Of a stretch of 64,000 nt of DNA, positions 1 to 64,000 are shown one piece after another. The position numbers were made by a program, and so were the translations under genes. The stretch is from Candidatus Zixiibacteriota bacterium. GTDB taxonomy: Bacteria > Zixibacteria > MSB-5A5 > GN15 > FEB-12. The DNA lies in assembly GCA_029860345.1 (NCBI GenBank), contig JAOUBJ010000004.1, positions 202,943 through 266,942 on the forward strand, given 5' to 3'. How positions within the stretch are numbered: the first letter of the stretch is position 1; every line of letters starts with the position of its first letter. The notes under the pieces were generated by a model. The model searched no databases. It was given only the letters and a program-made list of their open reading frames with translations, and was not told the origin of the DNA.

Positions 1-2430
1 ATTGGCCCTGGTGTACTTGTCAGGATGAGAGGCAATAACCTGGTACAGGCTTTCCGCCTTGGCATACTCTTGCCTGAACATATAGACGTTTCCCAGTTGC
101 CAGAGACTGGCCACAAAGTCAGGCTTTAGCTCCAGAGCTTTTTCGAAGGAGGCAATAGCGCTGTCTAGCATTCCGTTTAAGGCATAGATTGCGCCCCTGT
201 TATCGTAGGCATTGTGCTTTTCCGGTGCTGATTCCATGTACATGTTGGCTGCCCAGAGAGCCTTGTCAGTATCTCCAATCCACTCGTAGATATAAGCGAG
301 GTCATTGTACGCTTGCTTGTCGACCTGGACGGCCAGCGAACATTGCATGATAGCGTCCCCGAATCTATCCATGCTTCTCGCCAAAAAATAAGCATATCTG
401 GTATATGATTCGCTTCTATTCGGCTCGATCTCAATCAGGCGCTGATAGAGTTCCTCCGCCTCCTGCCATTCAGAGGACTGTACTTTTCTCCGCACTCTGC
501 TCTCAAGAAGGGGAATCGCCATCGGGTTTAACTCAAAGGCTATATCTTCCTCTTGGATTTGTTCGGGATACCTGGCCATAGCTCCTAAAAGTCCAGAATA
601 CCAGAGGTGCGCCCAGGCATAACCGGGATTAAGCTCAATAGCACGCGAGTATTCCTTTTCGGCTCCCTCCAGATCATTCTCATCCCACAGGATATTTCCC
701 ATTGAGGCGTGGGTTTCAGCCAGGCCTTCATCAAGCCCAATAGCTATTTCCGCCGCCGCTCGGGCGTTCGACAGAGCTTCTGTTTTCGTGACAGTTCCGG
801 TCACATAGATGTATTCCCGAAGGGTGGACCAGGCATCGGCCAGTCCGGAGTGCGCCAGGGCATAGTTGGAGTCGAACTCAATGGCCATTTCAAAATACTC
901 AATGGCCTTTCTTATATCACTCTCGGTTCGCTTATTCCACAGGTGGCGGCCGCGCGTGTAGTAATTGTAGGCCTCTATGTTTTCTGTATAGCGGCGGGTA
1001 ATAACTGCCTCGTCCGTGCCGAGCAGTTCAAGTCGCATTGCGGCAACAATGGCTCTGGAAATGTCATCCTGGATATCGAAAACGCTCTCCAATTCTCGGT
1101 CATAAGTCTGCGACCAGAGGTGAGCATCATCGGCGCTATTAATCAACTGTGCCCTGACCCGGATCTGGTTCTCCTCACGTTGAATACTCCCTTCGAGAAC
1201 AGTATTGACCAGTAGGTCCCGACCGATTTTTCTGAGATCCCGGTCCGAATCCTTGTAGCGCATTACCGATGTCATCGAGATGACTTTCAGCTTTTCCACT
1301 CCGGACAGTCGGCCGATAATGGCATCCGTCATACCGTCGCAGAAGTACTCCTGGTCTTTGTCCGGACTGAAATCTCGAAAGGGCAGAACGGCGATAGAGT
1401 TCTTCCAACCGGTTTCATCCAAAGTCGTCAGCCCGGACTCCTCCCCGATCATAGTGAAGTCCGAAATCAAAAATCCGGAAACCACAAGTATCGCAATAAT
1501 GGCGAGCCCGCCTACGGCAAGCGGCCATCTCTTCTGACGGCCAGCAGCGGCGGACTTATAGCTCTCGGTGGGAGCAACCAGACGCTTGAGATCACTGATG
1601 ACACCGGAGGCACTCTGGTATCGCATTGACGGGTCTTTCTCCAACAACTTGGCGACGGTGCGTTGGAGTTCATCCGGGATGTCTGACTTATATCGGGCCA
1701 GCGGTTCCGGGTTATTCTGTGTGATGGCTTTCAGAGTTGCCGCTTCGTTATCCTTCTCAAACGGTGTGCGATTGGCTATCAACTCATAAAGCACAACACC
1801 AAGAGAAAACAAGTCTGACCTGTGATCAACTTCCTGCCCCTGTACTTGCTCAGGCGACATGTATTGTACTGTTCCGAGTGTCGACCCGGTTTTGGTGAGA
1901 TGCTCTCCGCCTTGAATGACTGCTAGTCCAAAATCAAGTATTTTCGGTCGACCGTAGGCATCTATTACAATGTTTGAAGGCTTGATATCTCGGTGGACAA
2001 CTTTCTTATCATGTGCAGCACTGAGTCCATCGCAGACTTGTATTGCCAACTCGACTACTCTGTCAATGCCAAGCTCTTTCCCCTTGGCCAGGTCGCGTAG
2101 TGATTGACCCTCCACCAACTCCATGGCAAAAAACGGTCGGCCCCGAAATTCTGAAACTTCATAGATAGTGACAATATTGGGATGATTGAGCTTGGCAGTT
2201 GCTTCAGCTTCACGGATAAAGCGTGCTTTGAAATCATCATCAGAGGAATGTTGCGTCGGCAGGAACTTCAGAGCGACTTTACGAGACAGCTTGCTGTCCT
2301 GGGCCAGGTAGACCTCACCCATTCCACCGGCGCCGATTTTCTCGACGATCCGGTAGTGTGCCACCATTGTTCCGGCAGTCAGAATGACGTGCGTGCGAGT
2401 CCGATCATCATGTGAGTCCTCTGGCGCCAT
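1..2430 (-). CDS. Hanks-type Ser/Thr protein kinase with TM segment and TPR-like C-terminal region; 3' end runs off the window
   Basis: Absent from the ORF track because no stop codon lies inside the window. The minus-strand frame ending at 2430 has no tta/cta/tca triplets in the stretches I checked (1..660, 1790..2430). It starts at ATG (cat 2428..2430): MAPEDSHDDRTRTHVILTAGTMVAHYRIVEKIGAGGMGEVYLAQD..., followed by HRDIKPSN and DFG motifs. The 5' ~150 nt are nearly identical to the other four kinase genes. Confidence 0.8.
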   Translation of the reverse strand, partial: MAPEDSHDDRTRTHVILTAGTMVAHYRIVEKIGAGGMGEVYLAQDSKLSRKVALKFLPTQHSSDDDFKARFIREAEATAKLNHPNIVTIYEVSEFRGRPFFAMELVEGQSLRDLAKGKELGIDRVVELAIQVCDGLSAAHDKKVVHRDIKPSNIVIDAYGRPKILDFGLAVIQGGEHLTKTGSTLGTVQYMSPEQVQGQEVDHRSDLFSLGVVLYELIANRTPFEKDNEAATLKAITQNNPEPLARYKSDIPDELQRTVAKLLEKDPSMRYQSASGVISDLKRLVAPTESYKSAAAGRQKRWPLAVGGLAIIAILVVSGFLISDFTMIGEESGLTTLDETGWKNSIAVLPFRDFSPDKDQEYFCDGMTDAIIGRLSGVEKLKVISMTSVMRYKDSDRDLRKIGRDLLVNTVLEGSIQREENQIRVRAQLINSADDAHLWSQTYDRELESVFDIQDDISRAIVAAMRLELLGTDEAVITRRYTENIEAYNYYTRGRHLWNKRTESDIRKAIEYFEMAIEFDSNYALAHSGLADAWSTLREYIYVTGTVTKTEALSNARAAAEIAIGLDEGLAETHASMGNILWDENDLEGAEKEYSRAIELNPGYAWAHLWYSGLLGAMARYPEQIQEEDIAFELNPMAIPLLESRVRRKVQSSEWQEAEELYQRLIEIEPNRSESYTRYAYFLARSMDRFGDAIMQCSLAVQVDKQAYNDLAYIYEWIGDTDKALWAANMYMESAPEKHNAYDNRGAIYALNGMLDSAIASFEKALELKPDFVASLWQLGNVYMFRQEYAKAESLYQVIASHPDKYTRAN

Positions 2431-2636
2431 TGCTGAGATCCTTTTCCGAATGCTAATTTCTTATCTAAGAAAGAGACAAACTGTCTTCTTTGCAACCTAA
2501 ACTCAACCGGATCGTAGTGTGACCACATTGTGACCGTTTTTTATTCGCCGATAGAAGCATCTTGGCTGGCCCATTTATTCTGCCAAAGGCCGCCGCAAAG
2601 ATCGAATCCCAGCCCAGTAGTTCACCGGATTGAAAG

Positions 2637-4484
2637 TCATTTTGCTTCCAGCAACTTCATGAATTCAAGAGTGTATTTGAGGACCATTTCGGTTTGTCCT
2701 AACTCCATGTGTGAACATGGTGCTCTGACAATTGCTTCTTCATGAAAGTCATCGCCAAGGATATTGTTTTCAAGGTGTTCCTGCATCAGCATATCCAGGG
2801 CAGGGTAACCATCGGTATCAATTACAAACTGTGTATGTCGGATTCTACTTCTACAATACTTATACCACTTTGGAAACTGCTCCCAACTACCATCCTTGAA
2901 TGGAGCAAAAATGTCGGATGCGTATTGGCTCAACGGTGCGGTCTTAATTCCAAATTTGCTAAATGCTTTCACTAGATAGTCATGTATGATCAACCAGTTA
3001 TACAACGAGGAGGACATTTGACTGAACAGATTGATAGTGGACAGAATCTGGCTTTCATCACCGTCAGCCAACTCCGCAAGTTTGCCCGACGCAAAGCAAT
3101 CTTCAATATGTACATTGCAGCCAAGAGCCAGTACGCCGGTTGCCCTAATATCAGAAAACAATTCAGAGGTTAGTAGATGAAGAAAATGGTCAGCACCAGA
3201 TGAATGCCCAACCAGAACAGTGTTACGCGGTCGAAGTCGAGTGTACAAGTCCTTAATCAAAGCATGGATGAGAATTGAATGATCTCGCAACGTGAGGGGA
3301 AGTCTTAGTTGAGCGTTACGTTCAAATCCGAAGACCGATATGGCAATCGCTCGAAATGGTAATTGGTGAAGCACGTCAGAGTAATGTTCGTGGTCGGTAC
3401 CCAAAGGGGGCAGATAGAAAACCAACGCATCAGATGCAATCCCGTTGTCTATGTATGCCAACGAACCGCCGATCATCTTCGGGTCTTTATGAGATAGTTG
3501 ACGAACTAAGTCGGTAGTAATGACAAATGACTCTTCACAAAGCACACTTCCTACCGCTATCGGGTCTTGATCGATTATAGTAATGGCTGTATCCCGTCGT
3601 AACTCGTTAGATAATTCCTCAAGCTCATTACAGACATCCCGGGCGGTTTGAAATCGTTTGTCCGGTTTCTTGGCTAAACATCGTGATACAATTCGGTTGA
3701 GGTCATACGGAATATTCGAACGCTTGCTGTGTAGATCAGTTGGAGTGTCTCTTAGAATCCCGGCTGAAACCTCAGTGGCAGTAGGAGCTGAAAAGGGATG
3801 TTCGCCAGTGATTAGTTCATGCATTATTACGCCGAAGGCAAAGATATCTGCCCTGGCATTGATCTCCTGGCCGAGTAGTTGTTCGGGTGCCATGTAAGAT
3901 ATTGTTCCGGCCACTTTTCCTGCGAAAGGATCACTTGTACGGGTAGCTTCAGAGTCATTCAATGATTCAACATCTGAAAGAGTTGCCAATCCAAAGTCCA
4001 GGATCCTAGCTGCTCCGCTTGCATCTATCATCAAATTACCAGGCTTCAAATCTCGATGGATGACCCCCTTTTCATGAGCTGCTGTTAGTCCCTTGGTGAT
4101 TTGAATGCCTATGTCAATTATGTCGGCAACAGTTAACAGTTTATCGCTTGATAGTTCCTTCAGCGATTGCCCCTCAATATAGTCCATGGCAATATACGGT
4201 ACTCTTCCACCTTCGTTAATCTCGTGGACAGTGACTATACTTGGATGTTGTAGTCGTGCGGCTGCTCGAGCTTCTTGTGTGAATTGACGCAGTACAGCAT
4301 CGCTCTTAGTTTGCTCTTCAGGTAGGAACTTAAGAGCCACTTGGCGCTTGAGTTTAGTATCTTCGGCCAGGTAGACCTCACCCATGCCACCGGCGCCGAT
4401 CTTCTCGACAATCCGGTAGTGTGCCACCATTGTATCTTTGGTCAGCACAACATGCGTGCGCGTCTTGTCGTCGTCAGCTTCCAT
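2637..4484 (-). CDS. Ser/Thr protein kinase fused to a C-terminal alpha/beta-hydrolase-like domain (no TM)
   Basis: 615-aa ORF. The N-terminus reads MEADDDKTRTHVVLTKDTMVAHYRIVEKIGAGGMGEVY with HRDLKPGN, DFG and APE motifs. The C-terminal ~300 aa carry a GxSxG nucleophile elbow (VLVGHSSGADH) and a late His (CSHME). It lies 8 nt downstream of the preceding kinase stop. Confidence 0.85.
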   Translation of the reverse strand: MEADDDKTRTHVVLTKDTMVAHYRIVEKIGAGGMGEVYLAEDTKLKRQVALKFLPEEQTKSDAVLRQFTQEARAAARLQHPSIVTVHEINEGGRVPYIAMDYIEGQSLKELSSDKLLTVADIIDIGIQITKGLTAAHEKGVIHRDLKPGNLMIDASGAARILDFGLATLSDVESLNDSEATRTSDPFAGKVAGTISYMAPEQLLGQEINARADIFAFGVIMHELITGEHPFSAPTATEVSAGILRDTPTDLHSKRSNIPYDLNRIVSRCLAKKPDKRFQTARDVCNELEELSNELRRDTAITIIDQDPIAVGSVLCEESFVITTDLVRQLSHKDPKMIGGSLAYIDNGIASDALVFYLPPLGTDHEHYSDVLHQLPFRAIAISVFGFERNAQLRLPLTLRDHSILIHALIKDLYTRLRPRNTVLVGHSSGADHFLHLLTSELFSDIRATGVLALGCNVHIEDCFASGKLAELADGDESQILSTINLFSQMSSSLYNWLIIHDYLVKAFSKFGIKTAPLSQYASDIFAPFKDGSWEQFPKWYKYCRSRIRHTQFVIDTDGYPALDMLMQEHLENNILGDDFHEEAIVRAPCSHMELGQTEMVLKYTLEFMKLLEAK

Positions 4485-4492
4485 GACATTCC

Positions 4493-7453
4493 TTACGGCG
4501 CTGATTTCAGTTTTGCCAGGCGCTCTTTGGCATCGTCGACTGCGACCAGCCCCGAGTCTGCATCTTTCCAGATGTCCAGGAAAGTCTCGTATTGCTCAAT
4601 CGCTTTGTCATTCCAACCCGATTCTTCGTACGCCGTTCCCAAATAGTAGTGTAACTTGACTGACTCGATTGTCCATTGTAGTCGGTCTTCGCTGAAGGTG
4701 GAGAGCAACTGTTCATATCCGTTCACCGCCTCGCCCAGTTGGCCGTTCACCTGTTGGGTCTTGGCCAGCATAAGATAGGCTCGAAACCCGGAGGTGTATC
4801 CTCGGCTGCTATACATGCTCGAGGCCGTTCCGAAATACTCGACAGCGGCCGGTAAGTCTCCCTTGGCTCGCTCGACACAGCCGGCGGCGATCCACCAGAG
4901 CGATAGTTTCGCCGAATCGTCCGGGGCAATAGGACCTTTCCATTCCGCCAGCGCTGTCTCGGCTTCGTCGATACGGCCACCTTCCGCCAGCATCTGTATG
5001 TAGAAATGCTGGATCGGGACAAGCAAGCCGCGATTCTCCCTGTAGCCCTCCATAGCCACTTGCATCGCGGCCAGTCCCTTGTCAATCTCCCCGAGTTCAG
5101 CATAGATTCTGGCGACTTGATAATGCTTGGGCCAGGTCTCGGCTTTCTCCATCCGGTCGGCAGCGATACCCTGCTCAAGTACACTGAGCGCTTGTTCGAA
5201 TCTGCCCTGGTGTACCAGGACCAGTGCTGGGTACTGTCGTGCAACCGACCGATCGTTCTTGCGTGGGCTTTCAAGGAGTCTATCGAAACATCGTTGCGCT
5301 TCGTCGTAGTTCCTTTTGTAAAGATGCATGAGGCCGAGATTCCCCCATGACTGGTAGAAATCTCCTTTGATCTCGATAGCCTTGGCAAACGAGCCAATCG
5401 CTTCATCGATTCTGCCATTGCCCGCGAAGAGCTCACCACGAGAGTCGTACGGGTTAGCTTGGTCCGGTTCCAACTCTATGTATTTATTCATCGCCCAGAT
5501 CGACTTATCGAAATCTCCAATGTCATTGTAACAATATGCCAAAGCGTTGTAGGCCGAACCGTATAGAGAATCCAGCTCTATAGCCCGGGTGTAGTGTTTG
5601 ATGGCCATGTTCACCTGCCGGAAGCCGTAGCTGTAGAAGATGGCCATGTTTAGATGTGCTTCCTTGTCATCGGGATAGCGCTTGACAATCTCCTGGCACC
5701 TGGCCAGCGATTTTAGCGGCTCCCCGTTCACCCAGGCATGATAGGCTTCGATGGTCAACTTCTCTTTGTACCTTGAGTTGGTGGAGAATTCAAGAGCTTT
5801 GGCCAGATAGGTGCGACGGCGCGGTCCCTGGCCCACCCTGGCCAGTTGATAGAAGGCCATGGCAAATGTCGAGTCCAATGTGATCGCTTGCTTCAAAGCA
5901 AGCTCGGCGTCGGCCAAGTAGCGCTGGAATCCTAATTCCACACCTTCCAGATAGTGGCGATAAGCCTCGGGCGATGTCGTAGTCACTTCCGCCACCGGCC
6001 GATCCGTCTCGGTTAAGGCTTCTTCGGGAAGGGATAAATCGCTTTTGATTTCAACAGTCAGTTTATCCACAAGCGTGAAAATGTCCTCACCCGGCTTACC
6101 GTTGATTCTTTGTGAGGCCACCGCGGTCCCCGATGAAACCTCTATTAGTTGAGCCGTCATGACGATTTGCGGGTCCGTGCCGAGAATACTCCCCAGTAAC
6201 ATCCATTTGGCTTTGGCTCGTTCAGCGATTTGGGATGCTGTTGAATGGTCAATTGTCTTCTCACCCTCACGTCCCAGATTCTTCAAAATATCGTACAGGC
6301 GTTGGCTTGAGACCACCTGTACGAAGCGTGACTCCGAGAGGTCGGTGATCAATAGATTGGTTGCAATCTCACCCATCTTTTGGCTGTCGGCCGGATCGGC
6401 CAGGTTGTCGAAATACATAATGGCCAGACGATTTGTTTCGGCCGACGCGTCCCCGGCACCCTGCTGTTGAAGCTCCCACGGTTTGAAGACCAACATGGCG
6501 ACCAACAGGATAACAATCAGTGTAGGAACCAAATACCGAGTCGTGTTGCGAGTTTGGGTTGTTACAGTGGGCGTGATGATTGAACTGTCGGAGTCGCGTC
6601 TCAATCGTTTCAGGTCGGTGATTACGTCGTCGGCGTGTTGGTAGCGAAGAGATGCATCCTTCTCCAGGAGTTTCGACACGATGTTCTGCAATTCGTCGGG
6701 GACGTCGCTTTTGTATCGTGACAACGGTTCTACGGACTCACTCAAGACGGCGTTCATCACCGACGCTTCGTTGTCCCCTTCAAACGGCAACCGCGCCGTC
6801 ACCATTTCGTAAAGCACCACCCCGAATGAAAACAGATCGGAACGCTGGTCAACATCTTTGCCCTGAATCTGCTCCGGTGACATATAACCGACCGTACCGA
6901 GCGTCGAACCGGTTTTGGTAACTTTGTCCAAACCTTCAATCGCGGCCAGCCCGAAATCGAGCAACTTGGGTCGACCATCGGCATCAATTACGATATTCGA
7001 CGGTTTGACATCACGGTGTGTGACTCCGCTTTGATGAGCTTTGTGCAGCCCCTCCAGAGTCTGAATAGCCAATCCAGTGACTTCGTCCAGATCAAGCTCT
7101 CGCTCTTTGGTCAAGTCACGAAGAGATTTGCCTCCCACATGCTCCATGGCAAAGAAAGGCCGTCCTTGATATTCTGAGACCTCAAAAATCGTGACAACGT
7201 TGGGGTGGCTCAGCTTGGCCGTTGCCTGGGCTTCGCGCTTGAACCTCTCGCGACAATCCTCGTCATTGCTTAGGTGCGTTGGCAGAAATTTCAGGGCGAC
7301 ATTTCGAGACAGCTTGCTGTCTTCGGCCAGATAGACCTCGCCCATGCCACCGGCGCCGATCTTGCAGGCGATACGGTAATGCGACACCATCGTGCCCTTG
7401 GTCAACACGACGTGTGTGCGCGTCTTGTCGTCGTCAGCTTCGTGGTCTACCAC
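4493..7453 (-). CDS. Ser/Thr protein kinase with one TM and a long TPR region
   Basis: 986-aa ORF. Kinase motifs are GAGGMGEVY, HRDVKPSN, DFG and SPE. A hydrophobic span (LVPTLIVILLVAMLVF) is followed by a long TPR-like repeat region. Confidence 0.9.
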   Translation of the reverse strand: MVDHEADDDKTRTHVVLTKGTMVSHYRIACKIGAGGMGEVYLAEDSKLSRNVALKFLPTHLSNDEDCRERFKREAQATAKLSHPNVVTIFEVSEYQGRPFFAMEHVGGKSLRDLTKERELDLDEVTGLAIQTLEGLHKAHQSGVTHRDVKPSNIVIDADGRPKLLDFGLAAIEGLDKVTKTGSTLGTVGYMSPEQIQGKDVDQRSDLFSFGVVLYEMVTARLPFEGDNEASVMNAVLSESVEPLSRYKSDVPDELQNIVSKLLEKDASLRYQHADDVITDLKRLRRDSDSSIITPTVTTQTRNTTRYLVPTLIVILLVAMLVFKPWELQQQGAGDASAETNRLAIMYFDNLADPADSQKMGEIATNLLITDLSESRFVQVVSSQRLYDILKNLGREGEKTIDHSTASQIAERAKAKWMLLGSILGTDPQIVMTAQLIEVSSGTAVASQRINGKPGEDIFTLVDKLTVEIKSDLSLPEEALTETDRPVAEVTTTSPEAYRHYLEGVELGFQRYLADAELALKQAITLDSTFAMAFYQLARVGQGPRRRTYLAKALEFSTNSRYKEKLTIEAYHAWVNGEPLKSLARCQEIVKRYPDDKEAHLNMAIFYSYGFRQVNMAIKHYTRAIELDSLYGSAYNALAYCYNDIGDFDKSIWAMNKYIELEPDQANPYDSRGELFAGNGRIDEAIGSFAKAIEIKGDFYQSWGNLGLMHLYKRNYDEAQRCFDRLLESPRKNDRSVARQYPALVLVHQGRFEQALSVLEQGIAADRMEKAETWPKHYQVARIYAELGEIDKGLAAMQVAMEGYRENRGLLVPIQHFYIQMLAEGGRIDEAETALAEWKGPIAPDDSAKLSLWWIAAGCVERAKGDLPAAVEYFGTASSMYSSRGYTSGFRAYLMLAKTQQVNGQLGEAVNGYEQLLSTFSEDRLQWTIESVKLHYYLGTAYEESGWNDKAIEQYETFLDIWKDADSGLVAVDDAKERLAKLKSAP

Positions 7454-7464
7454 ATCAACAGCCC

Positions 7465-10155
7465 TTAGAACTTGATACCTTCATATTTGGCAATGATCTC
7501 TTTATATCTTGGATGATCACGCACTGGCTCCCACCGAGGGTCCATCTCCACCCAGGCGGTCGAAAAGGTAGACGGAATAGACAGGACCTCTTCTAAGTAT
7601 TCGAGCGCCGTGTCAATATTTCCGGCGTTCAACTGAACAAGGGCCATGACCATGACCGCAGAAGGTCCTCACCAATGGCAGGCTTCAACAGGCATGGTCT
7701 CCATCGCCAATTGCGCCTGTTCTATGGCCTGCTCATGTCTACCGGTTTGTGAATAAATCATGGCAAGCATTTCTAAGACCTCGTGATTAGGAGGAAGGGG
7801 CTCAAATCGACCGGATGTGTCACGCCTCGCCTCTTCGTTGCGATTGTAGGTTACTATGCGGGCCGAATCCAAATAGAGGTAAGCAGATTCCTCGTCCCCG
7901 TTGTAGCGATAGAGAAGCCCAATGCTAACATACAGCTTTGGATCGGGGTTGTACTGTAATCCTGATTTTGCACGAGAGATCAGTAGGTCAAGATCAGGTA
8001 ACTGATTCCTTGAATCAAGGAAGTCGTGAATGATCGGTGCGACGACGCTCCCCAGGGGGCTCGTGCCCCTGTCCGACCACTCGGAAAGGGTTTGTTGAAT
8101 CTGCTCAACACTTGCTCCCATACAAATCTGAATCCTTGCTTTTAGCGCATACACCCCAGCACCACCTACAGGAACTTTTGGCCCGAATCGCTCAATTACT
8201 TCCAATGCTTTTTCGTACTGATGAGAGTACCAACTCGCCCACAACATCGTTAACTTCGTCCCAAATGATCGAGGATCAAGCTTGATGACCTGCTGGGTCA
8301 GAGCTATCGTTTCATACCATTTGCCCTGTCGTAACTTGACCATCGCGATTGCGCCCAGAACAAACGCTTCTTCAACATGCCCTAGTCGAGCAAGTTCAAA
8401 TTCCCAAAGTGCCTTGTCGTAATTTCGTTCAATCAAGTTATAATAAGTCCCACTAGCCAGGTGCGCCTCTGCCAAGTCAGGCTGGATCTCAAAAGCCCGT
8501 TGATATGCTTCTCGTGCCGGTCTTGTATGCTCCGAGAACCCCGACTCGTAAAAGAAAGCAAAATACGAATGTGATATAGACTTCGCAGTGAATGCCATGG
8601 CAAAAGTCGAATCCAGCTCAATAGCCTTATCCAGCAGTTCAATTGCTTTAAGCAGACCGCCGGGGCCCACTTTAGAGTTCATCGACCTCAGATAATAATC
8701 ATAAGCATCAGGGTTTTCGGTCGGCCGATAATCGAGCGCCTCCTGGCCACCAGCCAGGAGGGTCGTGCCAAGTGCCTCGGCAATACGCATAGCGATCTCA
8801 GCCTGCACCTCAAATATCTCGGAAAGGTCTTTTTGAATATTATCTGTCCAGACGGCAGTTTCATCAGATACGCGAATCAGCTCCGGTGTGATCCGTATCT
8901 TGTCGACACTCCCGGACTTGTCCCATCTGATTGTACCTCCAAGGATGTAATCGACATTTAGCTCAGCGCCGATTTCACTGATGCGCTTGGTCGTTCCCTT
9001 GTATTGGAGAACACTGGTTCTGGCCATGACACCAAGACCATCGAGAACATTAACCTTTGAAGTAATCTCGCCGGTAATTCCGTCAGCGAAGTATTCATCT
9101 TCCGGTGCACCGAGATTCTCAAAGGGAAGGACGGCCAGTATTATCCGCTCGTCAATAGGTGTGACTTTCTGTTCATCCTTGTCGCCCGGGTAGTACTTCA
9201 CACCGGCCACTATCAGTATCGCAATTGTCACTAGCCCACCGAGTGCAAGCGGCCATCTACTCTTTTGCTTCGCTGGAGTCACAGTCATCGAACTCTGCGT
9301 CGAAACAACCAGACGCTTGAGATCGCTGACCACACCACCCGAAGTTTGATACCGCATCGAGGTCTCTTTCTCCAACAGTTTTGAGACAGTGCGTTGGAGT
9401 TCATCAGGGATGTCCGCTTTGTACCTAGCCAGCGGTTCCGGGTTGTCCTGCGTAATAGCTTTCAGTGTCGCAGCTTCATTGTCTTTCTCAAATGGTGTGC
9501 GACCTGCGATCAACTCGTATAGAACGACGCCAAGTGAAAACAAATCTGATCGATGATCAACTTCTTTACCGTCTACTTGCTCAGGTGACATATACTGCAC
9601 AGTGCCCAGGGTCGAACCTGTCTTGGTTAGTTGCTCCCCTCCCTGAATGGCTGCTAACCCGAAATCGAGTATCTTCGGTCGACCGTAGGCATCGATTACA
9701 ATGTTTGAAGGTTTGATATCTCGGTGAACGATTTGTTTCTCGTGAGCGGCGCCGAGTCCGTCACAGATTTGCAGGGCCAGTTCGATGATCCTATCAACAC
9801 CAAGCTCTTTTCCCTTGGCCAGGTCGCGTAGTGATTGACCCTCTACCAACTCCATCGCAAAAAACGGTCGGCCTCGAAATTCCGAAACTTCAAAAATCGT
9901 AACGATGTTGGGATGATTCAGCTTGGCCGCAGCTTGTGCTTCACGTTTGAAACGGGCGCGGCAATCTTCATCGTTGCTAAGATGCGTCGGCAGAAACTTC
10001 AGTGCCACATTGCGTGACAGCTTGCTGTCCTGGGCCAGATAGACCTCACCCATGCCACCAGCACCGATTTTTTCGACTATCCGATAGTGCGAAACCATTG
10101 TTCCTTTTGTCAGCACGATGTGAGTACGGGTCTTGTCGTCGTTAGGCTCGGTCAT
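7465..10155 (-). CDS. Ser/Thr protein kinase-TM-TPR protein with in-frame TGA at 7669..7671 (candidate Sec/readthrough); conventional call would be 7669..10155
   Basis: The 828-aa ORF 7669..10155 ends ...MPVEACHW-TGA. The 62-aa ORF 7465..7653 is in the same frame (10155 and 7653 are both 0 mod 3), separated only by TGA-GGA-CCT-TCT-GCG-GTC. The continuation is TPR-tail-like and homologous to the one in the next paralog. Confidence is about 0.9 for the kinase itself and about 0.55 for the extension. Confidence 0.6.
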
Positions 10156-12791
10156 TTCGCCTCATGCCTTTCAAGAAGTGCTATGAATCGGGGTGATTCC
10201 TGCAAAGGGGCAAACAGCGGATCGGCTCTCAGGTACTGTGGTGTGCTCCAACCTGGTATTGACAGGTGGTATTCTAGTTCATCGATGGCCAAATCATACT
10301 GTCCGATTATTGCATATATCTGGGCCATGACCATGACCGGATCAGGTCCTCACCAATGGCAGTTGTCGACAGGCATCAACTCTTTTGCGGTCTTTCCTGC
10401 GGCTACGGCCGAATCAGGCATCCCCATAAAAGCGTAGGTGAGTCCTAACCTGGAATAGATTGGCCAATCATTGGGATGCAGGCTGAAGTCGAAATCCTCA
10501 AGCAGTCGAATCCGGCATGAATCATAGTAGATGAAGGCGGAGTCTTCTCGATCAGTCAGGTCAAAAATCTGGGCGATATTCATGTAGACAAGATAGTCCA
10601 CACGTTCATCTTTTAAGTCCCGCAGGTCGGCGATCATCTCATCCGGATCGGTTCTCTCGATCACGAATCTCCATACTCCGAGAGAAGTAGAGGGAAACAT
10701 CTCATACAGCGACGATTGTGCCGCACCGAGAGCGCTCACGATACTCTCATAGGAGTGGGTAGGGGAATCAACAGTTCCATGCTCCAGCAGGTTCAACAAC
10801 AGACTGTAGTATACCATGTCCCCGTCGGTGGGAGCCAGGACGACCCCGCGATCAACGAACTCCCGGCCCTTTTTGAAGTCACGCAGATAAGAATGAGCGG
10901 TTCCAAGCCAGTAATAATGACGCACCGTGAGTGGATCGATTCTGGCTGCTTGTTCGAAGTTTGATAGCGCCTCGTGCCACTTACCCTGGCGCATCTTCAC
11001 TACGCCGATTTGCTGCAGGAGATCAGCGTTAGGTGCTACTTCTGAAGAGGCCAGCGCGAACGCATCCAGCGCCCGCTCATAATCGCGCTCAAGGAAATTG
11101 TAGTGCGACCCAAGAGCGATGTGTGCTTCCGGTAGACTGGGATCCAACTCCAACGCCTTTTCTGCCGCTTGTAAGCCTGTTGAATCTCGCCTTGCCCCAC
11201 CCCCCTTGCGACCGAATACTAACTGAGTATAAGCCGTTGATTTCTTAGCCCAGGCAAGGGCAAAGCGTGGATCGAGAGCGAGAGAAGAATCAAACATTTC
11301 GATCGCCTCACCCAATTTGGCGACGCGTGCGCTCCTGCCCATAGCGTCCAAACCACGAAGGTAGTAATTGTATGCGGCCATGCTCGTTGTCGGCGCGTAA
11401 TCAGGAGTCTGTCGGTTTGGCTCCAGAAGTGTCAAACCCAAGGCTGTAACAATCTTGGATGCGATTTCCGTTTGCACTTCAAATATCTGAACCATCTGTT
11501 GATCGAAGTTATCGGACCACATCATATAGCTGTTACTGGTCCTGGTCAGCTTGGGAGTAATTCGAAAGCGATCGACGTCGCCTGATCTGTCCCAACGAAT
11601 AGTGGCCTCGAGAATATAGTCCGCTCCCGTCTCCTTACCAATCTGCTCTATACTCCTATCTACGTCTCGGTACTTCTCGGCGCTGTTGTTTGACAGCAAG
11701 CGTAGTTCCTTGATAGTAGAAAGGCGCGAACTGATCTCCTCACGGATGCCGCTGGAAAAATACTCATCATCGGCAGCACCAAGATTTACGAAGGGTAACA
11801 CAATGAGAACCGGCGGCTGAGCCTGAGCCGACTCCTCCCCAGCGGTGAAGAGTGTGGAAATCAAGTATCCCCCAGCGACGCAAACCACTGCAGCCGATGC
11901 CAACCATACGAAACGGTTTTTCCTGGGCGGCGCTGTTTCGACGGTCAGTCGTCTCAGGTCGGCCAGCATTCCGTCGGCATGCTGGTATCTGAGGGCAGGG
12001 TCCTTGGCCAGTGCCTTGTTGATTACCTGTTGCAGCTCCCCCGTCACGCCCGATTTGAATCGAGCAATTGGTTCCGGTGTCGACGTGGTAATCGCTCTTA
12101 TTATCGCAGCATCATTGTCCCCTTCGAAAGGACGACGACCGGTTAACATCTCATATAGGATCACGCCGACTGAGAACAGGTCTGACCTCTTATCGACTTT
12201 TCCGCCGGTAATCTGCTCCGGCGCCATATACCCGACCGTGCCCAGAGTCGACCCGGTCTGGGTCAGCTTCTCTTCGCCCGAAACTGTGGCCAGCCCAAAG
12301 TCCAATAGGCGGGGTTTGCCTTTACTGTCTATGATAATATTGCCCGGCTTGATATCCCGGTGAACCACCCCTGCTTCGTGAGCTTCGTGCAGTCCTTCGC
12401 ATATCTGCTGGGTCAGACTCACAGCCTCGGCAACCGAGAGTTTGCCTTGTTTGACCACATCCCTCAACGGTTCTCCCGTAATATGGGCCATGGCAAAAAA
12501 CGGTCGCCCGTTATACTCACCTACTTCATACACCGGGACGATATTCGGATGATCGAGTTTGGCGGCCGCCTTGGCTTCGCGAGTAAACCGAGTACGACTG
12601 TCTTCGTCCCGGCACAAATGCGTCGGCAGAAATTTCAGGGCGACATTTCGAGACAGCTTGGTGTCCTCAGCCAGGTAGACTTCACCCATACCACCGGCGC
12701 CGATCTTCTCGACAATCCGGTAGTGCGAAACCATCGTGCCTTTGGTCAGCACGACGTGCGTGCGTGTTTTGTCGTCGTCGTTAGGTTCCAT
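10152..12791 (-). CDS. Ser/Thr protein kinase-TM-TPR protein with in-frame TGA at 10350..10352 (candidate Sec/readthrough); conventional call would be 10350..12791
   Basis: The ORF 10350..12953 ends ...MPVDNCHW-TGA. The 60-aa ORF 10152..10334 is in the same frame (12953 and 10334 are both 2 mod 3). The likely true start is ATG at 12789..12791 ([39 protein letters not shown]), because the upstream 54 codons overlap the cupin gene. The stop of the extended frame overlaps the next kinase start as ATGA (10152..10155). Confidence 0.6.
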
Positions 12792-12801
12792 ACTATCCGA
12801 T

Positions 12802-13170
12802 TCAATCTGCCAACTGCACCACCACAGCGAGCGCGGCAGTGTCACCCACCACACGACTTCTGTGACCCTTGCCGGTTGTGTCCTCAACCATCGTGACGCT
12901 TCCGGGGCCGAACCGGCGCGTTTCACCGTCTGAGGTCTCGGCTTCAATCTCACCAGCGAGGTAGAAAAGTAATTGGCGGCAGGGCGCTGGGTGCCAGTCG
13001 CCGAACCAGCCGGCCAGCGCTCTCAGATATCCAAATTGTGTCGCCGGTGTGAACGACGAGAGATCCAGCGGCGGCGCCGGAGGAGCAAAGTCGATTGTCT
13101 TAAACTCAACCTCCACATCCTCAAAATGCGATTCGCCGCTGTCGTCGGTATAGACCCGCGTGTACTTCAT
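12802..13170 (-). CDS. small cupin-fold protein
   Basis: 122-aa ORF with a cupin-like beta-barrel signature (...YLAGEIEAETSDGETRRFGPGSVTMVEDTTGKGHRSRVVG). It ends 10 nt before the first kinase start, so it looks like the first gene of the kinase operon. Confidence 0.65.
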   Translation of the reverse strand: MKYTRVYTDDSGESHFEDVEVEFKTIDFAPPAPPLDLSSFTPATQFGYLRALAGWFGDWHPAPCRQLLFYLAGEIEAETSDGETRRFGPGSVTMVEDTTGKGHRSRVVGDTAALAVVVQLAD

Positions 13171-13459
13171 TCGAATTGTTTCCTCAGAATCGAATTATGG
13201 TTAGGTTCAGTGGTATTGCTCCTGCAATCAAAAGACTGGTGACCTCAATCGGTCCGAATAGGCCATGAGACCGTGATAACACGACGCCCTCGTTATGAGG
13301 TTATCCTTGACCCTAATCTAAGTGGTTGCCCGTGTGCTTTGCAACGTCAAAAACAGAGTTTTAGCTGGATCGGCTGACCACTTCTCAGGCGCCGGGACGG
13401 CTACACCAGGTAGGCGGACACCGGCTGTAACCGAAAGGGTCAAGGGCATTTTTAATGCC

Positions 13460-13487
13460 TTGACGGCATTAGGAGAATCGTTATATT
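13460..13487 (+). promoter_or_regulatory. candidate sigma70-type promoter for rpmH
   Basis: TTGACG (13460..13465), a 16-nt spacer, then TATATT (13482..13487), about 30 nt upstream of the rpmH ATG. Confidence 0.3.
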
Positions 13488-13515
13488 ATCGGGCTAAACT
13501 ATAGAGGATTTTTGA

Positions 13516-13668
13516 ATGAAAAGAACATTTCAACCATCGAATCGCAAGAAGCTAAACGACCACGGCTTCCGCTCCCGTATGGCCACCAAAGGCGGCCGTC
13601 GTGTCCTGGCTCGTCGTCGCGCCAGGGGCAGAAAAAGATTGACCGTCAAAGTTGGACGCAAGAAATAA
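13516..13668 (+). CDS. rpmH: 50S ribosomal protein L34
   Basis: 50 codons, below the ORF-track cutoff: [53 protein letters not shown] at 13666..13668. This is a typical L34 sequence and it sits directly upstream of rnpA. Confidence 0.9.
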
Positions 13669-14002
13669 ACTACCGCGCTCAGACAGCCTGAAAAACCGGC
13701 GCGAGATCGATCACCTATTCTCGAACGGACGAAGGCTTTCCACACCCGGTCATGCCTGTGTCTGGACAGAGGCTGACCAATTCGGCTACGCCGTTTTTGT
13801 TTCTCGACATCACGGCTCGGCGGTCGAGCGCAATCGGATCAAACGTCGCTTCAGGGAAGTGATCAGACAGGTCAAAGCATTATTGGACAGACCGATAAAA
13901 GTGGGATTCATCCCCAGCCAGCAAAGCACCAAATCCAGCTTCGAGCAGGTGTACGGTGAAATCCAAAGCACTTTCAAACAGATCAACAGAAACCTCAGCT
14001 AA
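13652..14002 (+). CDS. rnpA: ribonuclease P protein component
   Basis: 116-aa basic ORF (TTG start overlapping the rpmH end) containing [10 protein letters not shown]...IKRRFRE. The position between rpmH and yidD/yidC is conserved. Confidence 0.8.
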
Positions 14003-14222
14003 CCAAGGGCTGATCAGCAGTTTTCTCATTCTGTTGATCGATTTCTACAGGTATGCTTTGGCTCATTTGTTCAGTGGAGGATGTCGTTTTGAACCTTCGT
14101 GCTCCCGTTATGGTCAAGATGCCCTGCGCAAGTACGGAGCATGGAAGGGGAGCATAATGACCATCAGGCGCGTGCTCCGGTGCCACCCGTGGCATGAGGC
14201 AGGCTACGATCCGGTCGAATGA
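13956..14222 (+). CDS. yidD: membrane protein insertion efficiency factor YidD
   Basis: Carries the hallmark ...FYRYALAHLFSGGCRFEPSCSRYGQDALRKYGAWKG...RCHPWHEAGYDPV. The start codon is uncertain: GTG at 13956 overlaps rnpA. Confidence 0.8.
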   Translation: MKSKALSNRSTETSANQGLISSFLILLIDFYRYALAHLFSGGCRFEPSCSRYGQDALRKYGAWKGSIMTIRRVLRCHPWHEAGYDPVE

Positions 14223-14274
14223 AGCTCGGGATAGAGATAGTCTACAGGGATAGAAACAGACAGGGAAGGCGATT

Positions 14275-15990
14275 TTGGACAAAAAGACTTTACCGTTAGT
14301 TATACTGCTGGTCGTGGTCATCATTTTCTACGGCCAGATTCTGGAATTCTTGGGATTGGTCGAACCGGCTCCGCTGCAGCTCCCAACTGAAACCCCGATC
14401 GCAACCGACACAGCATCCGTCGCCCAGACCACTTCTGATTTTGAACCGGCCACCACCGGTACCGATATTCAGCGGTCTCCAGATCGGCTGGATGTTGAAT
14501 CGAGCGGCTCCCTTGACTCAAATCCACCCGACACCATTGTTGTTTCCACCAACAAATACGATGTAACTCTGAGTAGTTTCGGCGGCGGTCCGGTTTCGAT
14601 GAAGCTCAAAGAGTATTTCTATCGGGACGGCGAAGAAATCGAGATGCTCCCGAAAGCGACAGCTGTCACGCCCGAGGCGACTTTTGCCGGTGGTACCTTT
14701 TCGACCTCCAAAACCCCATTCGTGTCCAGTCTTGTTGCAGGCAGTTACGATGCCACTCGGGATACTTTCGAGGTGGAGTACACATTTGACAATGGCCAGG
14801 GCGGCCGCATCATCAAGCGGCTGCGTTTCTACCCGGACAGTTATCATTACGATCTGGCCGTCGAACTGGAAGAGCCGCGGAATCTTGGGTTCGAACGGTC
14901 GTACAGGATTACCTGGAACACCCCGCTAGGTGTCACCGAACCTCAGGCCACGATCGACTACGACGCCATGGAAGCGGTCACCATGCAAGGGGGTGCCCGT
15001 GAAACCCTGGATGAGTTCGACGACGGTCGCCTGAATCAGTCGGTCGAAGGCGCCACTGTCTGGGCCGGAGTGCGCTCCAAATATTTCGCGGCTGTACTGA
15101 TTCCACAAAACCGACCGGCAGCGAGCGCTTTTGCCAAGGGGCTCAAACAAGATGTCTCCACGCCCGATGGCTCCACCGAAGCACGGTATATCACGGCCGG
15201 CATGGATTTGCAATTCACCGGTCTTGAGAATCATAGTGACAGCTTCAGAGTCTTTGTGGGACCGCTTGATTATTCGCTGTTGGACGGGTACGATGTCGGT
15301 CTTGAGGATATGCTCGGTATCGGCACCACTCCATTTGTCGGCTGGATTATCAAACCGTTCGCGATTGCTATTATCTGGTTGTTGCCGCGTTTGTACAGTT
15401 TTCTCCCCAACTACGGTCTGGTGATCATTCTATTCGCGCTGATGGTCAAGATTGTGACTTTGCCGCTGTCGATGAAATCGTTCAAATCGATGCAGGCCAT
15501 GCGCGACCTGCAGCCGAAGGTCGATGAGTTAAAAACCAAGCACAAGAAGAACCCGCAGGCAATGAACCAGGAAATGATGAAGCTCTACAAAAAGCACGGG
15601 GTCAGTCCGGTCTCCGGCTGTCTGCCGATGCTTCCTCAGATGCCTCTGTTTTTCGCCCTCTTTAGTGTCTTCCGGTCGACCATCCTGCTTCGCGATGCAC
15701 CTTTTGTTTGGTTCATTAATGATCTGTCGCGCGGTGCCTCGGGCTTTTCAGATCCATACATTATTCTCGTGGTCATCATGGTGGTCGCACAATTCTTGTC
15801 GCAACAACTGACCATGCCCAGCACACAGCAGAACAAAATGATGATCTATCTGATGCCGTTGTTCATGGGTTATATCTTTTACACGTTCGCCGCCGGGCTG
15901 GTATTGTACTGGATTTGCTTCTCAGTATTCTCCCTGCTTGATTACGTGCTGTTCAAGAGGAAGAAAAACGCGCAAGTGATGACTACCTGA
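14275..15990 (+). CDS. yidC: membrane protein insertase YidC
   Basis: 571 aa with an N-terminal TM, a large periplasmic domain, and the conserved C-terminal core (PLSMKSFKSMQAMRDLQPKVDELKTKHKKNPQAMNQEMMKLYKKHGVSPVSGCLPMLPQMPLFFALF). Confidence 0.92.
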   Translation: MDKKTLPLVILLVVVIIFYGQILEFLGLVEPAPLQLPTETPIATDTASVAQTTSDFEPATTGTDIQRSPDRLDVESSGSLDSNPPDTIVVSTNKYDVTLSSFGGGPVSMKLKEYFYRDGEEIEMLPKATAVTPEATFAGGTFSTSKTPFVSSLVAGSYDATRDTFEVEYTFDNGQGGRIIKRLRFYPDSYHYDLAVELEEPRNLGFERSYRITWNTPLGVTEPQATIDYDAMEAVTMQGGARETLDEFDDGRLNQSVEGATVWAGVRSKYFAAVLIPQNRPAASAFAKGLKQDVSTPDGSTEARYITAGMDLQFTGLENHSDSFRVFVGPLDYSLLDGYDVGLEDMLGIGTTPFVGWIIKPFAIAIIWLLPRLYSFLPNYGLVIILFALMVKIVTLPLSMKSFKSMQAMRDLQPKVDELKTKHKKNPQAMNQEMMKLYKKHGVSPVSGCLPMLPQMPLFFALFSVFRSTILLRDAPFVWFINDLSRGASGFSDPYIILVVIMVVAQFLSQQLTMPSTQQNKMMIYLMPLFMGYIFYTFAAGLVLYWICFSVFSLLDYVLFKRKKNAQVMTT

Positions 15991-16095
15991 TATGCCGTCA
16001 AAAAAAAAACCGATGATCTGGATGATCTATTAGACGGTGATAGTATTGCCGCTGTTATCACGCCACCGGGCCGAGGCGGCATAGCGGCCATCCGA

Positions 16096-17403
16096 GTGGC
16101 CGGGCGGTTATCGCTCAGACTGCTCAAAAAACATTTTCAAAGTGACCAGCAGGGCAAGCAGTCCTTTACTCCGTTCATGTTGAAGCATGGCTGGTTCTGT
16201 CACGCCGACGGCGCCAGGCTGGACGAAGTAATGGCTGTCTATATGCCGTCCGGACGCTCGTATACCGGGATGGATCAAGTGGAGGTTTACTGTCACGGCG
16301 GCTCAGAAGCTGTTAAACAGGTACTTAATGAATTGCTGAAATCGGGAGCGCGAGCCGCCGAGCCGGGTGAATTCACACGACTGGCCTTTCTCCATGGCCG
16401 CATTGACCTGACTCAAGCTGAAGCAGTGGGCGAACTTATCGATGCCCAAACCAGCGTATCGTATGATGCAGCCCGGGAGCATCTGTCGGGAGCATATACG
16501 GAGCATGTTAACATGCTCCGAAGTGGGCTGGTGGAAATCCTGGCCGAAACTGAAGCTGCGATCGATTATCCGGAGGATGACATTGGGCCTGATGGCGGTG
16601 CGGGATTGACCAAATCACTAAACGAGTTAATGGATCAAATAAGGCGATTGAAGGAGAGTTATAGCGCTGGTCGCATTTTGCGCGATGGCTTCAAAATAGT
16701 GATCGCAGGTCGACCGAACGCCGGTAAGTCAACACTGTTCAACCTGTTGTTGAGACAGGAACGCGCCTTGGTAACCGCCACGCCGGGAACCACCCGGGAC
16801 TATCTGTCGGAGTGGATCGACATAGAGGGCATACCGGTAAACCTGATAGACACGGCCGGCCTGCGAATCGGCGGCAGCCAGATCGAGAAGGCCGGTCAGG
16901 ACCTGGCTCGGCGGCTGATTTCAAAATGTGATCTGCTTATCTGGATTGTGGATATGTCCCGAAAGAGATGGTCATCAGAGCTTCAGGCCGACCTTGAGGA
17001 CCTTGGGAGGATGCGTAAGTTATTAGCAGGTAATAAGATAGACGTGTTGACAAAAGCCGATCAAAAGCTCGAACAGAGCCGACACGCCCACTTGATGCCT
17101 ATCTCCTGCCTGAGCGGACAGGGAGTTGACGAATTCTCCAGCAGTTTATCTACAATCATTCGGGAGTCGATGCCCGATCTCACTTCCGGCCTGGTGGTGA
17201 CTTCGGCACGGCATCAGCAGAAACTTCAGCGCGCCCTGAAACAAATTAGACGAGCCGGAAAACTGCTCAGGTTGGGTGAGTCGCCGGAGTTGGTCGTTTT
17301 TGAGTTGCAGGCTGCTGTGACCGCTCTTGACGAAATCACCGGCAGGATTTATAATGACGAGATATTGGATAGGATTTTCGCTAAGTTTTGTATTGGCAAG
17401 TGA
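16096..17403 (+). CDS. mnmE: tRNA modification GTPase MnmE (5' end probably extends upstream, see finding)
   Basis: G-domain motif GRPNAGKSTLFN and C-terminal ...FCIGK. The conserved N-terminal motif DSIAAVITPPGRGGIAAIRV is encoded upstream of the GTG at 16096 in the same frame, which is open from 15991. That stretch has no ATG/GTG/TTG. Confidence 0.9.
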   Translation: MAGRLSLRLLKKHFQSDQQGKQSFTPFMLKHGWFCHADGARLDEVMAVYMPSGRSYTGMDQVEVYCHGGSEAVKQVLNELLKSGARAAEPGEFTRLAFLHGRIDLTQAEAVGELIDAQTSVSYDAAREHLSGAYTEHVNMLRSGLVEILAETEAAIDYPEDDIGPDGGAGLTKSLNELMDQIRRLKESYSAGRILRDGFKIVIAGRPNAGKSTLFNLLLRQERALVTATPGTTRDYLSEWIDIEGIPVNLIDTAGLRIGGSQIEKAGQDLARRLISKCDLLIWIVDMSRKRWSSELQADLEDLGRMRKLLAGNKIDVLTKADQKLEQSRHAHLMPISCLSGQGVDEFSSSLSTIIRESMPDLTSGLVVTSARHQQKLQRALKQIRRAGKLLRLGESPELVVFELQAAVTALDEITGRIYNDEILDRIFAKFCIGK

Positions 17404-17418
17404 GTTTCACGTGAAACT
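17403..17418. promoter_or_regulatory. parS-like ParB binding site (14/16 match to the palindrome)
   Basis: AGTTTCACGTGAAACT. The core GTTTCACGTGAAAC is identical to the perfect site at 19862. It lies immediately after the mnmE stop. Confidence 0.5.
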
Positions 17419-17860
17419 GATAAATCAGTTTTTGCTGCCTTCGGCAGTGATAAATCACTTTTTCGCGCTACGCGCGTTATGAGTAAGTATGTGAAAACCT
17501 TGGAGTCATGGGCGCGAAGCGCCAAGAAAGTGATTTATCACCCCCGAGCGAGGCTTGAGGGTGCCACCCACCGGATGGATTTGTGAATGTGATGATACAG
17601 CGTGACTGTAGACCCAGACCGGGCTTGATGGTATCACCCGCCGGTCGACATCGCGCAGGGAGCGGCCATGAGTCGCCCCAACAAGTTGGTTGTGGATTCG
17701 GCCGCGCTTGTTGTGACAAGGTGTGGTCTTCAAAGTCCCCTCTTGAGAGGGGATTCAGGGGTGTGTTTTTTCCGCCACCGACTGAAGAACACACCCCGCC
17801 CCGCCGTCGGCGGGGCACCTCTCTCGAGAGGGGAAAAGAGACATGAATTAACTGTAGTTT
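17419..17860. repeat. intergenic mosaic of palindromic repeat modules
   Basis: Contains an inverted pair of the GTGATAAATCAC/GCGC-arm module (17447..17476 and 17511..17541), the CCCCC..GGCTTGAGGGTGCCACCC module (about 17541..17574), and further hairpins (for example CCCCTCTTGAGAGGGG, CCCCGCCGTCGGCGGGG). Confidence 0.7.
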
Positions 17861-17874
17861 AGAGTTGCAGTATC

Positions 17875-19746
17875 TTGACAAATCGAGATTTTGACATAAT
17901 AGTCGTCGGCGGAGGCCATGCTGGAGTCGAAGCAGCACTGGCGGCTGCCCGCATGGGGCGGCAAGTGGCCCTGATCAGCATGGATAAGACCAAGCTGGCC
18001 CTGATGTCATGTAACCCGGCCATTGGCGGAATCGGCAAGTCGCACCTGGTGAAAGAAGTGGATGCCCTGGGCGGCCTGATGGCCGAAGCTATTGACGCCA
18101 CCGGGATACAGTTCCGTCGGCTGAATTTATCGCGTGGCCCGGCCGTTTGGTCCACCCGAGCCCAGGCCGACCGAATCCGCTACAACGAGTATGTCTGCAC
18201 CCGGGTTTCCTCGGTGGAAAACATCGAGCTGATCGAAGAAACGGTTGATCGATTAATCGTCCAGAATGGTGCGGTCTGCGGTGTTGACACCAAAAGTGGA
18301 CGTGTAATCAGCGGCCAGGCAGTCGTAATCTGCTCCGGCACTTTCCTGTCCGGACTTATTCATATTGGAGAAACTCAGACCGAGGCAGGACGCATGGGTG
18401 AGCCGGCTGCGACAGGACTGTCTGGTTCTCTGCGAGAGCACGGTTTCGAAACCGGACGCTTGAAAACTGGTACGCCGCCTCGGCTCGATGGTGATACGGT
18501 CGATTACTCACGATGCCGGGTGCAGCCGGGCGAGGAACAAGTTCCTTTTTTTTCGGCCCGATCATCGCGACGCTTGATTAACCAAATCCCGTGCTATTTG
18601 ACCGATACCACCGCTGCGACTAAACAACTGATCAGGGACAGTTTCAGGCAGTCGGCCATGTTCTCAGGCCAGATAACAGCTACCGGCCCCCGCTACTGCC
18701 CGTCTATCGAGGACAAGTTCTTTCGCTTTCCAGACAAGGCCACACACCAGGTATTCCTGGAGCCGGAAGGCAACGGCACCAGCGAAGTTTACCCAAATGG
18801 CTTTTCGACAGCCTTACCGGAATCGATACAGCTGGCTGCAATCAGGACTGTCACCGGCCTGGAGCAGGCGGACCTTACTCGCCCCGGTTATGCTGTCGAA
18901 TACGATTTCTGTCCACCTTTCCAGCTCAAACCGTCACTCGAAACGCGACGAATCTCAGGGCTCTTTTTTGCCGGGCAGATCAATGGAACCTCGGGCTACG
19001 AAGAAGCGGCCGCCCAGGGACTGTTGGCCGGCTTGAATGCCGCGCTCTGTCTGTCAAAACAGCCGCCGCTGATCCTTGATCGATCCGAGGCGTATACCGG
19101 GGTGATGATTGATGATCTTTGCACCAAGCCGATCACCGAGCCATATCGGATGTTCACTTCGCGGGCCGAATACCGATTGGCCTTGCGTGAGGATAACGCC
19201 CGCGACCGGCTAAGTTGTTATGCCCAGCAGTACGGCCTGGTGGATCCACCGGAACTGGAGGCATTCACGCGCTTGCAGTCGGAGACAACCGGCCTGGTAG
19301 CGAAACTGGAGGCGACCCGAATAAAAGTAGCTGATTTGGGGGTGGCCGGTGAACGCTTTCAGCGGGCCGACTGGGTGAGTCTGGCCAATTTGATCCGTCA
19401 GCCACATCTGACACTGGATGAATCTTTGGGCATCGTGGCCGAATTTGAGTCCGACCTCTCTGAAGGGCCGGAATTGCTGCAACGCGCCGGGATTCAAATA
19501 CGGTACAAGGGATATCTGGTCAAACAACAGCGGGAGATCGACAAATTCAAACGGCTGGAGACGATGACAATTCCGGCGAAGTTCGACTATCTTGCAATCA
19601 CCGGCCTAAAAAAGGAAGCAGCGGAGCGGCTGGCTCGGTATCGGCCGCAATCATTGGGTCAGGCCGGTCGACTGGAGGGGGTGTCACCCGGCGATCTGGC
19701 TATTTTGTCAGTCCATTTGAAGAGACAGGGGGCTGTTTCCGAATGA
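17875..19746 (+). CDS. mnmG: tRNA uridine 5-carboxymethylaminomethyl modification enzyme MnmG (GidA)
   Basis: 623 aa; FAD-binding N-terminus DIIVVGGGHAGVEAALAAARMG; conserved throughout. Confidence 0.95.
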   Translation: MTNRDFDIIVVGGGHAGVEAALAAARMGRQVALISMDKTKLALMSCNPAIGGIGKSHLVKEVDALGGLMAEAIDATGIQFRRLNLSRGPAVWSTRAQADRIRYNEYVCTRVSSVENIELIEETVDRLIVQNGAVCGVDTKSGRVISGQAVVICSGTFLSGLIHIGETQTEAGRMGEPAATGLSGSLREHGFETGRLKTGTPPRLDGDTVDYSRCRVQPGEEQVPFFSARSSRRLINQIPCYLTDTTAATKQLIRDSFRQSAMFSGQITATGPRYCPSIEDKFFRFPDKATHQVFLEPEGNGTSEVYPNGFSTALPESIQLAAIRTVTGLEQADLTRPGYAVEYDFCPPFQLKPSLETRRISGLFFAGQINGTSGYEEAAAQGLLAGLNAALCLSKQPPLILDRSEAYTGVMIDDLCTKPITEPYRMFTSRAEYRLALREDNARDRLSCYAQQYGLVDPPELEAFTRLQSETTGLVAKLEATRIKVADLGVAGERFQRADWVSLANLIRQPHLTLDESLGIVAEFESDLSEGPELLQRAGIQIRYKGYLVKQQREIDKFKRLETMTIPAKFDYLAITGLKKEAAERLARYRPQSLGQAGRLEGVSPGDLAILSVHLKRQGAVSE

Positions 19747-20369
19747 TCCAGAATCCCCCGCTTGATTTCAATACGAAGGAGCTGCTCAGTCGGTTCCATG
19801 GCGCATCCGATCTGCAAGGGTTCTTCGATCTGCTCATGGCCGAGAACCAGCGAATCAATCTTGTTTCACGTGAAACAAATCAGGAAGACTTGAGAAGATT
19901 GTCTACCGAATCGTTGGCGCCCATGGAACAGATAGCCCAACCCGGTTTTCACAGGTATCTTGATATCGGCTCTGGTGGCGGATTTCCGGCCATTGTGATT
20001 CTCCTGGCGGCCCGGGCCGGCCGTTTTCGAATTGAGCAGAGCGTGCTGGTGGAGCGTCGTCAACGTCGTGCCGACGCTTTGGGCCGAATCGTTAAGCAGC
20101 TTAATCTCCCGGCCGAAATCAGCCCCCACGATTTCATCCCCGGCGTTCCGGACGGTAGATTCGATTTGATCACACTGCGCTATGTTAAACTGACGCCATC
20201 CTTGTGGCGACTGATCAGCAACGCTCTGACCGATGCCGGTTGTTTTGTTTATTACTCCAAACCGGAATTCGAGATCGACTCCTCGCAGTATACCACTATT
20301 GTCCAGCCGTTTACTTTGAACGGCGCGGAACCTATCAAGAACTACACAATAGTGCGAAAAAACTGCTGA
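19743..20369 (+). CDS. rsmG: 16S rRNA (guanine527-N7)-methyltransferase RsmG (GidB)
   Basis: 208 aa; SAM motif [13 protein letters not shown]; 4-nt overlap with mnmG. Confidence 0.88.
19862..19877. promoter_or_regulatory. parS centromere site (perfect 16-bp palindrome)
   Basis: TGTTTCACGTGAAACA, a match to the widely conserved ParB-binding consensus tGTTtCACGTGAAAca. It lies inside the rsmG coding sequence, 0.6 kb upstream of parA. Confidence 0.75.
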
Positions 20370-20455
20370 GCAAGGTCGGTTTTTGTTGCGCGCACCGTCG
20401 CAACCTGGTAATATCATTTCGAATAGCAGGATGTTGCGATAACAAGGAGTGTTTC

Positions 20456-21214
20456 TTGGGCAAAATAATAGCCATAGCCAACCAAAAAGGTGGCGTGGGC
20501 AAAACAACCACCGCCGTCAACTTAAGTTCCTGCCTGGCCGCCGCCGAGTGCAAAACCTGCCTGGTCGATATGGACCCGCAGGCCAACTCTACTTCCGGGC
20601 TGGGCATCGACAAAAATAACATCGAGTCGTCAGTCTACGATATCCTCCTTGGCTCCAAATCCACCGGTGAGGCGATCGTGGCCAGCGAACTCGAATACTT
20701 GAACCTGATACCTGCATCGATATCGCTGGTTGGGGCCGAAGTGGAGCTGGTCAATGTGATGTCACGCGAACAACGTCTCAAGTCTGCACTGGCGCAAATC
20801 ATCGATGATTACAAGTACATCGTGATCGACTGTCCACCCTCGCTGGGACTATTGACCATCAACACCCTCACCGCCGCCGACGCGGTGATTATTCCCATTC
20901 AGTGTGAGTACTACGCTATGGAGGGGTTGGGGCAGTTGATGAATACGATCAAGCTGGTGCGCGAACATCTCAACCCGGAATTGGCCGTTGACGGTGTCTT
21001 GCTGACTATGTTTGACGGACGTCTCAATTTGTCGAGACAGGTATCCGAAGAAGTCCGCGGTTTTTTCGACAGCAAAGTGTATGACACTGTCATCAATCGC
21101 AACGTGCGATTGTCCGAAGCGCCGTCATTCGGCAAACCGATCATCTTGTATGACATCCTCTGCACCGGTGCGGAGAACTACATGGCCTTGACTAAAGAGG
21201 TAATGGCACAATGA
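20456..21214 (+). CDS. parA: chromosome partitioning ATPase ParA/Soj
   Basis: TTG start at 20456, 6 nt after AAGGAG (20444..20449): [23 protein letters not shown] (deviant Walker A). The longer track ORF starting at 20204 overlaps rsmG and is rejected. Confidence 0.9.
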
Positions 21215-22062
21215 GTAAAGTTGTTTTAGGCAAAGGTCTCGAAGCGTTGATACCAAGTGATCGCGGCGTCGGTGACACTGATCAATCATCTCAGCAGGTG
21301 GTACCCCTTGACAGACTGGCGCCGAATCCGTTGCAGCCGCGTAGAGATTTTGATGAGACGGCTCTTGAGCAACTGGCCGAATCGTTCAAGCGTCATGGCG
21401 TGGTCCAGCCGTTGGTAGTGAAGTCGGACGGCGCCGGCTATATTATCATCGCCGGGGAGCGTCGCTACCGCGCAGCCAAACTTGCCGGCCTGACCGAAGT
21501 GCCGGTGATCATGATGCAAGCGGCCGACGACACCAGTATGCTGGAACTGGCCCTGGTGGAGAATCTTCAGCGTGAGGACCTCAACCCGATCGAAACGGCC
21601 GAGGCGTATCACGCCCTCATCGAAAAGTGTGGCCTCACTCAGGGACAACTGGCCGCCCGTGTCGGCAAGAGCCGCGTGGCCGTGACCAATCTGCTGAGAT
21701 TGATGAGCCTGCCGGAGAAAATCAAAAACATGCTGCGCCAAGGAAGACTGACCGAGGGTCATGCCCGGGCCGTTCTGTCGTTTGATAATGAAGCTGAAAT
21801 GATGCGGCAGGCGCAGCGTATCATAGATGAATCACTCTCTGTTCGTGATGTCGAACGTTCGGCCGGTCGCGTTACCAAACGACGACTGACACCCAAGCGG
21901 AGAATGCCGGCCATCATGGACGCCGAGACTTTTCTAAAACAAACTTTGGGAACCTCGGTGAAGATCCATCATGGTTTGAGAAGAAAGAAAATCGAGATCG
22001 ATTATTATTCCGACGATGACCTGGATCGGTTGCTCGATCTGTTTCGCAAGATCGTCGGATGA
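21211..22062 (+). CDS. parB: chromosome partitioning protein ParB/Spo0J
   Basis: 283 aa with the ParB box [13 protein letters not shown], an HTH region, and a 4-nt overlap with parA. Confidence 0.9.
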
Positions 22063-22189
22063 ACCGGTGCCATTGTGACAATGGTGAGTGTGAGTTGCTG
22101 CGCCCTGATGAGATATGTATCGACATGGAAGTTGCATGCAAGAACAAGAACTGCTTTCGACCGGTTTGTTTTCGTGAGTGCGATCGGTC

Positions 22190-22975
22190 ATGAAAGCGAC
22201 CCGGTATATCACTGTTATGTTTATCCCCGACGGCGCCGAAGCTCGTCGTGGATATCGCGTCCGGGCCTGGGTGCTCAAGGCGGTTTTGTGGGCATTGGCC
22301 ATTCTTTTGGTGGGGCAGGTGTTCTTTTTCGCATTCTATGCCGATGTATTAAAACGTGCAGCACTCACCGACAAATTGGCCGCCGAGAACGAAGGCCTGC
22401 TCAGGTATCAGTATAAAGTGCAGATACTGGAAAACAACATGAACGAAGCGCGAGAGGTTGTAAAGCAGATAGCCGAACTGGCCGGTATAGAATATCGGTT
22501 GCCGGAACTGCTGGATGACTCCACCCTGTTTGCGAGTATCGATCATACCACTGGTGCGATACTGAACCGGGAGGCCGGACCGGATCTTAGCTGGCCGTCG
22601 GGCTTACCGATTCAGGGCTTTATCACGCAAGATTTCGAGTTGAGTGATTCCAGCCGGTACCACCCCGGGATCGACATCGCCTGCGCCGAAGGCACCGCCG
22701 TGCTGGCCGTGGCAATCGGAACCGTAGTGTATGCCGATTATGATTCCACCTATGGCCGACTTTTGGTGGTGCAACACAACGATTCGGTCAGCACATTATA
22801 CGGGCACAATGACAGCCTTTTGGTGGCAGTCGGAGACCGCGTGGCGGTCGGTAGTCGTATCGCACTAAGCGGTAACACCGGACAATCTACAGCCCCCCAT
22901 CTTCACTATGAAGTAAGGGTGCATGATGAACCTATAAATCCATTGGATATTCAGCATGAAAAGAAACAACATTAA
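22190..22975 (+). CDS. M23 family metallopeptidase (LytM domain), membrane anchored
   Basis: HPGIDIA...GNTGQSTAPHLHYEV motifs, plus an N-terminal TM after MKATRYITVMFIPDG. ATG at 22190 is preferred over GTG at 22178. Confidence 0.8.
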   Translation: MKATRYITVMFIPDGAEARRGYRVRAWVLKAVLWALAILLVGQVFFFAFYADVLKRAALTDKLAAENEGLLRYQYKVQILENNMNEAREVVKQIAELAGIEYRLPELLDDSTLFASIDHTTGAILNREAGPDLSWPSGLPIQGFITQDFELSDSSRYHPGIDIACAEGTAVLAVAIGTVVYADYDSTYGRLLVVQHNDSVSTLYGHNDSLLVAVGDRVAVGSRIALSGNTGQSTAPHLHYEVRVHDEPINPLDIQHEKKQH

Positions 22976-23375
22976 CGAACCGGATGGCTTGATGAACACC
23001 ATTATCGGCAAGGATACAGTTATCACCGGGACCCTCGATGTGAAGGGTGCCCTTAGGGTTGAAGGCACGGTCAAGGGTAAGATTATCAGTTCGGGTTGTG
23101 TTACGGTCGGGTCGAGCGGGCTGGTCGAAGCTGAGATTGAAGCAGAAAGCGCTATTGTCGCCGGCACCATGCGCGGCAATGTCAACACTTCTGAGAAAAT
23201 CGAGTTGCAGGCCAAGTGTGAAATGGACGGCGACCTGCGGACCAAATCTTTGGTGATCGAGGAAGGTGCGATGTTCTCAGGCGCTTGTAGCATGAAAGAC
23301 AGTCCGCCCAATTTGGGCTTTTTGGCCACCGAGCCTGAGCCGCAAGCGGCTCTTTCGTCGGATCAGGACGACTGA
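22956..23375 (+). CDS. bactofilin (polymer-forming cytoskeletal protein)
   Basis: 139 aa with a repetitive beta-helix pattern (ITGTLDVKGALRVEGTVKGKIISSGCVTVGSSGLVEAEIEAESAIVAGTMRGNV...). Overlaps the end of the M23 gene. Confidence 0.8.
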   Translation: MKRNNINEPDGLMNTIIGKDTVITGTLDVKGALRVEGTVKGKIISSGCVTVGSSGLVEAEIEAESAIVAGTMRGNVNTSEKIELQAKCEMDGDLRTKSLVIEEGAMFSGACSMKDSPPNLGFLATEPEPQAALSSDQDD

Positions 23376-24049
23376 GAGGATAGAGCATGAAAGCGGTCTG
23401 TGGACAACCGTCCCAGAATGTGGACAGCCTCATAAATGATTGCCTAATAGCCACATAAGCCCTATTACGCCAATCTGTCAAGAGACTTTTTCCACAAGGC
23501 CGCACTTTCTCTTAACTGCATGTACCCATGTCTCTTAGGCGGATTGGGATCAAGTGGAACGTTAGGCGTTTTTGATGTTATGTTGTTTTGTGGCAATGCA
23601 TTAGATTATCCGCACCGCTGACGCAGCTACTAATCTCTGATTCATACCGTTTATCAATCGCCCTGGTTGCGCCAACTGACGTTTAGTATCTCCTAAATCT
23701 TTGTCTGAATACCAGCTATGCAAAAGAATTTGGATATTAATACCCATGTTCACTCCCTCGCCGCGCACATGTATCGGTGATGCCGACTTCGCTCCACAGT
23801 TTTGTGAACATGCGCGGTCGGGTTCTTTCCACCTAAATATCAGACACATAGACCCATATTTAAGGGTGGCTTGAAAAACCAAGAATCCTGCATACGTCAT
23901 CGATCAAGCTGCCACCTACAGTTCGCACCGGGTTGATTTTCTCAGGCGGAATTTGTATCTTCGGTCGACATTTGCGTATAAGCCTTATAGCTCCGCCTGA
24001 TTACGGGTGGCTAAAGCCGTGAAAGAGTAAACAACCGCCGGAGGAATAA

Positions 24050-25057
<1,008 letters not shown>

Positions 25058-25090
25058 CCAGATCAGGCATAACCAAACCCTCAGCACGAA

Positions 25091-25687
25091 ATGAAAGAGA
25101 GTTCTTTCATACGCAGGACATTGTTGACAAAATCGATAGTTGTTGCCTGTGTTTTGGCGGCTTGCGGTCGCTTCCCCCCGGGCCATACGTGGTACTACTG
25201 GCCGCCGGACCGAACTAACCCTACGGTTGAGTTTGGCGATTACCGTATTGAATTATCTATGCGTGACTGGAATGTAAAGCAGCTAAGAGACAAAGAGGTG
25301 TTCGACGTGGGTATAGCCCTGGTAAGCGAGTATATGATTGAACCCCCGGACTCTCTTATCATCAAAGAAGAACGCTACCATCCGAGATACTATCCTAAGG
25401 TCGTACTAGAATTCGTGAGTTTCTGCGTTCAGTTTCCCGATCTGACCCGCGAGAAAATGTGTCCACAATTGAAGCATCAATGTGACAAGTATTTGTGGAA
25501 GAACCATGGCAGGTGGAACGGGACCGAGGCTCATGGAGGCATCGATATGGTGAAGAAGGATAGCATAATCACCGCTGGATTCACCGCCAGGCTAGTGGAC
25601 ACTCTGGCGCAAACAGTTGTGGCCGAGGAGTCATGGTTCTTTGAATTGAAATTGGTCAAGGATAGATACTGGTACTTTATGAGGTAA
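25091..25687 (+). CDS. hypothetical lipoprotein
   Basis: 198 aa with a lipobox-like VLAAC after a hydrophobic N-terminus. No recognisable domain. AT-richer than its neighbours. Confidence 0.5.
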   Translation: MKESSFIRRTLLTKSIVVACVLAACGRFPPGHTWYYWPPDRTNPTVEFGDYRIELSMRDWNVKQLRDKEVFDVGIALVSEYMIEPPDSLIIKEERYHPRYYPKVVLEFVSFCVQFPDLTREKMCPQLKHQCDKYLWKNHGRWNGTEAHGGIDMVKKDSIITAGFTARLVDTLAQTVVAEESWFFELKLVKDRYWYFMR

Positions 25688-25788
25688 GAATATCCTCCAA
25701 CCAGCTGCCTAATGAAGGAAGCCCCTGCGAACCAAAGAACAGATTGTCAGCTCAAACCGATTCACTACTAGTTACGTTTCTCTTTGAA

Positions 25789-26742
25789 ATGACCAAACCC
25801 TGTGGCATAGTCATACACGGTGGCGCCGGCACCATTCTCCAGTCCAAAATGACACCGGAGAAAGAAGCCTGTATCCGTGAGACCCTGACCGAGGCGTTGT
25901 ATGTAGGCATCGCGGTGCTGCAAAAAGGGCATGGTGCGCTTGGCGCGGTGCAGAAAGCGGTCAACGTCATGGAAAACTCACCGCTGTTCAACGCCGGACG
26001 TGGCGCTGTCTTCACGCACGACGGTATCAACGAGCAGGATGCTACTATCATGGATGGTTTCACCGGTAAGGCGGGCGCGGTGGCCGGGGTCAGGCGGATC
26101 GCTAACCCGATCGACCTGGCCAAACAAGTCATGTGTCATTCCCCGCATGTCTTGCTGATGGGCGAGGGGGCTGAACAGTTCGCGGTCGAGCAGGGTTTCA
26201 AGCTGGTTGACAAAGATTACTTCTACACCGACCAGCGTTGGGAGCAGTTGCAGGCTTTACTGGCGAAAGAGCAGGCAGCGGGCGAGAACAAAAAGGGTGG
26301 CTTGCCACTTGCTCTTTCTGAAGACGACAAGCACGGCACGGTCGGTGCGGTGGCGCTGGATAAGATGGGCGGCCTGGCTGCGGCGACATCGTCGGGCGGC
26401 ATGACCAACAAACGGTACGGACGAGTGGGCGACTCATCTTGTGTTGGCGCCGGAACTTATGCTGACAAGTTGTGCGCCGTCAGTACCACCGGGCATGGTG
26501 AGTTTTTCATGCGCGGGGTGGTGGCCTACGACATAGCGGCCCGGATGCGTTACGGTGGGATGTCGCTTTCACAAGCTGCCGAAGCATCGGTGCAAACAAG
26601 CCTGACCGACCGCGAGGGAACAGGCGGGCTGATAGCGATTGACAAAGACGGAAATTTCGCTCTCCCCTTCAACACCGAGGGCATGTACCGCGGGCATCTG
26701 ATGCAGGGCACCGAACCGGTGGTGAAGATTTTCAGAGAGTAG
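25789..26742 (+). CDS. isoaspartyl peptidase / L-asparaginase (Ntn hydrolase)
   Basis: MTKPCGIVIHGGAGT..., HGTVGAVALD (autoprocessing Thr), TTGHGEFFMR. ATG at 25789 is preferred to the TTG at 25744. Confidence 0.85.
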   Translation: MTKPCGIVIHGGAGTILQSKMTPEKEACIRETLTEALYVGIAVLQKGHGALGAVQKAVNVMENSPLFNAGRGAVFTHDGINEQDATIMDGFTGKAGAVAGVRRIANPIDLAKQVMCHSPHVLLMGEGAEQFAVEQGFKLVDKDYFYTDQRWEQLQALLAKEQAAGENKKGGLPLALSEDDKHGTVGAVALDKMGGLAAATSSGGMTNKRYGRVGDSSCVGAGTYADKLCAVSTTGHGEFFMRGVVAYDIAARMRYGGMSLSQAAEASVQTSLTDREGTGGLIAIDKDGNFALPFNTEGMYRGHLMQGTEPVVKIFRE

Positions 26743-26789
26743 CAAGCTACTCGATTCAGAGAGGCGAACGACAAGAGGAGAGAGTAAAC

Positions 26790-27692
26790 GTGATTGATTT
26801 CAGGGAAGGCGTGTCAAAAATAGAGGCATCTGTGTTCGGCATAGGCGATCACGACGGACCTCAATTCAACATTTTTGGAACAGGTTTTGTCATCCATGAG
26901 GACGGTTGGATTCTTACTAACAAACATGTGCTGGAGCCACTGTTAAGAACTGATGATGAAGGGAATGTGTCCATCAGGCCTGAATCACGAGCTCTGAACT
27001 TCGTCGTAATGGACGGAGAGGATAGCACGTTCCCACAAATTGGCTTTGCAAATACAAGAATCAAAGACCTTAGGTGGATTGATGACCCGCCAGCGTCCAA
27101 CCCGGTTAACGCTAGGGATAGTGTAGATTTTGAAGGACAAAGAGCCGATCTTGTGCTTCCGCCCGCAGCTCCCGATATCGGAATCTGCAGAATGGACTTG
27201 ACGGAGCCACCCTTCGATTCCATTGCTCTGAGACCCGTTAAGATAGTTTTGTCAGACAACCTACACGTTGGTACACCCGTCGGTATTCTCGGCTTTCCCC
27301 AAGGTTTGGATGGTCCGGTAGTTGACACTATAGCCGATTTACAATGTTGCCCTATCCTCCAAACAGGATGCCTTGCTGGCATTCTACCTCACCCTAAGTT
27401 GGCAATACAGACTCAGCTACTGCTGGACATCTATATCAACGGCGGCAGCAGTGGATCACCGGTCTTCACAGTTGATGGGGATGTAGTGGGTGTGGTCTTT
27501 GCCTCACGAATAGAGTTTACTCCTATGGTCGAACTTTTGGAAAACCAAGATGAGAGAGAGCACGAGAGATTTGGTGTCCACCAGGAAACGTCTTTGGGTT
27601 GTGCAGTCCCAACCAGCGCTTTTTCGAAACAACTAAACGAGTTGCTCCCCGGTCTCATCGACATACCTGAGGAAGGAAAGTCAGTCGGTTGA
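26790..27692 (+). CDS. trypsin-like (S1/Trypsin_2) serine protease without signal peptide
   Basis: GTGFVIHEDGWILTNKHV (His) and GGSSGSPVF (Ser). GTG start. No N-terminal hydrophobic segment. Lower GC than its surroundings. Confidence 0.7.
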   Translation: MIDFREGVSKIEASVFGIGDHDGPQFNIFGTGFVIHEDGWILTNKHVLEPLLRTDDEGNVSIRPESRALNFVVMDGEDSTFPQIGFANTRIKDLRWIDDPPASNPVNARDSVDFEGQRADLVLPPAAPDIGICRMDLTEPPFDSIALRPVKIVLSDNLHVGTPVGILGFPQGLDGPVVDTIADLQCCPILQTGCLAGILPHPKLAIQTQLLLDIYINGGSSGSPVFTVDGDVVGVVFASRIEFTPMVELLENQDEREHERFGVHQETSLGCAVPTSAFSKQLNELLPGLIDIPEEGKSVG

Positions 27693-27851
27693 CGCCACCG
27701 CGTCAGGTCACACGTTCGCCTGAGGCGATCGCAAGACCTGACGCAACAAGAGATGAAAACCGGCACCGACGATTAATCCTTTTCTGTCGCTACCATGTCC
27801 TATTACCGACAACACAAATAGGACAGACCACTTCTCGCAGGGAGTCGAAAC

Positions 27852-29315
27852 ATGAAACCGACGAGCGTACATCAACGAATCACGACCACCGCTTTGATGA
27901 TAGTCTGTCTGGCTCTGCCCGACGGGACGTTTGGCTATTCCTGTGGTGATATAGACGGTGGCGACAACGGTACCGACATCGCAGACCTGGTTTGGCTGGT
28001 CGACTACATGTTCACCGGCGGCCCGCCGCCGCCTGAAATGGATGTAGCCAATGTCGACGGCTTGAATGGAATAGATATTTCCGATTTAGTCTACCTGGTT
28101 GACTTTATGTTCAACAGTGGACCGGAACCTACCTGCGCCCCGATCAACAACGACCTCACCTATGTCGTGGTCGGCACCAATCAGACGACGTGCTATAACA
28201 ACAGTAGCGAGATAGCTTGTCCCGATTCCGGCCAGTCGTTTTATGGTCAGAACGGCCAGTATCCAGGCAACCCACCGGCCTATCTCGATAACGGCGACAG
28301 CACCATCACTGATCTGGTGACGGGTCTGATGTGGCAGAAAAGTGCCGACATGGACGGTGACTCAGACATCGATGCCGATGACAAAGTGACTTACGATGAG
28401 GCGGTGGCAGGGGCGAGCAGTTTCAGTCTGGCCGGTCATACCGACTGGCGGCTGCCGACCATCAAAGAACAGTACTCGCTGATTCTGTTCAGTGGTCTGG
28501 ACCCCAGCGGTTATGAGGGCGACCCCAGCCTGTTGGTTCCGTTCATAGACACTGCTTTTTTCGATTTCGGCTGGGGGGATGAGTCGGCCGGGGAGCGACT
28601 GATTGATGCGCAATATGTTTCCAGCACGATGTATGATACGACCACGATGATCAATGACGAAACTGCTTTCGGCGTGAATTTCGCGGATGGACGTATCAAG
28701 GGCTATGGCCTGACCCTGTTTGGATCGGACAAGACTTTCTATGTCAAGTATGTCCGGGGTAACGCAAACTACGGCATCAATGACTTCGTCGACAACTTCG
28801 ACGGCACAATCACCGATAATGCTACCGGTCTCATCTGGCAACAGACCGACAGTGACTCGGCTCTGAACTGGGAGGAAGCACTGGATTATGCCGAGAATCT
28901 TGTGCACGCGGGACACGACAACTGGCGACTACCCAGTGTTAAGGAATTGCAGAGTATTGTCGACTATTCTCGTTCGCCCTTGACCACCGGTTCAGCCGCG
29001 ATTGACCCGTTATTCTACTGCTCCCAGATTACCGACGAAGGTGGCGGTACCGACTACCCGTACTATTGGTCGAGCACTACCCATGAGAACATGATGAATG
29101 GTGGCAGCGCGGCTTACGTTAGTTTTGGTCAGGCCTTTGGCTGGATGCAGATTCCACCCGGCAGCCCATGGCAGTTACTGGACGTTCATGGCGCCGGCGC
29201 GCAACGCTCGGACCCCAAGGCCGGTGACCCCAACGACTGGCCGTATGGACACGGTCCGCAGGGTGATGTTATCCGTATTTATAACCATGTCCGCTGTGTC
29301 CGAGATACGGAGTGA
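27852..29315 (+). CDS. secreted protein with dockerin-like Ca-binding repeats and two DUF1566 (Lcl C-terminal-like) modules
   Basis: Signal-like N-terminus; DIDGGDNGTDIADLVWLVDYMF and NVDGLNGIDISDLVYLVDFMF; WRLPTIKEQYSL and WRLPSVKELQSI. Confidence 0.7.
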   Translation: MKPTSVHQRITTTALMIVCLALPDGTFGYSCGDIDGGDNGTDIADLVWLVDYMFTGGPPPPEMDVANVDGLNGIDISDLVYLVDFMFNSGPEPTCAPINNDLTYVVVGTNQTTCYNNSSEIACPDSGQSFYGQNGQYPGNPPAYLDNGDSTITDLVTGLMWQKSADMDGDSDIDADDKVTYDEAVAGASSFSLAGHTDWRLPTIKEQYSLILFSGLDPSGYEGDPSLLVPFIDTAFFDFGWGDESAGERLIDAQYVSSTMYDTTTMINDETAFGVNFADGRIKGYGLTLFGSDKTFYVKYVRGNANYGINDFVDNFDGTITDNATGLIWQQTDSDSALNWEEALDYAENLVHAGHDNWRLPSVKELQSIVDYSRSPLTTGSAAIDPLFYCSQITDEGGGTDYPYYWSSTTHENMMNGGSAAYVSFGQAFGWMQIPPGSPWQLLDVHGAGAQRSDPKAGDPNDWPYGHGPQGDVIRIYNHVRCVRDTE

Positions 29316-29416
29316 TAAATCACTCTCTTGCGCTTCGCGGTTGACGACGCACGTTTCGCCGGGTCTTGCACTCGACGAAGTCGAGGGTGTGACCCGGCGA
29401 TTAATACGACGATACA

Positions 29417-29869
29417 ATGACAGACTTATCAAAGATCAAACTCCGCCCCGCAACTGCTGAAGATGCCGAGTTTGGATTTGAGACACTGAGACAGGCGCTT
29501 GGCGATTATATCGAGTCGACCTGGGGATGGGACGAAGACTTCCAGCGACAACAATTCTCGCGCCGGTGGGCCAGCGGACTACAGAAGATTATCACATTAG
29601 GCGAACAAGATATCGGCGCCTTGTCGGTTGACCGTCGACCGGACTGTATCAAATTCAACTCAATTTACATTCGACCGGAATTCCAGAACCAGGGCATCGG
29701 TACGCATCTTGTTCAGGAACTGATTCGGGAAGCAGCCGCTGCACAGAAACCGATTCGGCTGCGTGTTCTCAAAGTCAATCCGGTCATCAGCCTCTATCTA
29801 CGGCTGGGATTTTGCACTACATCGGAAACAGAAAACCACTTTGTGATGGAGTACGTCACAGTGGAGTAG
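29417..29869 (+). CDS. GNAT family N-acetyltransferase
   Basis: 150 aa with motif A IRPEFQNQGIGTHLV. Confidence 0.75.
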   Translation: MTDLSKIKLRPATAEDAEFGFETLRQALGDYIESTWGWDEDFQRQQFSRRWASGLQKIITLGEQDIGALSVDRRPDCIKFNSIYIRPEFQNQGIGTHLVQELIREAAAAQKPIRLRVLKVNPVISLYLRLGFCTTSETENHFVMEYVTVE

Positions 29870-30033
29870 GTCAGGAGCCCTGCGCTCCTGACATTGGTAG
29901 GGTGGGTCCGACTTCGAACCCGCCTTTACCGACAGGTCTCCAAGAGAAGAGAGACCTGCCCTACTGAAGAAGCTGCGTCCCTATCCCCGCTTTTCCTGTG
30001 GGCTTTCCGGCGGCTCTGCCGTATAATAGTCCA

Positions 30034-30933
30034 ATGGCTACTGACTATCGCAAGTATCTCGATCCGGAAACGGTCTCCAAACTCAAGGGGATGGAACTGC
30101 GTGCCCGAATGGTGGTCGAGGGGTTCATCGCCGGGCTGCACAAGTCGCCCTACCACGGTTTCTCGGTCGAGTTCGCCGAGCATCGCCAGTATATGCCGGG
30201 TGACAACATCCGCGATATCGACTGGAAAGTTTACGCCAAGTCCGACCGGTTCTACATCAAGCAGTACGAGGAAGAGACCAACCTCAAGGCGTACTTGCTG
30301 GTCGACTGCTCAGCTTCGATGGCCTACCAGTCGGGCGAACGAATGACCAAACTGGACTACGCCGGGTTGCTGGCTGGGTCGATGTCCTACATGATGTTAA
30401 GGCAGCGTGACGCCGTGGGGCTGGTCACGTTTGACGAAAAAATCCGCCGCTATATTCCGCCGCGCTCGAAAGCCGGCCATCTGCACGTGCTGCTGAACGA
30501 AATCGCCGGCCAGCAACCGTCCGACACCACCAATGTCTCACAGACTTTGCACGAGATGGCCGACCGGATCAAACGGCGCGGCTTGGTGATAATCATGTCC
30601 GACTTGTTAGACGATGCCGAGGCGATCATCTCGGGGTTGAAGCATTTCCGCTATGATCGTCACGAGGTGATCCTGTTTCATATTCTCGATCCTCGTGAAC
30701 GTGATTTTGCATTCCCGCGCGAGGCGATTTTCAAAGATATGGAGACCGGCGAAGAGGTTACCACCCTGCCTTACCAGATCAAGAAGCACTACGCCAATGC
30801 TGTGACTGCTTTTTCCGACGAGATTGCTACTGCCTGCCGCCAGTCGAACATCGACTACCACCCGATCGACACCGCGATGCCTTTCGACAAAGCTCTGTAT
30901 GCTTTCCTGGCCAAGCGGGAGCGGTTGTATTAG
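30034..30933 (+). CDS. DUF58 domain protein (vWA-like MoxR partner)
   Basis: MATDYRKYLDPETVSKLKGMELRARMVVEGFIAGLHKSPYHGFSVEFAEHRQYMPGDNIRDIDWKVYAKSDRFYIKQYEEETNL is the canonical DUF58 N-terminus. ATG at 30034 is preferred over the track start at 29998. Confidence 0.85.
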   Translation: MATDYRKYLDPETVSKLKGMELRARMVVEGFIAGLHKSPYHGFSVEFAEHRQYMPGDNIRDIDWKVYAKSDRFYIKQYEEETNLKAYLLVDCSASMAYQSGERMTKLDYAGLLAGSMSYMMLRQRDAVGLVTFDEKIRRYIPPRSKAGHLHVLLNEIAGQQPSDTTNVSQTLHEMADRIKRRGLVIIMSDLLDDAEAIISGLKHFRYDRHEVILFHILDPRERDFAFPREAIFKDMETGEEVTTLPYQIKKHYANAVTAFSDEIATACRQSNIDYHPIDTAMPFDKALYAFLAKRERLY

Positions 30934-31048
30934 GGGGGGAATATTGTTGACATTGGGATGCGTTGGCGGTAATCTTAGTTGAACTCCTGCAGCAAGCACA
31001 GCCGAAGGCTGTGTTAGTGGGAAGCCAATAACCGAAGGAATCTCATTT

Positions 31049-31879
31049 GTGACACAATTGGATGTATTCACGTTTGAGGAGGGTCAGACCTCCTTCGAGG
31101 ATTTTGGAAGCTCCAATGGATTTCGATACTGGCTTGCTTCTGACTTAATGCGGATGTTGGGCTATGAAACGATGACCACATTCCGTAAAGCAATTGACAA
31201 AGCTACCTCAGCATGCATCACTTTGAATATTCCGGTACACGAGAATTTCATCAGTTTTAAGCAAGATGATGGAACCGAAGACTTCAAGCTAACACGTTTT
31301 GCATGTTACCTCGTGGCCATGAATGGTGACGTTCGAAAGCCGCAGGTTGCTTCGGCGCAAGCTTACTTTGTTACCATCGCCGAAAGCTTCAGGCTATATC
31401 TGGAAGAGTCCGAAAATGTTGAAAGAGTCGTCCTTAGAGGAGAAGTTACCGGACGTGAAAAGGCCCTCAGTAGTACGGCGAACGAAGCGGGTGTGACAAA
31501 CTACGGTTACTTTCAGAACGCCGGTTATAGAGGCATGTACAATATGAATCTTAGGCAGCTCAAGTTGCTCAAAGGTGTATCCGGGCAAAGAAGTGTGCTC
31601 GACTACATGGGCAAGACAGAGCTAGCCGCCAATCTATTTCGAATTACACAAACTGAGCAGAAAATCCGAAAAGAAGAAATCCGCGGGCAGATGGGCCTCG
31701 AAAAAGCAGCACAACAAGTTGGGAGCAAAGTGCGAGCGACTATGATTGACATCAGTGGCATCAAGCCAGAGGAGCTACCGGCAACAGACGACATCAAAGT
31801 AGTTCAGAGTGAGCTGAAGAAGACTCGTCGCAAGTTTGTCAAAATGGACAAACCCAAAAAACCCCCGAAGAACAAATAA
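31049..31879 (+). CDS. dinD: DNA damage-inducible protein D homolog
   Basis: 276 aa. Blocks recalled from E. coli DinD are matched: LTRFACYLVAMNGDVRKPQVASAQAYF and VLDYMGKTELAANLFRITQTEQK. Lower GC than the flanks. Confidence 0.75.
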   Translation: MTQLDVFTFEEGQTSFEDFGSSNGFRYWLASDLMRMLGYETMTTFRKAIDKATSACITLNIPVHENFISFKQDDGTEDFKLTRFACYLVAMNGDVRKPQVASAQAYFVTIAESFRLYLEESENVERVVLRGEVTGREKALSSTANEAGVTNYGYFQNAGYRGMYNMNLRQLKLLKGVSGQRSVLDYMGKTELAANLFRITQTEQKIRKEEIRGQMGLEKAAQQVGSKVRATMIDISGIKPEELPATDDIKVVQSELKKTRRKFVKMDKPKKPPKNK

Positions 31880-31902
31880 TCGCGAAGCCCTAGGCCCAGT
31901 GT

Positions 31903-31930
31903 AGCCCACCGATATGTGGGCTTTCATTTT
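31903..31930 (+). terminator. intrinsic terminator after dinD
   Basis: AGCCCAC-CGATAT-GTGGGCT followed by TTCATTTT. Confidence 0.6.
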
Positions 31931-32037
31931 GCCTAAATCGTTCCCCCACCCGCCGCGGGGCGCTCTGGGTGGGGTACCGAAGAGAAGACAGGCTGACCGT
32001 AGAGAAGACAAGGTAAAGACAGACAGGTTGAGAATAC

Positions 32038-32445
32038 ATGAATGACAGTTCACCCAAACAAGTGGTCATCTTCCTCGCCCACGCTATAGTCGCGTGGGGG
32101 CTGTGCGGCGCAGTCATGGGAGTCGGGTTGAGTGTCTCGACAGAAGAGACAGCGTTGATCGCGCATCTCGTCGCGGCACCATTCATCGCAGCAGGTGTAT
32201 GGTTCGTATACTTCAAGAAGTTTGCATACACAACACCGGTACAAACGGCTGGGCTGTTTATTGGCTGTGTAATCACCCTCGATGTCCTGATCGTGGCGCT
32301 CTTGATCGAAAAGAGTTTCGATATGTTCAAAAGCCCAATCGGTACATGGATACCGTTCGGGCTGATGTTTGTGGCGATTCTGCTGGTCGGTCGAGTGGCG
32401 GGTAATTCGCCAAGGAAAGATGGATTCCCGCATTCGCGGGAATGA
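32038..32445 (+). CDS. small polytopic membrane protein, unknown function
   Basis: 135 aa with about four hydrophobic spans. The last ~8 codons are encoded by a palindromic repeat module (GGATTCCCGCATTCGCGGGAATGAC). Confidence 0.5.
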   Translation: MNDSSPKQVVIFLAHAIVAWGLCGAVMGVGLSVSTEETALIAHLVAAPFIAAGVWFVYFKKFAYTTPVQTAGLFIGCVITLDVLIVALLIEKSFDMFKSPIGTWIPFGLMFVAILLVGRVAGNSPRKDGFPHSRE

Positions 32446-32589
32446 CAGAAGGCGTGCGAAGCGCAAAAATGCGAATTATCGCCTTCGACGGCGCTCACCT
32501 TTCGACTGCGCTCAGGGGGACAACGTCTGATTTTCAGCGGTTTCGGCCTGCCTGGCTCGTCATCCGGGCCGGTGTTACGATTCAATAGG

Positions 32590-33545
32590 ATGAAGGACAA
32601 AATGGCTATCTAAGGTGGCCATTTTGTACTCGTTCATGTCCTGTCCAGTCACTTCGGTTATTGCCGAATCAAGGGGGTAGAATCTGGTTGGAATACAACC
32701 GGCGCACAAACCGCCGCTAGGCAAAGCTGGGAAGATGATGCTGACAACTCTGACGAAACAACACAACGGCGTTGCGACATCAAAGCACGGAACCGGGGGC
32801 GTTCAACATGGCCGTCGACGGGGGCTGACGGTCTCGAAGTTGAATCCGGAGATAGGGGTGCTTAACCGCTTTTCAGCCAAGGGGGCCGCGGTACGGTTTG
32901 GTCAAAGGAGGCTAGACAGAGGTGATCCTGTGTGGGAGGTAAGCGGCGGTCAAGTCGCAACGAAATCAGGATTCACTTCTGGCGCCAGGGACGGCGGGTG
33001 TGAGGTTATGACCGCAGTACTTTCTAAGTGGGGCGTTGCGGTCAAGCGAAGGGGGGAGGTCGGGACCCGTTGTCGGCTCGGATTCGATCGCAAGAGAGAA
33101 TTCGGTTTGGCTCTCAACGGCCCTCTCTCCCACCTTTTCTTAAACTCAACTGAGCAGCAACATGCTCCAATCCGAAGCGGTGCGGTGACTCTTGGGAGGA
33201 TGAATGTTCTTGGTCGGTGCGGTTTCGGCACTGCATCGGGATCACTACATCCGCCGCTCCGGCCACAATTATGGCAGTCTGGGACTATGACATACAACAG
33301 CTCCAAAAAACGACCAGGGGGAACAGGCCTGTTCGACGTGGGGGCAAAAAGGGTGGCTAACACAGGGGCGTCGTCGGGACAGAAATCGGGTCGTCGTTTG
33401 GGAGCGCGGGTAGACTGGCAGTGTCTGGTGGGCATCAAAAGGGGGACTGACTCGACACAGACCAAAAGGGGGCTGAACGGACAGGATTTCGTTCGTCAAT
33501 AATCCAGACTGAGGTGGGGAGGTCAAGACCCTCCCCACCTCTTGC
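32590..33545 (+). ncRNA. candidate large structured noncoding RNA of unknown class
   Basis: About 1 kb in which the only ORFs are two mutually antisense, Gly/Arg/Pro-rich frames. The plus strand has G excess (hand count over 32761..33480: about 251 G against 170 C). Recurrent A-run+G-run motifs (AAAAGGGGG three times) and many short hairpins are present. The region ends in a perfect 11-bp hairpin at 33512..33540, and a clean plus-strand intrinsic terminator follows at 33643..33678. Confidence 0.3.
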
Positions 33546-33642
33546 TCTATTCGCCCAACTATAAAGTGGAAAAAGTGACTTAAGAGAAAAAAACTTCTTT
33601 GCAGGAATCAGTCTCTCTGATTCCGATCCTCTTGCTGCACGA

Positions 33643-33678
33643 CGCGCGGGTCAACCGGACTTCCCGCGCGTTTTTATT
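33643..33678 (+). terminator. intrinsic terminator (plus strand)
   Basis: CGCGCGGG-12 nt loop-CCCGCGCG followed by TTTTTATT. No plus-strand CDS lies within 1.2 kb upstream. Confidence 0.6.
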
Positions 33679-33696
33679 GTAAGCAGTCGGAAGCGG

Positions 33697-33885
33697 CTAC
33701 TTGCTGAAGAAGATCTTATTGAAAAACATTTCAGCCGGGCAGAATTTCGTGAAAGAAGACTGAATCAGATTGAGTCCGACAAAGGCCGCCAGGAGCAAAC
33801 CGTAAGGCGACACCAGATAGTACAAAGTCAGGGACAGCAGCACAAATGACCCCGCCAATAGTCTTACCATGTTTTCTACAGACAT
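33697..33885 (-). CDS. DUF2892 (YgaP-like) small membrane protein
   Basis: 62 aa with two TM segments and a conserved ...FTKFCP... motif. Confidence 0.6.
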   Translation of the reverse strand: MSVENMVRLLAGSFVLLSLTLYYLVSPYGLLLAAFVGLNLIQSSFTKFCPAEMFFNKIFFSK

Positions 33886-33953
33886 CTTAACACCTTTCTA
33901 TTATGACCAATCAATCCAGCGCTCCAATATGGACCTCAGAGCGATGACCATCC

Positions 33954-35213
33954 TCAAAAACCATACGTAAGTTTCAGGTAGACATTGTCGTTCTTATCAA
34001 ACTGCCCAAACTCGGTTGCTTCATGCCGACCTTCAAAAACATTGGCCCCGGCAGCTATCGATAGTTCGTCTGAGTACTTGTACTCGGCCGAGGTTCTCAG
34101 GTGGCCGTCTTCGTCAGTGGGAGAGTAGAAGACAAACATCGATAATGTGAGCAGTTCATCATAGAGCAGTCTGGTTACGCGCGAAGTAATCAGGTGCCTG
34201 GTTTCATCGCGAACAAAAGCGGCTGCGGCGCTCTGCTGTTCTTGATAGGTGGTCCAGTCGGACATGATGTCAATCTGCCACTGGGCGTTGACAGTCAAAT
34301 TGGTAGCGATCTGTCGTTCAAAGCCGATCATGCCGGTGACCGATGAATTCGGCATCAGTCGGTTTTTGCCTCGTTTGTCCTGACGCGAGTCGAAGTACCC
34401 GGTTTCCAACCAGACTATCCCACCGGCCAAAGGTCCGCGCAACGAAGCGCCGTACAGATTCAGTTTCGGATACAGCGGTGTCATCATATTGCCAACAACC
34501 GTGACCCCCAGCGGGTTCTTGTAGAATCCATGGTAGAAATATAGAGCAGCGGCACAGGACCCAATGCGACGGCTCAGCCTCAGTGCTATCTCGCTGTTTT
34601 CAAACTTCGGGTCCGGCCTGGGTGGATCGAGATAGAATCCTTCACCGACGATTGTCATGCCGTTGAAATAGCTCAACCGTCGTCCCGTAGGCAAACGATT
34701 GGGTTCGAACCGAGGCGTCCACACAAGTGACAATGAACCAATAGCGGAATAGAAATCCGCTCGGATAGCATTCTGCGGCGCCTTCAAATATTGATCGTCA
34801 CGTCCCACAAAGAACGACCGATAGTCTTTGGCGAAAACGTCATTGATAAAAACCAGATCGCCGGTGCCCCAGGTAAGGACCTGTCGACCTGCCTTGAAGT
34901 CAAGATGGCTACCCAGCCGGAATTTCATGTATCCTTCGCGCAGTTCCCAATAGTACCCGGCGCTGTCGGCGCCATCGTAGAGAAAGTCCAGGCGTCCGAA
35001 GAACTCAGCCCCGTCGCCGTAATGTTCGGCGCGAAGTTGCATCCGCGTCTCTGAGGCTGTTTGTTCGGTGGCCGTTGGGTTGGACTCGTCGAGCCGCCCG
35101 CCGTAAAGAGCCTGCAGGAATCCGTCGAAAGATACCTCGGCCAATGCCGAGCCGGTCATAGTCACCAGCGACGTCAGGATTATGATTGGGATTTTCTTCA
35201 CGTTCCGCACCAC
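33954..35213 (-). CDS. outer-membrane beta-barrel protein (DUF1302-like)
   Basis: 419 aa with a signal peptide, alternating beta-strand pattern, and a C-terminal ...LKLTYGF (aromatic terminus). Confidence 0.65.
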   Translation of the reverse strand: MVRNVKKIPIIILTSLVTMTGSALAEVSFDGFLQALYGGRLDESNPTATEQTASETRMQLRAEHYGDGAEFFGRLDFLYDGADSAGYYWELREGYMKFRLGSHLDFKAGRQVLTWGTGDLVFINDVFAKDYRSFFVGRDDQYLKAPQNAIRADFYSAIGSLSLVWTPRFEPNRLPTGRRLSYFNGMTIVGEGFYLDPPRPDPKFENSEIALRLSRRIGSCAAALYFYHGFYKNPLGVTVVGNMMTPLYPKLNLYGASLRGPLAGGIVWLETGYFDSRQDKRGKNRLMPNSSVTGMIGFERQIATNLTVNAQWQIDIMSDWTTYQEQQSAAAAFVRDETRHLITSRVTRLLYDELLTLSMFVFYSPTDEDGHLRTSAEYKYSDELSIAAGANVFEGRHEATEFGQFDKNDNVYLKLTYGF

Positions 35214-36011
35214 CTACTTTATGTAATCCCGAGGCGGGTTTTTCAGATATCGTTCGGTGAACAAAGAAGCCTCGAGGCCGACATTGTATCGGATACTTGA
35301 AAACTCAATCAGCGTCTTGCCGCCCTTTTTCAGATTCTCCATCGAGCGGGCGGTCATTGTGGTGATGCCGTCGATAACCTCGACTCTCTCGGCTGTGAAC
35401 AGGCGCACCATGTTACCCTTTTTGTCGAAATACTCCTCTTTCAGCGGTAGAAAGTTCGCCTTGTCGACGTAGGTCATTTTCTGTGCAAACCCTTTGTAGC
35501 TTTCTTTCGGGACCGACCGGACGACATAAACGGCGCGTTCGTTCAAAGTCGAGTCGGACAACAGCGTGTGTTTGTCTTCACCATAGTGACGACCGGATAC
35601 ATCCTCGTAGCTGAAATGTGAGCCTACGAAGCTCGAATTCTTGTCATCGGCCGAGATCGGTTTCACCAGGTCAACCGACGGTACGTAGATCCATCGTTGA
35701 TCGTTTCCGTGGGGCGATTTGTGTACCATGAAGGTCAGCCGGGACACGTCGGACGGTTTCCGGAAATAGGTGTAGTATCTTTGATTGCCGCCATCTTCTT
35801 CATCAAGCCTAAGCATAACGAATTGCTTGATCCGTTCTTTGCCGCGTTTGCTTACGATACGCATGGTGACCTCAGCCACGCCATCGTCGGCGGCGTAGTA
35901 GTAAGCCAGATGCGACTTTTGCATAATATCGTCGGCGCTTTGGGCAAACACCGGGGTTGATACAAGAAGAGAGTTCAGCAATAGCGATGTTACAATCGTA
36001 ATAGTTTTCAT
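35214..36011 (-). CDS. LolA-like outer membrane lipoprotein-sorting protein family
   Basis: 265 aa with a signal peptide ...PVFAQSADDIMQKS and a LolA_like-type pattern. It abuts the beta-barrel gene with no gap. Confidence 0.7.
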   Translation of the reverse strand: MKTITIVTSLLLNSLLVSTPVFAQSADDIMQKSHLAYYYAADDGVAEVTMRIVSKRGKERIKQFVMLRLDEEDGGNQRYYTYFRKPSDVSRLTFMVHKSPHGNDQRWIYVPSVDLVKPISADDKNSSFVGSHFSYEDVSGRHYGEDKHTLLSDSTLNERAVYVVRSVPKESYKGFAQKMTYVDKANFLPLKEEYFDKKGNMVRLFTAERVEVIDGITTMTARSMENLKKGGKTLIEFSSIRYNVGLEASLFTERYLKNPPRDYIK

Positions 36012-36034
36012 TGTAGTATTCCTCCTGATTTCAG

Positions 36035-38350
36035 TTACTCGCCCTTGTTTGTATTTGTGGTCGGCAGCATTTTTTTGTGGAAGGTCCTTGCAACGGCCGG
36101 CAGCAGCAACATGGTGACCAGTCCTGATACGATCATGATAGCCAGAAAAAACGATCCGACCGTGATGTACGGAACCAGGCTGGAGAATAACATGGGCACA
36201 AAACCGATTGCGATAACCAGTACGTTACGCGCGATAGCCCTCCCCGTGCTCTCGAACACTTCTTCGAACGAGGCCCGGAAATCGTTGGTTCGTTTGTGTA
36301 TCATGCGCAGGCGCTGGATGAAATGAATGGCGAAATCGATCGACAGGCCGAGCGTCAACGATGACAGCACCGCCACCGGCATGTCGTAGGGTTTACCGAT
36401 ATATCCGATAAAGGCGTAGATGGCCATGATCGTCATAGTCAACGGCAGCATCGAGGCCAAACCCCAACGCCATGAGCGGAACAGGAACATCATCATGATC
36501 AGCACAACCACATAAGACCCTAACAGGGAGTTGCGCATTCCCGTTACCATCTGATCTTGCCATTCGATATTTATGTACGGCAGACCTGCCCAACGGGCGG
36601 TGATTCCATCCGGCAGCGGGTGTTCAGCGAGATACCTATCCCCCCGCTCGACTACCGATGACACGGCCAGGTTGTCGCCGTTTTTCATTTGAACCCAGAG
36701 ATTCACCTGATCGTACTCCGGCGTGACAAATTTGAACAGATCATCAGGGTCACCGCCGGACATCTCGTAAAGGAACAGCATTTGACCTATTTCATTCGCG
36801 TTGTCGGGCAGGGTAAGTTTGGACGAATCCGCGCCGAACAGTTCATAGCGAACCTTTTTGACGATATCCGGCAGACCGGTCACGGCGCCGACTATTTCGT
36901 TTTTGACAAGATCGTCCTGGAGTGCTTCCAGATAATGCTGGACGTCGGGGCGTTTCATGATATTTTCTTCGGCACCTTCCAGCACCAGGTAATTCATGTA
37001 GGTTCCGGCCAGATGCATATTCATGGCGGCATCGGCGACTCGGATCGGGTGCGATCTCTTGAACCACTTGACCGGATTGTCGTTGACCACGATCATCGAA
37101 AGTCCCACCGCAGAAATCACCATAAGCGCCAAAGCACCCAAAATGATGGCTTTGTTGCGACGATAAGAGAAGCCGCGAAAGCCGTGCATGATTTTTGCGA
37201 GCGCACTGTTTTCACTGTCCTCGCCACCGAAATTGCGTAGCGTCTTTTCAGAGATCAGCATCCCGATAGCCGGATTCAAAGTTATCGACAACAGCCAGGC
37301 CACCAGGATTCCGAAGGCAACAAAGATACCGAAAACCTGAACAGGTGGAATGGGAGCCAGTGTCAGAGAGAGAAAACCTGCGAAGGTGGTAAGGGATGTA
37401 AACAGCATCGGCGTGAAAAGCTCCGAGATAGTCTGTCGGATAGTGGTTTCTTTGGATTTTCCCTTCCTGTAATTATCGTGAAACTCAGAGAGAATGTGAA
37501 CGGAGTCCAGCACTGCTATCGGCATGAGAAAAATCGGAATCATCGAAGACATTATGTGAACGGTGTTGCCGGTAAGAATCAACAGACCCATCGACCAGAT
37601 TACCGTCATCATAGCCACAATCATGGGACCCGCGACGACTTTTGCCTTTCGGAACAGTATCCACAGAAGCAGGAATATGATCAGCATGGCGGCCGGGGCC
37701 GAGTATGCCATCTGCGCGAACATCTGGGCGCCGAATGAGTCCTCAGCCATCGGCAGCCCGGCGATGTGTACTTCGAAACCAGCCGCATGTTTGTCTGCAA
37801 TCGCCTGTATTTCTGTTGCGATCCGGCGCGACTGGTCCTTGGATTCAATCGGCACCATGATGGCGATCGCTTTGCCGTCCTCACCGGCCAGCTTGCCACG
37901 CAGAATGGCGTTGTCCTGAATGCGGGCAAAAATGTGATCGGCCTCGGACTGTGTTTCGATCTCGTCGGCCATCAACGATTCGATGATCAGCTCACCGGCT
38001 TCGCCCTGATTGATATCGTCGACCGTCGATGGAGCCATGATGTCCTCGGATATCACGCCGTCGATTTCCTCAATCTCGGCGGTAATCCGGTAGATCCGAT
38101 TGAGAATATCCGGTGTGAAAGCGGACGGTTCATTGACAATTCCCACGGCCAGAAAATCCGACAGCCCGAAGAGTTCTTTCATGTCATGTTCGAAAACGCG
38201 CACCGGCTCGTCTTCGGCCAGCATATTCTCCGGATCGGTATCGATTTGAATCTTGGGAAACTGGGCAGCAAAAAAGGCGGTGATCAAAACCGCGATTACA
38301 ATAACCCAGATAGGTTTCTTAATGGCGAATTCGGTAAGAGCTTTTTTCAT
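36035..38350 (-). CDS. RND superfamily exporter (MMPL/COG1033-type)
   Basis: 771 aa with two 6-TM bundles and two periplasmic loops. First gene of the three-gene set. Confidence 0.85.
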   Translation of the reverse strand: MKKALTEFAIKKPIWVIVIAVLITAFFAAQFPKIQIDTDPENMLAEDEPVRVFEHDMKELFGLSDFLAVGIVNEPSAFTPDILNRIYRITAEIEEIDGVISEDIMAPSTVDDINQGEAGELIIESLMADEIETQSEADHIFARIQDNAILRGKLAGEDGKAIAIMVPIESKDQSRRIATEIQAIADKHAAGFEVHIAGLPMAEDSFGAQMFAQMAYSAPAAMLIIFLLLWILFRKAKVVAGPMIVAMMTVIWSMGLLILTGNTVHIMSSMIPIFLMPIAVLDSVHILSEFHDNYRKGKSKETTIRQTISELFTPMLFTSLTTFAGFLSLTLAPIPPVQVFGIFVAFGILVAWLLSITLNPAIGMLISEKTLRNFGGEDSENSALAKIMHGFRGFSYRRNKAIILGALALMVISAVGLSMIVVNDNPVKWFKRSHPIRVADAAMNMHLAGTYMNYLVLEGAEENIMKRPDVQHYLEALQDDLVKNEIVGAVTGLPDIVKKVRYELFGADSSKLTLPDNANEIGQMLFLYEMSGGDPDDLFKFVTPEYDQVNLWVQMKNGDNLAVSSVVERGDRYLAEHPLPDGITARWAGLPYINIEWQDQMVTGMRNSLLGSYVVVLIMMMFLFRSWRWGLASMLPLTMTIMAIYAFIGYIGKPYDMPVAVLSSLTLGLSIDFAIHFIQRLRMIHKRTNDFRASFEEVFESTGRAIARNVLVIAIGFVPMLFSSLVPYITVGSFFLAIMIVSGLVTMLLLPAVARTFHKKMLPTTNTNKGE

Positions 38351-39004
38351 ATTCGGAGTCTCTTTCGGCTTCTATTCTTACTTAGCTCGTTAGATAGGTT
38401 GCTTTGGAAAATGATTCAAGAAAAAGTGGACTGGGTCAAGCCCTGTTTTTCGAGCTGCTCGCACCGCCCGCCCCCCGGGTACCTCACAACATGCCGTGGG
38501 TTCTGTTGGCGGGTGCTGGGTGGCCGTCTCAAACCTTGTTGGGGACGGTTGGCCATGCTTCGACTCCGCTCGGCATGTGGTTGTGGGCGGCAAGTGGAAG
38601 TCACTGGTGGCCGTCTTCGTCTGTCCCTTCGGCGGGTTCACGCCGCGGCGTGGGCCCGCCTTGACCGCGTCAGGACCACAAGGGTCCTGATCTACAAGAG
38701 CCGTCACGCGGGGTCGCATGACGGCACAAGAGAAGATGGACCCCGGCCTTCGCCGGGGTGACAAACACGGCCACCCGTCGTCGCTGTACCCACGTGGCGC
38801 ACGAGAACGTACACCACGCACAAATCGCAGGGTGAGATGACAAACGTGCGGTGAACAAGATCCACCCCCAAGCCGGGCTTGAGGGTGCCACCCAGCCATT
38901 GTCGCCCTTCGACTCTGCTCAGCGTGACAGGGTCAAGCCCTGTTTTTTGCGCAACGCGCGATGCACCAAAAAGTGATTTATCACCGCGAAGCGCAGTAAG
39001 CCAT
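38351..39004. repeat. intergenic mosaic of palindromic repeat modules (includes direct-repeat copy 1 at 38659..38823)
   Basis: Modules present: GGGTGGCCGTCTCAAACCTTGTTGGGGACGG (38518..38548), the TCGACTCCGCTC module, GGCGGGTTCACGCCGCGGCG, GTCAGGACCACAAGGGTCCTGA, CCACCCCCAAGCCGGGCTTGAGGGTGCCACCC (38862..38894), and GTGATTTATCAC (38973..38984). Confidence 0.8.
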
Positions 39005-39253
39005 TTATGGCCCGAACTTCTTGTTCCAGCGTTCGCGAAGCAAGCCGGTTAGTTTTTCATTGAGAGCAGCAGGCAACGGTTCTTCTTTACCGTCGCGGCA
39101 CAGTGTGACCGTTTGCCTGAGGCTGTCGACCATGATTCGGCAGTTGTCACATTGGCCTATATGCGACTCGATCTCGGCGCACAGTTCGGGATCAACGCCG
39201 CCATCGAGATAGTCGTTGAGACTCTGTATGTAGTCAGGACACTTTTTTGCCAT
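39005..39253 (-). CDS. zinc-binding anti-sigma factor (ZAS, zf-HC2)
   Basis: MAKKCPDYIQSLNDYLDGG...ESHIGQCDNCRIM (H-x3-C-x2-C). Overlaps the sigma gene end by 20 nt. Confidence 0.7.
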   Translation of the reverse strand: MAKKCPDYIQSLNDYLDGGVDPELCAEIESHIGQCDNCRIMVDSLRQTVTLCRDGKEEPLPAALNEKLTGLLRERWNKKFGP

Positions 39254-39836
39254 AACGATCCTCGAATTCTGAAGACAACGTCTCACGCAAGGCCAGCCGG
39301 GCGCGCAGGATACGAGACTTGGCCGAGGCGACGCTTTGGTTGGTCAACCCGGCCACCTCTTTCACCGACAGTTCTTCGACATAGCGCAAAAGAAATGCTT
39401 CGCGGTATTTGTAGGGCAACGCCGCCACGGCATCATCGACCAACTGTTTGATTTCGCGCGACTCCATCAGTTGATGTGGGTCCTTCCAATCGAACAGTCG
39501 CAGACTATCATGATGACCATCACCGTGCGTTGAACCGCCGGGAAGATACTCTTCAATCGGCTTCAAATCGGCTTGCTTACTTTTTGCATGCAAGGCTCTG
39601 GCCTGGTTGAGAGCGATACTTGACAACCAGGTGCCGAAGGTCGATTCCTGGCGGAACTGATCGATCTTGTCAATCGCTTTCAGGAAACTCTCCTGCAAAA
39701 TATCCTCGGCATCTTCGTTGTTGCCGGCCAACCTTCGGATGAGGGCGAAAACTTTTTGCTTATTGGCCTCGATCAGTTTGGCAAAGGCATCAAAGTCGCC
39801 GGCTTTGGCCTGGGCTACTAATTGCTTCTCATTCAT
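39234..39836 (-). CDS. ECF (sigma-24 type) RNA polymerase sigma factor
   Basis: Starts at ATG 39834..39836 (MNEKQLVAQAKAGDFDAF...). Region 2 is DILQESFLKAIDKIDQF and region 4 is LSVKEVAGLTNQSVASAKSRILRAR. The 61-codon upstream extension in the track ORF is repeat-encoded and rejected. Confidence 0.85.
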   Translation of the reverse strand: MNEKQLVAQAKAGDFDAFAKLIEANKQKVFALIRRLAGNNEDAEDILQESFLKAIDKIDQFRQESTFGTWLSSIALNQARALHAKSKQADLKPIEEYLPGGSTHGDGHHDSLRLFDWKDPHQLMESREIKQLVDDAVAALPYKYREAFLLRYVEELSVKEVAGLTNQSVASAKSRILRARLALRETLSSEFEDRYGKKVS

Positions 39837-39913
39837 TTGACGGCAATATAGGCAAAACGATTCAGAACCACATAAAACAATTGTGGCGCATGGTGAGCGG
39901 CGGCGTGAACCTG

Positions 39914-40078
39914 CCTTGACCGCGTCAGGACCACAAGGGTCCTGACCTACAAGAGCCGTCACGCAGGGTGGCATGACGGCAGAGGAAAAGATGGACCCCG
40001 GCCTTCGCCGGGGTGACAAACACGGCTACCCGTCGTCGCTGTACCCACGTGGCGCACGAGGACGTACTCCACGCACAA
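39914..40078. repeat. direct-repeat copy 2 of the 165-bp composite module
   Basis: Aligns colinearly with 38659..38823, with about 9 mismatches counted by eye. Confidence 0.85.
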
Positions 40079-40170
40079 GGAATGGCGGGTGGTGCGAACA
40101 CATCATTCGCGGACCCCAGGCGAGTCGCCTGACAGCACCGGCAATCGGTCGCACGAACACTGCGTAACAA

Positions 40171-42255
40171 ATGAACCCACTCTTGACAAGCGGCTCTGAT
40201 ATCTGCATCATGGCCCGCATGAACAGCTCAAACCATCGGCTACTCGGTCTCCCTGCCAAGTATCTTTCCGGACCGGCCTTGTACGCGCTGGCCACCGTGG
40301 TCGTGCTGGCTTGCTTTTTTGAACTGTGGCGTTTGGCCTTGCTTATCAGACAATGGGACCTGGCGGCGGCGGTACCGGGAGTTGATCTGTTCAAGTCGTT
40401 CCTGATCGGTTTGCGTTTCGATCTTGTGATCGCCTGCTACCTAACCGTGGTCTTCTACGTTCTGTCGATCATCCCTTGGCTGGAAATCACACGAAGGACC
40501 TGGGTGCGACGAGTTCATCTGGCCTTTATGACAGCCGTGGCCGCCGTCATCTTTTTCATGCACGTGATAGACCTGGAGTTCTTTTCATTTTTCAATTCCC
40601 GTCTCAACGGTATGGCCCTCACCTGGCGCGACACGCCGGACATGGTTCTATCTATGGCCTGGAACATGTTTCCGGTAATCTGGTATTTCCTGCTGATTTT
40701 GGTCGTGCTGCTTGGATTCGTCTGGTTGATGCGGCGCCTGCAAGCCCGGCTGCTGATGAGCCAAAAGGAGGCTCCAATCTGGCTGCACTGGGTTTACCTG
40801 CCGTTGGTTGCGGCGTTGTTGTTTGTCGGCGCCCGCGGTCGCTTGGCTGACAAGTCGCCCATCCGAACCGGCGTGGCTTACTTTTCCGAATACGATTTTG
40901 CCAACCAGTTGGCATTGAATCCGGCCTTCACGTTTTGGCGCGACGCCATATACGATGCGCGCGACAAAGGTCGGTTGGAAGAAATGATGGCCACTGTGCA
41001 ATCATCCGGCGGCGAACCGATGGTGCGACGATTGCTGGGTTTGCCCGATAGTCTGGTACATCGAAGCGATGAGAAGATTCTCAGGCCGGTGCGTTTCGCG
41101 CCACCCAACGACGATCCACCGAATGTAATCCTGGTAGTGATGGAATCATTCGGCAATACCAAATTGGGTGCGCTGGACAACCGCTTTCCACATGATTTGT
41201 CTCCTTGCTTCGATTCTCTGGCGGCCGAGGGTATCCTGTTTACGAATTTCTATTCGGCCGGGATGCATACCTACACCGGCGTGTTCAGCACCCTAACCGG
41301 GTATCCCCACCAATTCACGGAACTGGTGATGAAGCAAGTGCCGGGACACACGCACTTTCATTCATTGGCGGCTATTCTCAAGGGTCATGACTATCAGACG
41401 TTGTTTTTCACCACCCACGATCCACACTTTGACAACATGCAGGGCTTCACCATGTCCAACGGCGTCAACCGCATGTACTCATCGCTCGATTTCGATCCCG
41501 ATGAATGGATAGGCACGTGGGGCGTACCGGATCATATCTTGTTCGATCGGGCTGTCGAGGTGCTGAGCCAGGGTAAACATGACCGCTTTTTCGCGATGCT
41601 CTTGTCCACTTCCAACCATGGACCCTGGCAGGTCCCCGATGTGCCGTTTGAGCGCATTCCGGAGGATGTAGACAGAAGCGATGAACTGAATGCTTTCAAG
41701 TATTCCGACTGGGCGCTGGGGCGGTTCGTGCGGCAGATTCAAAACGATCCTGCCATGTCCAATACCCTGATATTCATAACGGCCGACAACGGCACGCCCT
41801 TTGCACCGACATTAGACCTGGACCTCAGCTACCTGCAAATCCCGCTTTTGATAATCGACACCGATCACCGGTTACCGGCTGGAAGACGTATTGATCGACT
41901 GGGCGGTCAGCTTGATATCCTGGCCACGGTTATGGGACAGGTGCGTCTGGATTATGACAATTATAGTTTTGGGCACGACCTGCTGGACAGCCTGGCGCCA
42001 ATCACCGACTTTGCCCAGTTTTCCGAGTGGTTCAGGGTGGGCTATATTGAAGGTGATTACTACAGCATTTACCGTCTCCGAGGCGAGCCGGGCTCGTGCT
42101 ACCGACTCGACGACCTCACTGTCGACCTGGCCAAAAGTGAGCACGAGCTGGCCCGTCCATATCTGGACAAAGCGGCCGCCATGTTCAAAACAGCCTATGA
42201 AAACATGAGTCGCCCGGTGCGATCAGCTAAGCTGATTGGAGAGGTATCTCGATAA
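40171..42255 (+). CDS. LTA synthase / phosphoglycerol-transferase family sulfatase-domain membrane protein
   Basis: 694 aa with about five N-terminal TM segments followed by a sulfatase-type domain (NVILVVMESFGN..., TSNHGPW). The start may instead be one of the Met codons at 40210 or 40219. Confidence 0.8.
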   Translation: MNPLLTSGSDICIMARMNSSNHRLLGLPAKYLSGPALYALATVVVLACFFELWRLALLIRQWDLAAAVPGVDLFKSFLIGLRFDLVIACYLTVVFYVLSIIPWLEITRRTWVRRVHLAFMTAVAAVIFFMHVIDLEFFSFFNSRLNGMALTWRDTPDMVLSMAWNMFPVIWYFLLILVVLLGFVWLMRRLQARLLMSQKEAPIWLHWVYLPLVAALLFVGARGRLADKSPIRTGVAYFSEYDFANQLALNPAFTFWRDAIYDARDKGRLEEMMATVQSSGGEPMVRRLLGLPDSLVHRSDEKILRPVRFAPPNDDPPNVILVVMESFGNTKLGALDNRFPHDLSPCFDSLAAEGILFTNFYSAGMHTYTGVFSTLTGYPHQFTELVMKQVPGHTHFHSLAAILKGHDYQTLFFTTHDPHFDNMQGFTMSNGVNRMYSSLDFDPDEWIGTWGVPDHILFDRAVEVLSQGKHDRFFAMLLSTSNHGPWQVPDVPFERIPEDVDRSDELNAFKYSDWALGRFVRQIQNDPAMSNTLIFITADNGTPFAPTLDLDLSYLQIPLLIIDTDHRLPAGRRIDRLGGQLDILATVMGQVRLDYDNYSFGHDLLDSLAPITDFAQFSEWFRVGYIEGDYYSIYRLRGEPGSCYRLDDLTVDLAKSEHELARPYLDKAAAMFKTAYENMSRPVRSAKLIGEVSR

Positions 42256-42565
42256 TCGGCCGGGCCGGTCGAACGATTTGACTTGACACAACCGCCAAGA
42301 AGGGTGTAAACTCTTAACTTACGTGGTTTCACAGAGTCAAGCCGAGTTCATATTCGGCAGAGATGTCGGGAGCTTGGCAAGCCTGGTAAAGGATTCTGGC
42401 GTGACATGCCCACAGTATTTGTCTTTTCTTCACGTCTAGGCAGCATAGAAACTGGAGTGGTGATGGCCGATGAGGGAGTTGTCGATGGTCGGATAGCTGT
42501 TGTGCTATCCCGAAAGATGAGGACGCTGGTCTCTTTTGCCGTGTTTGGTTTGATATCTTTGGGAG

Positions 42566-45500
42566 ATGACGATGACTGAATCCGACCACAGAGATTCCGG
42601 TGTAAACTCTCAGCCTTCCGGTTTTGTCGGCTTACGCATGAAAATCCTAATCTCGTTTGGAATGCTGTTCATCATCACACTTATCGGTATCGGCTTGACA
42701 AAGGCATACGGTTTGCCGTTTTCCGGATTTGATGGTGAATTCAACAATCAGCAGGCTCTCCGATTTGGGCAGTTAGGACTCTTGGCCGACCTTAAAAAGG
42801 GGCAACTGTTGGCTTGGTTGGATGAGCGCAGCCGTGATCTGAGGCTGGCTTCGCAGGCGCCCACTATAGAATCTCAGGCGACTCGGTTGGACGAGCTTCT
42901 GCATCGTGAAATAGGTAGGGGATTGAGTGGTGACCGCTTATGGGCAAGTATGCAGACGAGCGATCTGTACTCAGAAGTCCAGGCACAACTCAGGCGCATG
43001 CGAGATGCCTACGGTGATTTCGAAACGGTCTCAATTGCTGATCACCACTTTGGCCTGGTCATGGTATCCAGCGACACAACTCTGGTCGGGTGGTCGATAA
43101 TCGATCGAGACTACTACAAATCCCTGCGCGTTGCCGGGGAAGTTCATGTCACCGACATCAAGCGCGACTCTGTGACCGGAAAACCACGACTCCTGTTTTC
43201 CAGTTTGATCTTTGGGCCTGCGACCGGCTCGGGTGAACCCCGAGAGGCGGTCGCCGTGATGACGCTGGCTATTGATCCGGACAAAGTCCTCCGCCCTATC
43301 CTGCAAACTGGCGAAGGTCTCGGCAGAACCGGAGAGGCGTTATTGATCAACAGCGATACGCGGATTCTGGCCTCGCTGAAACATCCTTTGACCGATGGCA
43401 GTATGGCTCGACCGCTGGAATACCAGATTGAGGCGGAGCCGGCCAGGTTTGCTTCTCGGGGGGAAGAAGGAATTATCAGAGCCCGGGACTATCGTGGCGT
43501 AGCTGTCCTGGCCGCCTACCGGCATCTCAGGCTGTCAACCGAAATAGGTTGGGGGCTGGTGGTCAAACAGGATGAGCAGGAAATCTTCGCCGATTTGCGT
43601 GAGGAAATATCGTATGTCGTAGGCATAAGTATTCTTGGGACCCTTTTGTCCCTTATCTTAATCGCACTGACTACCAATTGGCTGACCCGTCCTATCCGGA
43701 ATCTGGTAACAACGGCTAACGCTGTTACCGATGGTGATCTTTCAGCGCGCGCCACGGTAACTTCAGCCGACGAAGTGGGGCGCCTGGGGGCCACATTCAA
43801 CACCATGATTCAACGAATCCAGTCCTGGCATCAGGAATTGGGCGAGGAGGTGAGGCTTCGCACCAAAGAACTGAGTACAGAGCGAGAACATCTGGCCGTC
43901 ACACTGCGCTCTATCGGTGACGGCGTAATCGCCACCGACCTGGCCGGCAATATAACCTTCATGAATCCGATTGCAGAAAGAATGACGGGCTGGACGCTTT
44001 CCGAGGCCGAGGGAAAGTCGATTGAGGATGTGTTTGAGATCGTCAATGAAGACACCGGTGAGAAGGCGGATAATCCGGTCGTGCGTGTACTGAGTGAGGG
44101 AGTCATCGTCGGGCTGGCCAACCACACTTCCCTGATCGCAAAAGACGGCACGGTTCAGCCGATTGACGACAGCGGCGCGCCGATCAAGGGAGAATCCGGC
44201 GAAATTCTGGGTTCGATTTTAGTCTTCCATGATATTAGTGAACGTCGCCAGGCCGAAAGTCGTATCGAGCATCTCAACTCAGTTTTGCTGGCTGTGCGCA
44301 ATGTCAATCAGTTGATAACTCGCGAAAAAGAACCTCACAAGCTGGCCCAAAAAGCATGCCAATGCCTGGTGGAGACACGCGGCTTCTTCTTTGCCTTCAT
44401 GGTGCTGGGCGGCCGGGAATCAGGTTCTACCTTTGCCTGCCAGGCGGGTCTCGACGAGAGTTTTGAATCTCTGGCCGAGAAATTCGATCGCGGCGAATGG
44501 CCCAACTGTTGCCTGCGGGCGAGGGATGTCGAAACGGTGGCTATACTAAGAGATTCGAGCGAATGTGGCGATTGTCCGCATGTCGTTCTGGATTTTGACG
44601 CAGGTATCCTCAGCACCAAGTTGACCCATGAGGATGACTCCTTTGGCTACCTGGTGGCCGCCATCCCCAAGGCGTTAGTGGATGATCCCGATGAGATTGC
44701 GCTTTTTGAGGAAGTCGCCGGTGACATCGCCTTTGCTCTTCATAGTATCGCACAGCAGGAAAGAGGCCAGGAGGCTGTCCGCAAAGAAAAGGAAGTCGCC
44801 GACAAATTCAAACTCTCCATAGCTAACATGATGGATGCCTATGCACTGCATGGGGGGATCTTTGATGAAAATGGCCGGATGATCGACTATCGATTTGTCG
44901 ACTGGAATCCCGCCGCCGAGAAGATTACCGGCGTGAAGGCTGTCGACATCGTCGGCAAGAGAGTATTGGAGTTGTTTCCAAACGTGATCGAGCGCGGTTT
45001 GATGGATCGTTATGCCGAGGTAATGGCTACCGGCAAACCGGCCCATATTGAGGACTTCTACTACGAGGGCGACGATCTCAACATGGCCTTTGACATCTCC
45101 TGCTTCCGGGTGGACCATAGGCATTTCGTCTGCACCTTTAGAGATATCACCGACCGCCAACAGGCGGAGGATGCGCTGGCCAAAGAGCGTGAACGACTGG
45201 CCGTGACACTTTCTTCCATTGGGGATGCCGTTATCGCCACCGACATCGAAGGAAACGTGGTTCTGTTCAACAAAATGGCTGAGCAGCTTACGGAGTACAA
45301 AGAGTCCGAGGCGGTGGGTCAACCATTGGGGGCGGTTTTCAGAATCATCGACGCTGAAACACGTCAGGACATGGATAGTCCGGTGACCAGAGTGGTCCAG
45401 ACCGGCAAAGTGATTGGTTTCACACGGCAAACGCTTTTGATCGCCAAAGACGGCACCGAGCGATCCATCGACGACAGCGGCGCGCCTATACGTGACCCGG

Positions 45501-46708
45501 AAGGTCGGACGATCGGCGTGGTGCTGGTGTTCAGGGACATCACCGACACCAAACGCCTGCAGGAACTGGCTGTGCGCGCCCAACGACTGGAAACAGCCGG
45601 CCGTATCGCCGGTCAGGTGGCCCACGATTTCAACAATCTGTTGGCGCCGCTCATGGCTTACCCTTCGTTCATCAAAGAGGCTTTGCCCGAAGGCGACGAT
45701 GCGCGTGACTTTGTCGACAAGATCGAAAACGCGGCCGAGCAGATCGCCGAAATAAACCAGCAACTGCTTACCCTGGGGCGACGAGGGCACTATACCGTGG
45801 CGCCGTTCTCGCTCAACGATACGGTCAGGCAAGTCGTCAAACAACTCAGCCCCTTGCCGTCAACTCTGGCGGTCGAGGTTGAACTGGCCGAGAATCTCAT
45901 GCCGGTCAAAGGCGGCGCCTCCCAGGTTTTCCGCGCCATAGCCAATATCATGGCCAACGCCCGCGACGCCATGCAGGATATCGGACGTCTCTCTGTCAAG
46001 ACGGAGAATTTCTATCTGGACAACATGGTTGGAGTCTACGGCCCCATCCCCATGGGAGAGTATGTAAAACTGACCGTCTCGGATACCGGCAGCGGACTGC
46101 AGGATGATCTCATGAGCCGGATTTTCGAACCGTTTTTTACTACCAAAACGACCGACAGGCGACGCGGGTCCGGACTTGGGTTGAGTATTGTACATGCCGT
46201 AATGGAGGACCATCGCGGCCACATTGATTTGTACAGTTCTCCCGGTGAAGGAACATCGTTCTTTCTTTATTTCCCGGCCTCTCGTGAATCGATTTTGATC
46301 GATCCCGGCGACGATCACATTGTCGGCGGGGATGAAAAGGTGCTGGTGGTCGACGACGACCCATTCCAGCGCGATGTTACCGTGACCTTGTTGAAGAAAC
46401 TGGGGTACGACGCCTCGGCGGTCGAGTGCGGTGAAGCTGCTGTCAATCTGCTCAAAGAGAGTTCCTGTGACCTGGTAATACTCGATATGATCATGCCGGG
46501 CGGAATCGACGGCGCCGAAGCTTATCGGCAGATCCTCCGCCTGCATCCCGACCAGAAGTCTATCATCGTGTCCGGTTATGCCGAAAGTGACAGGGTTCAG
46601 GAAACGTTGAATCTGGGCGCCGGTGTTTTTGTGCGCAAGCCCCTGACCATCAAGTCGCTGGCCCACGCGGTCCGCAAGGAGTTGGATCGAGTGCAATCCG
46701 CGTCTTAG
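42566..46708 (+). CDS. multidomain hybrid sensor histidine kinase (Cache-like, HAMP, 3x PAS, GAF-like, HisKA, HATPase, REC)
   Basis: 1380 aa. It has two TM segments flanking an extracytoplasmic domain, and a HAMP domain (LTRPIRNLVTTANAVTDGDLSARA...). PAS boxes are LAVTLRSIGDGVIATD and LAVTLSSIGDAVIATD. The H-box is QVAHDFNNLLAPL and the G-box is GSGLGLSIV. The receiver is VLVVDDD...DLVILDMIMPG. Confidence 0.9.
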   Translation: MTMTESDHRDSGVNSQPSGFVGLRMKILISFGMLFIITLIGIGLTKAYGLPFSGFDGEFNNQQALRFGQLGLLADLKKGQLLAWLDERSRDLRLASQAPTIESQATRLDELLHREIGRGLSGDRLWASMQTSDLYSEVQAQLRRMRDAYGDFETVSIADHHFGLVMVSSDTTLVGWSIIDRDYYKSLRVAGEVHVTDIKRDSVTGKPRLLFSSLIFGPATGSGEPREAVAVMTLAIDPDKVLRPILQTGEGLGRTGEALLINSDTRILASLKHPLTDGSMARPLEYQIEAEPARFASRGEEGIIRARDYRGVAVLAAYRHLRLSTEIGWGLVVKQDEQEIFADLREEISYVVGISILGTLLSLILIALTTNWLTRPIRNLVTTANAVTDGDLSARATVTSADEVGRLGATFNTMIQRIQSWHQELGEEVRLRTKELSTEREHLAVTLRSIGDGVIATDLAGNITFMNPIAERMTGWTLSEAEGKSIEDVFEIVNEDTGEKADNPVVRVLSEGVIVGLANHTSLIAKDGTVQPIDDSGAPIKGESGEILGSILVFHDISERRQAESRIEHLNSVLLAVRNVNQLITREKEPHKLAQKACQCLVETRGFFFAFMVLGGRESGSTFACQAGLDESFESLAEKFDRGEWPNCCLRARDVETVAILRDSSECGDCPHVVLDFDAGILSTKLTHEDDSFGYLVAAIPKALVDDPDEIALFEEVAGDIAFALHSIAQQERGQEAVRKEKEVADKFKLSIANMMDAYALHGGIFDENGRMIDYRFVDWNPAAEKITGVKAVDIVGKRVLELFPNVIERGLMDRYAEVMATGKPAHIEDFYYEGDDLNMAFDISCFRVDHRHFVCTFRDITDRQQAEDALAKERERLAVTLSSIGDAVIATDIEGNVVLFNKMAEQLTEYKESEAVGQPLGAVFRIIDAETRQDMDSPVTRVVQTGKVIGFTRQTLLIAKDGTERSIDDSGAPIRDPEGRTIGVVLVFRDITDTKRLQELAVRAQRLETAGRIAGQVAHDFNNLLAPLMAYPSFIKEALPEGDDARDFVDKIENAAEQIAEINQQLLTLGRRGHYTVAPFSLNDTVRQVVKQLSPLPSTLAVEVELAENLMPVKGGASQVFRAIANIMANARDAMQDIGRLSVKTENFYLDNMVGVYGPIPMGEYVKLTVSDTGSGLQDDLMSRIFEPFFTTKTTDRRRGSGLGLSIVHAVMEDHRGHIDLYSSPGEGTSFFLYFPASRESILIDPGDDHIVGGDEKVLVVDDDPFQRDVTVTLLKKLGYDASAVECGEAAVNLLKESSCDLVILDMIMPGGIDGAEAYRQILRLHPDQKSIIVSGYAESDRVQETLNLGAGVFVRKPLTIKSLAHAVRKELDRVQSAS

Positions 46709-47082
46709 CAAAACCAGCAGCAGTGGACGACATGCGCGAAACTTCTATCAACAAACGATGCGGGTGGCACCCTCAAACCCGGTTTGGGGGTGCTAAATCA
46801 CTTTTTGTGTTTCGCACCTTGTTACTCACGCAAGCACTTCTTACGGCAGCACGCGCGGAGCGCAAAAAACGGGCTTGCCCGCCGCCCGGGCAACCAGTAG
46901 GCGATCAAAGACATGCGCGAAACTTCGTCCCATATACGACCCGAACACGATGATTCCCGCCCAACCTTGCGTATTACATGCGAAATAGTATCTTGACCGA
47001 GTGTGAACATGGAAGATGCAAGAGAACCACAGTTGGCAACAGCTGGAGCAAACCAAAAAGACATTGGCAGAATGAGATACAG

Positions 47083-47469
47083 ATGCGCAACGCCACGATA
47101 TACTTGTTCATTGCAATAGCCGGAGCATGGCTGTTGATGAGTTGTTCCGAGGAGAAGACAATCGTCCCTTCTGCCAGGACCATGTATTACGCCGATGTCA
47201 GACACATCCTCGACGTGAAGTGTGCCACCACCGCCTGTCATGCCGGGAGTAAACCGGCGGTTGGGCTGAACATGGAATCTTATGAAGATATCCTGGCCGG
47301 TTCGGAAAACGGTCCGGTGGTCGTGCCCGGTAATGCCGAAGCCAGCCTGCTCTATCGCACCATGGTCGGAACCAGTGCGCCGGCCATGCCGATAGACGAC
47401 ACCCTCCCCCGTCAACTGAGCGATAGTATCGGCAGTTGGATTCGCGACGGACTTTTTGAGAGCGACTGA
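47083..47469 (+). CDS. lipoprotein with cytochrome-c-like domain (CX4CH motif, PSCyt1-like)
   Basis: MRNATIYLFIAIAGAWLLMSC (lipobox), then VKCATTACHAGSKP...GPVVVPGNAEASLLY...MP...WIRDG. The start at 47083 is preferred to the track start at 46978. Confidence 0.5.
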   Translation: MRNATIYLFIAIAGAWLLMSCSEEKTIVPSARTMYYADVRHILDVKCATTACHAGSKPAVGLNMESYEDILAGSENGPVVVPGNAEASLLYRTMVGTSAPAMPIDDTLPRQLSDSIGSWIRDGLFESD

Positions 47470-47477
47470 TGCATCTT

Positions 47478-48353
47478 TCAGAGAATCCGGTTGATCAGAA
47501 AACCTATTCTTAAGTTATCAGCGTCAAAAGGGAATTCGGCTCCAGCCAGATATTGCGACGGATTGATTCGCACCTGGTTGGTAATGAACAGTTCAAAAAT
47601 GTGAGCGCCGGTTTCCAATTCGAGACCTAGCGCGACCGGGTTGTGGGAGTTTGACTTGTTCGAAAGTACAAAAGAATACTCGCCGACAAAACTCAGATGC
47701 GAACGCACGAACCATTGACCATGGGTCCCCAGCGTAAACGTGTTTTCAATATCCCTGGCGCTGATATCGCGGTTGTACAGAAAAGAGGGCACCAGACCGA
47801 CGGCTAACCGCGGGTGCGGTTGCAGATCGATAATCAACTGGCCGAAAGACTGGAAGTGTCGGCTGTGGCTTTTGGGTCTTATGATTACGCTGTCTCGGTG
47901 ATCACGTCGGGATGTCTCCACCGGGTTCCAGGCCACTCCTGCTTGAACGGCGGCCATGTACGACATGGCAGATTCTTTGGATTGCAGCAGGCTGTGTTTG
48001 ATGCAAAGATCGGTGTTGGCATCTATACTGCTTCGACCCAAAGTAATCATCCAAGCGTCATTGATCGCATGTCCCAAGGCCAAACGCATCCGGGCCGGTC
48101 CGTCAAAACCGTAGAGAACGTCATAGCCGTCGGTTATAGGCGGCACAAAACGATGCGATATCTCAAACTCGATATCGCCGGTTTTTAGCATGGCCGCGGT
48201 CGGTAGCCCCAGCACCTTGGTGGAATGAAAAACCTGAAGACCCAACTCGATCTCGGGATCGGATCGCTGCCATTTTGGCTGAGCCAAGGATTTCGTTGGC
48301 CATAACATAATAACCACAAGCAGTGCTGCCGTGAGGCTGACCCATCTTAACAT
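47478..48353 (-). CDS. outer-membrane beta-barrel protein (DUF5777-like, assigned from memory)
   Basis: 291 aa with a signal peptide (…WPTKSLAQP) and an amphipathic beta-strand pattern. Last gene of the cytochrome/YceI set. Confidence 0.55.
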   Translation of the reverse strand: MLRWVSLTAALLVVIMLWPTKSLAQPKWQRSDPEIELGLQVFHSTKVLGLPTAAMLKTGDIEFEISHRFVPPITDGYDVLYGFDGPARMRLALGHAINDAWMITLGRSSIDANTDLCIKHSLLQSKESAMSYMAAVQAGVAWNPVETSRRDHRDSVIIRPKSHSRHFQSFGQLIIDLQPHPRLAVGLVPSFLYNRDISARDIENTFTLGTHGQWFVRSHLSFVGEYSFVLSNKSNSHNPVALGLELETGAHIFELFITNQVRINPSQYLAGAEFPFDADNLRIGFLINRIL

Positions 48354-48371
48354 AATTCCTGCCTTTGTCTG

Positions 48372-48977
48372 TTACTTAGCGATCTTTAGAATAAACTCAA
48401 GCCGGACATTAATGTCGTCGTCCACTTCCATCATCATCAGGCTGGGCATTTCAATATCGTAGTCGGACGCTTTAACCGCAAACTCACAATGGATGGTCAA
48501 TCCCTGGTCTGTCGATACCGCCGAACCGGACACCTGGATTTCTTTGGTGGCGCCGTGCAGCGAGAAGACACCGGTTGTATGTACAACAAAAGAACTGTCG
48601 GCCATAGATTCCACCTTGGTAATCCTGGCTTTGTAGGAAGCATAAGGGTACTTTTCGGTTTCGAAATATCGTTCTTTCAGGTGGCGGTTGTACATGCCGT
48701 TGCCGGCATCAAAAGTATTGAGTTGCACCTCAAAATAGACTTCACTGGATTGTAGTTGAGAATCATCGGGGGGAAATCCTTCACCCTCCCAGTAAGCGTA
48801 GCCGTCGATTTTGTCGGTATTGACTTCAAAGTCTATCAACGGAGACTCTGAAACGAACGATACAATTGTTTCAGGTGACCGCTCGATGTGGTACTCGGCC
48901 GACGACAGCTTCAAAGCTGTCATACTAACCAAGGTGACTACGAGAAAACAGCGACGGCAGGCGTGATGCTTAGTCAT
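48372..48977 (-). CDS. YceI-like domain protein
   Basis: 201 aa with a signal peptide and a YceI-type lipid/polyisoprenoid-binding barrel pattern (...VSFVSESPLIDFEVNTDKIDGYAYW..., ...FSLHGATKEIQV...). Confidence 0.65.
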   Translation of the reverse strand: MTKHHACRRCFLVVTLVSMTALKLSSAEYHIERSPETIVSFVSESPLIDFEVNTDKIDGYAYWEGEGFPPDDSQLQSSEVYFEVQLNTFDAGNGMYNRHLKERYFETEKYPYASYKARITKVESMADSSFVVHTTGVFSLHGATKEIQVSGSAVSTDQGLTIHCEFAVKASDYDIEMPSLMMMEVDDDINVRLEFILKIAK

Positions 48978-48995
48978 GCGGCCTCGTGGTTAACC

Positions 48996-49949
48996 TCAAT
49001 TCCAATCCCGCGCTTCATGACAGCCGACACTCAGATCGCTACAAGTCCTGTCGATAAAGACACCACCTGAATCAATTTGGAACTCGATAGTTTTCAAACC
49101 GTCGACATGATACGCAGGGCCGATAACCTCCAGATCGGCATCAACGACAGTGGCGTGGCACTGTTCGCAGCCAACATTACTCCGTGCATGGCTACTATGC
49201 AGCCGGTCAATGAACCCGGGGTTCGCGCCGACATCATGACAGGACCCGCAGGCTGCCTGGTCGGCACCGATCCAGTAGGGCGTGTTGGTAAAGAACCCGC
49301 CGGTGAAATTACCATGGCAGTAAGAATTGAAACAACTGTTTGCCCCACGATTCCACATGACAGTGGTATCAATGCTGTTCCAGGTGACTTCAGCTATAGA
49401 ATCTATCCGGGAGGGTTCTTCAAAAAGTGAGTAGTCAAAGTGAGCCGAATCCCACGAAACTTCGGGAACGATGTGGCAGGCCACGCACGCCATACCGGTG
49501 AAAATAGTAGCATCGACCGTGTGAGCCTGGTGCGCCCCGACCGCGCGGGTATCGGGGGCTACCTCCCCTCTCAAGCCGGGGGGGGGTGCGCCGGTATTAT
49601 CCCGGAAGCCACCGTGGCAGGCAACGCAATTGTCCTGGCCGCTGCCGTGGCATTCGAAGCAGGATACTTCGGTGATCCCGCCGGTCAAATCGTTGTCATG
49701 ACATTTGAGACAGTCCTTCAGTCCATTGGTCAGGACATCAGTACCATGAAACCCTTCCGCCTGGGTCGTCATCCAGACCGGCGGATGATATGTCGACCAG
49801 GGAATGCTGTTTTCTTCCGAGTCGCAACCGAGGAAAACTACAACTAAACCCAGGGAGATCAGCGCCAACACCGACCGGGACATAAAACCGGAACTTTCGA
49901 CCGAGAGAAGCGGCCTGGAGGTTTCACTTTTGGCGGTTATGTCTTTCAT
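48996..49949 (-). CDS. multiheme c-type cytochrome lipoprotein (CxxCH x6 plus CX4CH)
   Basis: Heme motifs CLKCH, CFECH, CVACH, CVACH, CGSCH, CEQCH and CFNSYCH. Lipobox VVFLGC. The start may be the internal Met at 49883. Confidence 0.8.
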   Translation of the reverse strand: MKDITAKSETSRPLLSVESSGFMSRSVLALISLGLVVVFLGCDSEENSIPWSTYHPPVWMTTQAEGFHGTDVLTNGLKDCLKCHDNDLTGGITEVSCFECHGSGQDNCVACHGGFRDNTGAPPPGLRGEVAPDTRAVGAHQAHTVDATIFTGMACVACHIVPEVSWDSAHFDYSLFEEPSRIDSIAEVTWNSIDTTVMWNRGANSCFNSYCHGNFTGGFFTNTPYWIGADQAACGSCHDVGANPGFIDRLHSSHARSNVGCEQCHATVVDADLEVIGPAYHVDGLKTIEFQIDSGGVFIDRTCSDLSVGCHEARDWN

Positions 49950-50079
49950 TCGAATCCAGTGATGCGCTGCTTGTCAATACGGATGGTTCACAGTTCCTTT
50001 TGTTATGCGGAACAATATAAGCTGAAAGTCTAACAACAGTCAACGATGTTAGGCTCCCGGAAAAGTGGGTCCGCGTTTA

Positions 50080-50448
50080 GAGATTTTTCTCATCGGCCGG
50101 GTGTCACCCTCAAACTCGGTTTGCCGGTGACAGGCAAACCTGGTTTATCGCACATCGCACGCTTATAACCTCATGCTGAGTGGAGTCGAAGCATGACCTC
50201 TGCGAAACCACATTATGGCTCAGCAGCGATAACCAGGCTTGACTGTGTCGGGCGGGGTCGCCCGACACCACCTTAGACTAGAATATGACCAAGCCTGAAG
50301 GTTTGAGGCGGGCACCCAAGCCGAAGACTGGATTCTGGCCTTCGCCAGAATGACTTTGTATCAACTTGCTCAGGTCTCCGGCGGGTTCAGGCCGCGGCGC
50401 GCAGGCGAAGACGGACCCGACGTGCAAGTATGATGATCTGTGGACCGC
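50080..50448. repeat. intergenic mosaic of palindromic repeat modules
   Basis: GTGTCACCCTCAAACTCGGTTTGCCGGTGACA, CATGCTGAGTGGAGTCGAAGCATG, GGATTCTGGCCTTCGCCAGAATGAC, and GGCGGGTTCAGGCCGCGGCGCGCAGGCGAAGACGGACCCG. Confidence 0.75.
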
Positions 50449-52503
50449 TCACAAGCCCAGTTGCGGGAAATTTCGGCGCAAATGGGCCAGGTACGCACTG
50501 TCCAGTCCCAAAGGTACGGCCCGCCGGAACAAAGGGGCGGCCAGAAGGTAGCGTCGGTGGTTGAGGTGATAATCGGCCAGCTCGTTCAGCGCCACTAACG
50601 GGGCGTCATCGCGCGCGACGAGTTGATTCAGGTAATTGAACCAGTTATCCAACTTGTTGGTCTTCTTGTACAATTGCACCAGTCCGACCAACGGCTCCAA
50701 TTCAGACGGCGAGAGTTCGTGAGCACGCAAAAGCAGCCCTTCAGCGGCTGCGTAGTTTCCCTTTTCGAAGTAGGTTCGAGCCAGGGTGTTGTGGACTAAA
50801 TGGTTGTAAGGATTCATGCCGACCGCTATTCGCAACATCACTTCAGCGCTGTCTAACTGGCCAAGAATCAAATAGCACATGCCGATGTTGGCGTATGGAG
50901 CCACAAAGGTCGGATGCAGCTCGAGGGCGGCGCGGTATTTTTCAATTGCCTCGGCGCATTTCCCTTGGTCCTTCAAGGCGATACCCTGCCGGTTCAAAAC
51001 AAACTGCGGATAATCGGTAACGTATTGTCGACCCGCCTGGTCAGCAGCCGCAACATCACCGAGCCGATCGTAATACTTCTTCAAAAGGGTGCGCCCGTAC
51101 ATGTTCTTGGTTTTGTCCAGGGCGCCGTAGTTGTCGAACCAGACTACCGACTGATCCGGGTTGGTTTGGCTGACCGCCCGCGGGAACAGCATCGCCGAAG
51201 CCAACACAATCATCATGAGAGTTATAGGTATATACCGGGCCGGACGAACTTTCGGGTCCAGCACGAAATAAAAGCAAAACAGAGCCAACGGAATCCCGGC
51301 GAAAGAAAAGAGGTCCCAATCGCGCGGCATCCCCAGCTTGGGATCAAAAATGAACATGGCTGCCCAGCAAGAGAGAACCAGTATGGCCAGGTAACGATAT
51401 TCATAACGGCGGAAGATGCGCTTGAATGCGATTGCAAAGGCCAGTACGATCACAATCGGCAGAGCTGGAACCAACAGCAAAGCCAGGTTGATAATGTCGA
51501 CCAGGTGCCCAAGCGAAAACAGATGATATCCCTCGACAGTGAAGCGATCCGGCAACAGCGGGACGATGGCGAAACGGAAATAGTAGTAGTTGAAATAGAA
51601 ATGTAAAAACGTCAAAATGCCGACCACCGACAGACCGGCCGCGATGGCTCCTTTGGTCTTGGTTGACCAGCGTCCTACCCGATTGCCAAAGGTAGTCCCG
51701 GCCAACATCAGGTAGATTGTGGCCGGCAGGAATACGACTCCGAAAATATGACTAAGCACAGTCAGTCCCAGCAAGGGGGGTATGGTCCATCGCGGTGCTC
51801 GACCGAGGGATACCAACAGCCCGGTCATGCAGTACAGCAGACTGGTCAGGATAAAGAGCGAGTAGTTTTCAACGTAACCGAAGAAGTTGTACATGTATCC
51901 GCACGAGGCCAGTCCGGCCAGGAACAGAAAGCGATCACGGTTGTGCTGGAAGAGTCGTCCTGACAGCAAGGCCGTTGACATCAGAAAGAGCAGACCGCAA
52001 CCGATTGAGATGGACCTGAAACTGGCCAAAGCAGCCGGTTCACCACTGCCCCAAAGCTGCTTGACCCATATATGCAGCATTGCCGCACCATATTCGCGCG
52101 TTTTGACCAGAGGCTCAGGGGCGGCCAACAGGGAAAGTACGGTGTAACCGTCGCCAAGAAAATGTGTGCGTGCGCGCAGGTAAAAAAACAGCACGGTCAT
52201 AAGCAGCGTCATCGCCGCCGTGGCCGCCCAGAATATAGTGACACCGATATCCGGCTGGGTGGCATCGTCGGGTCGATTCCGTCGGCGCCCGAACAGCCAG
52301 AGTGTTGTCACAACCAAAAGGCCGCCGGTCAACAGACCCAGGGGAACTATCGATGGAAAGTACGCCCAGAGGTTAAGACCCCAGACGCGCCCCTGCGGAA
52401 ACCATGTTGCGACATAATAGACCATCAGCATCAACAGAGACACCAGGGCGGTGATGTGAAGCTGATTCGATCTTTTGGGCGGGTCGTTGTGCATACTGAT
52501 CAT
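50449..52503 (-). CDS. polytopic membrane protein (ArnT/PMT-like glycosyltransferase topology) with C-terminal TPR repeats
   Basis: 684 aa, with roughly 11-13 hydrophobic spans in the first ~440 aa and TPR repeats after that (…AIEKYRAALELHPTFVAPYANIGMCYLILGQLDSAE…). The functional assignment is tentative. Confidence 0.55.
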   Translation of the reverse strand: MISMHNDPPKRSNQLHITALVSLLMLMVYYVATWFPQGRVWGLNLWAYFPSIVPLGLLTGGLLVVTTLWLFGRRRNRPDDATQPDIGVTIFWAATAAMTLLMTVLFFYLRARTHFLGDGYTVLSLLAAPEPLVKTREYGAAMLHIWVKQLWGSGEPAALASFRSISIGCGLLFLMSTALLSGRLFQHNRDRFLFLAGLASCGYMYNFFGYVENYSLFILTSLLYCMTGLLVSLGRAPRWTIPPLLGLTVLSHIFGVVFLPATIYLMLAGTTFGNRVGRWSTKTKGAIAAGLSVVGILTFLHFYFNYYYFRFAIVPLLPDRFTVEGYHLFSLGHLVDIINLALLLVPALPIVIVLAFAIAFKRIFRRYEYRYLAILVLSCWAAMFIFDPKLGMPRDWDLFSFAGIPLALFCFYFVLDPKVRPARYIPITLMMIVLASAMLFPRAVSQTNPDQSVVWFDNYGALDKTKNMYGRTLLKKYYDRLGDVAAADQAGRQYVTDYPQFVLNRQGIALKDQGKCAEAIEKYRAALELHPTFVAPYANIGMCYLILGQLDSAEVMLRIAVGMNPYNHLVHNTLARTYFEKGNYAAAEGLLLRAHELSPSELEPLVGLVQLYKKTNKLDNWFNYLNQLVARDDAPLVALNELADYHLNHRRYLLAAPLFRRAVPLGLDSAYLAHLRRNFPQLGL

Positions 52504-52825
52504 TCACATCCGAGTCGGTTCAATCGGCTCTAATCCCGCGTAGTTGCGGGCCTTGGGTCCGCCGAATTTACATAGTTGCGGCGGGTCCTGCAAGTCCACC
52601 GCAGTAATTCACTATTTCGCGCCTTGTGCTCATCCTTCGACTGCGCTCAGGATGACAGGAGAAAGGCACGAAGCGCAAAGCACTGACCTGTCGACTTGCC
52701 TGTGTCCGCCGAACGCAGTCATGCTGTGCACCGTCGAAGTGTGACAAACCAATGGGGCGACACCAGGCCGCCTCCTACGCTTAGGAGCTACCCCAGTCTA
52801 TCGGCAAAAGTGTTCTCAGACAACG

Positions 52826-52855
52826 AAAAAACCCTCCCGTATAAACCTGGGAGGG
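52826..52855 (-). terminator. intrinsic terminator of the DUF4388 operon
   Basis: On the minus strand: CCCTCCC-AGGTTTATAC-GGGAGGG followed by TTTTTT. It lies about 30 nt after the stop at 52884. Confidence 0.7.
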
Positions 52856-52883
52856 TTCCAAATTTGGGTCGGCTTGAAAAGTA

Positions 52884-53072
52884 TCAGCCGTAAACCTCTG
52901 CGTTGTTACACTTGCAGACGCCGACATTCTGAGCCCGCATTTTCCAGCCGCCTTTGTCTCCTTTGACCGCTTTCATGAGCTTGATGAACTGGAGGGCCTC
53001 ATCGCAGGTGGGGCAGGTCATGGTGTGGGCACGTTTATTGGATTTATCTGCAAACGACTGCTTCTTAGCCAT
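52884..53072 (-). CDS. small Cys-rich (zinc-ribbon-like) protein
   Basis: 62 aa with CPTC ... CKC. Overlaps the upstream gene by 8 nt. Confidence 0.5.
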   Translation of the reverse strand: MAKKQSFADKSNKRAHTMTCPTCDEALQFIKLMKAVKGDKGGWKMRAQNVGVCKCNNAEVYG

Positions 53073-53304
53073 CTGAAAATGACTCCTTTATAGATATTGC
53101 TTCTTGTTGTTCGAGTTTCTTCAATTCCGCCTTGGTTGCTACCAAAAGGTGAGTGGTTTCCCTTAGGATTCCAAACTCCTTGTCTTTCTCAAAAAAGGGC
53201 GCCGCCTTATCAAACTGTTCGGCAGCCGCCGGATAATTCTTACGTTTCAGCGCCGTCAGGGCCTGAAAATATGCTTTTTCCGCCGTGTTAAGCATGAGCA
53301 GCAC
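53065..53304 (-). CDS. small helical (single TPR-like) protein
   Basis: 79 aa; AEKAYFQALTALKRKNYPAAAEQFDKAAPFF. Overlaps both neighbouring genes. Confidence 0.45.
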   Translation of the reverse strand: MLLMLNTAEKAYFQALTALKRKNYPAAAEQFDKAAPFFEKDKEFGILRETTHLLVATKAELKKLEQQEAISIKESFSDG

Positions 53305-53938
53305 TCTCTTTTTGAATCTGCTCAGCTTCTTTGAGTCTTTTCACGAACGGCTCTACTTTGTAGCCGCCGATTTTGAGATAATATATGATAAACCCGGACA
53401 AAAGCAAGGCCTCTCTGTTTTTCTGAAGGGCGGCGGTGTTCAGGGATTCATCGAGGATTGAGAGTAGATGTTTGCGCCCTTTGGCCTTACCAAGGAACAG
53501 CCCGGAAGTGCGAGCCATGGTTTTGCCGAATAAGCTGATGGAATCATCGTCTGTTGTTTGGCTTTCAGGAGGGCGCTTGAGCGTAATCGAACTACTCGGT
53601 TTTTTGGCCACTTGATCCCAACGGTCGATCTCCGAAGTGAGTTTGGCCGTTTCGGGTGTACTTGAGTCTGACAGCCTTGATTTGATGTGCTTGAGAATAC
53701 CGCCGATCCGGTCGATATCGGCTGATTTCAAATCGCCTTGTTTGAGTTGCTGGTTGTGCCGGGCGAACCAGTTGCCGACCGCTTCGGCTGTTGATGCACC
53801 GGAATCGTCGCGCGCGATTTCATCCAGCCGGTTGATTCCGTCGAGCACACTCAACCGCTTTTCTTTCTGGGCCAAGGCTCGGTCGAGAAAACTTTCAAGC
53901 GTCTTCTCAAGGGTGCGCAATGAATCGACCTGGCTCAA
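53288..53938 (-). CDS. hypothetical protein
   Basis: 216 aa, mostly helical and charged with a Ser/Thr-rich linker. ATGA overlap with the DUF4388 gene. Confidence 0.55.
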   Translation of the reverse strand: MSQVDSLRTLEKTLESFLDRALAQKEKRLSVLDGINRLDEIARDDSGASTAEAVGNWFARHNQQLKQGDLKSADIDRIGGILKHIKSRLSDSSTPETAKLTSEIDRWDQVAKKPSSSITLKRPPESQTTDDDSISLFGKTMARTSGLFLGKAKGRKHLLSILDESLNTAALQKNREALLLSGFIIYYLKIGGYKVEPFVKRLKEAEQIQKESAAHA

Positions 53939-54795
53939 TCAGCCTCCTCGACGAATGTTTCGGTGACCATTCTTTTGGCTGGGCGGCTGGGTGACTTGGC
54001 CGTCAGATAGTCCTCGAACAAGCCGGCCAGGCGGTTGGCTATTTTGTCCAGCTGTGGGGAGGCAGCTTCTTCTTTTTTCTCAGTCTTGGTGATCAGGCCG
54101 GCCAGTTTAAGATGAGCCAACCGTTTGAGTGTTTCATCGCGCTGACCGCCGCCCAGTTTGCAGACTTCATCGAGGCTTCTACGACCGTCCACCAGAGCCA
54201 TGATGTTCCACTCGTCCGCTTCGAGACTCACTTCGCGCTTACGTCCGGCCTGGGATGCGGAAATCGTGAACACGGCTTCAAGGTCCGGCAGAGTTTCACG
54301 AACCATATTCATTTCATCGACCCGACGCAGGCCTTCCAAAATCACGTTCTCTATCGAGAGGTCGATAGTGATCTCTTCCTCGGTCGGAAACTGGTTGTCG
54401 TAGAACTTGAACGATCCACTCTGCCACGACAGCAGCGAGTACAGAAGTTCCTTCACCTGCTTTATGACCACTTGCTCAAGATCGGCCCGGTCGATATAGT
54501 TGCGGGAGATCATTATTTCGCCAAGCCGTTTGGAGTTTTCGCTTTTGGCCTGGACACGTACTGCATCCTCAAGCTGTTCATCGGTGATGACCCCGCGCTC
54601 TCTGAGAAGCTGGCCCAGGTGAAAGGTCTGTCTGGGTCCGTAGCCGTAGATGACGCTCCCCTCTTTGAAATAGACCATGACAATAGAGTCATCTTTTTGG
54701 ATACCGAGCGTTCCGGTTTTGCGGCTGGATGCTATCAGTTGCAGGATTTCCGGTAGGGTGAAACGTTCGATTCGTCCTTGTAAATCAAGATCCAT
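53935..54795 (-). CDS. DUF4388 (PATAN-like) domain protein
   Basis: The N-terminus LQGRIERFTLPEILQLIASSRKTGTLGIQKDDSIVMVYFKEGSVIYG is the DUF4388 signature. Confidence 0.75.
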   Translation of the reverse strand: MDLDLQGRIERFTLPEILQLIASSRKTGTLGIQKDDSIVMVYFKEGSVIYGYGPRQTFHLGQLLRERGVITDEQLEDAVRVQAKSENSKRLGEIMISRNYIDRADLEQVVIKQVKELLYSLLSWQSGSFKFYDNQFPTEEEITIDLSIENVILEGLRRVDEMNMVRETLPDLEAVFTISASQAGRKREVSLEADEWNIMALVDGRRSLDEVCKLGGGQRDETLKRLAHLKLAGLITKTEKKEEAASPQLDKIANRLAGLFEDYLTAKSPSRPAKRMVTETFVEEAD

Positions 54796-54959
54796 TGCTG
54801 CTCCGTACCATCGAGAAAGTAGTTATCCGGCGGCGCTGTCACCAAGAATAACAGACCAACCGCGTCGCGATTGGAAAGCTCGGTGCATAGACATTTTCGA
54901 CGCCGCCCGTTGTTCGACAGCTTAATACATAGAGGTTGCCCAGTCAACAATTACTCAGG

Positions 54960-55686
54960 CTAAAGCCAAGAAAGCCGGCTTCGAAGACGGACCTGCATCA
55001 TTGTTCATTAATGACAGAGTTCCCCGGCTCCGTCATTCCGGGCTTTGACCCGGAATCCATCTTCGTCACACTGAGAGCATTTTAGACAGTAGGGCGGCAT
55101 CCCTGCGATGCCGCCGAACATGGCAGGATCCCAGGGATCCTGCCCTACAAAACTTCGTTGGCTGATTACCCCCCACCTCATTCTGAGTTCCCCCTATCTC
55201 ATCCTGAGCTCCCCCTACCTCATCCTGAGCTCCCTCCACCTCATCCTGAGCTCCCTCCACCTCCTCCTCAGCAGAGTCGCAGGATGAACCAAACCAGCAA
55301 CCTGGGGCAAGCCCACGGGCCACCCGCGAATGCAAAGAAGCCAAAGGGATATGGTGAGTGTGGATTTGTGATTGTCTTCTACCACAGATGCCCAAATAAC
55401 ACTATCCCCATCCTACATTCTAGTAACCACAGATGGGAAGGGCTCTTCCCACGGCACTAGGTCTGTGCGACTTTCTACAGCCATCAGGCCGCCCGGTGGT
55501 TCAAGTAGGTCAGGACCCTTGTGGTCCTGACACATGCAAGCCGTGTTTCTGCAGATTTGGCGGGTTCACGCCGCGGCGCACAGGCGAAGACGGACCCGCC
55601 CTACAAGATTAAGTCAGGTCCGTGAAGGACCCGACCTACATGACACATAGTGAAAATCCACCCGTTGGGTGGGGTACCGAAGAGTG
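54960..55686. repeat. intergenic mosaic of palindromic modules including a 21-bp tandem repeat (55170..55274)
   Basis: Consecutive hairpins: GTCATTCCGGGCTTTGACCCGGAATCC, GGCGGCATCCCTGCGATGCCGCC, GGCAGGATCCCAGGGATCCTGCC, GTCAGGACCCTTGTGGTCCTGAC, GGCGGGTTCACGCCGCGGCGCACAGGCGAAGACGGACCCGCC, GTCAGGTCCGTGAAGGACCCGAC. Also five tandem 21-mers of the form CCCCTACCTCATCCTGAGCTC. Confidence 0.8.
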
Positions 55687-56100
55687 TTAGACCTTCCGCG
55701 GTCGATATATCGAGGCGAAGATGATTCCGGCCAGTGTCATTATTATAGGCTCGCCGATACACCAGGAAATAATCCAGTTGCTCGGTATCGGAAAGACTGC
55801 GAAATTCATCAGGCTGGTTGGAATCGAAAAAGCCAAACCGATCAAGAAACCATACCGTGCACCTTCGCCCAGCCCCTTGTCTTCATATCCTTTGGTGAAA
55901 ATGTAGCAGAACCCAAACGACAAGACCAGGAAGCCGGCAATCATCGATGGAAAGTAGGCCACCGCCTCCGCCTCAGGTCGTAGTAGATGCTGAGATTCGA
56001 TGTAGGTGCTGTTCATAATCATGCCATGGAAAAGCCACTCGGCCATGAAGATAAACAGAAAGACTACGAAGCTGCCGATGAAATAACGCAGTGTGTTCAT
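55687..56100 (-). CDS. small integral membrane protein (DUF1761-like)
   Basis: 137 aa with four hydrophobic spans. The family assignment is from memory. Confidence 0.5.
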   Translation of the reverse strand: MNTLRYFIGSFVVFLFIFMAEWLFHGMIMNSTYIESQHLLRPEAEAVAYFPSMIAGFLVLSFGFCYIFTKGYEDKGLGEGARYGFLIGLAFSIPTSLMNFAVFPIPSNWIISWCIGEPIIMTLAGIIFASIYRPRKV

Positions 56101-56400
56101 TTGTTTCTCCTGAGATTAGGTTTCAGACGCAATCGGCGGGTTCACGCCGCGGCGCGCAGGCGAAGACGGACCCGCCCTATAAGACTGGCGACCGTTGCCA
56201 TGAAAACCTTGGTGCTGAGGATTTGTTCCCGGCCGCCATCTCAGACTTTCTCAAGGACAGAACTCAGCACAGTAGATTCATCCTTCGACTCCGCTCAGGA
56301 TGAGGTTGGGGGGCGAACTGGGTGAGATTACAAATGCGCGAAGTGCAAGAAAGTGATTTATCACCAAAAAGAAAACCCAGACAGGTGGTGCCTGCCTGGG
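56101..56400. repeat. palindromic repeat modules
   Basis: GGCGGGTTCACGCCGCGGCGCGCAGGCGAAGACGGACCCGCCCTATAAG (about 56135..56183), CATCCTTCGACTCCGCTCAGGATG (about 56280), and GCGCGAAGTGCAAGAAAGTGATTTATCAC (about 56336..56364). Confidence 0.8.
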
Positions 56401-56642
56401 CGGACGATATTAGGTAATCCACAGAAAGAGTAACACTTTCCGATTGCACACCCAACATAACAAACTTCACAATCTTGTCAAGCGAAAAATCCAAATAACT
56501 CAAAAAAAAAGCAGTGGTAAACAGCGAAAAACCAACCCCCAAGCGGTTTTTTCCTTGTCCACCATTAATAGGACGAGTATCCAGAAACTACTTGACAACA
56601 CCCGACAGTTGGCTCAAAAGAGCATATCGCCGAAACTCGCTG

Positions 56643-56651
56643 TTATCCACA
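56643..56651 (+). promoter_or_regulatory. perfect DnaA box
   Basis: TTATCCACA. Confidence 0.6.
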
Positions 56652-56730
56652 AGGATTGTGTATACCTTGTTATTTGCTTGTTGGCGAATTGGTAAAGTGA
56701 TTAAAATCAATATGTTATCTTTCTTTGGTC

Positions 56731-56739
56731 TGTGGATAA
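56731..56739 (-). promoter_or_regulatory. perfect DnaA box (inverted)
   Basis: TGTGGATAA, the reverse complement of TTATCCACA, 80 bp from the first box. A 1-mismatch box TAATCCACA lies at 56415..56423. Confidence 0.6.
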
Positions 56740-57115
56740 GTTGGGTTGACTTCGACTAAAAACTGAAAGGCTTCTAATTATTTGCGAGATAGTTACTTGC
56801 GAGACTTGGTTTTTTCAATATGGGGGCGCAAAGGGCACGCACTATTTTTGTTCAGTTGAGTTTTCAAGCTATAGGACTGACCTTCAGGAGAATACGTTAT
56901 TATCAAATAAAACACAATTTTTAGTGGGGGGGACCATTGCAGACACTACATATTGTACCCCGCAGCAGGAAATGGGTGTTTTTTTCTGGGCCATTGCCCG
57001 GGGTGTACGTTGAGACTATTATAATTTATCAGGCAGTAAGGAATTATCAGGATTCTCACCTGGCCACGGACCGGCCGGTCCTGGTATTTTTTTGCTCTTG
57101 TACAGGAGGTACAGC

Positions 57116-60100
57116 TTGAAGATAGACCGGTATTTTACTCGCGATGGGGAATCGCCCTATTGTCGAATCAATTTTGTGAAGCGTTCTTCGGAGATCAAAA
57201 ACCCCGATGGTTCGGAGGTTTTCAAACTTGATGGTGTTCAGGTTCCGGAAAACTGGTCGCAAGTAGCTGTTGACATACTGGCTCAGAAGTATTTTCGCAA
57301 GGCGGGGGTTCCTCAGATTGACGAACAGGGTCAGCCGATTGTCGACAAGGACGACCAGCCCGTGTTGGCAGGCGAGACCGATTCACGCCAGGTGTTTCAT
57401 CGCATGGCCGGTTGCTGGCGACATTGGGGTGAGAAGCACGGCTACTTTGACACCGAGACCGACTCTCAGGCCTTCTACGATGAACTTTGTTACATGCTGG
57501 CTTCGCAGGTTTCAGCGCCCAACTCGCCGCAATGGTTCAACACCGGTTTGCATTTCGCATATCAAATCGGTGGCGTATCGAATGGTCATTTCTATGTTGA
57601 TCCTAATTCGCAAACATTGACCCGGGCCGCCAACGCCTACGAACACCCTCAGCCCCATGCCTGTTTCATCCAATCGGTGTCGGATGATTTGGTCAATGAC
57701 GGCGGTATAATGGATCTCTGGGTGCGTGAGGCGCGTCTGTTTAAGTATGGTTCCGGCACCGGGACCAATTTCTCCCATCTGCGCGGCGCCGGTGAGCGTC
57801 TTTCCGGCGGTGGTCAGTCATCCGGTTTGATGTCGTTTTTGCGCATCGGTGATCGAGCGGCGGGCGCGATCAAGTCCGGCGGCACGACACGACGCGCGGC
57901 CAAGATGGTTTGTCTTGATCTGGATCATCCGGATATCGAAGCGTTCATAAGCTGGAAAGTAATCGAAGAGCAAAAAGTAGCGGCCATGGTGACCGGTTCG
58001 GCCGTGATCCGACAACAGCTTCAGGAGGTCTTCCAGGCAACACAGATTTCAGACAACGGCAACGGCGTTATCATCGAAGCTGACCCGGCCATAAACAAAT
58101 CCTTGAAGCAGGCGATCAGCGCCGCTCGTCGTCTGGCCATTCCATCGGCCTACATCAAGAAGATTCTTGAACTGGCCGACCAGGGCATTCGGGAAATCGA
58201 ATTTGTTCAGCTGGATACCAATTGGGAATCGGAAGCGTACATGACGGTATCGGGGCAAAACTCCAACAACTCGGTGCGTGTCCCCAACAGGTTCTTTGAA
58301 ATACTGAGGTCCAAAGGGGATTGGGAATTGATTTCGCGCACCGACGGTGGTACTGCCCGCACGCTTCCTGCGGCTGAACTGTGGGATAAGATTTGTCATG
58401 CCACCTGGTCGTGCGCCGATCCCGGTGTTCAGTTTGACGACACCATCAACGAATGGCATACCTGCTCCAAAGACGGTCGGATCAACGCTTCCAACCCCTG
58501 TTCGGAATACATGTTTCTGGACGACACCGCTTGCAACCTGGCTTCGATAAACCTGGGCAAGTTCCTGCGTGATGATGGTTCCTTCGACCTCGACGGATAC
58601 CTGCACGCCATTCGGCTCTGGACGGTGGTGTTGGAGATTTCGGTTCTGATGGCATCGTATCCATCGCCGATGATAGCCCAAAAGAGTTTTGAATATCGCA
58701 CTCTCGGTCTTGGCTATGCCAACCTTGGTTCGGTGCTCATGCGCATGGGCATTCCGTATGATTCATCGGAGGCTTACGCCTGGTGTGGCGCTCTGAGTTC
58801 GATGCTTACGGGGCAAGCCTATGTAACCTCGGCTGAAATGTCTAAAGAGCTGGGTCCTTTTTCGGGCTACTATCGAAACCGTGACAACATGCTAAAGGTG
58901 GCTCGCAACCATCGTCGGGCCGCCTACAATGCCGACCCGTCCGAATACGAGGGACTTACCATAAAACCATCCGGCATCAACCCGGCCTATCTCCCGGAGG
59001 AAGTTGTCGAGGCGGCGCGGGTGGTCTGGGATCAAGCCCTGGAACAGGGCGAGATCTACGGCTTCCGTAATGCGCAGACTTCGGTGGTGGCGCCGACCGG
59101 CACTATCGGGCTGGTCATGGATTGCGACACGACCGGTATCGAACCGGACTATGCGCTGGTCAAATTCAAGAAGCTGGCCGGTGGTGGTTATTTCAAGATC
59201 ATTAACGGCTCGGTCCCCGTCGCGCTCCGTCGCCTGGGTTACACCAGTGATCAGGTCAAGGATATCATCACTCATGCCACCGGTCACAAGACTCTTAAAC
59301 AAGCGCCCTTCATCAATCATGAATCGCTCAAAGCCAAAGGTTTTAGCGATGATGAACTCAACCTGCTGGAAGAGGCGGTGGGGAATGTTTTTGACATCAC
59401 CTTTGCCTTCAACCGCCACACGCTTGGTGATGATTTTCTGATCGAGTCACTGGGGCTGTCAAGTGACGTCACCGATCAATGGGATTTCAACCTGCTGCGA
59501 GAACTGGGATTCACGAAAGAGCAGATTGAGGCGGCCAACGAATTCTGTTGCGGCACCATGACCTTAGAAGGAGCGCCGCATCTTAAAGATGAACACTTGC
59601 CGATTTTTGATTGTGCCAGTCGTTGCGGCAAGAAAGGCAGTCGTTTGATCGGCTTCGAGTCACACATTCGTATGATGGCCTCGGCGCAACCGTTCATTTC
59701 GGGTGCCATCTCCAAGACAATCAACATGCCCTCCGAGGCATCTATCGATGATATCAAGACAGCCTACCGGCTGGCTTGGGAAACGATGAACAAAGCGATT
59801 GCCATTTACCGCGATGGTTCCAAGCTGAGCCAGCCGCTGGCGGCATCGTTGATCGATGAAGACGAGGAAGATGAACCGATTGAGATGACGGTCAGCCAGG
59901 TGGCCGAACAGGCGGCTCGCAAGGTGATCTATCGCTACATTGCCAAACGGCGCAAGCTGCCCTATCGACGCGGCGGCTATACGCAGAAGGCGGTGGTCGG
60001 TGGGCACAAGGTCTACCTGCGCACCGGCGAGTATTCCGACGGTTCTTTGGGTGAGATTTTTCTGGATATGCACCGTGAGGGGGCTGCTTTCCGCAGTTTG

Positions 60101-60784
60101 ATGAACAGCTTTGCCATTGCTATCTCGCTTGGTCTTCAGCACGGCGTACCGCTGGAGGAGTATGTGGAAGCATTCCTGTTCAGCCGCTTTGAACCAAACG
60201 GTATGGTGCGCGGCAACAAGGCCATCAAAATGTCGACTTCGATTATTGACTACATATTCCGTGAACTGGCTATCAGCTATCTCGGCCGGAATGATCTCGC
60301 GCACGTCTCCGAAGAGGACTTGCGCGGTGATACCCTGGGCGATCCGACAGAATCATCGGTTGAATTCGAAGAAGAGGAGGCAGCCGACAGTATTATGTCC
60401 GGATCGGTGGCGACAGGGAGTCGCACCGCCCAGGATATTCGTTCCGTTCATTTGCGTCTGGGCTCCAGGGAAGCCGACAACGGCGGCAATGGGCACGGTC
60501 GAGACCAGCAGGGACATCAAGGAGGTTTTGCCGATGGTAAGTCGCTGGACAATCAGGCTGCAAAGCAGACAGTTGAAGAAACGGAGGGTGTGCTGGAATA
60601 CGTCGCTCAGACGGGATCGACGGCGACCGATGAAGGAAGCCAGAGACTCCACAGTGCAATCAGAGCGGCGAGAATGAAAGGTTACGAGGGAGACATGTGC
60701 GGTGAGTGCGGACAATTTACTATGGTTCGCAACGGTACCTGTCTCAAATGCGACTCGTGCGGCGCCACGTCCGGGTGTAGTTAG
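57116..60784 (+). CDS. nrdJ: class II (adenosylcobalamin-dependent) ribonucleotide reductase
   Basis: TTG at 57116, 6 nt after AGGAGG (57104..57109): [15 protein letters not shown]...[26 protein letters not shown]. The catalytic core is conserved throughout. The C-terminal Cys cluster is [22 protein letters not shown]. The track ORF starts 8 codons earlier, at 57092. Confidence 0.9.
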
Positions 60785-61040
60785 TGATAAATCACTTTCT
60801 TGGCGCTACGCGCCCGGTTCGCCCACGTCATGCTTCGACGCCGCTCAGCATGACATGGTCAAGCCGTGCTTGTTGAGCTTCACGCGGGTAGCGGGAATCC
60901 ATCTTCGGGTGGCCGTCTCAAACCTTGTTTGGGACGGCGGGCAAGCCCGTTCTTGGCGCTTCGTGCCCGGTGACATAGGAGGAGCTTTTAGCCTGTCACC
61001 CTCAGCGCAGTCGAAGGGTGATGGCGTAAGGGAATGAGGA
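60784..61040. repeat. palindromic repeat modules abutting the nrdJ stop
   Basis: GTGATAAATCAC+GGCGCTACGCGCC (60784..60814), CATGCTTCGACGCCGCTCAGCATG, GGGTGGCCGTCTCAAACCTTGTTTGGGACGG (60907..60937), and CACCCTCAGCGCAGTCGAAGGGTG. Confidence 0.8.
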
Positions 61041-61044
61041 ATAA

Positions 61045-61563
61045 GTGTTCAAACATCTTTGCTTCGCACTCATGCTCTTCCTGCTGAACGGTTGCTGCAA
61101 TACAGGAGTTGATGTGAAATCTGATCGCAAAGCTTTGGTCGAAAGGTTCTTTCGCGGTGTCTACGGAGGCGACCCAACCGTTGTGGACGAACTGGCCAGC
61201 GATGACATTGTCATAAGTTATCCTATCTTCCAGAAGTTGTTCAACAAACCTGCAATTCGCGGCCGCGAGGCGGTCAAACAGTTTGCCGTCGGTTTTGGTA
61301 GTAGGTGGAAGGACACTCAGGTGACCATACATGAGGCGGTTGAAGAGGGTGACCGAGTGGTTTTGCTCTGGAGCTTTACAGGACGAAATGTGGCTACAGC
61401 CAACGACAGCATGCAGCCGACCAACGAGTTCCATAGCTGGGGTGGTATTACTTTATACCGCTTTAACGAGGCCGGTAAGATTGTCGCCGAGATTGGTGAG
61501 GAAAGTGAGCCCGGACCACACGAACGTGTGGCTGCGGGGGATGCCGACGAAGGAGAAAACTGA
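61045..61563 (+). CDS. SnoaL-like (NTF2-fold, ester-cyclase family) lipoprotein
   Basis: 172 aa with lipobox LLNGC; ...ALVERFFRGVYGGDPTVVDELASDDIVISYP...; GTG start. Confidence 0.6.
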   Translation: MFKHLCFALMLFLLNGCCNTGVDVKSDRKALVERFFRGVYGGDPTVVDELASDDIVISYPIFQKLFNKPAIRGREAVKQFAVGFGSRWKDTQVTIHEAVEEGDRVVLLWSFTGRNVATANDSMQPTNEFHSWGGITLYRFNEAGKIVAEIGEESEPGPHERVAAGDADEGEN

Positions 61564-61579
61564 TAAGAATTCTATGTAA

Positions 61580-62730
61580 GGTCATCGGATGACGACCTTG
61601 CTTAGGGATGAGCACGGCGCCACTCGGTTAACCCCGGGTGGCGTCTTTTTTGTGAGTCGTTCATGCATCGACTGCGCTCAGCATGAAGTAGGTCAGGACC
61701 CCTGTGGTCCCGACAGGCAAGCCTGTCATTCGATTCCGCATACGCTTCGATTCCGCTTGCCCATCGACTCCGATCGGGGTGACGGTGGCCGTTTTTCCTC
61801 TCCAATTCGATCGATTTGAGTGAACCAAGTCCGGGTTTATCAGACTAACTGTTTAGAAGATCAGAATATGAAGATTAGTTTCTCCTGTCGTTAGTTCCTG
61901 ATATCGATGTTTCCACCCCCCTCTGGAAACATCACCAAGCCCCCGGTCGGCTAGGACCGGGGGCACTTGTGTTATTAAGGGCATGCCCCACAGATTGCCG
62001 CGTTGCCACCCCAATTGGGTGGCCACTTCAGACCTTCATGTGTCAGAATGGCGTTTGGCTGGGTCCTGATCTCGACGAAGACGGGATTGTGACCCTTCGA
62101 CTCTCACTAAGGCATTGTGTAAAAGCAGCTTTTGAAACCTCCGGATCACACCCTCGCCTTCGGCGAAAGCAGGAACCGGAGGAACATGCAATCCACCCGC
62201 CGCGACGCTTTAGGTGGGCTACTGTGTCCGTCATGCTGGCGCAGGCCAGCATCCAGTCTTGGAATACAGACCTGGATTCCGGCCTTCGCCGGAATGACAT
62301 GCCCAGAGACTTTCGCCATCGGCGCAGTAGATTCACCCTTCGACTCCGCTCAGGGCGACACGGTCAAGCCGCCCATAAATGGGTTCCTTGCGCTTTGCGC
62401 GGCGTCACCTCATGACGAGTTGTGCATGAGCTCAGGGTGAGGATACAAACTAGCAAGCGATCTATCGCCACCCCCAAACCGGGTTTGAGGGTGCCACCCA
62501 ATGTAAGCCACCTGTGGCCTGGGAACCAAGTTCGCTACAAACTGCTTTTATATAGAGAAGAAGGCAGTATATTAGGCCCTCGCAATCCGGTTGGGTGGCC
62601 GTCTCAAACCTTGTTTGGGACGGGAATCGGCTGGAGAAAAATCACCCCCAAAGAAACCTTGAGGGTGCCACCCGTCGGGCACGTATGATATGAGGCCGAC
62701 CAACCAAACTGATAAGAAGGAATTCATTCC
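61580..62730. repeat. 1.15 kb intergenic region made almost entirely of palindromic repeat modules
   Basis: Members of the TCGACTGCGCTCAG, GTCAGGACC..GGTCC, GGATTCCGGCCTTCGCCGGAATGAC, CCACCCCCAAACCGGGTTTGAGGGTGCCACCC (62468..62500 and 62643..62674) and GGGTGGCCGTCTCAAACC... (62593..62623) families, plus unique 10-bp-stem hairpins at about 61905..61965. Confidence 0.8.
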
Positions 62731-62732
62731 TT

Positions 62733-63797
62733 ATGCTTACCGAAACTGCTGTCCGAGAAGTACTCGACAAAATCGACGATCCGGAGTTGAAAAAGCCGCT
62801 GACCGATCTTGACATGATTCGATCTATCGATATCCAGGGCGGCGATGTCACCGTCGGTGTCTCGCTCACTGTGCCCGGCTGCCCAATGAAAGAAAAAATC
62901 TCGCGCGATATCACTACCGGCGTGGGGGCGCTGTCGGGTGCTGAATCGGTTCGGGTCGAATTCGATGTTATGACCGATGAACAACGCAAGAACCTGCGTC
63001 AGAAACTCGGCTTCAGTGATTCAGCTCAAGCCAAAGGCCCGGCCCCGGTCAGCTATGCCAAACGGTTTATTGCTGTCTCCTCCGGCAAGGGCGGGGTGGG
63101 TAAATCGACTGTCACGACCAATGTCGCCGTGGCCATGGCTGGACTTGGTTACAAAGTGGGTTTGTTGGACGCCGATGTTTACGGTTTTTCGATTCCGCAC
63201 ATGCTTGGTGTCGAAGGCCGTCCCACCATGATCGACGATCAGATCATACCGCTACGCAAGGGGGACAATATCCAGGTTGTTTCGATGGGCCTCTTTATCA
63301 GCGAGGACGAACCGGTTGTTTGGCGCGGTCCGCTTTTGCACAAAGCGATAAACCAGTTCATACGCGACGTCGTGTGGGATGAGCTCGACTATCTTTTTCT
63401 GGACCTTCCGCCCGGCACCGGCGATGTATCCCTGACCATCGCCCAGGCCATTCCTTCGGCCGAGATGCTGGTGGTCACCACACCGCAGGCGACGGCGACC
63501 CATGTAGCCGGGCGGGTGGCCAAGATGGCTGAAAAGACAGATTTGAGAGTACTCGGTGTTATCGAGAACATGGCTTACTTTGAGACCAACGGGGAACGTG
63601 AATACATTTTTGGTCGCGACGGTGGTAAGAACCTGGCCAAAAAACTCAGCGTCCCATTCCTTGGTGAGATACCTCTGATGACGTCGTTGCGCGAAGGATC
63701 CGACTCGGGCAAACCGGTCGCATCGGACGGTACGCCTGATCAGGTGAAACTGTTCGAGAGCATTGCACAATTGATCGACGGTACAGCAGGTAGATAA
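62733..63797 (+). CDS. apbC: Fe-S cluster carrier ATPase Mrp/ApbC (N-terminal DUF59 domain)
   Basis: 354 aa with a DUF59-like N-terminus (…DPELKKPLTDLDMIRSIDIQGGDVTVGVSLTVPGCP), a deviant Walker A SSGKGGVGKST, and a conserved C-terminal region. Confidence 0.9.
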   Translation: MLTETAVREVLDKIDDPELKKPLTDLDMIRSIDIQGGDVTVGVSLTVPGCPMKEKISRDITTGVGALSGAESVRVEFDVMTDEQRKNLRQKLGFSDSAQAKGPAPVSYAKRFIAVSSGKGGVGKSTVTTNVAVAMAGLGYKVGLLDADVYGFSIPHMLGVEGRPTMIDDQIIPLRKGDNIQVVSMGLFISEDEPVVWRGPLLHKAINQFIRDVVWDELDYLFLDLPPGTGDVSLTIAQAIPSAEMLVVTTPQATATHVAGRVAKMAEKTDLRVLGVIENMAYFETNGEREYIFGRDGGKNLAKKLSVPFLGEIPLMTSLREGSDSGKPVASDGTPDQVKLFESIAQLIDGTAGR

Positions 63798-64000
63798 CTG
63801 TGTGCTACCAACGGTCTTTTGCCATCCGAGATTATCATCCGACAAACATGTGCTCTCTATGTCTTTGTTTGATGGTTTTTTGATTGTGGTGTAAGGCTCT
63901 CGTAAACAGCCACTTCAAGAATAGTCCGATTTATCAACAGGCGTTGCTTGACCGGGGGGGACGTATTCCGTAAATAGGCTCATGAAGAGAGTCAAATCAC

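What the first reader, a model, noticed from the sequence alone, without database searches (positions are those of the whole stretch)
7642..7680. Conserved in-frame UGA in a C-H-W-UGA-G-P context with an fdhF-like hairpin 11 nt downstream: candidate selenocysteine codon in a Ser/Thr kinase-TPR gene (paralog 1)
Seen directly:
- The kinase ORF stops at TGA (7669..7671).
- The same frame stays open for 67 further codons, running through the 62-aa track ORF to a TAA at 7465, only 11 nt before the next kinase start.
- The mRNA reads UGC CAU UGG UGA, then the 11 nt GGACCUUCUGC, then GGUCAU-GGUC-AUGGCC. That is a 6-bp stem (one G-U pair) with a GGUC loop.
- The paralog at 10350 has the identical arrangement.

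Established knowledge, as I recall it: in the E. coli fdhF SECIS the minimal SelB-binding hairpin starts 11 nt after UGA and has a GGUC apical loop. C-x-x-U is the classic redox selenoprotein motif.

Inference: the UGA is decoded (as Sec or by another readthrough) and the real protein carries a ~65-aa TPR-tail extension. I do not know of any selenocysteine-containing Hanks kinase/TPR sensor.
Basis: partly seen in the sequence, partly recalled or inferred. Interest (0 to 1): 0.85.

Follow-up and report, generated by a model that had tools for sequence, protein, structure and literature searches.

The report
Selenocysteine codon in bacterial sensor kinases
Two neighbouring membrane sensor-kinase genes carry an in-frame UGA followed by a small conserved RNA hairpin, a pattern kept in about 90 related genes from four bacterial phyla, so they most likely encode a previously unlisted family of selenocysteine-containing signalling receptors.

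Summary
On the minus strand each gene reads TGC CAT TGG TGA, then 11 nt, then GGTCAT-GGTC-ATGGCC, and stays in frame for 67 or 66 more codons.

It is not chance, an assembly error or an ordinary stop.
- The same module occurs in 83 distinct genes from Zixibacteria, Ignavibacteria, Calditrichaeota and Neomarinimicrobiota.
- Nine of nine members found by protein similarity alone have TGA there, while their true terminators vary.
- The hairpin pairs in 100% of 474 cells, with compensatory changes at wobble positions.
- Its Val codons are GTC in 164 of 164 cases, against 33% elsewhere in the same genes.
- The post-UGA tail is a recognised C-terminal TPR cap. It aligns without gaps to uninterrupted homologs, with UGA taking exactly one residue column.

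The Cys three residues upstream is invariant (C-x-x-U). The sensor module is fused to Hanks kinases or class III cyclases.

Two gaps remain. No Cys-containing homolog exists. I could not test for selA, selB, selC or selD in the source genome.

The family is absent from a 2026 catalogue of 119 prokaryotic selenoprotein families. Verdict: a probable new selenoprotein family using a canonical minimal bacterial SECIS (confidence about 0.8).

The parts
7465..10155 (-). Paralog 1: the full read-through gene of 896 codons plus TAA. It encodes a Hanks Ser/Thr kinase, one TM helix and an extracytoplasmic alpha/beta + TPR sensor. Gene callers split it into 828-aa and 62-aa products.
   Evidence: Translation. 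Pfam Pkinase at residues 24-270 and TPR hits on both sides of the UGA. Split gene calls in L042/L043.
9346..10086 (-). Protein kinase domain of paralog 1 (residues 24-270).
   Evidence: PF00069, E = 4.8e-52.
9199..9255 (-). Predicted single transmembrane helix (about residues 301-319, WPLALGGLVTIAILIVAGV). It places everything downstream, including C-x-x-U, outside the cytoplasm.
   Evidence: Best 19-aa hydropathy window. The same layout is seen in 40 family members, with 492-536 aa (nearly all 510-536) from the TM helix to U. The topology is inferred.
7669..7680 (-). C-H-W-U codons of paralog 1 (TGC CAT TGG TGA). The candidate Sec codon is at 7669-7671.
   Evidence: The Cys is invariant, and x-x varies (HW, QW, YW, HY, YY, HL, FW) across the family.
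7658..7668 (-). 11-nt spacer between the UGA and the hairpin. It encodes G-P-S and the first two bases of Ala.
   Evidence: The Gly after U is invariant across Sec and non-Sec homologs.
7642..7657 (-). SECIS-like hairpin GGUCAU-GGUC-AUGGCC, with the loop at 7648-7651. It overlaps the codons for (A)-V-M-V-M-A.
   Evidence: 100% of 474 cells pair. Pair 1 is GC71/AU4/UA3/GU1, pair 2 is GC78/AU1, pair 3 is UG77/CG1/UA1, and 0 of 500 shuffles reach the observed value. Folding energy is -6.3 kcal/mol.
7465..7668 (-). Post-UGA extension of paralog 1: 67 codons plus TAA. It holds the last TPR and the 'TPR end-of-group' C-terminal cap.
   Evidence: NF047558 TPR_END_plus scores 49.7 bits against a cut-off of 32. 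Pfam TPR_1/TPR_14 cover residues 833-868. The extension is conserved in 80 genes at 62-82 aa.
10152..12791 (-). Paralog 2: the full read-through gene. The start is probably the ATG at 12791 (MEPNDDDKTRTH); the ORF is open up to the GTG at 12953.
   Evidence: Translation. Gene calls of 813 or 834 aa in L043 and L042.
10350..10361 (-). C-H-W-U codons of paralog 2. The candidate Sec codon is at 10350-10352.
10323..10338 (-). SECIS-like hairpin of paralog 2, with the same 16 nt as paralog 1.
10152..10349 (-). Post-UGA extension of paralog 2 (65 codons plus TGA). Its stop at 10152-10154 overlaps the ATG of paralog 1 at 10153-10155 (ATGA).
   Evidence: TPR_END_plus scores 32.9 bits.
2637..7453 (-). 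Two further Hanks-kinase genes of the same tandem array (4493-7453, 986 aa with TPR; 2637-4484, 615 aa). Neither has the C-x-x-U module.

Best explanation
Each of the two genes encodes one polypeptide: an N-terminal cytoplasmic Hanks Ser/Thr kinase, a single membrane helix, and a roughly 590-aa extracytoplasmic sensor made of an alpha/beta domain and a TPR array.

**How the UGA is read (inferred by analogy with E. coli fdhF)**
- The in-frame UGA is decoded as selenocysteine.
- The 16-nt hairpin starting 11 nt after the UGA acts as a minimal bacterial SECIS.
- Its GGUC apical loop would bind SelB-GTP-Sec-tRNA(Sec) and deliver Sec to the UGA in the A site.
- Translation then continues for 65-67 codons through the last TPR and the C-terminal 'TPR end-of-group' cap.

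**Where the residue sits**
- Sec lies in a 6-residue loop between the penultimate and the last TPR, in an invariant C-x-x-U motif.
- Uninterrupted relatives have K-D/E-A-x-x-G at the same place.

**What the motif does (inferred, not shown)**
- The most likely role is a Cys-Sec selenylsulfide redox switch, or a soft-metal or electrophile site.
- Its state would change the terminal TPR cap and so the output of the kinase, or of the class III cyclase in other lineages.

**Shown**
- The conserved UGA.
- The covarying hairpin with nucleotide-level constraint.
- The translated, homologous tail.
- The invariant Cys.

**Inferred**
- SelB dependence, Sec identity, membrane topology and the sensing chemistry.
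For: 1. **One collinear protein.** Sec forms and uninterrupted homologs align without gaps through the UGA. The Gly after it is invariant. The tail scores above cut-off for NCBIfam TPR_END_plus and Pfam TPR.
2. **Breadth.** There are 83 distinct genes: 35 loci from GTDB species representatives in four phyla and 50 metagenome loci. All have a 62-82-aa in-frame tail.
3. **An unbiased stop-codon test.** Members found by protein similarity alone have TGA in 9 of 9 cases. TGA makes up 16 of 36 stops in the window. The true terminators of the family are TGA 40, TAG 24 and TAA 16.
4. **RNA-level selection.**
   - All 474 stem cells pair, with AU, UA and GU replacing GC at a pair formed by two wobble positions.
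   - One sequence (L076) has a double compensatory change, and one has U-G changed to C-G.
   - 0 of 500 shuffles reach the observed covariation.
   - Val codons in the stem are GTC in 164 of 164 cases, against 33% elsewhere in the same genes.
   - The stems were unconstrained in the metagenome pattern.
5. **Geometry fits the published bSECIS model.** The loop is 4 nt and starts GG, the stem is 6 bp, and 17 nt separate the UGA from the loop (allowed range 16-37). The spacing and the GGUC loop equal those of E. coli fdhF.
6. **C-x-x-U.** In an exhaustive HMM search of 1.84 billion representatives, 38 of the best 150 end in CHW and about 10 more end in CQW, CYW, CHY, CYY, CHL or CFW. None continues past that point. 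The Cys is invariant.
7. **The amino-acid changes sit where expected.** V-M-V-M-A in Sec forms replaces V-E-D-L-A-like sequences in non-Sec forms. The differences therefore lie exactly at the motif and at the hairpin.
8. **UGA is otherwise a stop here.** yidC, mnmE, mnmG and parB all end in TGA.
9. **The Sec trait is documented in two of the four phyla.** Caldithrix abyssi and SAR406 cells are listed as Sec-utilising (PMC5029168, Table S2). In the related phylum KSB1, selABD genes are reported in MAGs (PMC9012183).
Against: - No selA, selB, selD or tRNA-Sec lies in the 64-kb window, in the roughly 10 kb beyond each end, or in about 100 fetched loci. The rest of the source genome could not be searched.
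- No Cys-containing homolog was found (0 of 35 with a TGH pattern; none among the best 150 representatives). Most accepted selenoprotein families have one.
- The hairpin is short, at -6.3 kcal/mol alone. Whole-region folds are no more stable than shuffled sequence (z = +0.5 to +1.1). For paralog 2 the minimum-energy fold is a different structure.
- No conserved lower stem and no bulged U exist, unlike fdhF.
- The two cultured Ignavibacteria, I. album and M. roseus, lack all selenium traits. Neither carries this module among the hits, however.
- One divergent member (L102) has a U/C mismatch at the outermost pair.
- Both DNA patterns fixed TGA-GGNCC, so the invariance of those bases in the pattern-derived set is partly by design.
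Confidence: 0.82

Rival explanations
1. The UGA is read through without selenocysteine. A near-cognate tRNA such as tRNA-Trp or tRNA-Cys would decode it, helped by the downstream hairpin, so the full-length protein carries a standard amino acid at that position.
For: - Sec machinery was not shown for this genome.
- No Cys homolog exists to anchor a Sec/Cys pair.
- The hairpin is thermodynamically weak.
Against: - If Trp or Cys were wanted, a sense codon would be simpler. Yet no member has a sense codon after C-x-x.
- The invariant Cys at -3, the G-starting 4-nt loop and the 17-nt spacing are the specific signature of SelB-dependent recoding.
- The GGUC loop and the 11-nt offset equal those of fdhF.
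- As far as I know, hairpin-stimulated near-cognate readthrough at a fixed distance is not an established bacterial mechanism.
Confidence: 0.08
2. This is a split gene. The kinase really ends at C-H-W, and the 60-70-aa TPR cap is made as a separate small protein by re-initiation at one of the two AUGs inside the hairpin, with GAGGA within UGAGGACC acting as a Shine-Dalgarno sequence.
For: - Gene callers make exactly this call, for example 828 aa plus 62 aa.
- The two ATGs and a GAGG-like string are conserved.
- When selenium is short, such products could form anyway.
Against: - A split would not need a stop that is always TGA (9 of 9 unbiased cases, against 44% background).
- It would not need an exact in-frame, one-codon, gapless junction with uninterrupted homologs.
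- G-P after the stop is retained although it would be untranslated. The Gly is invariant family-wide.
- Covariation at stem wobble positions selects for pairing, which would hide the AUGs rather than expose them.
- The SD-like string has a variable middle base (GGA, GGC, GGG, GGT) and lies 12 nt from the first AUG.
- The invariant Cys at -3 has no explanation under this model.
Confidence: 0.06
3. It is an artefact or decay. That would mean a sequencing or assembly error, a pseudogene, or an organism in which UGA is generally a sense codon (code 4 or 25).
For: A single in-frame stop in a long gene is most often one of these. One relative (L011) does look frameshifted.
Against: - The sequence is identical in three independent assemblies.
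- The module is conserved in 83 genes from four phyla, with an intact tail under selection.
- TGA terminates 16 of 36 genes in the window, including yidC, mnmE, mnmG and parB.
Confidence: 0.01

Closest known systems
E. coli fdhF selenocysteine insertion sequence (SelB-binding mini-hairpin)
   Same: - It lies in the coding region directly after the Sec-UGA.
- The hairpin starts 11 nt after the UGA.
- The apical loop is the 4-nt GGUC.
- The 5' arm begins GGU.
- The mini-hairpin has a comparable energy: -6.3 kcal/mol here against -5.7.
   Different: - It has no bulged U in the 5' arm.
- It has no conserved lower stem that includes the UGA. The full fdhF element folds at -14.9 kcal/mol.
- The UGA-to-loop distance is 17 nt rather than 18.
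- The element is nearly invariant across four phyla. The 2026 review notes that bacterial SECIS elements usually bear little resemblance to one another.
Predicted bacterial selenoproteins with a C-x-x-U motif (for example SelW-like, AhpD-like, the 'FCYXU' TonB-dependent receptor NF049945 and Trx7/PDZ NF041199), as listed in the 2026 catalogue
   Same: - A single Sec in a C-x-x-U motif.
- UGA plus an intragenic SECIS.
- Predicted by comparative genomics.
- Some members, such as the TonB-dependent receptor, are envelope proteins rather than soluble oxidoreductases.
   Different: - The host fold is a TPR solenoid in the sensor of a signalling protein, not a thioredoxin-like, AhpD or beta-barrel fold.
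- No Cys-containing counterpart exists. All nine new families in the deep-Sep study had them.
- No kinase, cyclase or TPR family is among the 119 listed.
Membrane Hanks kinases and class III cyclases with a TPR sensor ending in K-D/E-A-x-x-G plus a 'TPR end-of-group' cap (uninterrupted relatives such as P0004-P0008 and P0049-P0168)
   Same: - The same architecture and collinear sequence: output domain, TM helix, alpha/beta domain, TPR array, a 6-residue loop, the last TPR and a DPxWxPLRxxPRF tail.
   Different: - The loop reads C-[HQYF]-[WYL]-U-G instead of K-[DE]-A-x-x-G.
- The first helix of the last TPR reads V-M-V-M-A instead of V-E-D-L-A-like, because it also encodes the hairpin.

Membership tests
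Bacterial selenoprotein gene (Sec-UGA + bSECIS) | An in-frame UGA conserved among orthologs, with a conserved ORF continuing in the same frame. | tested here: met
   83 distinct genes with a 62-82-aa in-frame tail. TGA in 9 of 9 protein-found members. Gapless alignment to uninterrupted homologs.
Bacterial selenoprotein gene (Sec-UGA + bSECIS) | bSECIS consensus: a 3-9-nt apical loop, a 4-16-bp upper stem, and G in the first two loop positions. | tested here: met
   Loop GGUC (4 nt) and a 6-bp stem, judged against the criteria quoted. Pairing is 100% with covariation.
Bacterial selenoprotein gene (Sec-UGA + bSECIS) | [quoted passage not shown] | tested here: met
   17 nt (alignment columns 16-32 of A4).
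Bacterial selenoprotein gene (Sec-UGA + bSECIS) | Minimum free energy of -7.5 kcal/mol or lower. | tested here: inconclusive
   The hairpin alone is -6.3 kcal/mol. The 42-nt fold of paralog 1 is -7.9 and includes the hairpin. The paralog 2 minimum-energy fold (-9.4) is another structure. The consensus fold is -9.28.
Bacterial selenoprotein gene (Sec-UGA + bSECIS) | Cys-containing homologs with Cys in the Sec column. This is the usual validation criterion, not strictly a defining one. | tested here: not met
   0 of 35 are TGC or TGT with a TGH pattern. No protein continues past C-x-x among the best 150 of 4,206 hits. The column is I/R/V/L/W/D in uninterrupted homologs.
Bacterial selenoprotein gene (Sec-UGA + bSECIS) | selA, selB, selC (tRNA-Sec) and selD present in the same genome. 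| not testable with these tools
   Only the window plus about 10 kb on each side of the 276,863-bp source contig could be read, and none is there. The trait is documented for Caldithrix abyssi and SAR406 cells, and selABD genes for KSB1 MAGs.
Bacterial selenoprotein gene (Sec-UGA + bSECIS) | Selenium actually incorporated (75Se labelling or mass spectrometry). | not testable with these tools
   This needs an experiment.
fdhF-type SECIS of E. coli | A mini-hairpin 11 nt after the UGA with a GGUC loop. | tested here: met
   Direct comparison with the fdhF sequence found in 5,419 E. coli genomes and.
fdhF-type SECIS of E. coli | A bulged U in the 5' arm and an extended lower helix reaching the UGA. 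| tested here: not met
   The stem is a perfect 6 bp. RNAalifold finds no conserved lower helix, and its only other helix, of 3 bp, is broken in 7 sequences.
Hanks-type Ser/Thr kinase with an extracytoplasmic TPR sensor | A Pkinase catalytic domain, one TM helix and a C-terminal TPR array. | tested here: met
   PF00069 at 4.8e-52 and several TPR families. The TM helix comes from hydropathy. Some family members carry PF00211 cyclase in place of the kinase.
Thioredoxin-fold CxxU/UxxC oxidoreductases | A thioredoxin-like fold around the motif. | tested here: not met
   The motif lies in a loop between two TPRs (Pfam registers 792-820 and 837-860). Only designed TPR proteins match in the PDB.
Genome-wide UGA reassignment (genetic code 4 or 25) | UGA not used as a terminator. 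| tested here: not met
   16 of 36 window genes end in TGA.

The most novel reading that the evidence does not exclude
These would be the first selenoprotein receptors. A periplasmic Cys-x-x-Sec loop in a TPR sensor would be the sensing element itself, acting as a selenylsulfide redox switch or a soft-metal or electrophile trap, and it would drive Ser/Thr phosphorylation or cyclic-nucleotide synthesis.

The UGA-SECIS would also act as a second input. When selenium or Sec-tRNA is scarce, translation would stop at C-H-W and yield a receptor without its terminal TPR cap. Signalling output would then report selenium status.

The complete absence of Cys forms would mean that sulfur cannot substitute for selenium in this chemistry.
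Probability: 0.3. Interest if true: 0.8.

Novelty: new member of a known kind. Interest (0 to 1): 0.7.

Why it matters
- **A new functional class for selenium.** Known bacterial selenoproteins are almost all redox or metal enzymes. A Sec residue in the sensor domain of Hanks kinases and class III cyclases would extend selenium biology to signal perception.
- **A family without a Cys form.** That bears on the long-standing question of what Sec can do that Cys cannot.
- **Annotation.** In every database entry I looked at, the gene is split into a truncated kinase and an orphan 60-70-aa protein. Correcting this affects receptor-kinase annotation in at least four poorly studied phyla that are common in sediments and wetlands.
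- **A candidate engineering part.** The 16-nt hairpin with an 11-nt spacer is among the smallest natural SECIS candidates, is nearly invariant, and imposes only V-M-V-M-A on the protein. That makes it of interest as a portable Sec-insertion tag.

Tried and rejected
**Searches that found nothing**
- Rfam at gathering thresholds on the whole window gave no match.
- ARAGORN on the window and on about 50 loci found no tRNA-Sec.
- Pfam annotation of 34 window ORFs found no sel genes. The region is the origin neighbourhood.
- I scanned the window and 360 kb of loci for other TGA-split ORFs with Cys-adjacent motifs. Nothing was convincing.
- A sequence search of the PDB matched only designed consensus TPR proteins.
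- Literature searches for Sec in Zixibacteria or Ignavibacteria and for kinase or TPR selenoproteins found nothing relevant. BSepDB has no supplementary files held as text.

**Tests that were uninformative**
- Thermodynamic folding of single sequences gave z-scores of +0.5 to +1.1, and the paralog 2 minimum-energy fold is a different structure. Comparative analysis was needed instead.
- The first word-indexed protein search found only 3 hits.
- The 3-bp helix over the UGA that RNAalifold proposed is rejected, because it is broken in 7 sequences and shows no covariation.

**Readings considered and rejected**
- Genetic code 4 or 25, an assembly error, a pseudogene, and a mobile repeat. The 14-mer occurs only twice in the window, both times in this context.
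Full report
**1. The observation**

On the minus strand the window reads TGC CAT TGG TGA at 7680-7669. An 11-nt spacer follows (GGACCTTCTGC, 7668-7658), then GGTCAT-GGTC-ATGGCC (7657-7642). That is a 6-bp stem with one U-G pair and a GGTC loop.

The 828-codon kinase ORF ends at this TGA. The same frame stays open for 67 more codons to TAA at 7467-7465, which is 11 nt before the GTG of the next kinase gene.

The upstream paralog has the same arrangement: TGA at 10352-10350, hairpin at 10338-10323, and 66 further codons including the final stop. The two genes are only about 30% identical in protein over this region. Even so, they share 37 of 41 nt around the TGA, including every synonymous site. 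The degenerate 32-nt pattern is expected 0.00 times in the window.

The 336-nt segment is identical in three independent assemblies. I therefore consider the observation confirmed, and it is not an assembly error.

**2. The tail is the real C-terminus**

- Pfam places TPRs on both sides of the TGA, at 792-820 and at 837-860 or 833-868.
- The tail scores 49.7 bits against NCBIfam NF047558, 'TPR end-of-group domain', whose cut-off is 32.
- Uninterrupted homologs found by protein search read ...LLPVSKDAM-x-GP...IYVMVGE.D.AI..LE.LLSIP...DP.WDPLRDHPRF....
- In a joint alignment the Sec forms are collinear with these homologs and need no gap. The TGA occupies exactly one column and the following Gly is invariant.
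- From the Pfam registers, the TGA lies in a 6-residue loop (A-C-H-W-U-G) between the penultimate and the last TPR.
- The true stop of paralog 2 overlaps the ATG of paralog 1 (ATGA). This is the usual junction of translationally coupled genes, and it only makes sense if the tail is translated.

**3. How widespread it is**

I first scanned one genome per GTDB species with W-[TGA/TGC/TGT]-G-P-x-x-V-M-V-M-A written as DNA.
- The scan gave 35 loci, all with TGA and all preceded by Cys-His codons.
- They come from Zixibacteria, Ignavibacteria, Calditrichaeota and Neomarinimicrobiota.

I then scanned JGI metagenomes with a pattern that fixed only C-H-W-TGA-G-P and the GGTC loop, leaving both stem arms free.
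- This scan gave 50 loci, and all of them are true family members.

Together these are 83 distinct genes with tails of 62-82 aa. Several genomes and contigs carry two copies, as the window does.

**4. Is the stop always TGA?**

Both DNA patterns fixed TGA or TGH, so they cannot answer this question. I therefore used members found by protein similarity alone.
- P0001, P0002, P0009, P0010, P0012, P0013, P0015, P0050 and P0051 all have TGA, which is 9 of 9.
- All eight whose downstream DNA is on the contig have GTCATGGTCATGGCC.
- In the window TGA accounts for 16 of 36 stops.
- The genuine terminators of the family genes are TGA 40, TAG 24 and TAA 16.

An ordinary stop would not stay TGA across four phyla.

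**5. The hairpin is under RNA-level selection**

I aligned 79 distinct 75-nt elements (A4).
- All 474 stem cells form standard pairs.
- The outermost pair is made of two codon wobble positions. It is GC in 71 sequences, AU in 4, UA in 3 and GU in 1.
- The second pair is GC in 78 and AU in 1 (L076, GAUCAU...AUGAUC, a double compensatory change).
- The third pair is UG in 77, CG in 1 and UA in 1.
- None of 500 shuffles reaches the observed covariation, and slid registers collapse.
- RNAalifold recovers the same helix.
- Val codons within the stem are GTC in 164 of 164 cases, against 33% elsewhere in the same genes.
- One divergent member (L102) has a U/C mismatch at the outermost pair, which leaves 5 bp.

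The helix is thermodynamically modest. It folds at -6.3 kcal/mol alone, and the fdhF mini-hairpin folds at -5.7. Single-sequence folds are no better than shuffles, so the support is comparative and not energetic.

**6. Fit to the bacterial SECIS**

The published consensus is quoted from PMC13188914. The 16-37-nt spacing is also given in PMC10778597.

| Criterion | Required | Here |
|---|---|---|
| Apical loop | 3-9 nt | 4 nt |
| Upper stem | 4-16 bp | 6 bp |
| G in first two loop positions | yes | GG |
| UGA to loop | 16-37 nt | 17 nt |
| MFE | -7.5 kcal/mol or lower | borderline |

I verified the E. coli fdhF element in 5,419 genomes. It reads UGA + 11 nt + GGUUGCA-GGUC-UGCACC, so the offset and the loop are the same as here. 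The bulged U and the long lower stem of fdhF are missing here. The statement that the fdhF upper hairpin at 11 nt is sufficient for Sec insertion rests on my memory of the E. coli literature. PMC10778597 confirms only that a 'minimal fdhF SECIS' is used to engineer selenoproteins.

**7. The C-x-x-U motif and the missing Cys form**

I ran an exhaustive HMM search of 1.84 billion representative proteins with a profile that ends at CHW. It gave 4,206 hits. Among the best 150:
- 38 end exactly in CHW;
- about 10 more end at the same place in CQW, CYW, CHY, CYY, CHL or CFW;
- none continues beyond the motif;
- none has Cys in the Sec column;
- the rest have S-K-[DE]-A-x-x-G followed by 66-75 aa.

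So the Cys at -3 is invariant, the two intervening residues vary, and the motif occurs only together with the stop. This is what a functional Cys/Sec pair predicts. It also means that the customary Sec/Cys homolog test fails for this family.

**8. Architecture**

- Every member with enough sequence has one hydrophobic helix 492-536 aa (nearly all 510-536) upstream of U.
- The N-terminal output domain is a Hanks kinase in most members.
- It is a class III adenylate/guanylate cyclase in Neomarinimicrobiota (L017, L023) and in L101.

The Sec-bearing unit is therefore a sensor module that has been combined with different outputs. By the usual topology of such proteins it lies outside the cytoplasm. 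This topology is an inference.

**9. Sec machinery**

- None lies in the window, in the roughly 10 kb beyond each end of it on the 276,863-bp source contig, or in the fetched loci.
- From the literature, Peng et al. 2016 list Caldithrix abyssi and SAR406 (Marinimicrobia) cells among Sec-utilising organisms.
- The same paper shows Ignavibacterium album and Melioribacter roseus to lack all selenium traits. Neither species is among the carriers of the module.
- KSB1 MAGs have selABD.
- I found nothing for Zixibacteria.
- UGA is a normal stop in this genome, which excludes a reassigned code.

**10. Mechanism and rivals**

- **Best explanation (0.82).** SelB-dependent insertion of Sec at UGA-829 (paralog 1) and at the equivalent codon of paralog 2. 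It would be directed by a minimal intragenic SECIS and would give full-length receptors with a C-x-x-U loop. That loop most plausibly acts as a redox or soft-metal sensor.
- **Non-Sec readthrough (0.08).** This cannot be excluded without the machinery or selenium data. It does not explain why no member uses a sense codon.
- **Split gene with re-initiation at the hairpin AUGs (0.06).** This does not explain the TGA-only stop, the one-codon gapless junction, the retained Gly-Pro, the selection for pairing over the AUGs, or the invariant Cys.
- **Error, pseudogene or code change (0.01).** This is refuted.

**11. Novelty**

- The 2026 catalogue of 119 prokaryotic selenoprotein families contains no kinase, cyclase or TPR family.
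- The deep-Sep and BSepDB papers do not mention one.
- NCBIfam release 20 has no selenoprotein model for it. It has only the generic TPR_END_plus model, which begins a few residues after the Sec position.
- No database protein spans the junction.
- Full-text searches found nothing.

I therefore rate it a new member of a known kind. The recoding device is a canonical, unusually small and unusually invariant bacterial SECIS. The host protein is a signalling receptor, which is a functional class not yet represented among selenoproteins.

Noticed in passing
window 1-12953 (minus strand) and L042 12055-17786: There is a tandem array of six Hanks Ser/Thr kinase genes, most with TPR tails (834/813, 828+62, 986, 615, 1060 and 846 aa). 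They are separated by 0-200 nt, and one junction is an ATGA overlap. Only the first two carry the C-x-x-U module. The 1060-aa gene runs off the left end of the window.
   Followed up: partly
window 14275-22062 and L038 11475-15369: This is the chromosomal origin neighbourhood: rpmH, yidC, mnmE, mnmG, rsmG, parA and parB in the window, with dnaA, dnaN and recF just beyond its right end. The source contig is ENA ERZ27296428 k141_3172683 (276,863 bp). Window proteins are encoded with identical sequence on contigs of JGI 3300022308, JGI 3300022206 and Logan SRR7132933.
   Followed up: partly
L017 (SCKJ01000001.1), L023 (JACZSB010000063.1), L101 (ENA ERZ23499143): The same Sec-bearing TPR sensor module is fused to a class III adenylate/guanylate cyclase domain (PF00211) instead of a kinase. 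L101 has C-Y-Y-U rather than C-H-W-U.
   Followed up: yes
L011 (CAVOPW010000004.1) around 1064 on the minus strand: This copy has the TGA and the hairpin, but only 52 open codons upstream and a tail that goes out of frame right after the hairpin (a 1-nt deletion). It is either a decaying copy or an indel error in a long-read assembly.
   Followed up: no
L102 2155-2180 (JGI 3300041085): A divergent member (C-H-Y-U) has TAT before GTC, which gives a U/C mismatch at the outermost stem pair. It is the only unpaired cell seen, and the 5 inner pairs are intact.
   Followed up: partly
NCBIfam NF047558 against paralog 1 residues 844-889 and the paralog 2 tail: The 56-position 'TPR_END_plus' model begins only a few residues after the Sec position. 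That is about where gene callers start the orphan 60-70-aa ORFs (M-V-M-A...). The model may have been seeded in part from these fragments.
   Followed up: no
window 24050-30933: A MoxR AAA+ ATPase (24050-25057) and a DUF58/VWA protein (29998-30933) flank an asparaginase, a trypsin-like protease, an Lcl_C-domain protein and a GNAT acetyltransferase. This looks like a loosened MoxR-DUF58-VWA (Bat-like) cluster.
   Followed up: no
window 42566-46708 and 57092-60784: There is a 1,380-aa hybrid histidine kinase (dCache, HAMP, several PAS domains, HisKA, HATPase and a receiver). There is also a 1,230-aa ribonucleotide reductase with a TSCPD domain, which has the domain make-up of class II enzymes.
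   Followed up: no
window 54796-57091: This stretch of about 2.3 kb has no ORF of 150 aa or more on either strand. It lies upstream of the ribonucleotide reductase gene. Rfam at gathering thresholds finds nothing there.
   Followed up: no

What the first reader, a model, noticed from the sequence alone, without database searches (positions are those of the whole stretch)
32590..33678. About 1 kb without credible coding potential, G-rich on the plus strand, ending in strong hairpins: candidate large structured RNA
- The two long ORFs here (32735..33502 plus strand, 32950..33465 minus strand) are antisense to each other and encode Gly/Arg/Pro-rich low-complexity strings with no RBS.
- The plus strand has a marked G over C excess (hand count about 251 against 170 over 720 nt).
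- Purine motifs recur (CAAAAGGGGGACTGA, CAAAAGGGGGCTGAA, GCAAAAAGGGTGG, GCGAAGGGGGGAGG), as does GCGGTCAAG (twice).
- There are many local hairpins, for example AAAATGGC..GCCATTTT at about 32600..32627, GAGAG..CTCTC at 33095..33116, and GTGC-GGTTTCG-GCAC at about 33216.
- A perfect 11-bp stem lies at 33512..33540.
- The clean plus-strand terminator at 33643..33678 has no plus-strand gene to terminate within 1.2 kb.

I cannot assign it to RNase P, tmRNA, SRP, 6S, group I/II introns or any large ncRNA class I can recall by sequence.
Basis: partly seen in the sequence, partly recalled or inferred. Interest (0 to 1): 0.6.

Follow-up and report, generated by a model that had tools for sequence, protein, structure and literature searches.

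The report
New large structured RNA in Zixibacteria
This 1.08-kb stretch is most likely the gene for a large folded RNA of a previously undescribed family found only in a few uncultured sediment bacteria (Zixibacteria), and it oddly keeps a 255-codon reading frame open although the encoded amino acids are under no detectable selection.

Summary
Window 32598-33678 (+) is a discrete, single-copy unit with G 244 / C 170 over 720 nt. It runs from a 5' stem-loop to an intrinsic terminator.

Evidence that it is a folded plus-strand RNA:
- Full-length relatives at 59-78% identity occur in same-genus MAGs (Candidatus Zixiibacteriota) and in metagenome contigs.
- None of them matches any Rfam family.
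- A consensus fold of 220 pairs has 93% of cells paired. Sixty pairs carry compensatory changes, against 33.5±3.3 in shuffles and 16-30 in slid controls.
- G·U pairs point to the plus strand.

Models of the two ends also find ~560-nt, ORF-less forms in a second genus. Forms of ~930-1320 nt carry a CheW-like ORF inserted before the 3' block. These sit at one syntenic locus, between a PAS/GAF-LuxR regulator gene and a YgaP/DUF1302/LolA/MMPL operon.

One finding has no explanation yet. The frame 32735..33502 is kept free of stops in all ~1085-nt forms (distinct stop columns 3 vs 41 and 46), and indels preserve the frame. Yet substitutions show no codon periodicity, synonymous changes are not enriched, composition has no period-3 signal, no protein family matches, and no fold is predicted.

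Best reading: a new large structured RNA that ribosomes probably traverse. Its function is unknown.

The parts
32598..33678 (+). Whole unit: candidate ~1.08-kb structured RNA gene, from the 5' stem-loop to the end of the terminator T-run
   Evidence: Conservation in 10 relatives starts and ends here. It is single copy in the genome. No Rfam match.
32601..32623 (+). 5' terminal stem-loop (AAAAUGGCUAU / loop 5 / GUGGCCAUUUU). It is the first element of the conserved 5' module (32599-32704).
   Evidence: Pair 40-60 changes AU<->UA in 4 sequences, and the asymmetries are G·U only. Model R3 built on this module finds it in genera g1 and g10.
32626..32861 (+). 5' domain closed by the long-range helix 32626-32641 with 32848-32861
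   Evidence: 13 pairs, 91% of cells paired, 2 with a double change (helix 2).
32801..32845 (+). Stacked helices 32801-32807/32839-32845 and 32810-32815/32828-32834, presenting the invariant GGGGGC in the loop
   Evidence: Seven of 13 pairs have compensatory changes (helices 8 and 9). The invariant run G236-C241 is listed.
32910..32986 (+). Branched hairpin domain (helices 11-15)
   Evidence: Helix 12 has 5 of 6 pairs with a double change. Helices 13-15 have 7 more.
32982..33143 (+). Central domain: GCCAGGGACGGC block, hairpin 33010-33016/33037-33043, and long hairpin 33050-33076/33111-33135 with inner hairpin 33081-33102
   Evidence: Helices 18, 20 and 21 have 12 pairs with a double change. 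Model R1 scores 126-178 bits in genus g1, with weak hits at the homologous place in G001 and G007.
33211..33265 (+). Hairpin 33211-33223 / 33253-33265
   Evidence: 13 pairs, 95% of cells paired, 2 with a double change (helix 22).
33324..33382 (+). Nested helices 26-28
   Evidence: Seven pairs with a double change.
33423..33456 (+). Hairpin carrying CAAAAGGGGGACUGA
   Evidence: Helix 31: 10 pairs, 95% of cells paired, 2 with a double change.
33513..33539 (+). GGUGGGGAGG / CCUCCCCACC hairpin. This is the last element of the core. A recognisably similar GGGAGG..CCUCCC hairpin is present in G007, G018, G100 and G166.
   Evidence: Helix 33: 98% of cells paired, 3 pairs with a double change.
33547..33598 (+). 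Variable spacer. It is the site where relatives carry a CheW-like ORF (G001, G007, G100).
   Evidence: Unconserved columns 995-1050 of A2.
33599..33678 (+). 3' module: hairpin 33605-33611/33617-33623, near-invariant AUCCUCUUGCUGCAC (33626-33640), and intrinsic terminator (stem 33642-33651/33662-33671, conserved ACCGGAC loop, T-run)
   Evidence: Alignment A7. The terminator stem has 4 pairs with a double change (helix 35). Model R2 finds the module in g1 and g10.
32735..33502 (+). 255-codon frame kept free of stops but without amino-acid constraint
   Evidence: Stops per frame are 0-1 against 5-15. Substitutions by codon position are flat. No period-3 signal in composition. pLDDT 37. No Pfam hit and no distant relatives.

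Best explanation
Window 32598-33678 (+) is an independent gene for a ~1.08-kb highly folded RNA. It belongs to an undescribed family found so far only in one family of Candidatus Zixiibacteriota (two genera).

Shown:
- It is a discrete conserved unit with its own intrinsic terminator.
- About 35 helices are supported, many by compensatory changes and G·U pairs that only make sense on the plus strand.
- Conserved 5' and 3' modules frame an interior that ranges from ~400 to ~1200 nt among relatives.
- The locus is conserved, downstream of a PAS/GAF-LuxR regulator gene and convergent with a YgaP/DUF1302/LolA/MMPL operon.

Inferred:
- The molecule acts as RNA (scaffold or regulator). It is probably transcribed under control of the neighbouring regulator, and its G-rich strands serve mainly as helix arms, not as free binding sites.
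- In the ~1085-nt lineage, ribosomes most likely run through the interior. The 255-codon frame is kept open because a premature stop would harm the transcript (loss of ribosome cover, polarity or decay), not because the polypeptide matters.
For: - Boundaries and conservation: 59-78% identity over the full length, with unrelated flanks.
- Structure: 220 pairs, 93.1% of cells paired. Sixty pairs and 148 cells have a double change, against 33.5±3.3 and 58.5 in 500 shuffles (0/500) and 16-30 pairs in slid controls.
- Cross-validation: a fold predicted from five sequences keeps 70% of its pairs in the held-out G002 and G005, against 35-45% when slid.
- Strand: the plus-strand consensus energy is -201 kcal/mol (220 pairs) against -146 (163 pairs) for the minus strand. 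There are 375 G·U cells against 52 A·C cells.
- Folding z-scores are -3.2 and -2.4.
- Paired columns are more conserved than unpaired ones.
- Not a conventional gene. Differences by codon position are 120/119/121 (G000 vs G002) and 45/38/38 (close clade). The synonymous fraction is 0.18-0.28, as in the off-frames. Period-3 signal is 0.9, against 5.6-39 in neighbouring genes. There is no Pfam hit, only 5 close relatives among 1.84 billion protein representatives, and pLDDT is 37.
- The family extends to forms with no long ORF: G018 and G166 are ~560 nt with at most 76-90 codons open.
- Frame kept open: distinct stop columns are 3/41/46. Resampling expects 3.5 stops in frame 0, and P(0) is 0.03 per sequence. 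The 150-nt deletion in L045 is in frame.
- The start region is predicted unpaired and A-rich.
Against: - No expression data: the transcript, its 5' end and any translation are unobserved.
- No convincing promoter was found.
- Only about three deep lineages carry the 1085-nt form, so covariation counts overstate independent events, and the tested fold was derived from the same alignment.
- The stop-free frame and frame-preserving indels are the classical marks of a translated gene.
- The ATG at 32735 is missing in 2 of 11 copies, and the SD is weak, so translation itself is uncertain.
- Four of the ten sequences were found through their called ORF, which biases the ORF count.
- Distribution is narrow: two genera among 47 in the family and 88 sampled in the phylum.
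Confidence: 0.6

Rival explanations
1. It is a real protein gene for a fast-evolving, disordered, Gly/Arg-rich basic polypeptide whose function depends only on bulk composition. The RNA structure is a property of its mRNA.
For: - The frame is open in all ~1085-nt copies.
- Indels are multiples of three or compensated, and the 150-nt deletion is in frame.
- An ATG sits at the same column in 9 of 11 copies, in a region predicted unpaired.
- Gene callers list it in public data.
Against: - There is no excess of third-position or synonymous change at any divergence, even in unpaired columns.
- Composition has no period-3 signal.
- The frame-0 translation has the same composition as the two off-frames.
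- pLDDT is 37 and pTM 0.14.
- No family or distant relative exists.
- Nucleotide blocks are invariant at all three codon positions.
- The g10 relatives keep the RNA features but have no long ORF.
Confidence: 0.17
2. It is the leftover of an mRNA: a long structured leader plus 3' UTR of a CheW-like gene that this lineage has lost. It would be cis-regulatory in origin and now be decaying or idle.
For: - G001/G007 (genus g1) and G100 (genus g10) carry a CheW-like ORF between the GGGAGG/CCUCCC hairpin and the 3' module. The Pfam PF01584 hit has E = 1.9e-5, the two ORFs are 38% identical over 94 aa, and there is a third-position excess of 9/7/18.
- That hairpin holds SD-like and ATG sequences in those copies.
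Against: - The ORF-less forms in both genera keep the 5' module, the core helices, the 3' block and the terminator, with compensatory changes over 41% divergence. This is not expected of a decaying remnant.
- The core expanded to ~950 nt here, which is far beyond any known leader.
- The frame is kept open.
Confidence: 0.13
3. It is a protein-sequestering sponge RNA of the CsrB/RsmZ kind. Its many A-rich-GGGGG motifs would titrate an RNA-binding protein such as CsrA.
For: - There are 9 runs of five or more G, several preceded by A-runs, and no run of five or more C.
- The genome encodes CsrA.
- One invariant GGGGGC sits in a hairpin loop.
Against: - Most G-runs are helix arms paired to pyrimidine-rich arms, with covariation.
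- The recurring motif is GGGGGCU, not the ANGGA that CsrA recognises (established knowledge).
- The motifs are not regularly spaced short hairpins.
- No Hfq gene was found.
Confidence: 0.05

Closest known systems
Large 'ornate' bacterial RNAs of unknown function (GOLLD ~800 nt, ROOL ~580 nt, OLE ~610 nt; Rfam families)
   Same: It is a stand-alone, very large, multi-helix RNA with covariation support, no known function and a patchy, narrow distribution. It is found mainly in uncultured or environmental genomes.
   Different: - It shows no sequence or structure match to any of them (cmscan).
- At ~1085 nt it is longer.
- It is chromosomal at a syntenic locus, not phage- or tRNA-linked.
- Its interior length varies two-fold among relatives.
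- It carries a long frame kept free of stops, which those RNAs are not reported to have (own knowledge).
Dual-function RNAs (RNAIII/hld, SgrS/SgrT, SR1/SR1P)
   Same: It is a structured RNA that also contains an open reading frame.
   Different: - Those ORFs are short (about 26-43 aa), and their peptides are conserved.
- Here the frame is 255 codons, covers 70% of the RNA, and shows no amino-acid constraint.
CsrB/RsmZ-type sponge RNAs
   Same: A purine motif recurs many times in one RNA, and CsrA is present in the genome.
   Different: The motif lacks the GGA core in most copies, and most copies are paired in long helices. The RNA is three times larger.
Viroid-like or HDV/Obelisk-type RNAs (highly structured ~1-1.7 kb RNA encoding one basic protein)
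   Same: It is of similar size, is heavily base-paired, and has one long frame for a basic product.
   Different: - It is encoded in chromosomal DNA at a syntenic site with a terminator.
- It is branched rather than rod-like.
- The product is unconstrained.
- There were no hits in viral contigs.

Membership tests
Any Rfam 15 family (incl. RNase P, tmRNA, SRP, 6S, group I/II introns, GOLLD, ROOL, OLE, HEARO, raiA) | Score at or above the family's gathering threshold with its covariance model | tested here: not met
   There were 0 matches in the whole window and in six homologous loci. At E <= 10 the region gave only chance-level hits of 13-19 bits to unrelated families.
Conventional protein-coding gene | Reading frame conserved open, with frame-preserving indels | tested here: met
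   Stops per frame are 0-1 against 5-15. Distinct stop columns are 3/41/46. The 150-nt deletion is in frame.
Conventional protein-coding gene | Excess of third-position / synonymous substitutions (purifying selection on the protein) | tested here: not met
   Differences by codon position are 120/119/121, 45/38/38 and 49/57/64. The synonymous fraction is 0.18-0.28, equal to the off-frames, and this also holds in unpaired columns.
Conventional protein-coding gene | Period-3 composition and codon-position base bias like the genome's genes | tested here: not met
   The period-3 signal is 0.9, against 5.6-39 for five neighbouring genes. G at the second codon position is 0.31, against 0.12-0.19.
Conventional protein-coding gene | Recognisable family, distant relatives or a predicted fold | tested here: not met
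   There is no Pfam hit. Only close relatives appear in 5.8 billion and 1.84 billion protein sets. pLDDT is 37 and pTM 0.14.
Structured non-coding RNA (generic) | Conserved secondary structure with compensatory changes above controls | tested here: met
   Sixty pairs have a double change, against 33.5±3.3 in shuffles (0/500) and 16-30 in slid controls. Held-out lineages keep 70% of pairs, against ~40% when slid.
Structured non-coding RNA (generic) | Own transcription unit: promoter, discrete transcript, terminator | tested here: inconclusive
   The intrinsic terminator is conserved with covariation. No convincing sigma-70 promoter was found. No RNA-seq is available.
CsrB/RsmZ-type sponge | Many GGA/ANGGA motifs exposed in loops of short hairpins | tested here: not met
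   The recurring motif is A-rich + GGGGGCU. Most copies are helix arms, and only one invariant GGGGGC lies in a loop.
Palindromic DNA operator (for the 5' stem-loop) | Symmetric half-sites as DNA, and further copies in the genome | tested here: not met
   The asymmetries are G·U-compatible only. The genome has 11 hits at <= 2 mismatches, against 24 for the reversed control.

The most novel reading that the evidence does not exclude
This is a new class of 'translated scaffold RNA'. In it, a large, functionally folded RNA is built or kept stable only while ribosomes run through a long frame whose product is irrelevant. Selection would then act on the RNA fold and on the absence of stops, but not on the codons.
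Probability: 0.2. Interest if true: 0.85.

Novelty: new variant of a known kind. Interest (0 to 1): 0.62.

Why it matters
- Large structured bacterial RNAs are rare, and each has opened new biology. A 1.1-kb example would be among the largest known outside rRNA, and the first from the uncultured phylum Zixibacteria.
- It has modular architecture: fixed ends, a variable interior and a spacer that accepts a gene. Together with its fixed place next to a PAS/GAF-LuxR regulator, this gives handles for experiments.
- The combination of strong RNA-level selection with a stop-free but otherwise unconstrained 255-codon frame does not fit either 'coding' or 'non-coding'.
- If that combination is real, gene finders and non-coding-RNA screens both misfile such loci. 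Public data call it a hypothetical protein.

Tried and rejected
- **Rfam.** Searches at gathering and permissive thresholds found nothing relevant.
- **Collection scans.** The 3' block was scanned in genome, metagenome and viral collections. This gave only the known genus plus one metagenome contig (L045). The other hits were chance, and viral contigs gave 0.
- **Protein route.** There is no Pfam hit, no distant relatives and no confident fold. hhalign and BLASTP of the ORF against the CheW-like ORF of G007 found no similarity.
- **Minus-strand ORF 32950..33465.** It is not conserved (longest minus-strand frames in relatives are 48-136 codons), and the minus strand folds worse.
- **Sigma-70 promoter scan.** It found nothing convincing upstream of the 5' stem-loop. 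The A/T-rich -10-like boxes seen by eye are unverified.
- **DNA-operator reading of the 5' palindrome.** Rejected.
- **Internal tandem modules.** Only short motif repeats and two similar hairpin arms were found.
- **Central-domain model R1 across 151 genomes of the phylum.** It hit genus g1 only. Its weak hits in G001 and G007 proved real only after the end modules were found there.
- **Single-module weak hits outside family f1.** G137 is the terminator of an unrelated gene. G103 and G170 have a similar stem-loop upstream of porin-like genes but lack the rest. G013, G081, G087, G174 and G193 in family f1, and G032, G063, G075, G107 and G158 outside it, were not examined.
- **Multi-genus alignment of the interiors.** It was too divergent to use.

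Full report
**Observation.**
- The two antisense ORFs are 32735..33502 (+) and 32950..33465 (-).
- G exceeds C: 244 against 170 over 32735-33454, and 336 against 261 over the whole stretch. The skew is at the 97th percentile of same-size windows.
- The purine motifs, the local hairpins, the long stem at 33511-33541 and the plus-strand terminator at 33642-33678 are all present.
- The two halves fold better than dinucleotide shuffles (z = -3.2 and -2.4).
- Just upstream, 32420-32540 holds short REP-like repeats with 40+ copies in the genome. The stretch itself is single copy.

**A discrete conserved unit.**
- BLAST against 40 related genomes found the stretch in five same-genus genomes.
- The translation of the long ORF pulled eight called 'proteins' out of 5.8 billion. 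The four whose DNA could be fetched align to window 32594-33683 over the full length at 73-78% identity.
- In the 10-sequence alignment A2, conservation begins exactly at the 5' stem-loop (32598) and ends with the terminator T-run. The flanks are unrelated.
- Record titles place the genus in Candidatus Zixiibacteriota, as cold-seep MAGs.
- No Rfam family matches the window or six homologous loci.

**RNA structure.**
- RNAalifold on A2 gives 220 pairs in 35 helices.
- 93.1% of cells are standard pairs. Sixty pairs and 148 cells carry changes on both sides. Column shuffles give 33.5±3.3 pairs and 58.5 cells (0 of 500 reach the observed values), and sliding the 3' partners gives 16-30 pairs.
- Because the fold was derived from the same alignment, I re-derived one from the G000 clade alone. 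The held-out G002 and G005 keep 70% of its pairs, against 35-45% when slid. They keep 52-57% of the pairs in which both sides changed, against 27-46%.
- Paired columns are more conserved than unpaired ones.
- The plus strand gives -201 kcal/mol and 220 pairs, against -146 and 163 for the minus strand.
- G·U cells outnumber A·C cells 375 to 52. In G000, G exceeds C by 32 in paired columns, which is about the number of its G·U pairs (34). It exceeds C by 41 in unpaired columns, so G·U pairing explains a little under half of the G excess.
- Caveat: the 1085-nt form has only about three deep lineages, so cells are not independent events.

**Coding tests.** By every test of selection on a protein, the long frame is not coding.
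- Differences fall evenly on the codon positions: 120/119/121 for G000 vs G002, 45/38/38 variable columns within the close clade, and 49/57/64 to 67/88/86 within the G000 clade.
- The synonymous fraction (0.18-0.28) and BLOSUM scores are the same as in the two off-frames. The same holds in columns predicted unpaired.
- Composition has no period-3 signal (0.9, against 5.6-39 for five neighbouring genes), and G at the second codon position is 0.31 against 0.12-0.19.
- The translation has the same Gly/Arg-rich basic composition as the off-frame translations.
- There is no Pfam hit. A profile search of 1.84 billion representatives returns only five close relatives. AlphaFold with the 14-sequence alignment gives pLDDT 37 and pTM 0.14.

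**The unexplained feature.** The frame is nevertheless kept open.
- Each copy has 0-1 stops in this frame, against 5-15 in each other frame.
- Over the alignment, distinct stop columns number 3, 41 and 46. The three in frame 0 are the natural ends and one TAG in G005.
- Resampling columns independently reproduces the off-frame counts (11.6 and 11.1 expected, 10.9 and 10.0 seen). It expects 3.5 stops in frame 0, where 0 are seen (P = 0.03 per sequence).
- There are no frame-breaking indels between G000 and the G002 clade over ~700 nt at 41% divergence. G005's indels compensate, and the 150-nt deletion in metagenome contig L045 removes exactly 50 codons.
- Four sequences were found through their called ORF and are biased. 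The G002 clade, G005 and L045 were found by DNA and are not.
- The ATG at 32735 lies in an A-rich stretch predicted unpaired. However, it is absent in 2 of 11 copies and has only a weak SD.

**The family is wider and modular.**
- A weak hit of the central-domain model in G001 and G007 led to a locus that shares the 5' module, the GCCAGGGACGGC block with its following hairpin, G-rich motifs and the 3' module.
- Models of the 3' module (R2) and 5' module (R3) were run over 108 genomes of the family. They find both modules, in order and on one strand, in genus g1 (8 of 10 genomes, G000 included) and genus g10.
- In g10, G018 and G166 are ~560 nt with no frame longer than 76-90 codons. G100 is ~930 nt.
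- All forms share this order: a 5' stem-loop, A-rich-G5 motifs, a GGGAGG/CCUCCC hairpin, a variable spacer, (A)UCCUCUUGCUGCAC, and a GC-rich terminator.
- In G001/G007 and G100 the spacer holds a CheW-like ORF. The evidence is PF01584 at E = 1.9e-5, 38% identity over 94 aa between genera, and a third-position excess of 9/7/18.
- This CheW-like ORF is unrelated to the G000 frame.
- Outside the family only single-module weak hits were seen. One that was checked is a false positive, and two are similar stem-loops upstream of porin-like genes.

**Context.**
- In G018, G100 and G008/G002, a PAS/GAF-LuxR regulator gene lies directly upstream on the same strand.
- In G000, L045, L024, G005 and G018, the unit is convergent with a YgaP-like/DUF1302-like/LolA-like/MMPL operon.
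- In G000, the upstream side has been replaced by a BRO-N/DinD-like gene, a membrane-protein gene and REP repeats.
- The 5' palindrome is not a DNA operator. Its asymmetries are G·U only, and it is not enriched in the genome.

**Reading.**
- The common denominator of all forms is RNA-level conservation outside and inside any ORF. I therefore take the unit to be a structured RNA gene (confidence 0.6).
- Most G-runs are helix arms paired with pyrimidine-rich arms, which argues against a CsrA-type sponge although CsrA is encoded. No Hfq gene was found.
- The open frame is best explained by ribosomes traversing the RNA, with selection against premature stops (polarity, decay or loss of ribosome cover). 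This is inference only.
- The rivals are a composition-only disordered protein (0.17), a leader/UTR remnant of the CheW-like gene (0.13) and a sponge RNA (0.05).

**Comparison and novelty.**
- It resembles GOLLD, ROOL and OLE in kind (a large ornate RNA of unknown function) but is not a member of any of them. It is larger, chromosomal and syntenic, and modular.
- It differs from known dual-function RNAs in the length of the frame and the absence of peptide constraint.
- It is a new family. I rate it a new variant of a known kind.
- The stop-free unconstrained frame would be the most surprising feature if confirmed.
- The scan's own index holds no look-alike.

Noticed in passing
window 32420-32540: There are two short REP-like modules (GGATTCCCGCATTCGCGGGAATGAC and a CGACGGCGCTCACC..CGACTGCGCTCAGGGGG unit). 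They have more than 40 copies spread over the genome's contigs.
   Followed up: partly
L015 941-1441 (G007), L069 (G001), L080 ~1080-1501 (G100): A CheW-like ORF is inserted in the variable spacer of the RNA locus in three genomes of two genera. The called ORFs (246-247 aa) run in frame from the G-rich RNA core into the domain.
   Followed up: partly
L097 1505-1535 (G103, family f4); L093 ~1570-1600 minus strand (G170): Stem-loops like the 5' module (UUGACUAUnnnnnAUAGUCAA + UUUAUAGC) lie 300-500 nt upstream of genes for porin-like secreted proteins. This may be the same hairpin used as a leader element elsewhere.
   Followed up: no
L021, L023, L024, L010 and relatives: 5-40 nt upstream of the 5' stem-loop: Runs of 5-7 C (for example CCCTCCCCCCCTCCCCCC in L023) precede the unit in most relatives but not in G000. 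They are complementary to the G5 motifs of the RNA.
   Followed up: no
L045 7927-8424 (-): An IS200-like Y1 transposase ORF sits between the DUF1302-like gene and the element. This copy of the element has an exact 150-nt (50-codon) deletion.
   Followed up: partly
L024 1182-2165 (-): An AbiEii toxin-family gene lies directly upstream of the element in one metagenome contig. In G000 the upstream side holds a BRO-N/DinD-like gene. The 5' flank therefore looks like an insertion hotspot.
   Followed up: no
window 33048-33138 and 33511-33543: Two hairpins share nearly the same arms, GA(A/G)G(G/U)GGGGAGGUC ... CCCACCU(U/C)UU. Their pyrimidine arms resemble the anti-Shine-Dalgarno end of 16S rRNA (recalled, not tested).
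   Followed up: no
window 33652-33661 (terminator loop): The loop sequence ACCGGAC of the terminator hairpin is conserved across genus g1, G001 and G007 included, which is unusual for a plain terminator. The genus g10 copies have different loops.
   Followed up: no
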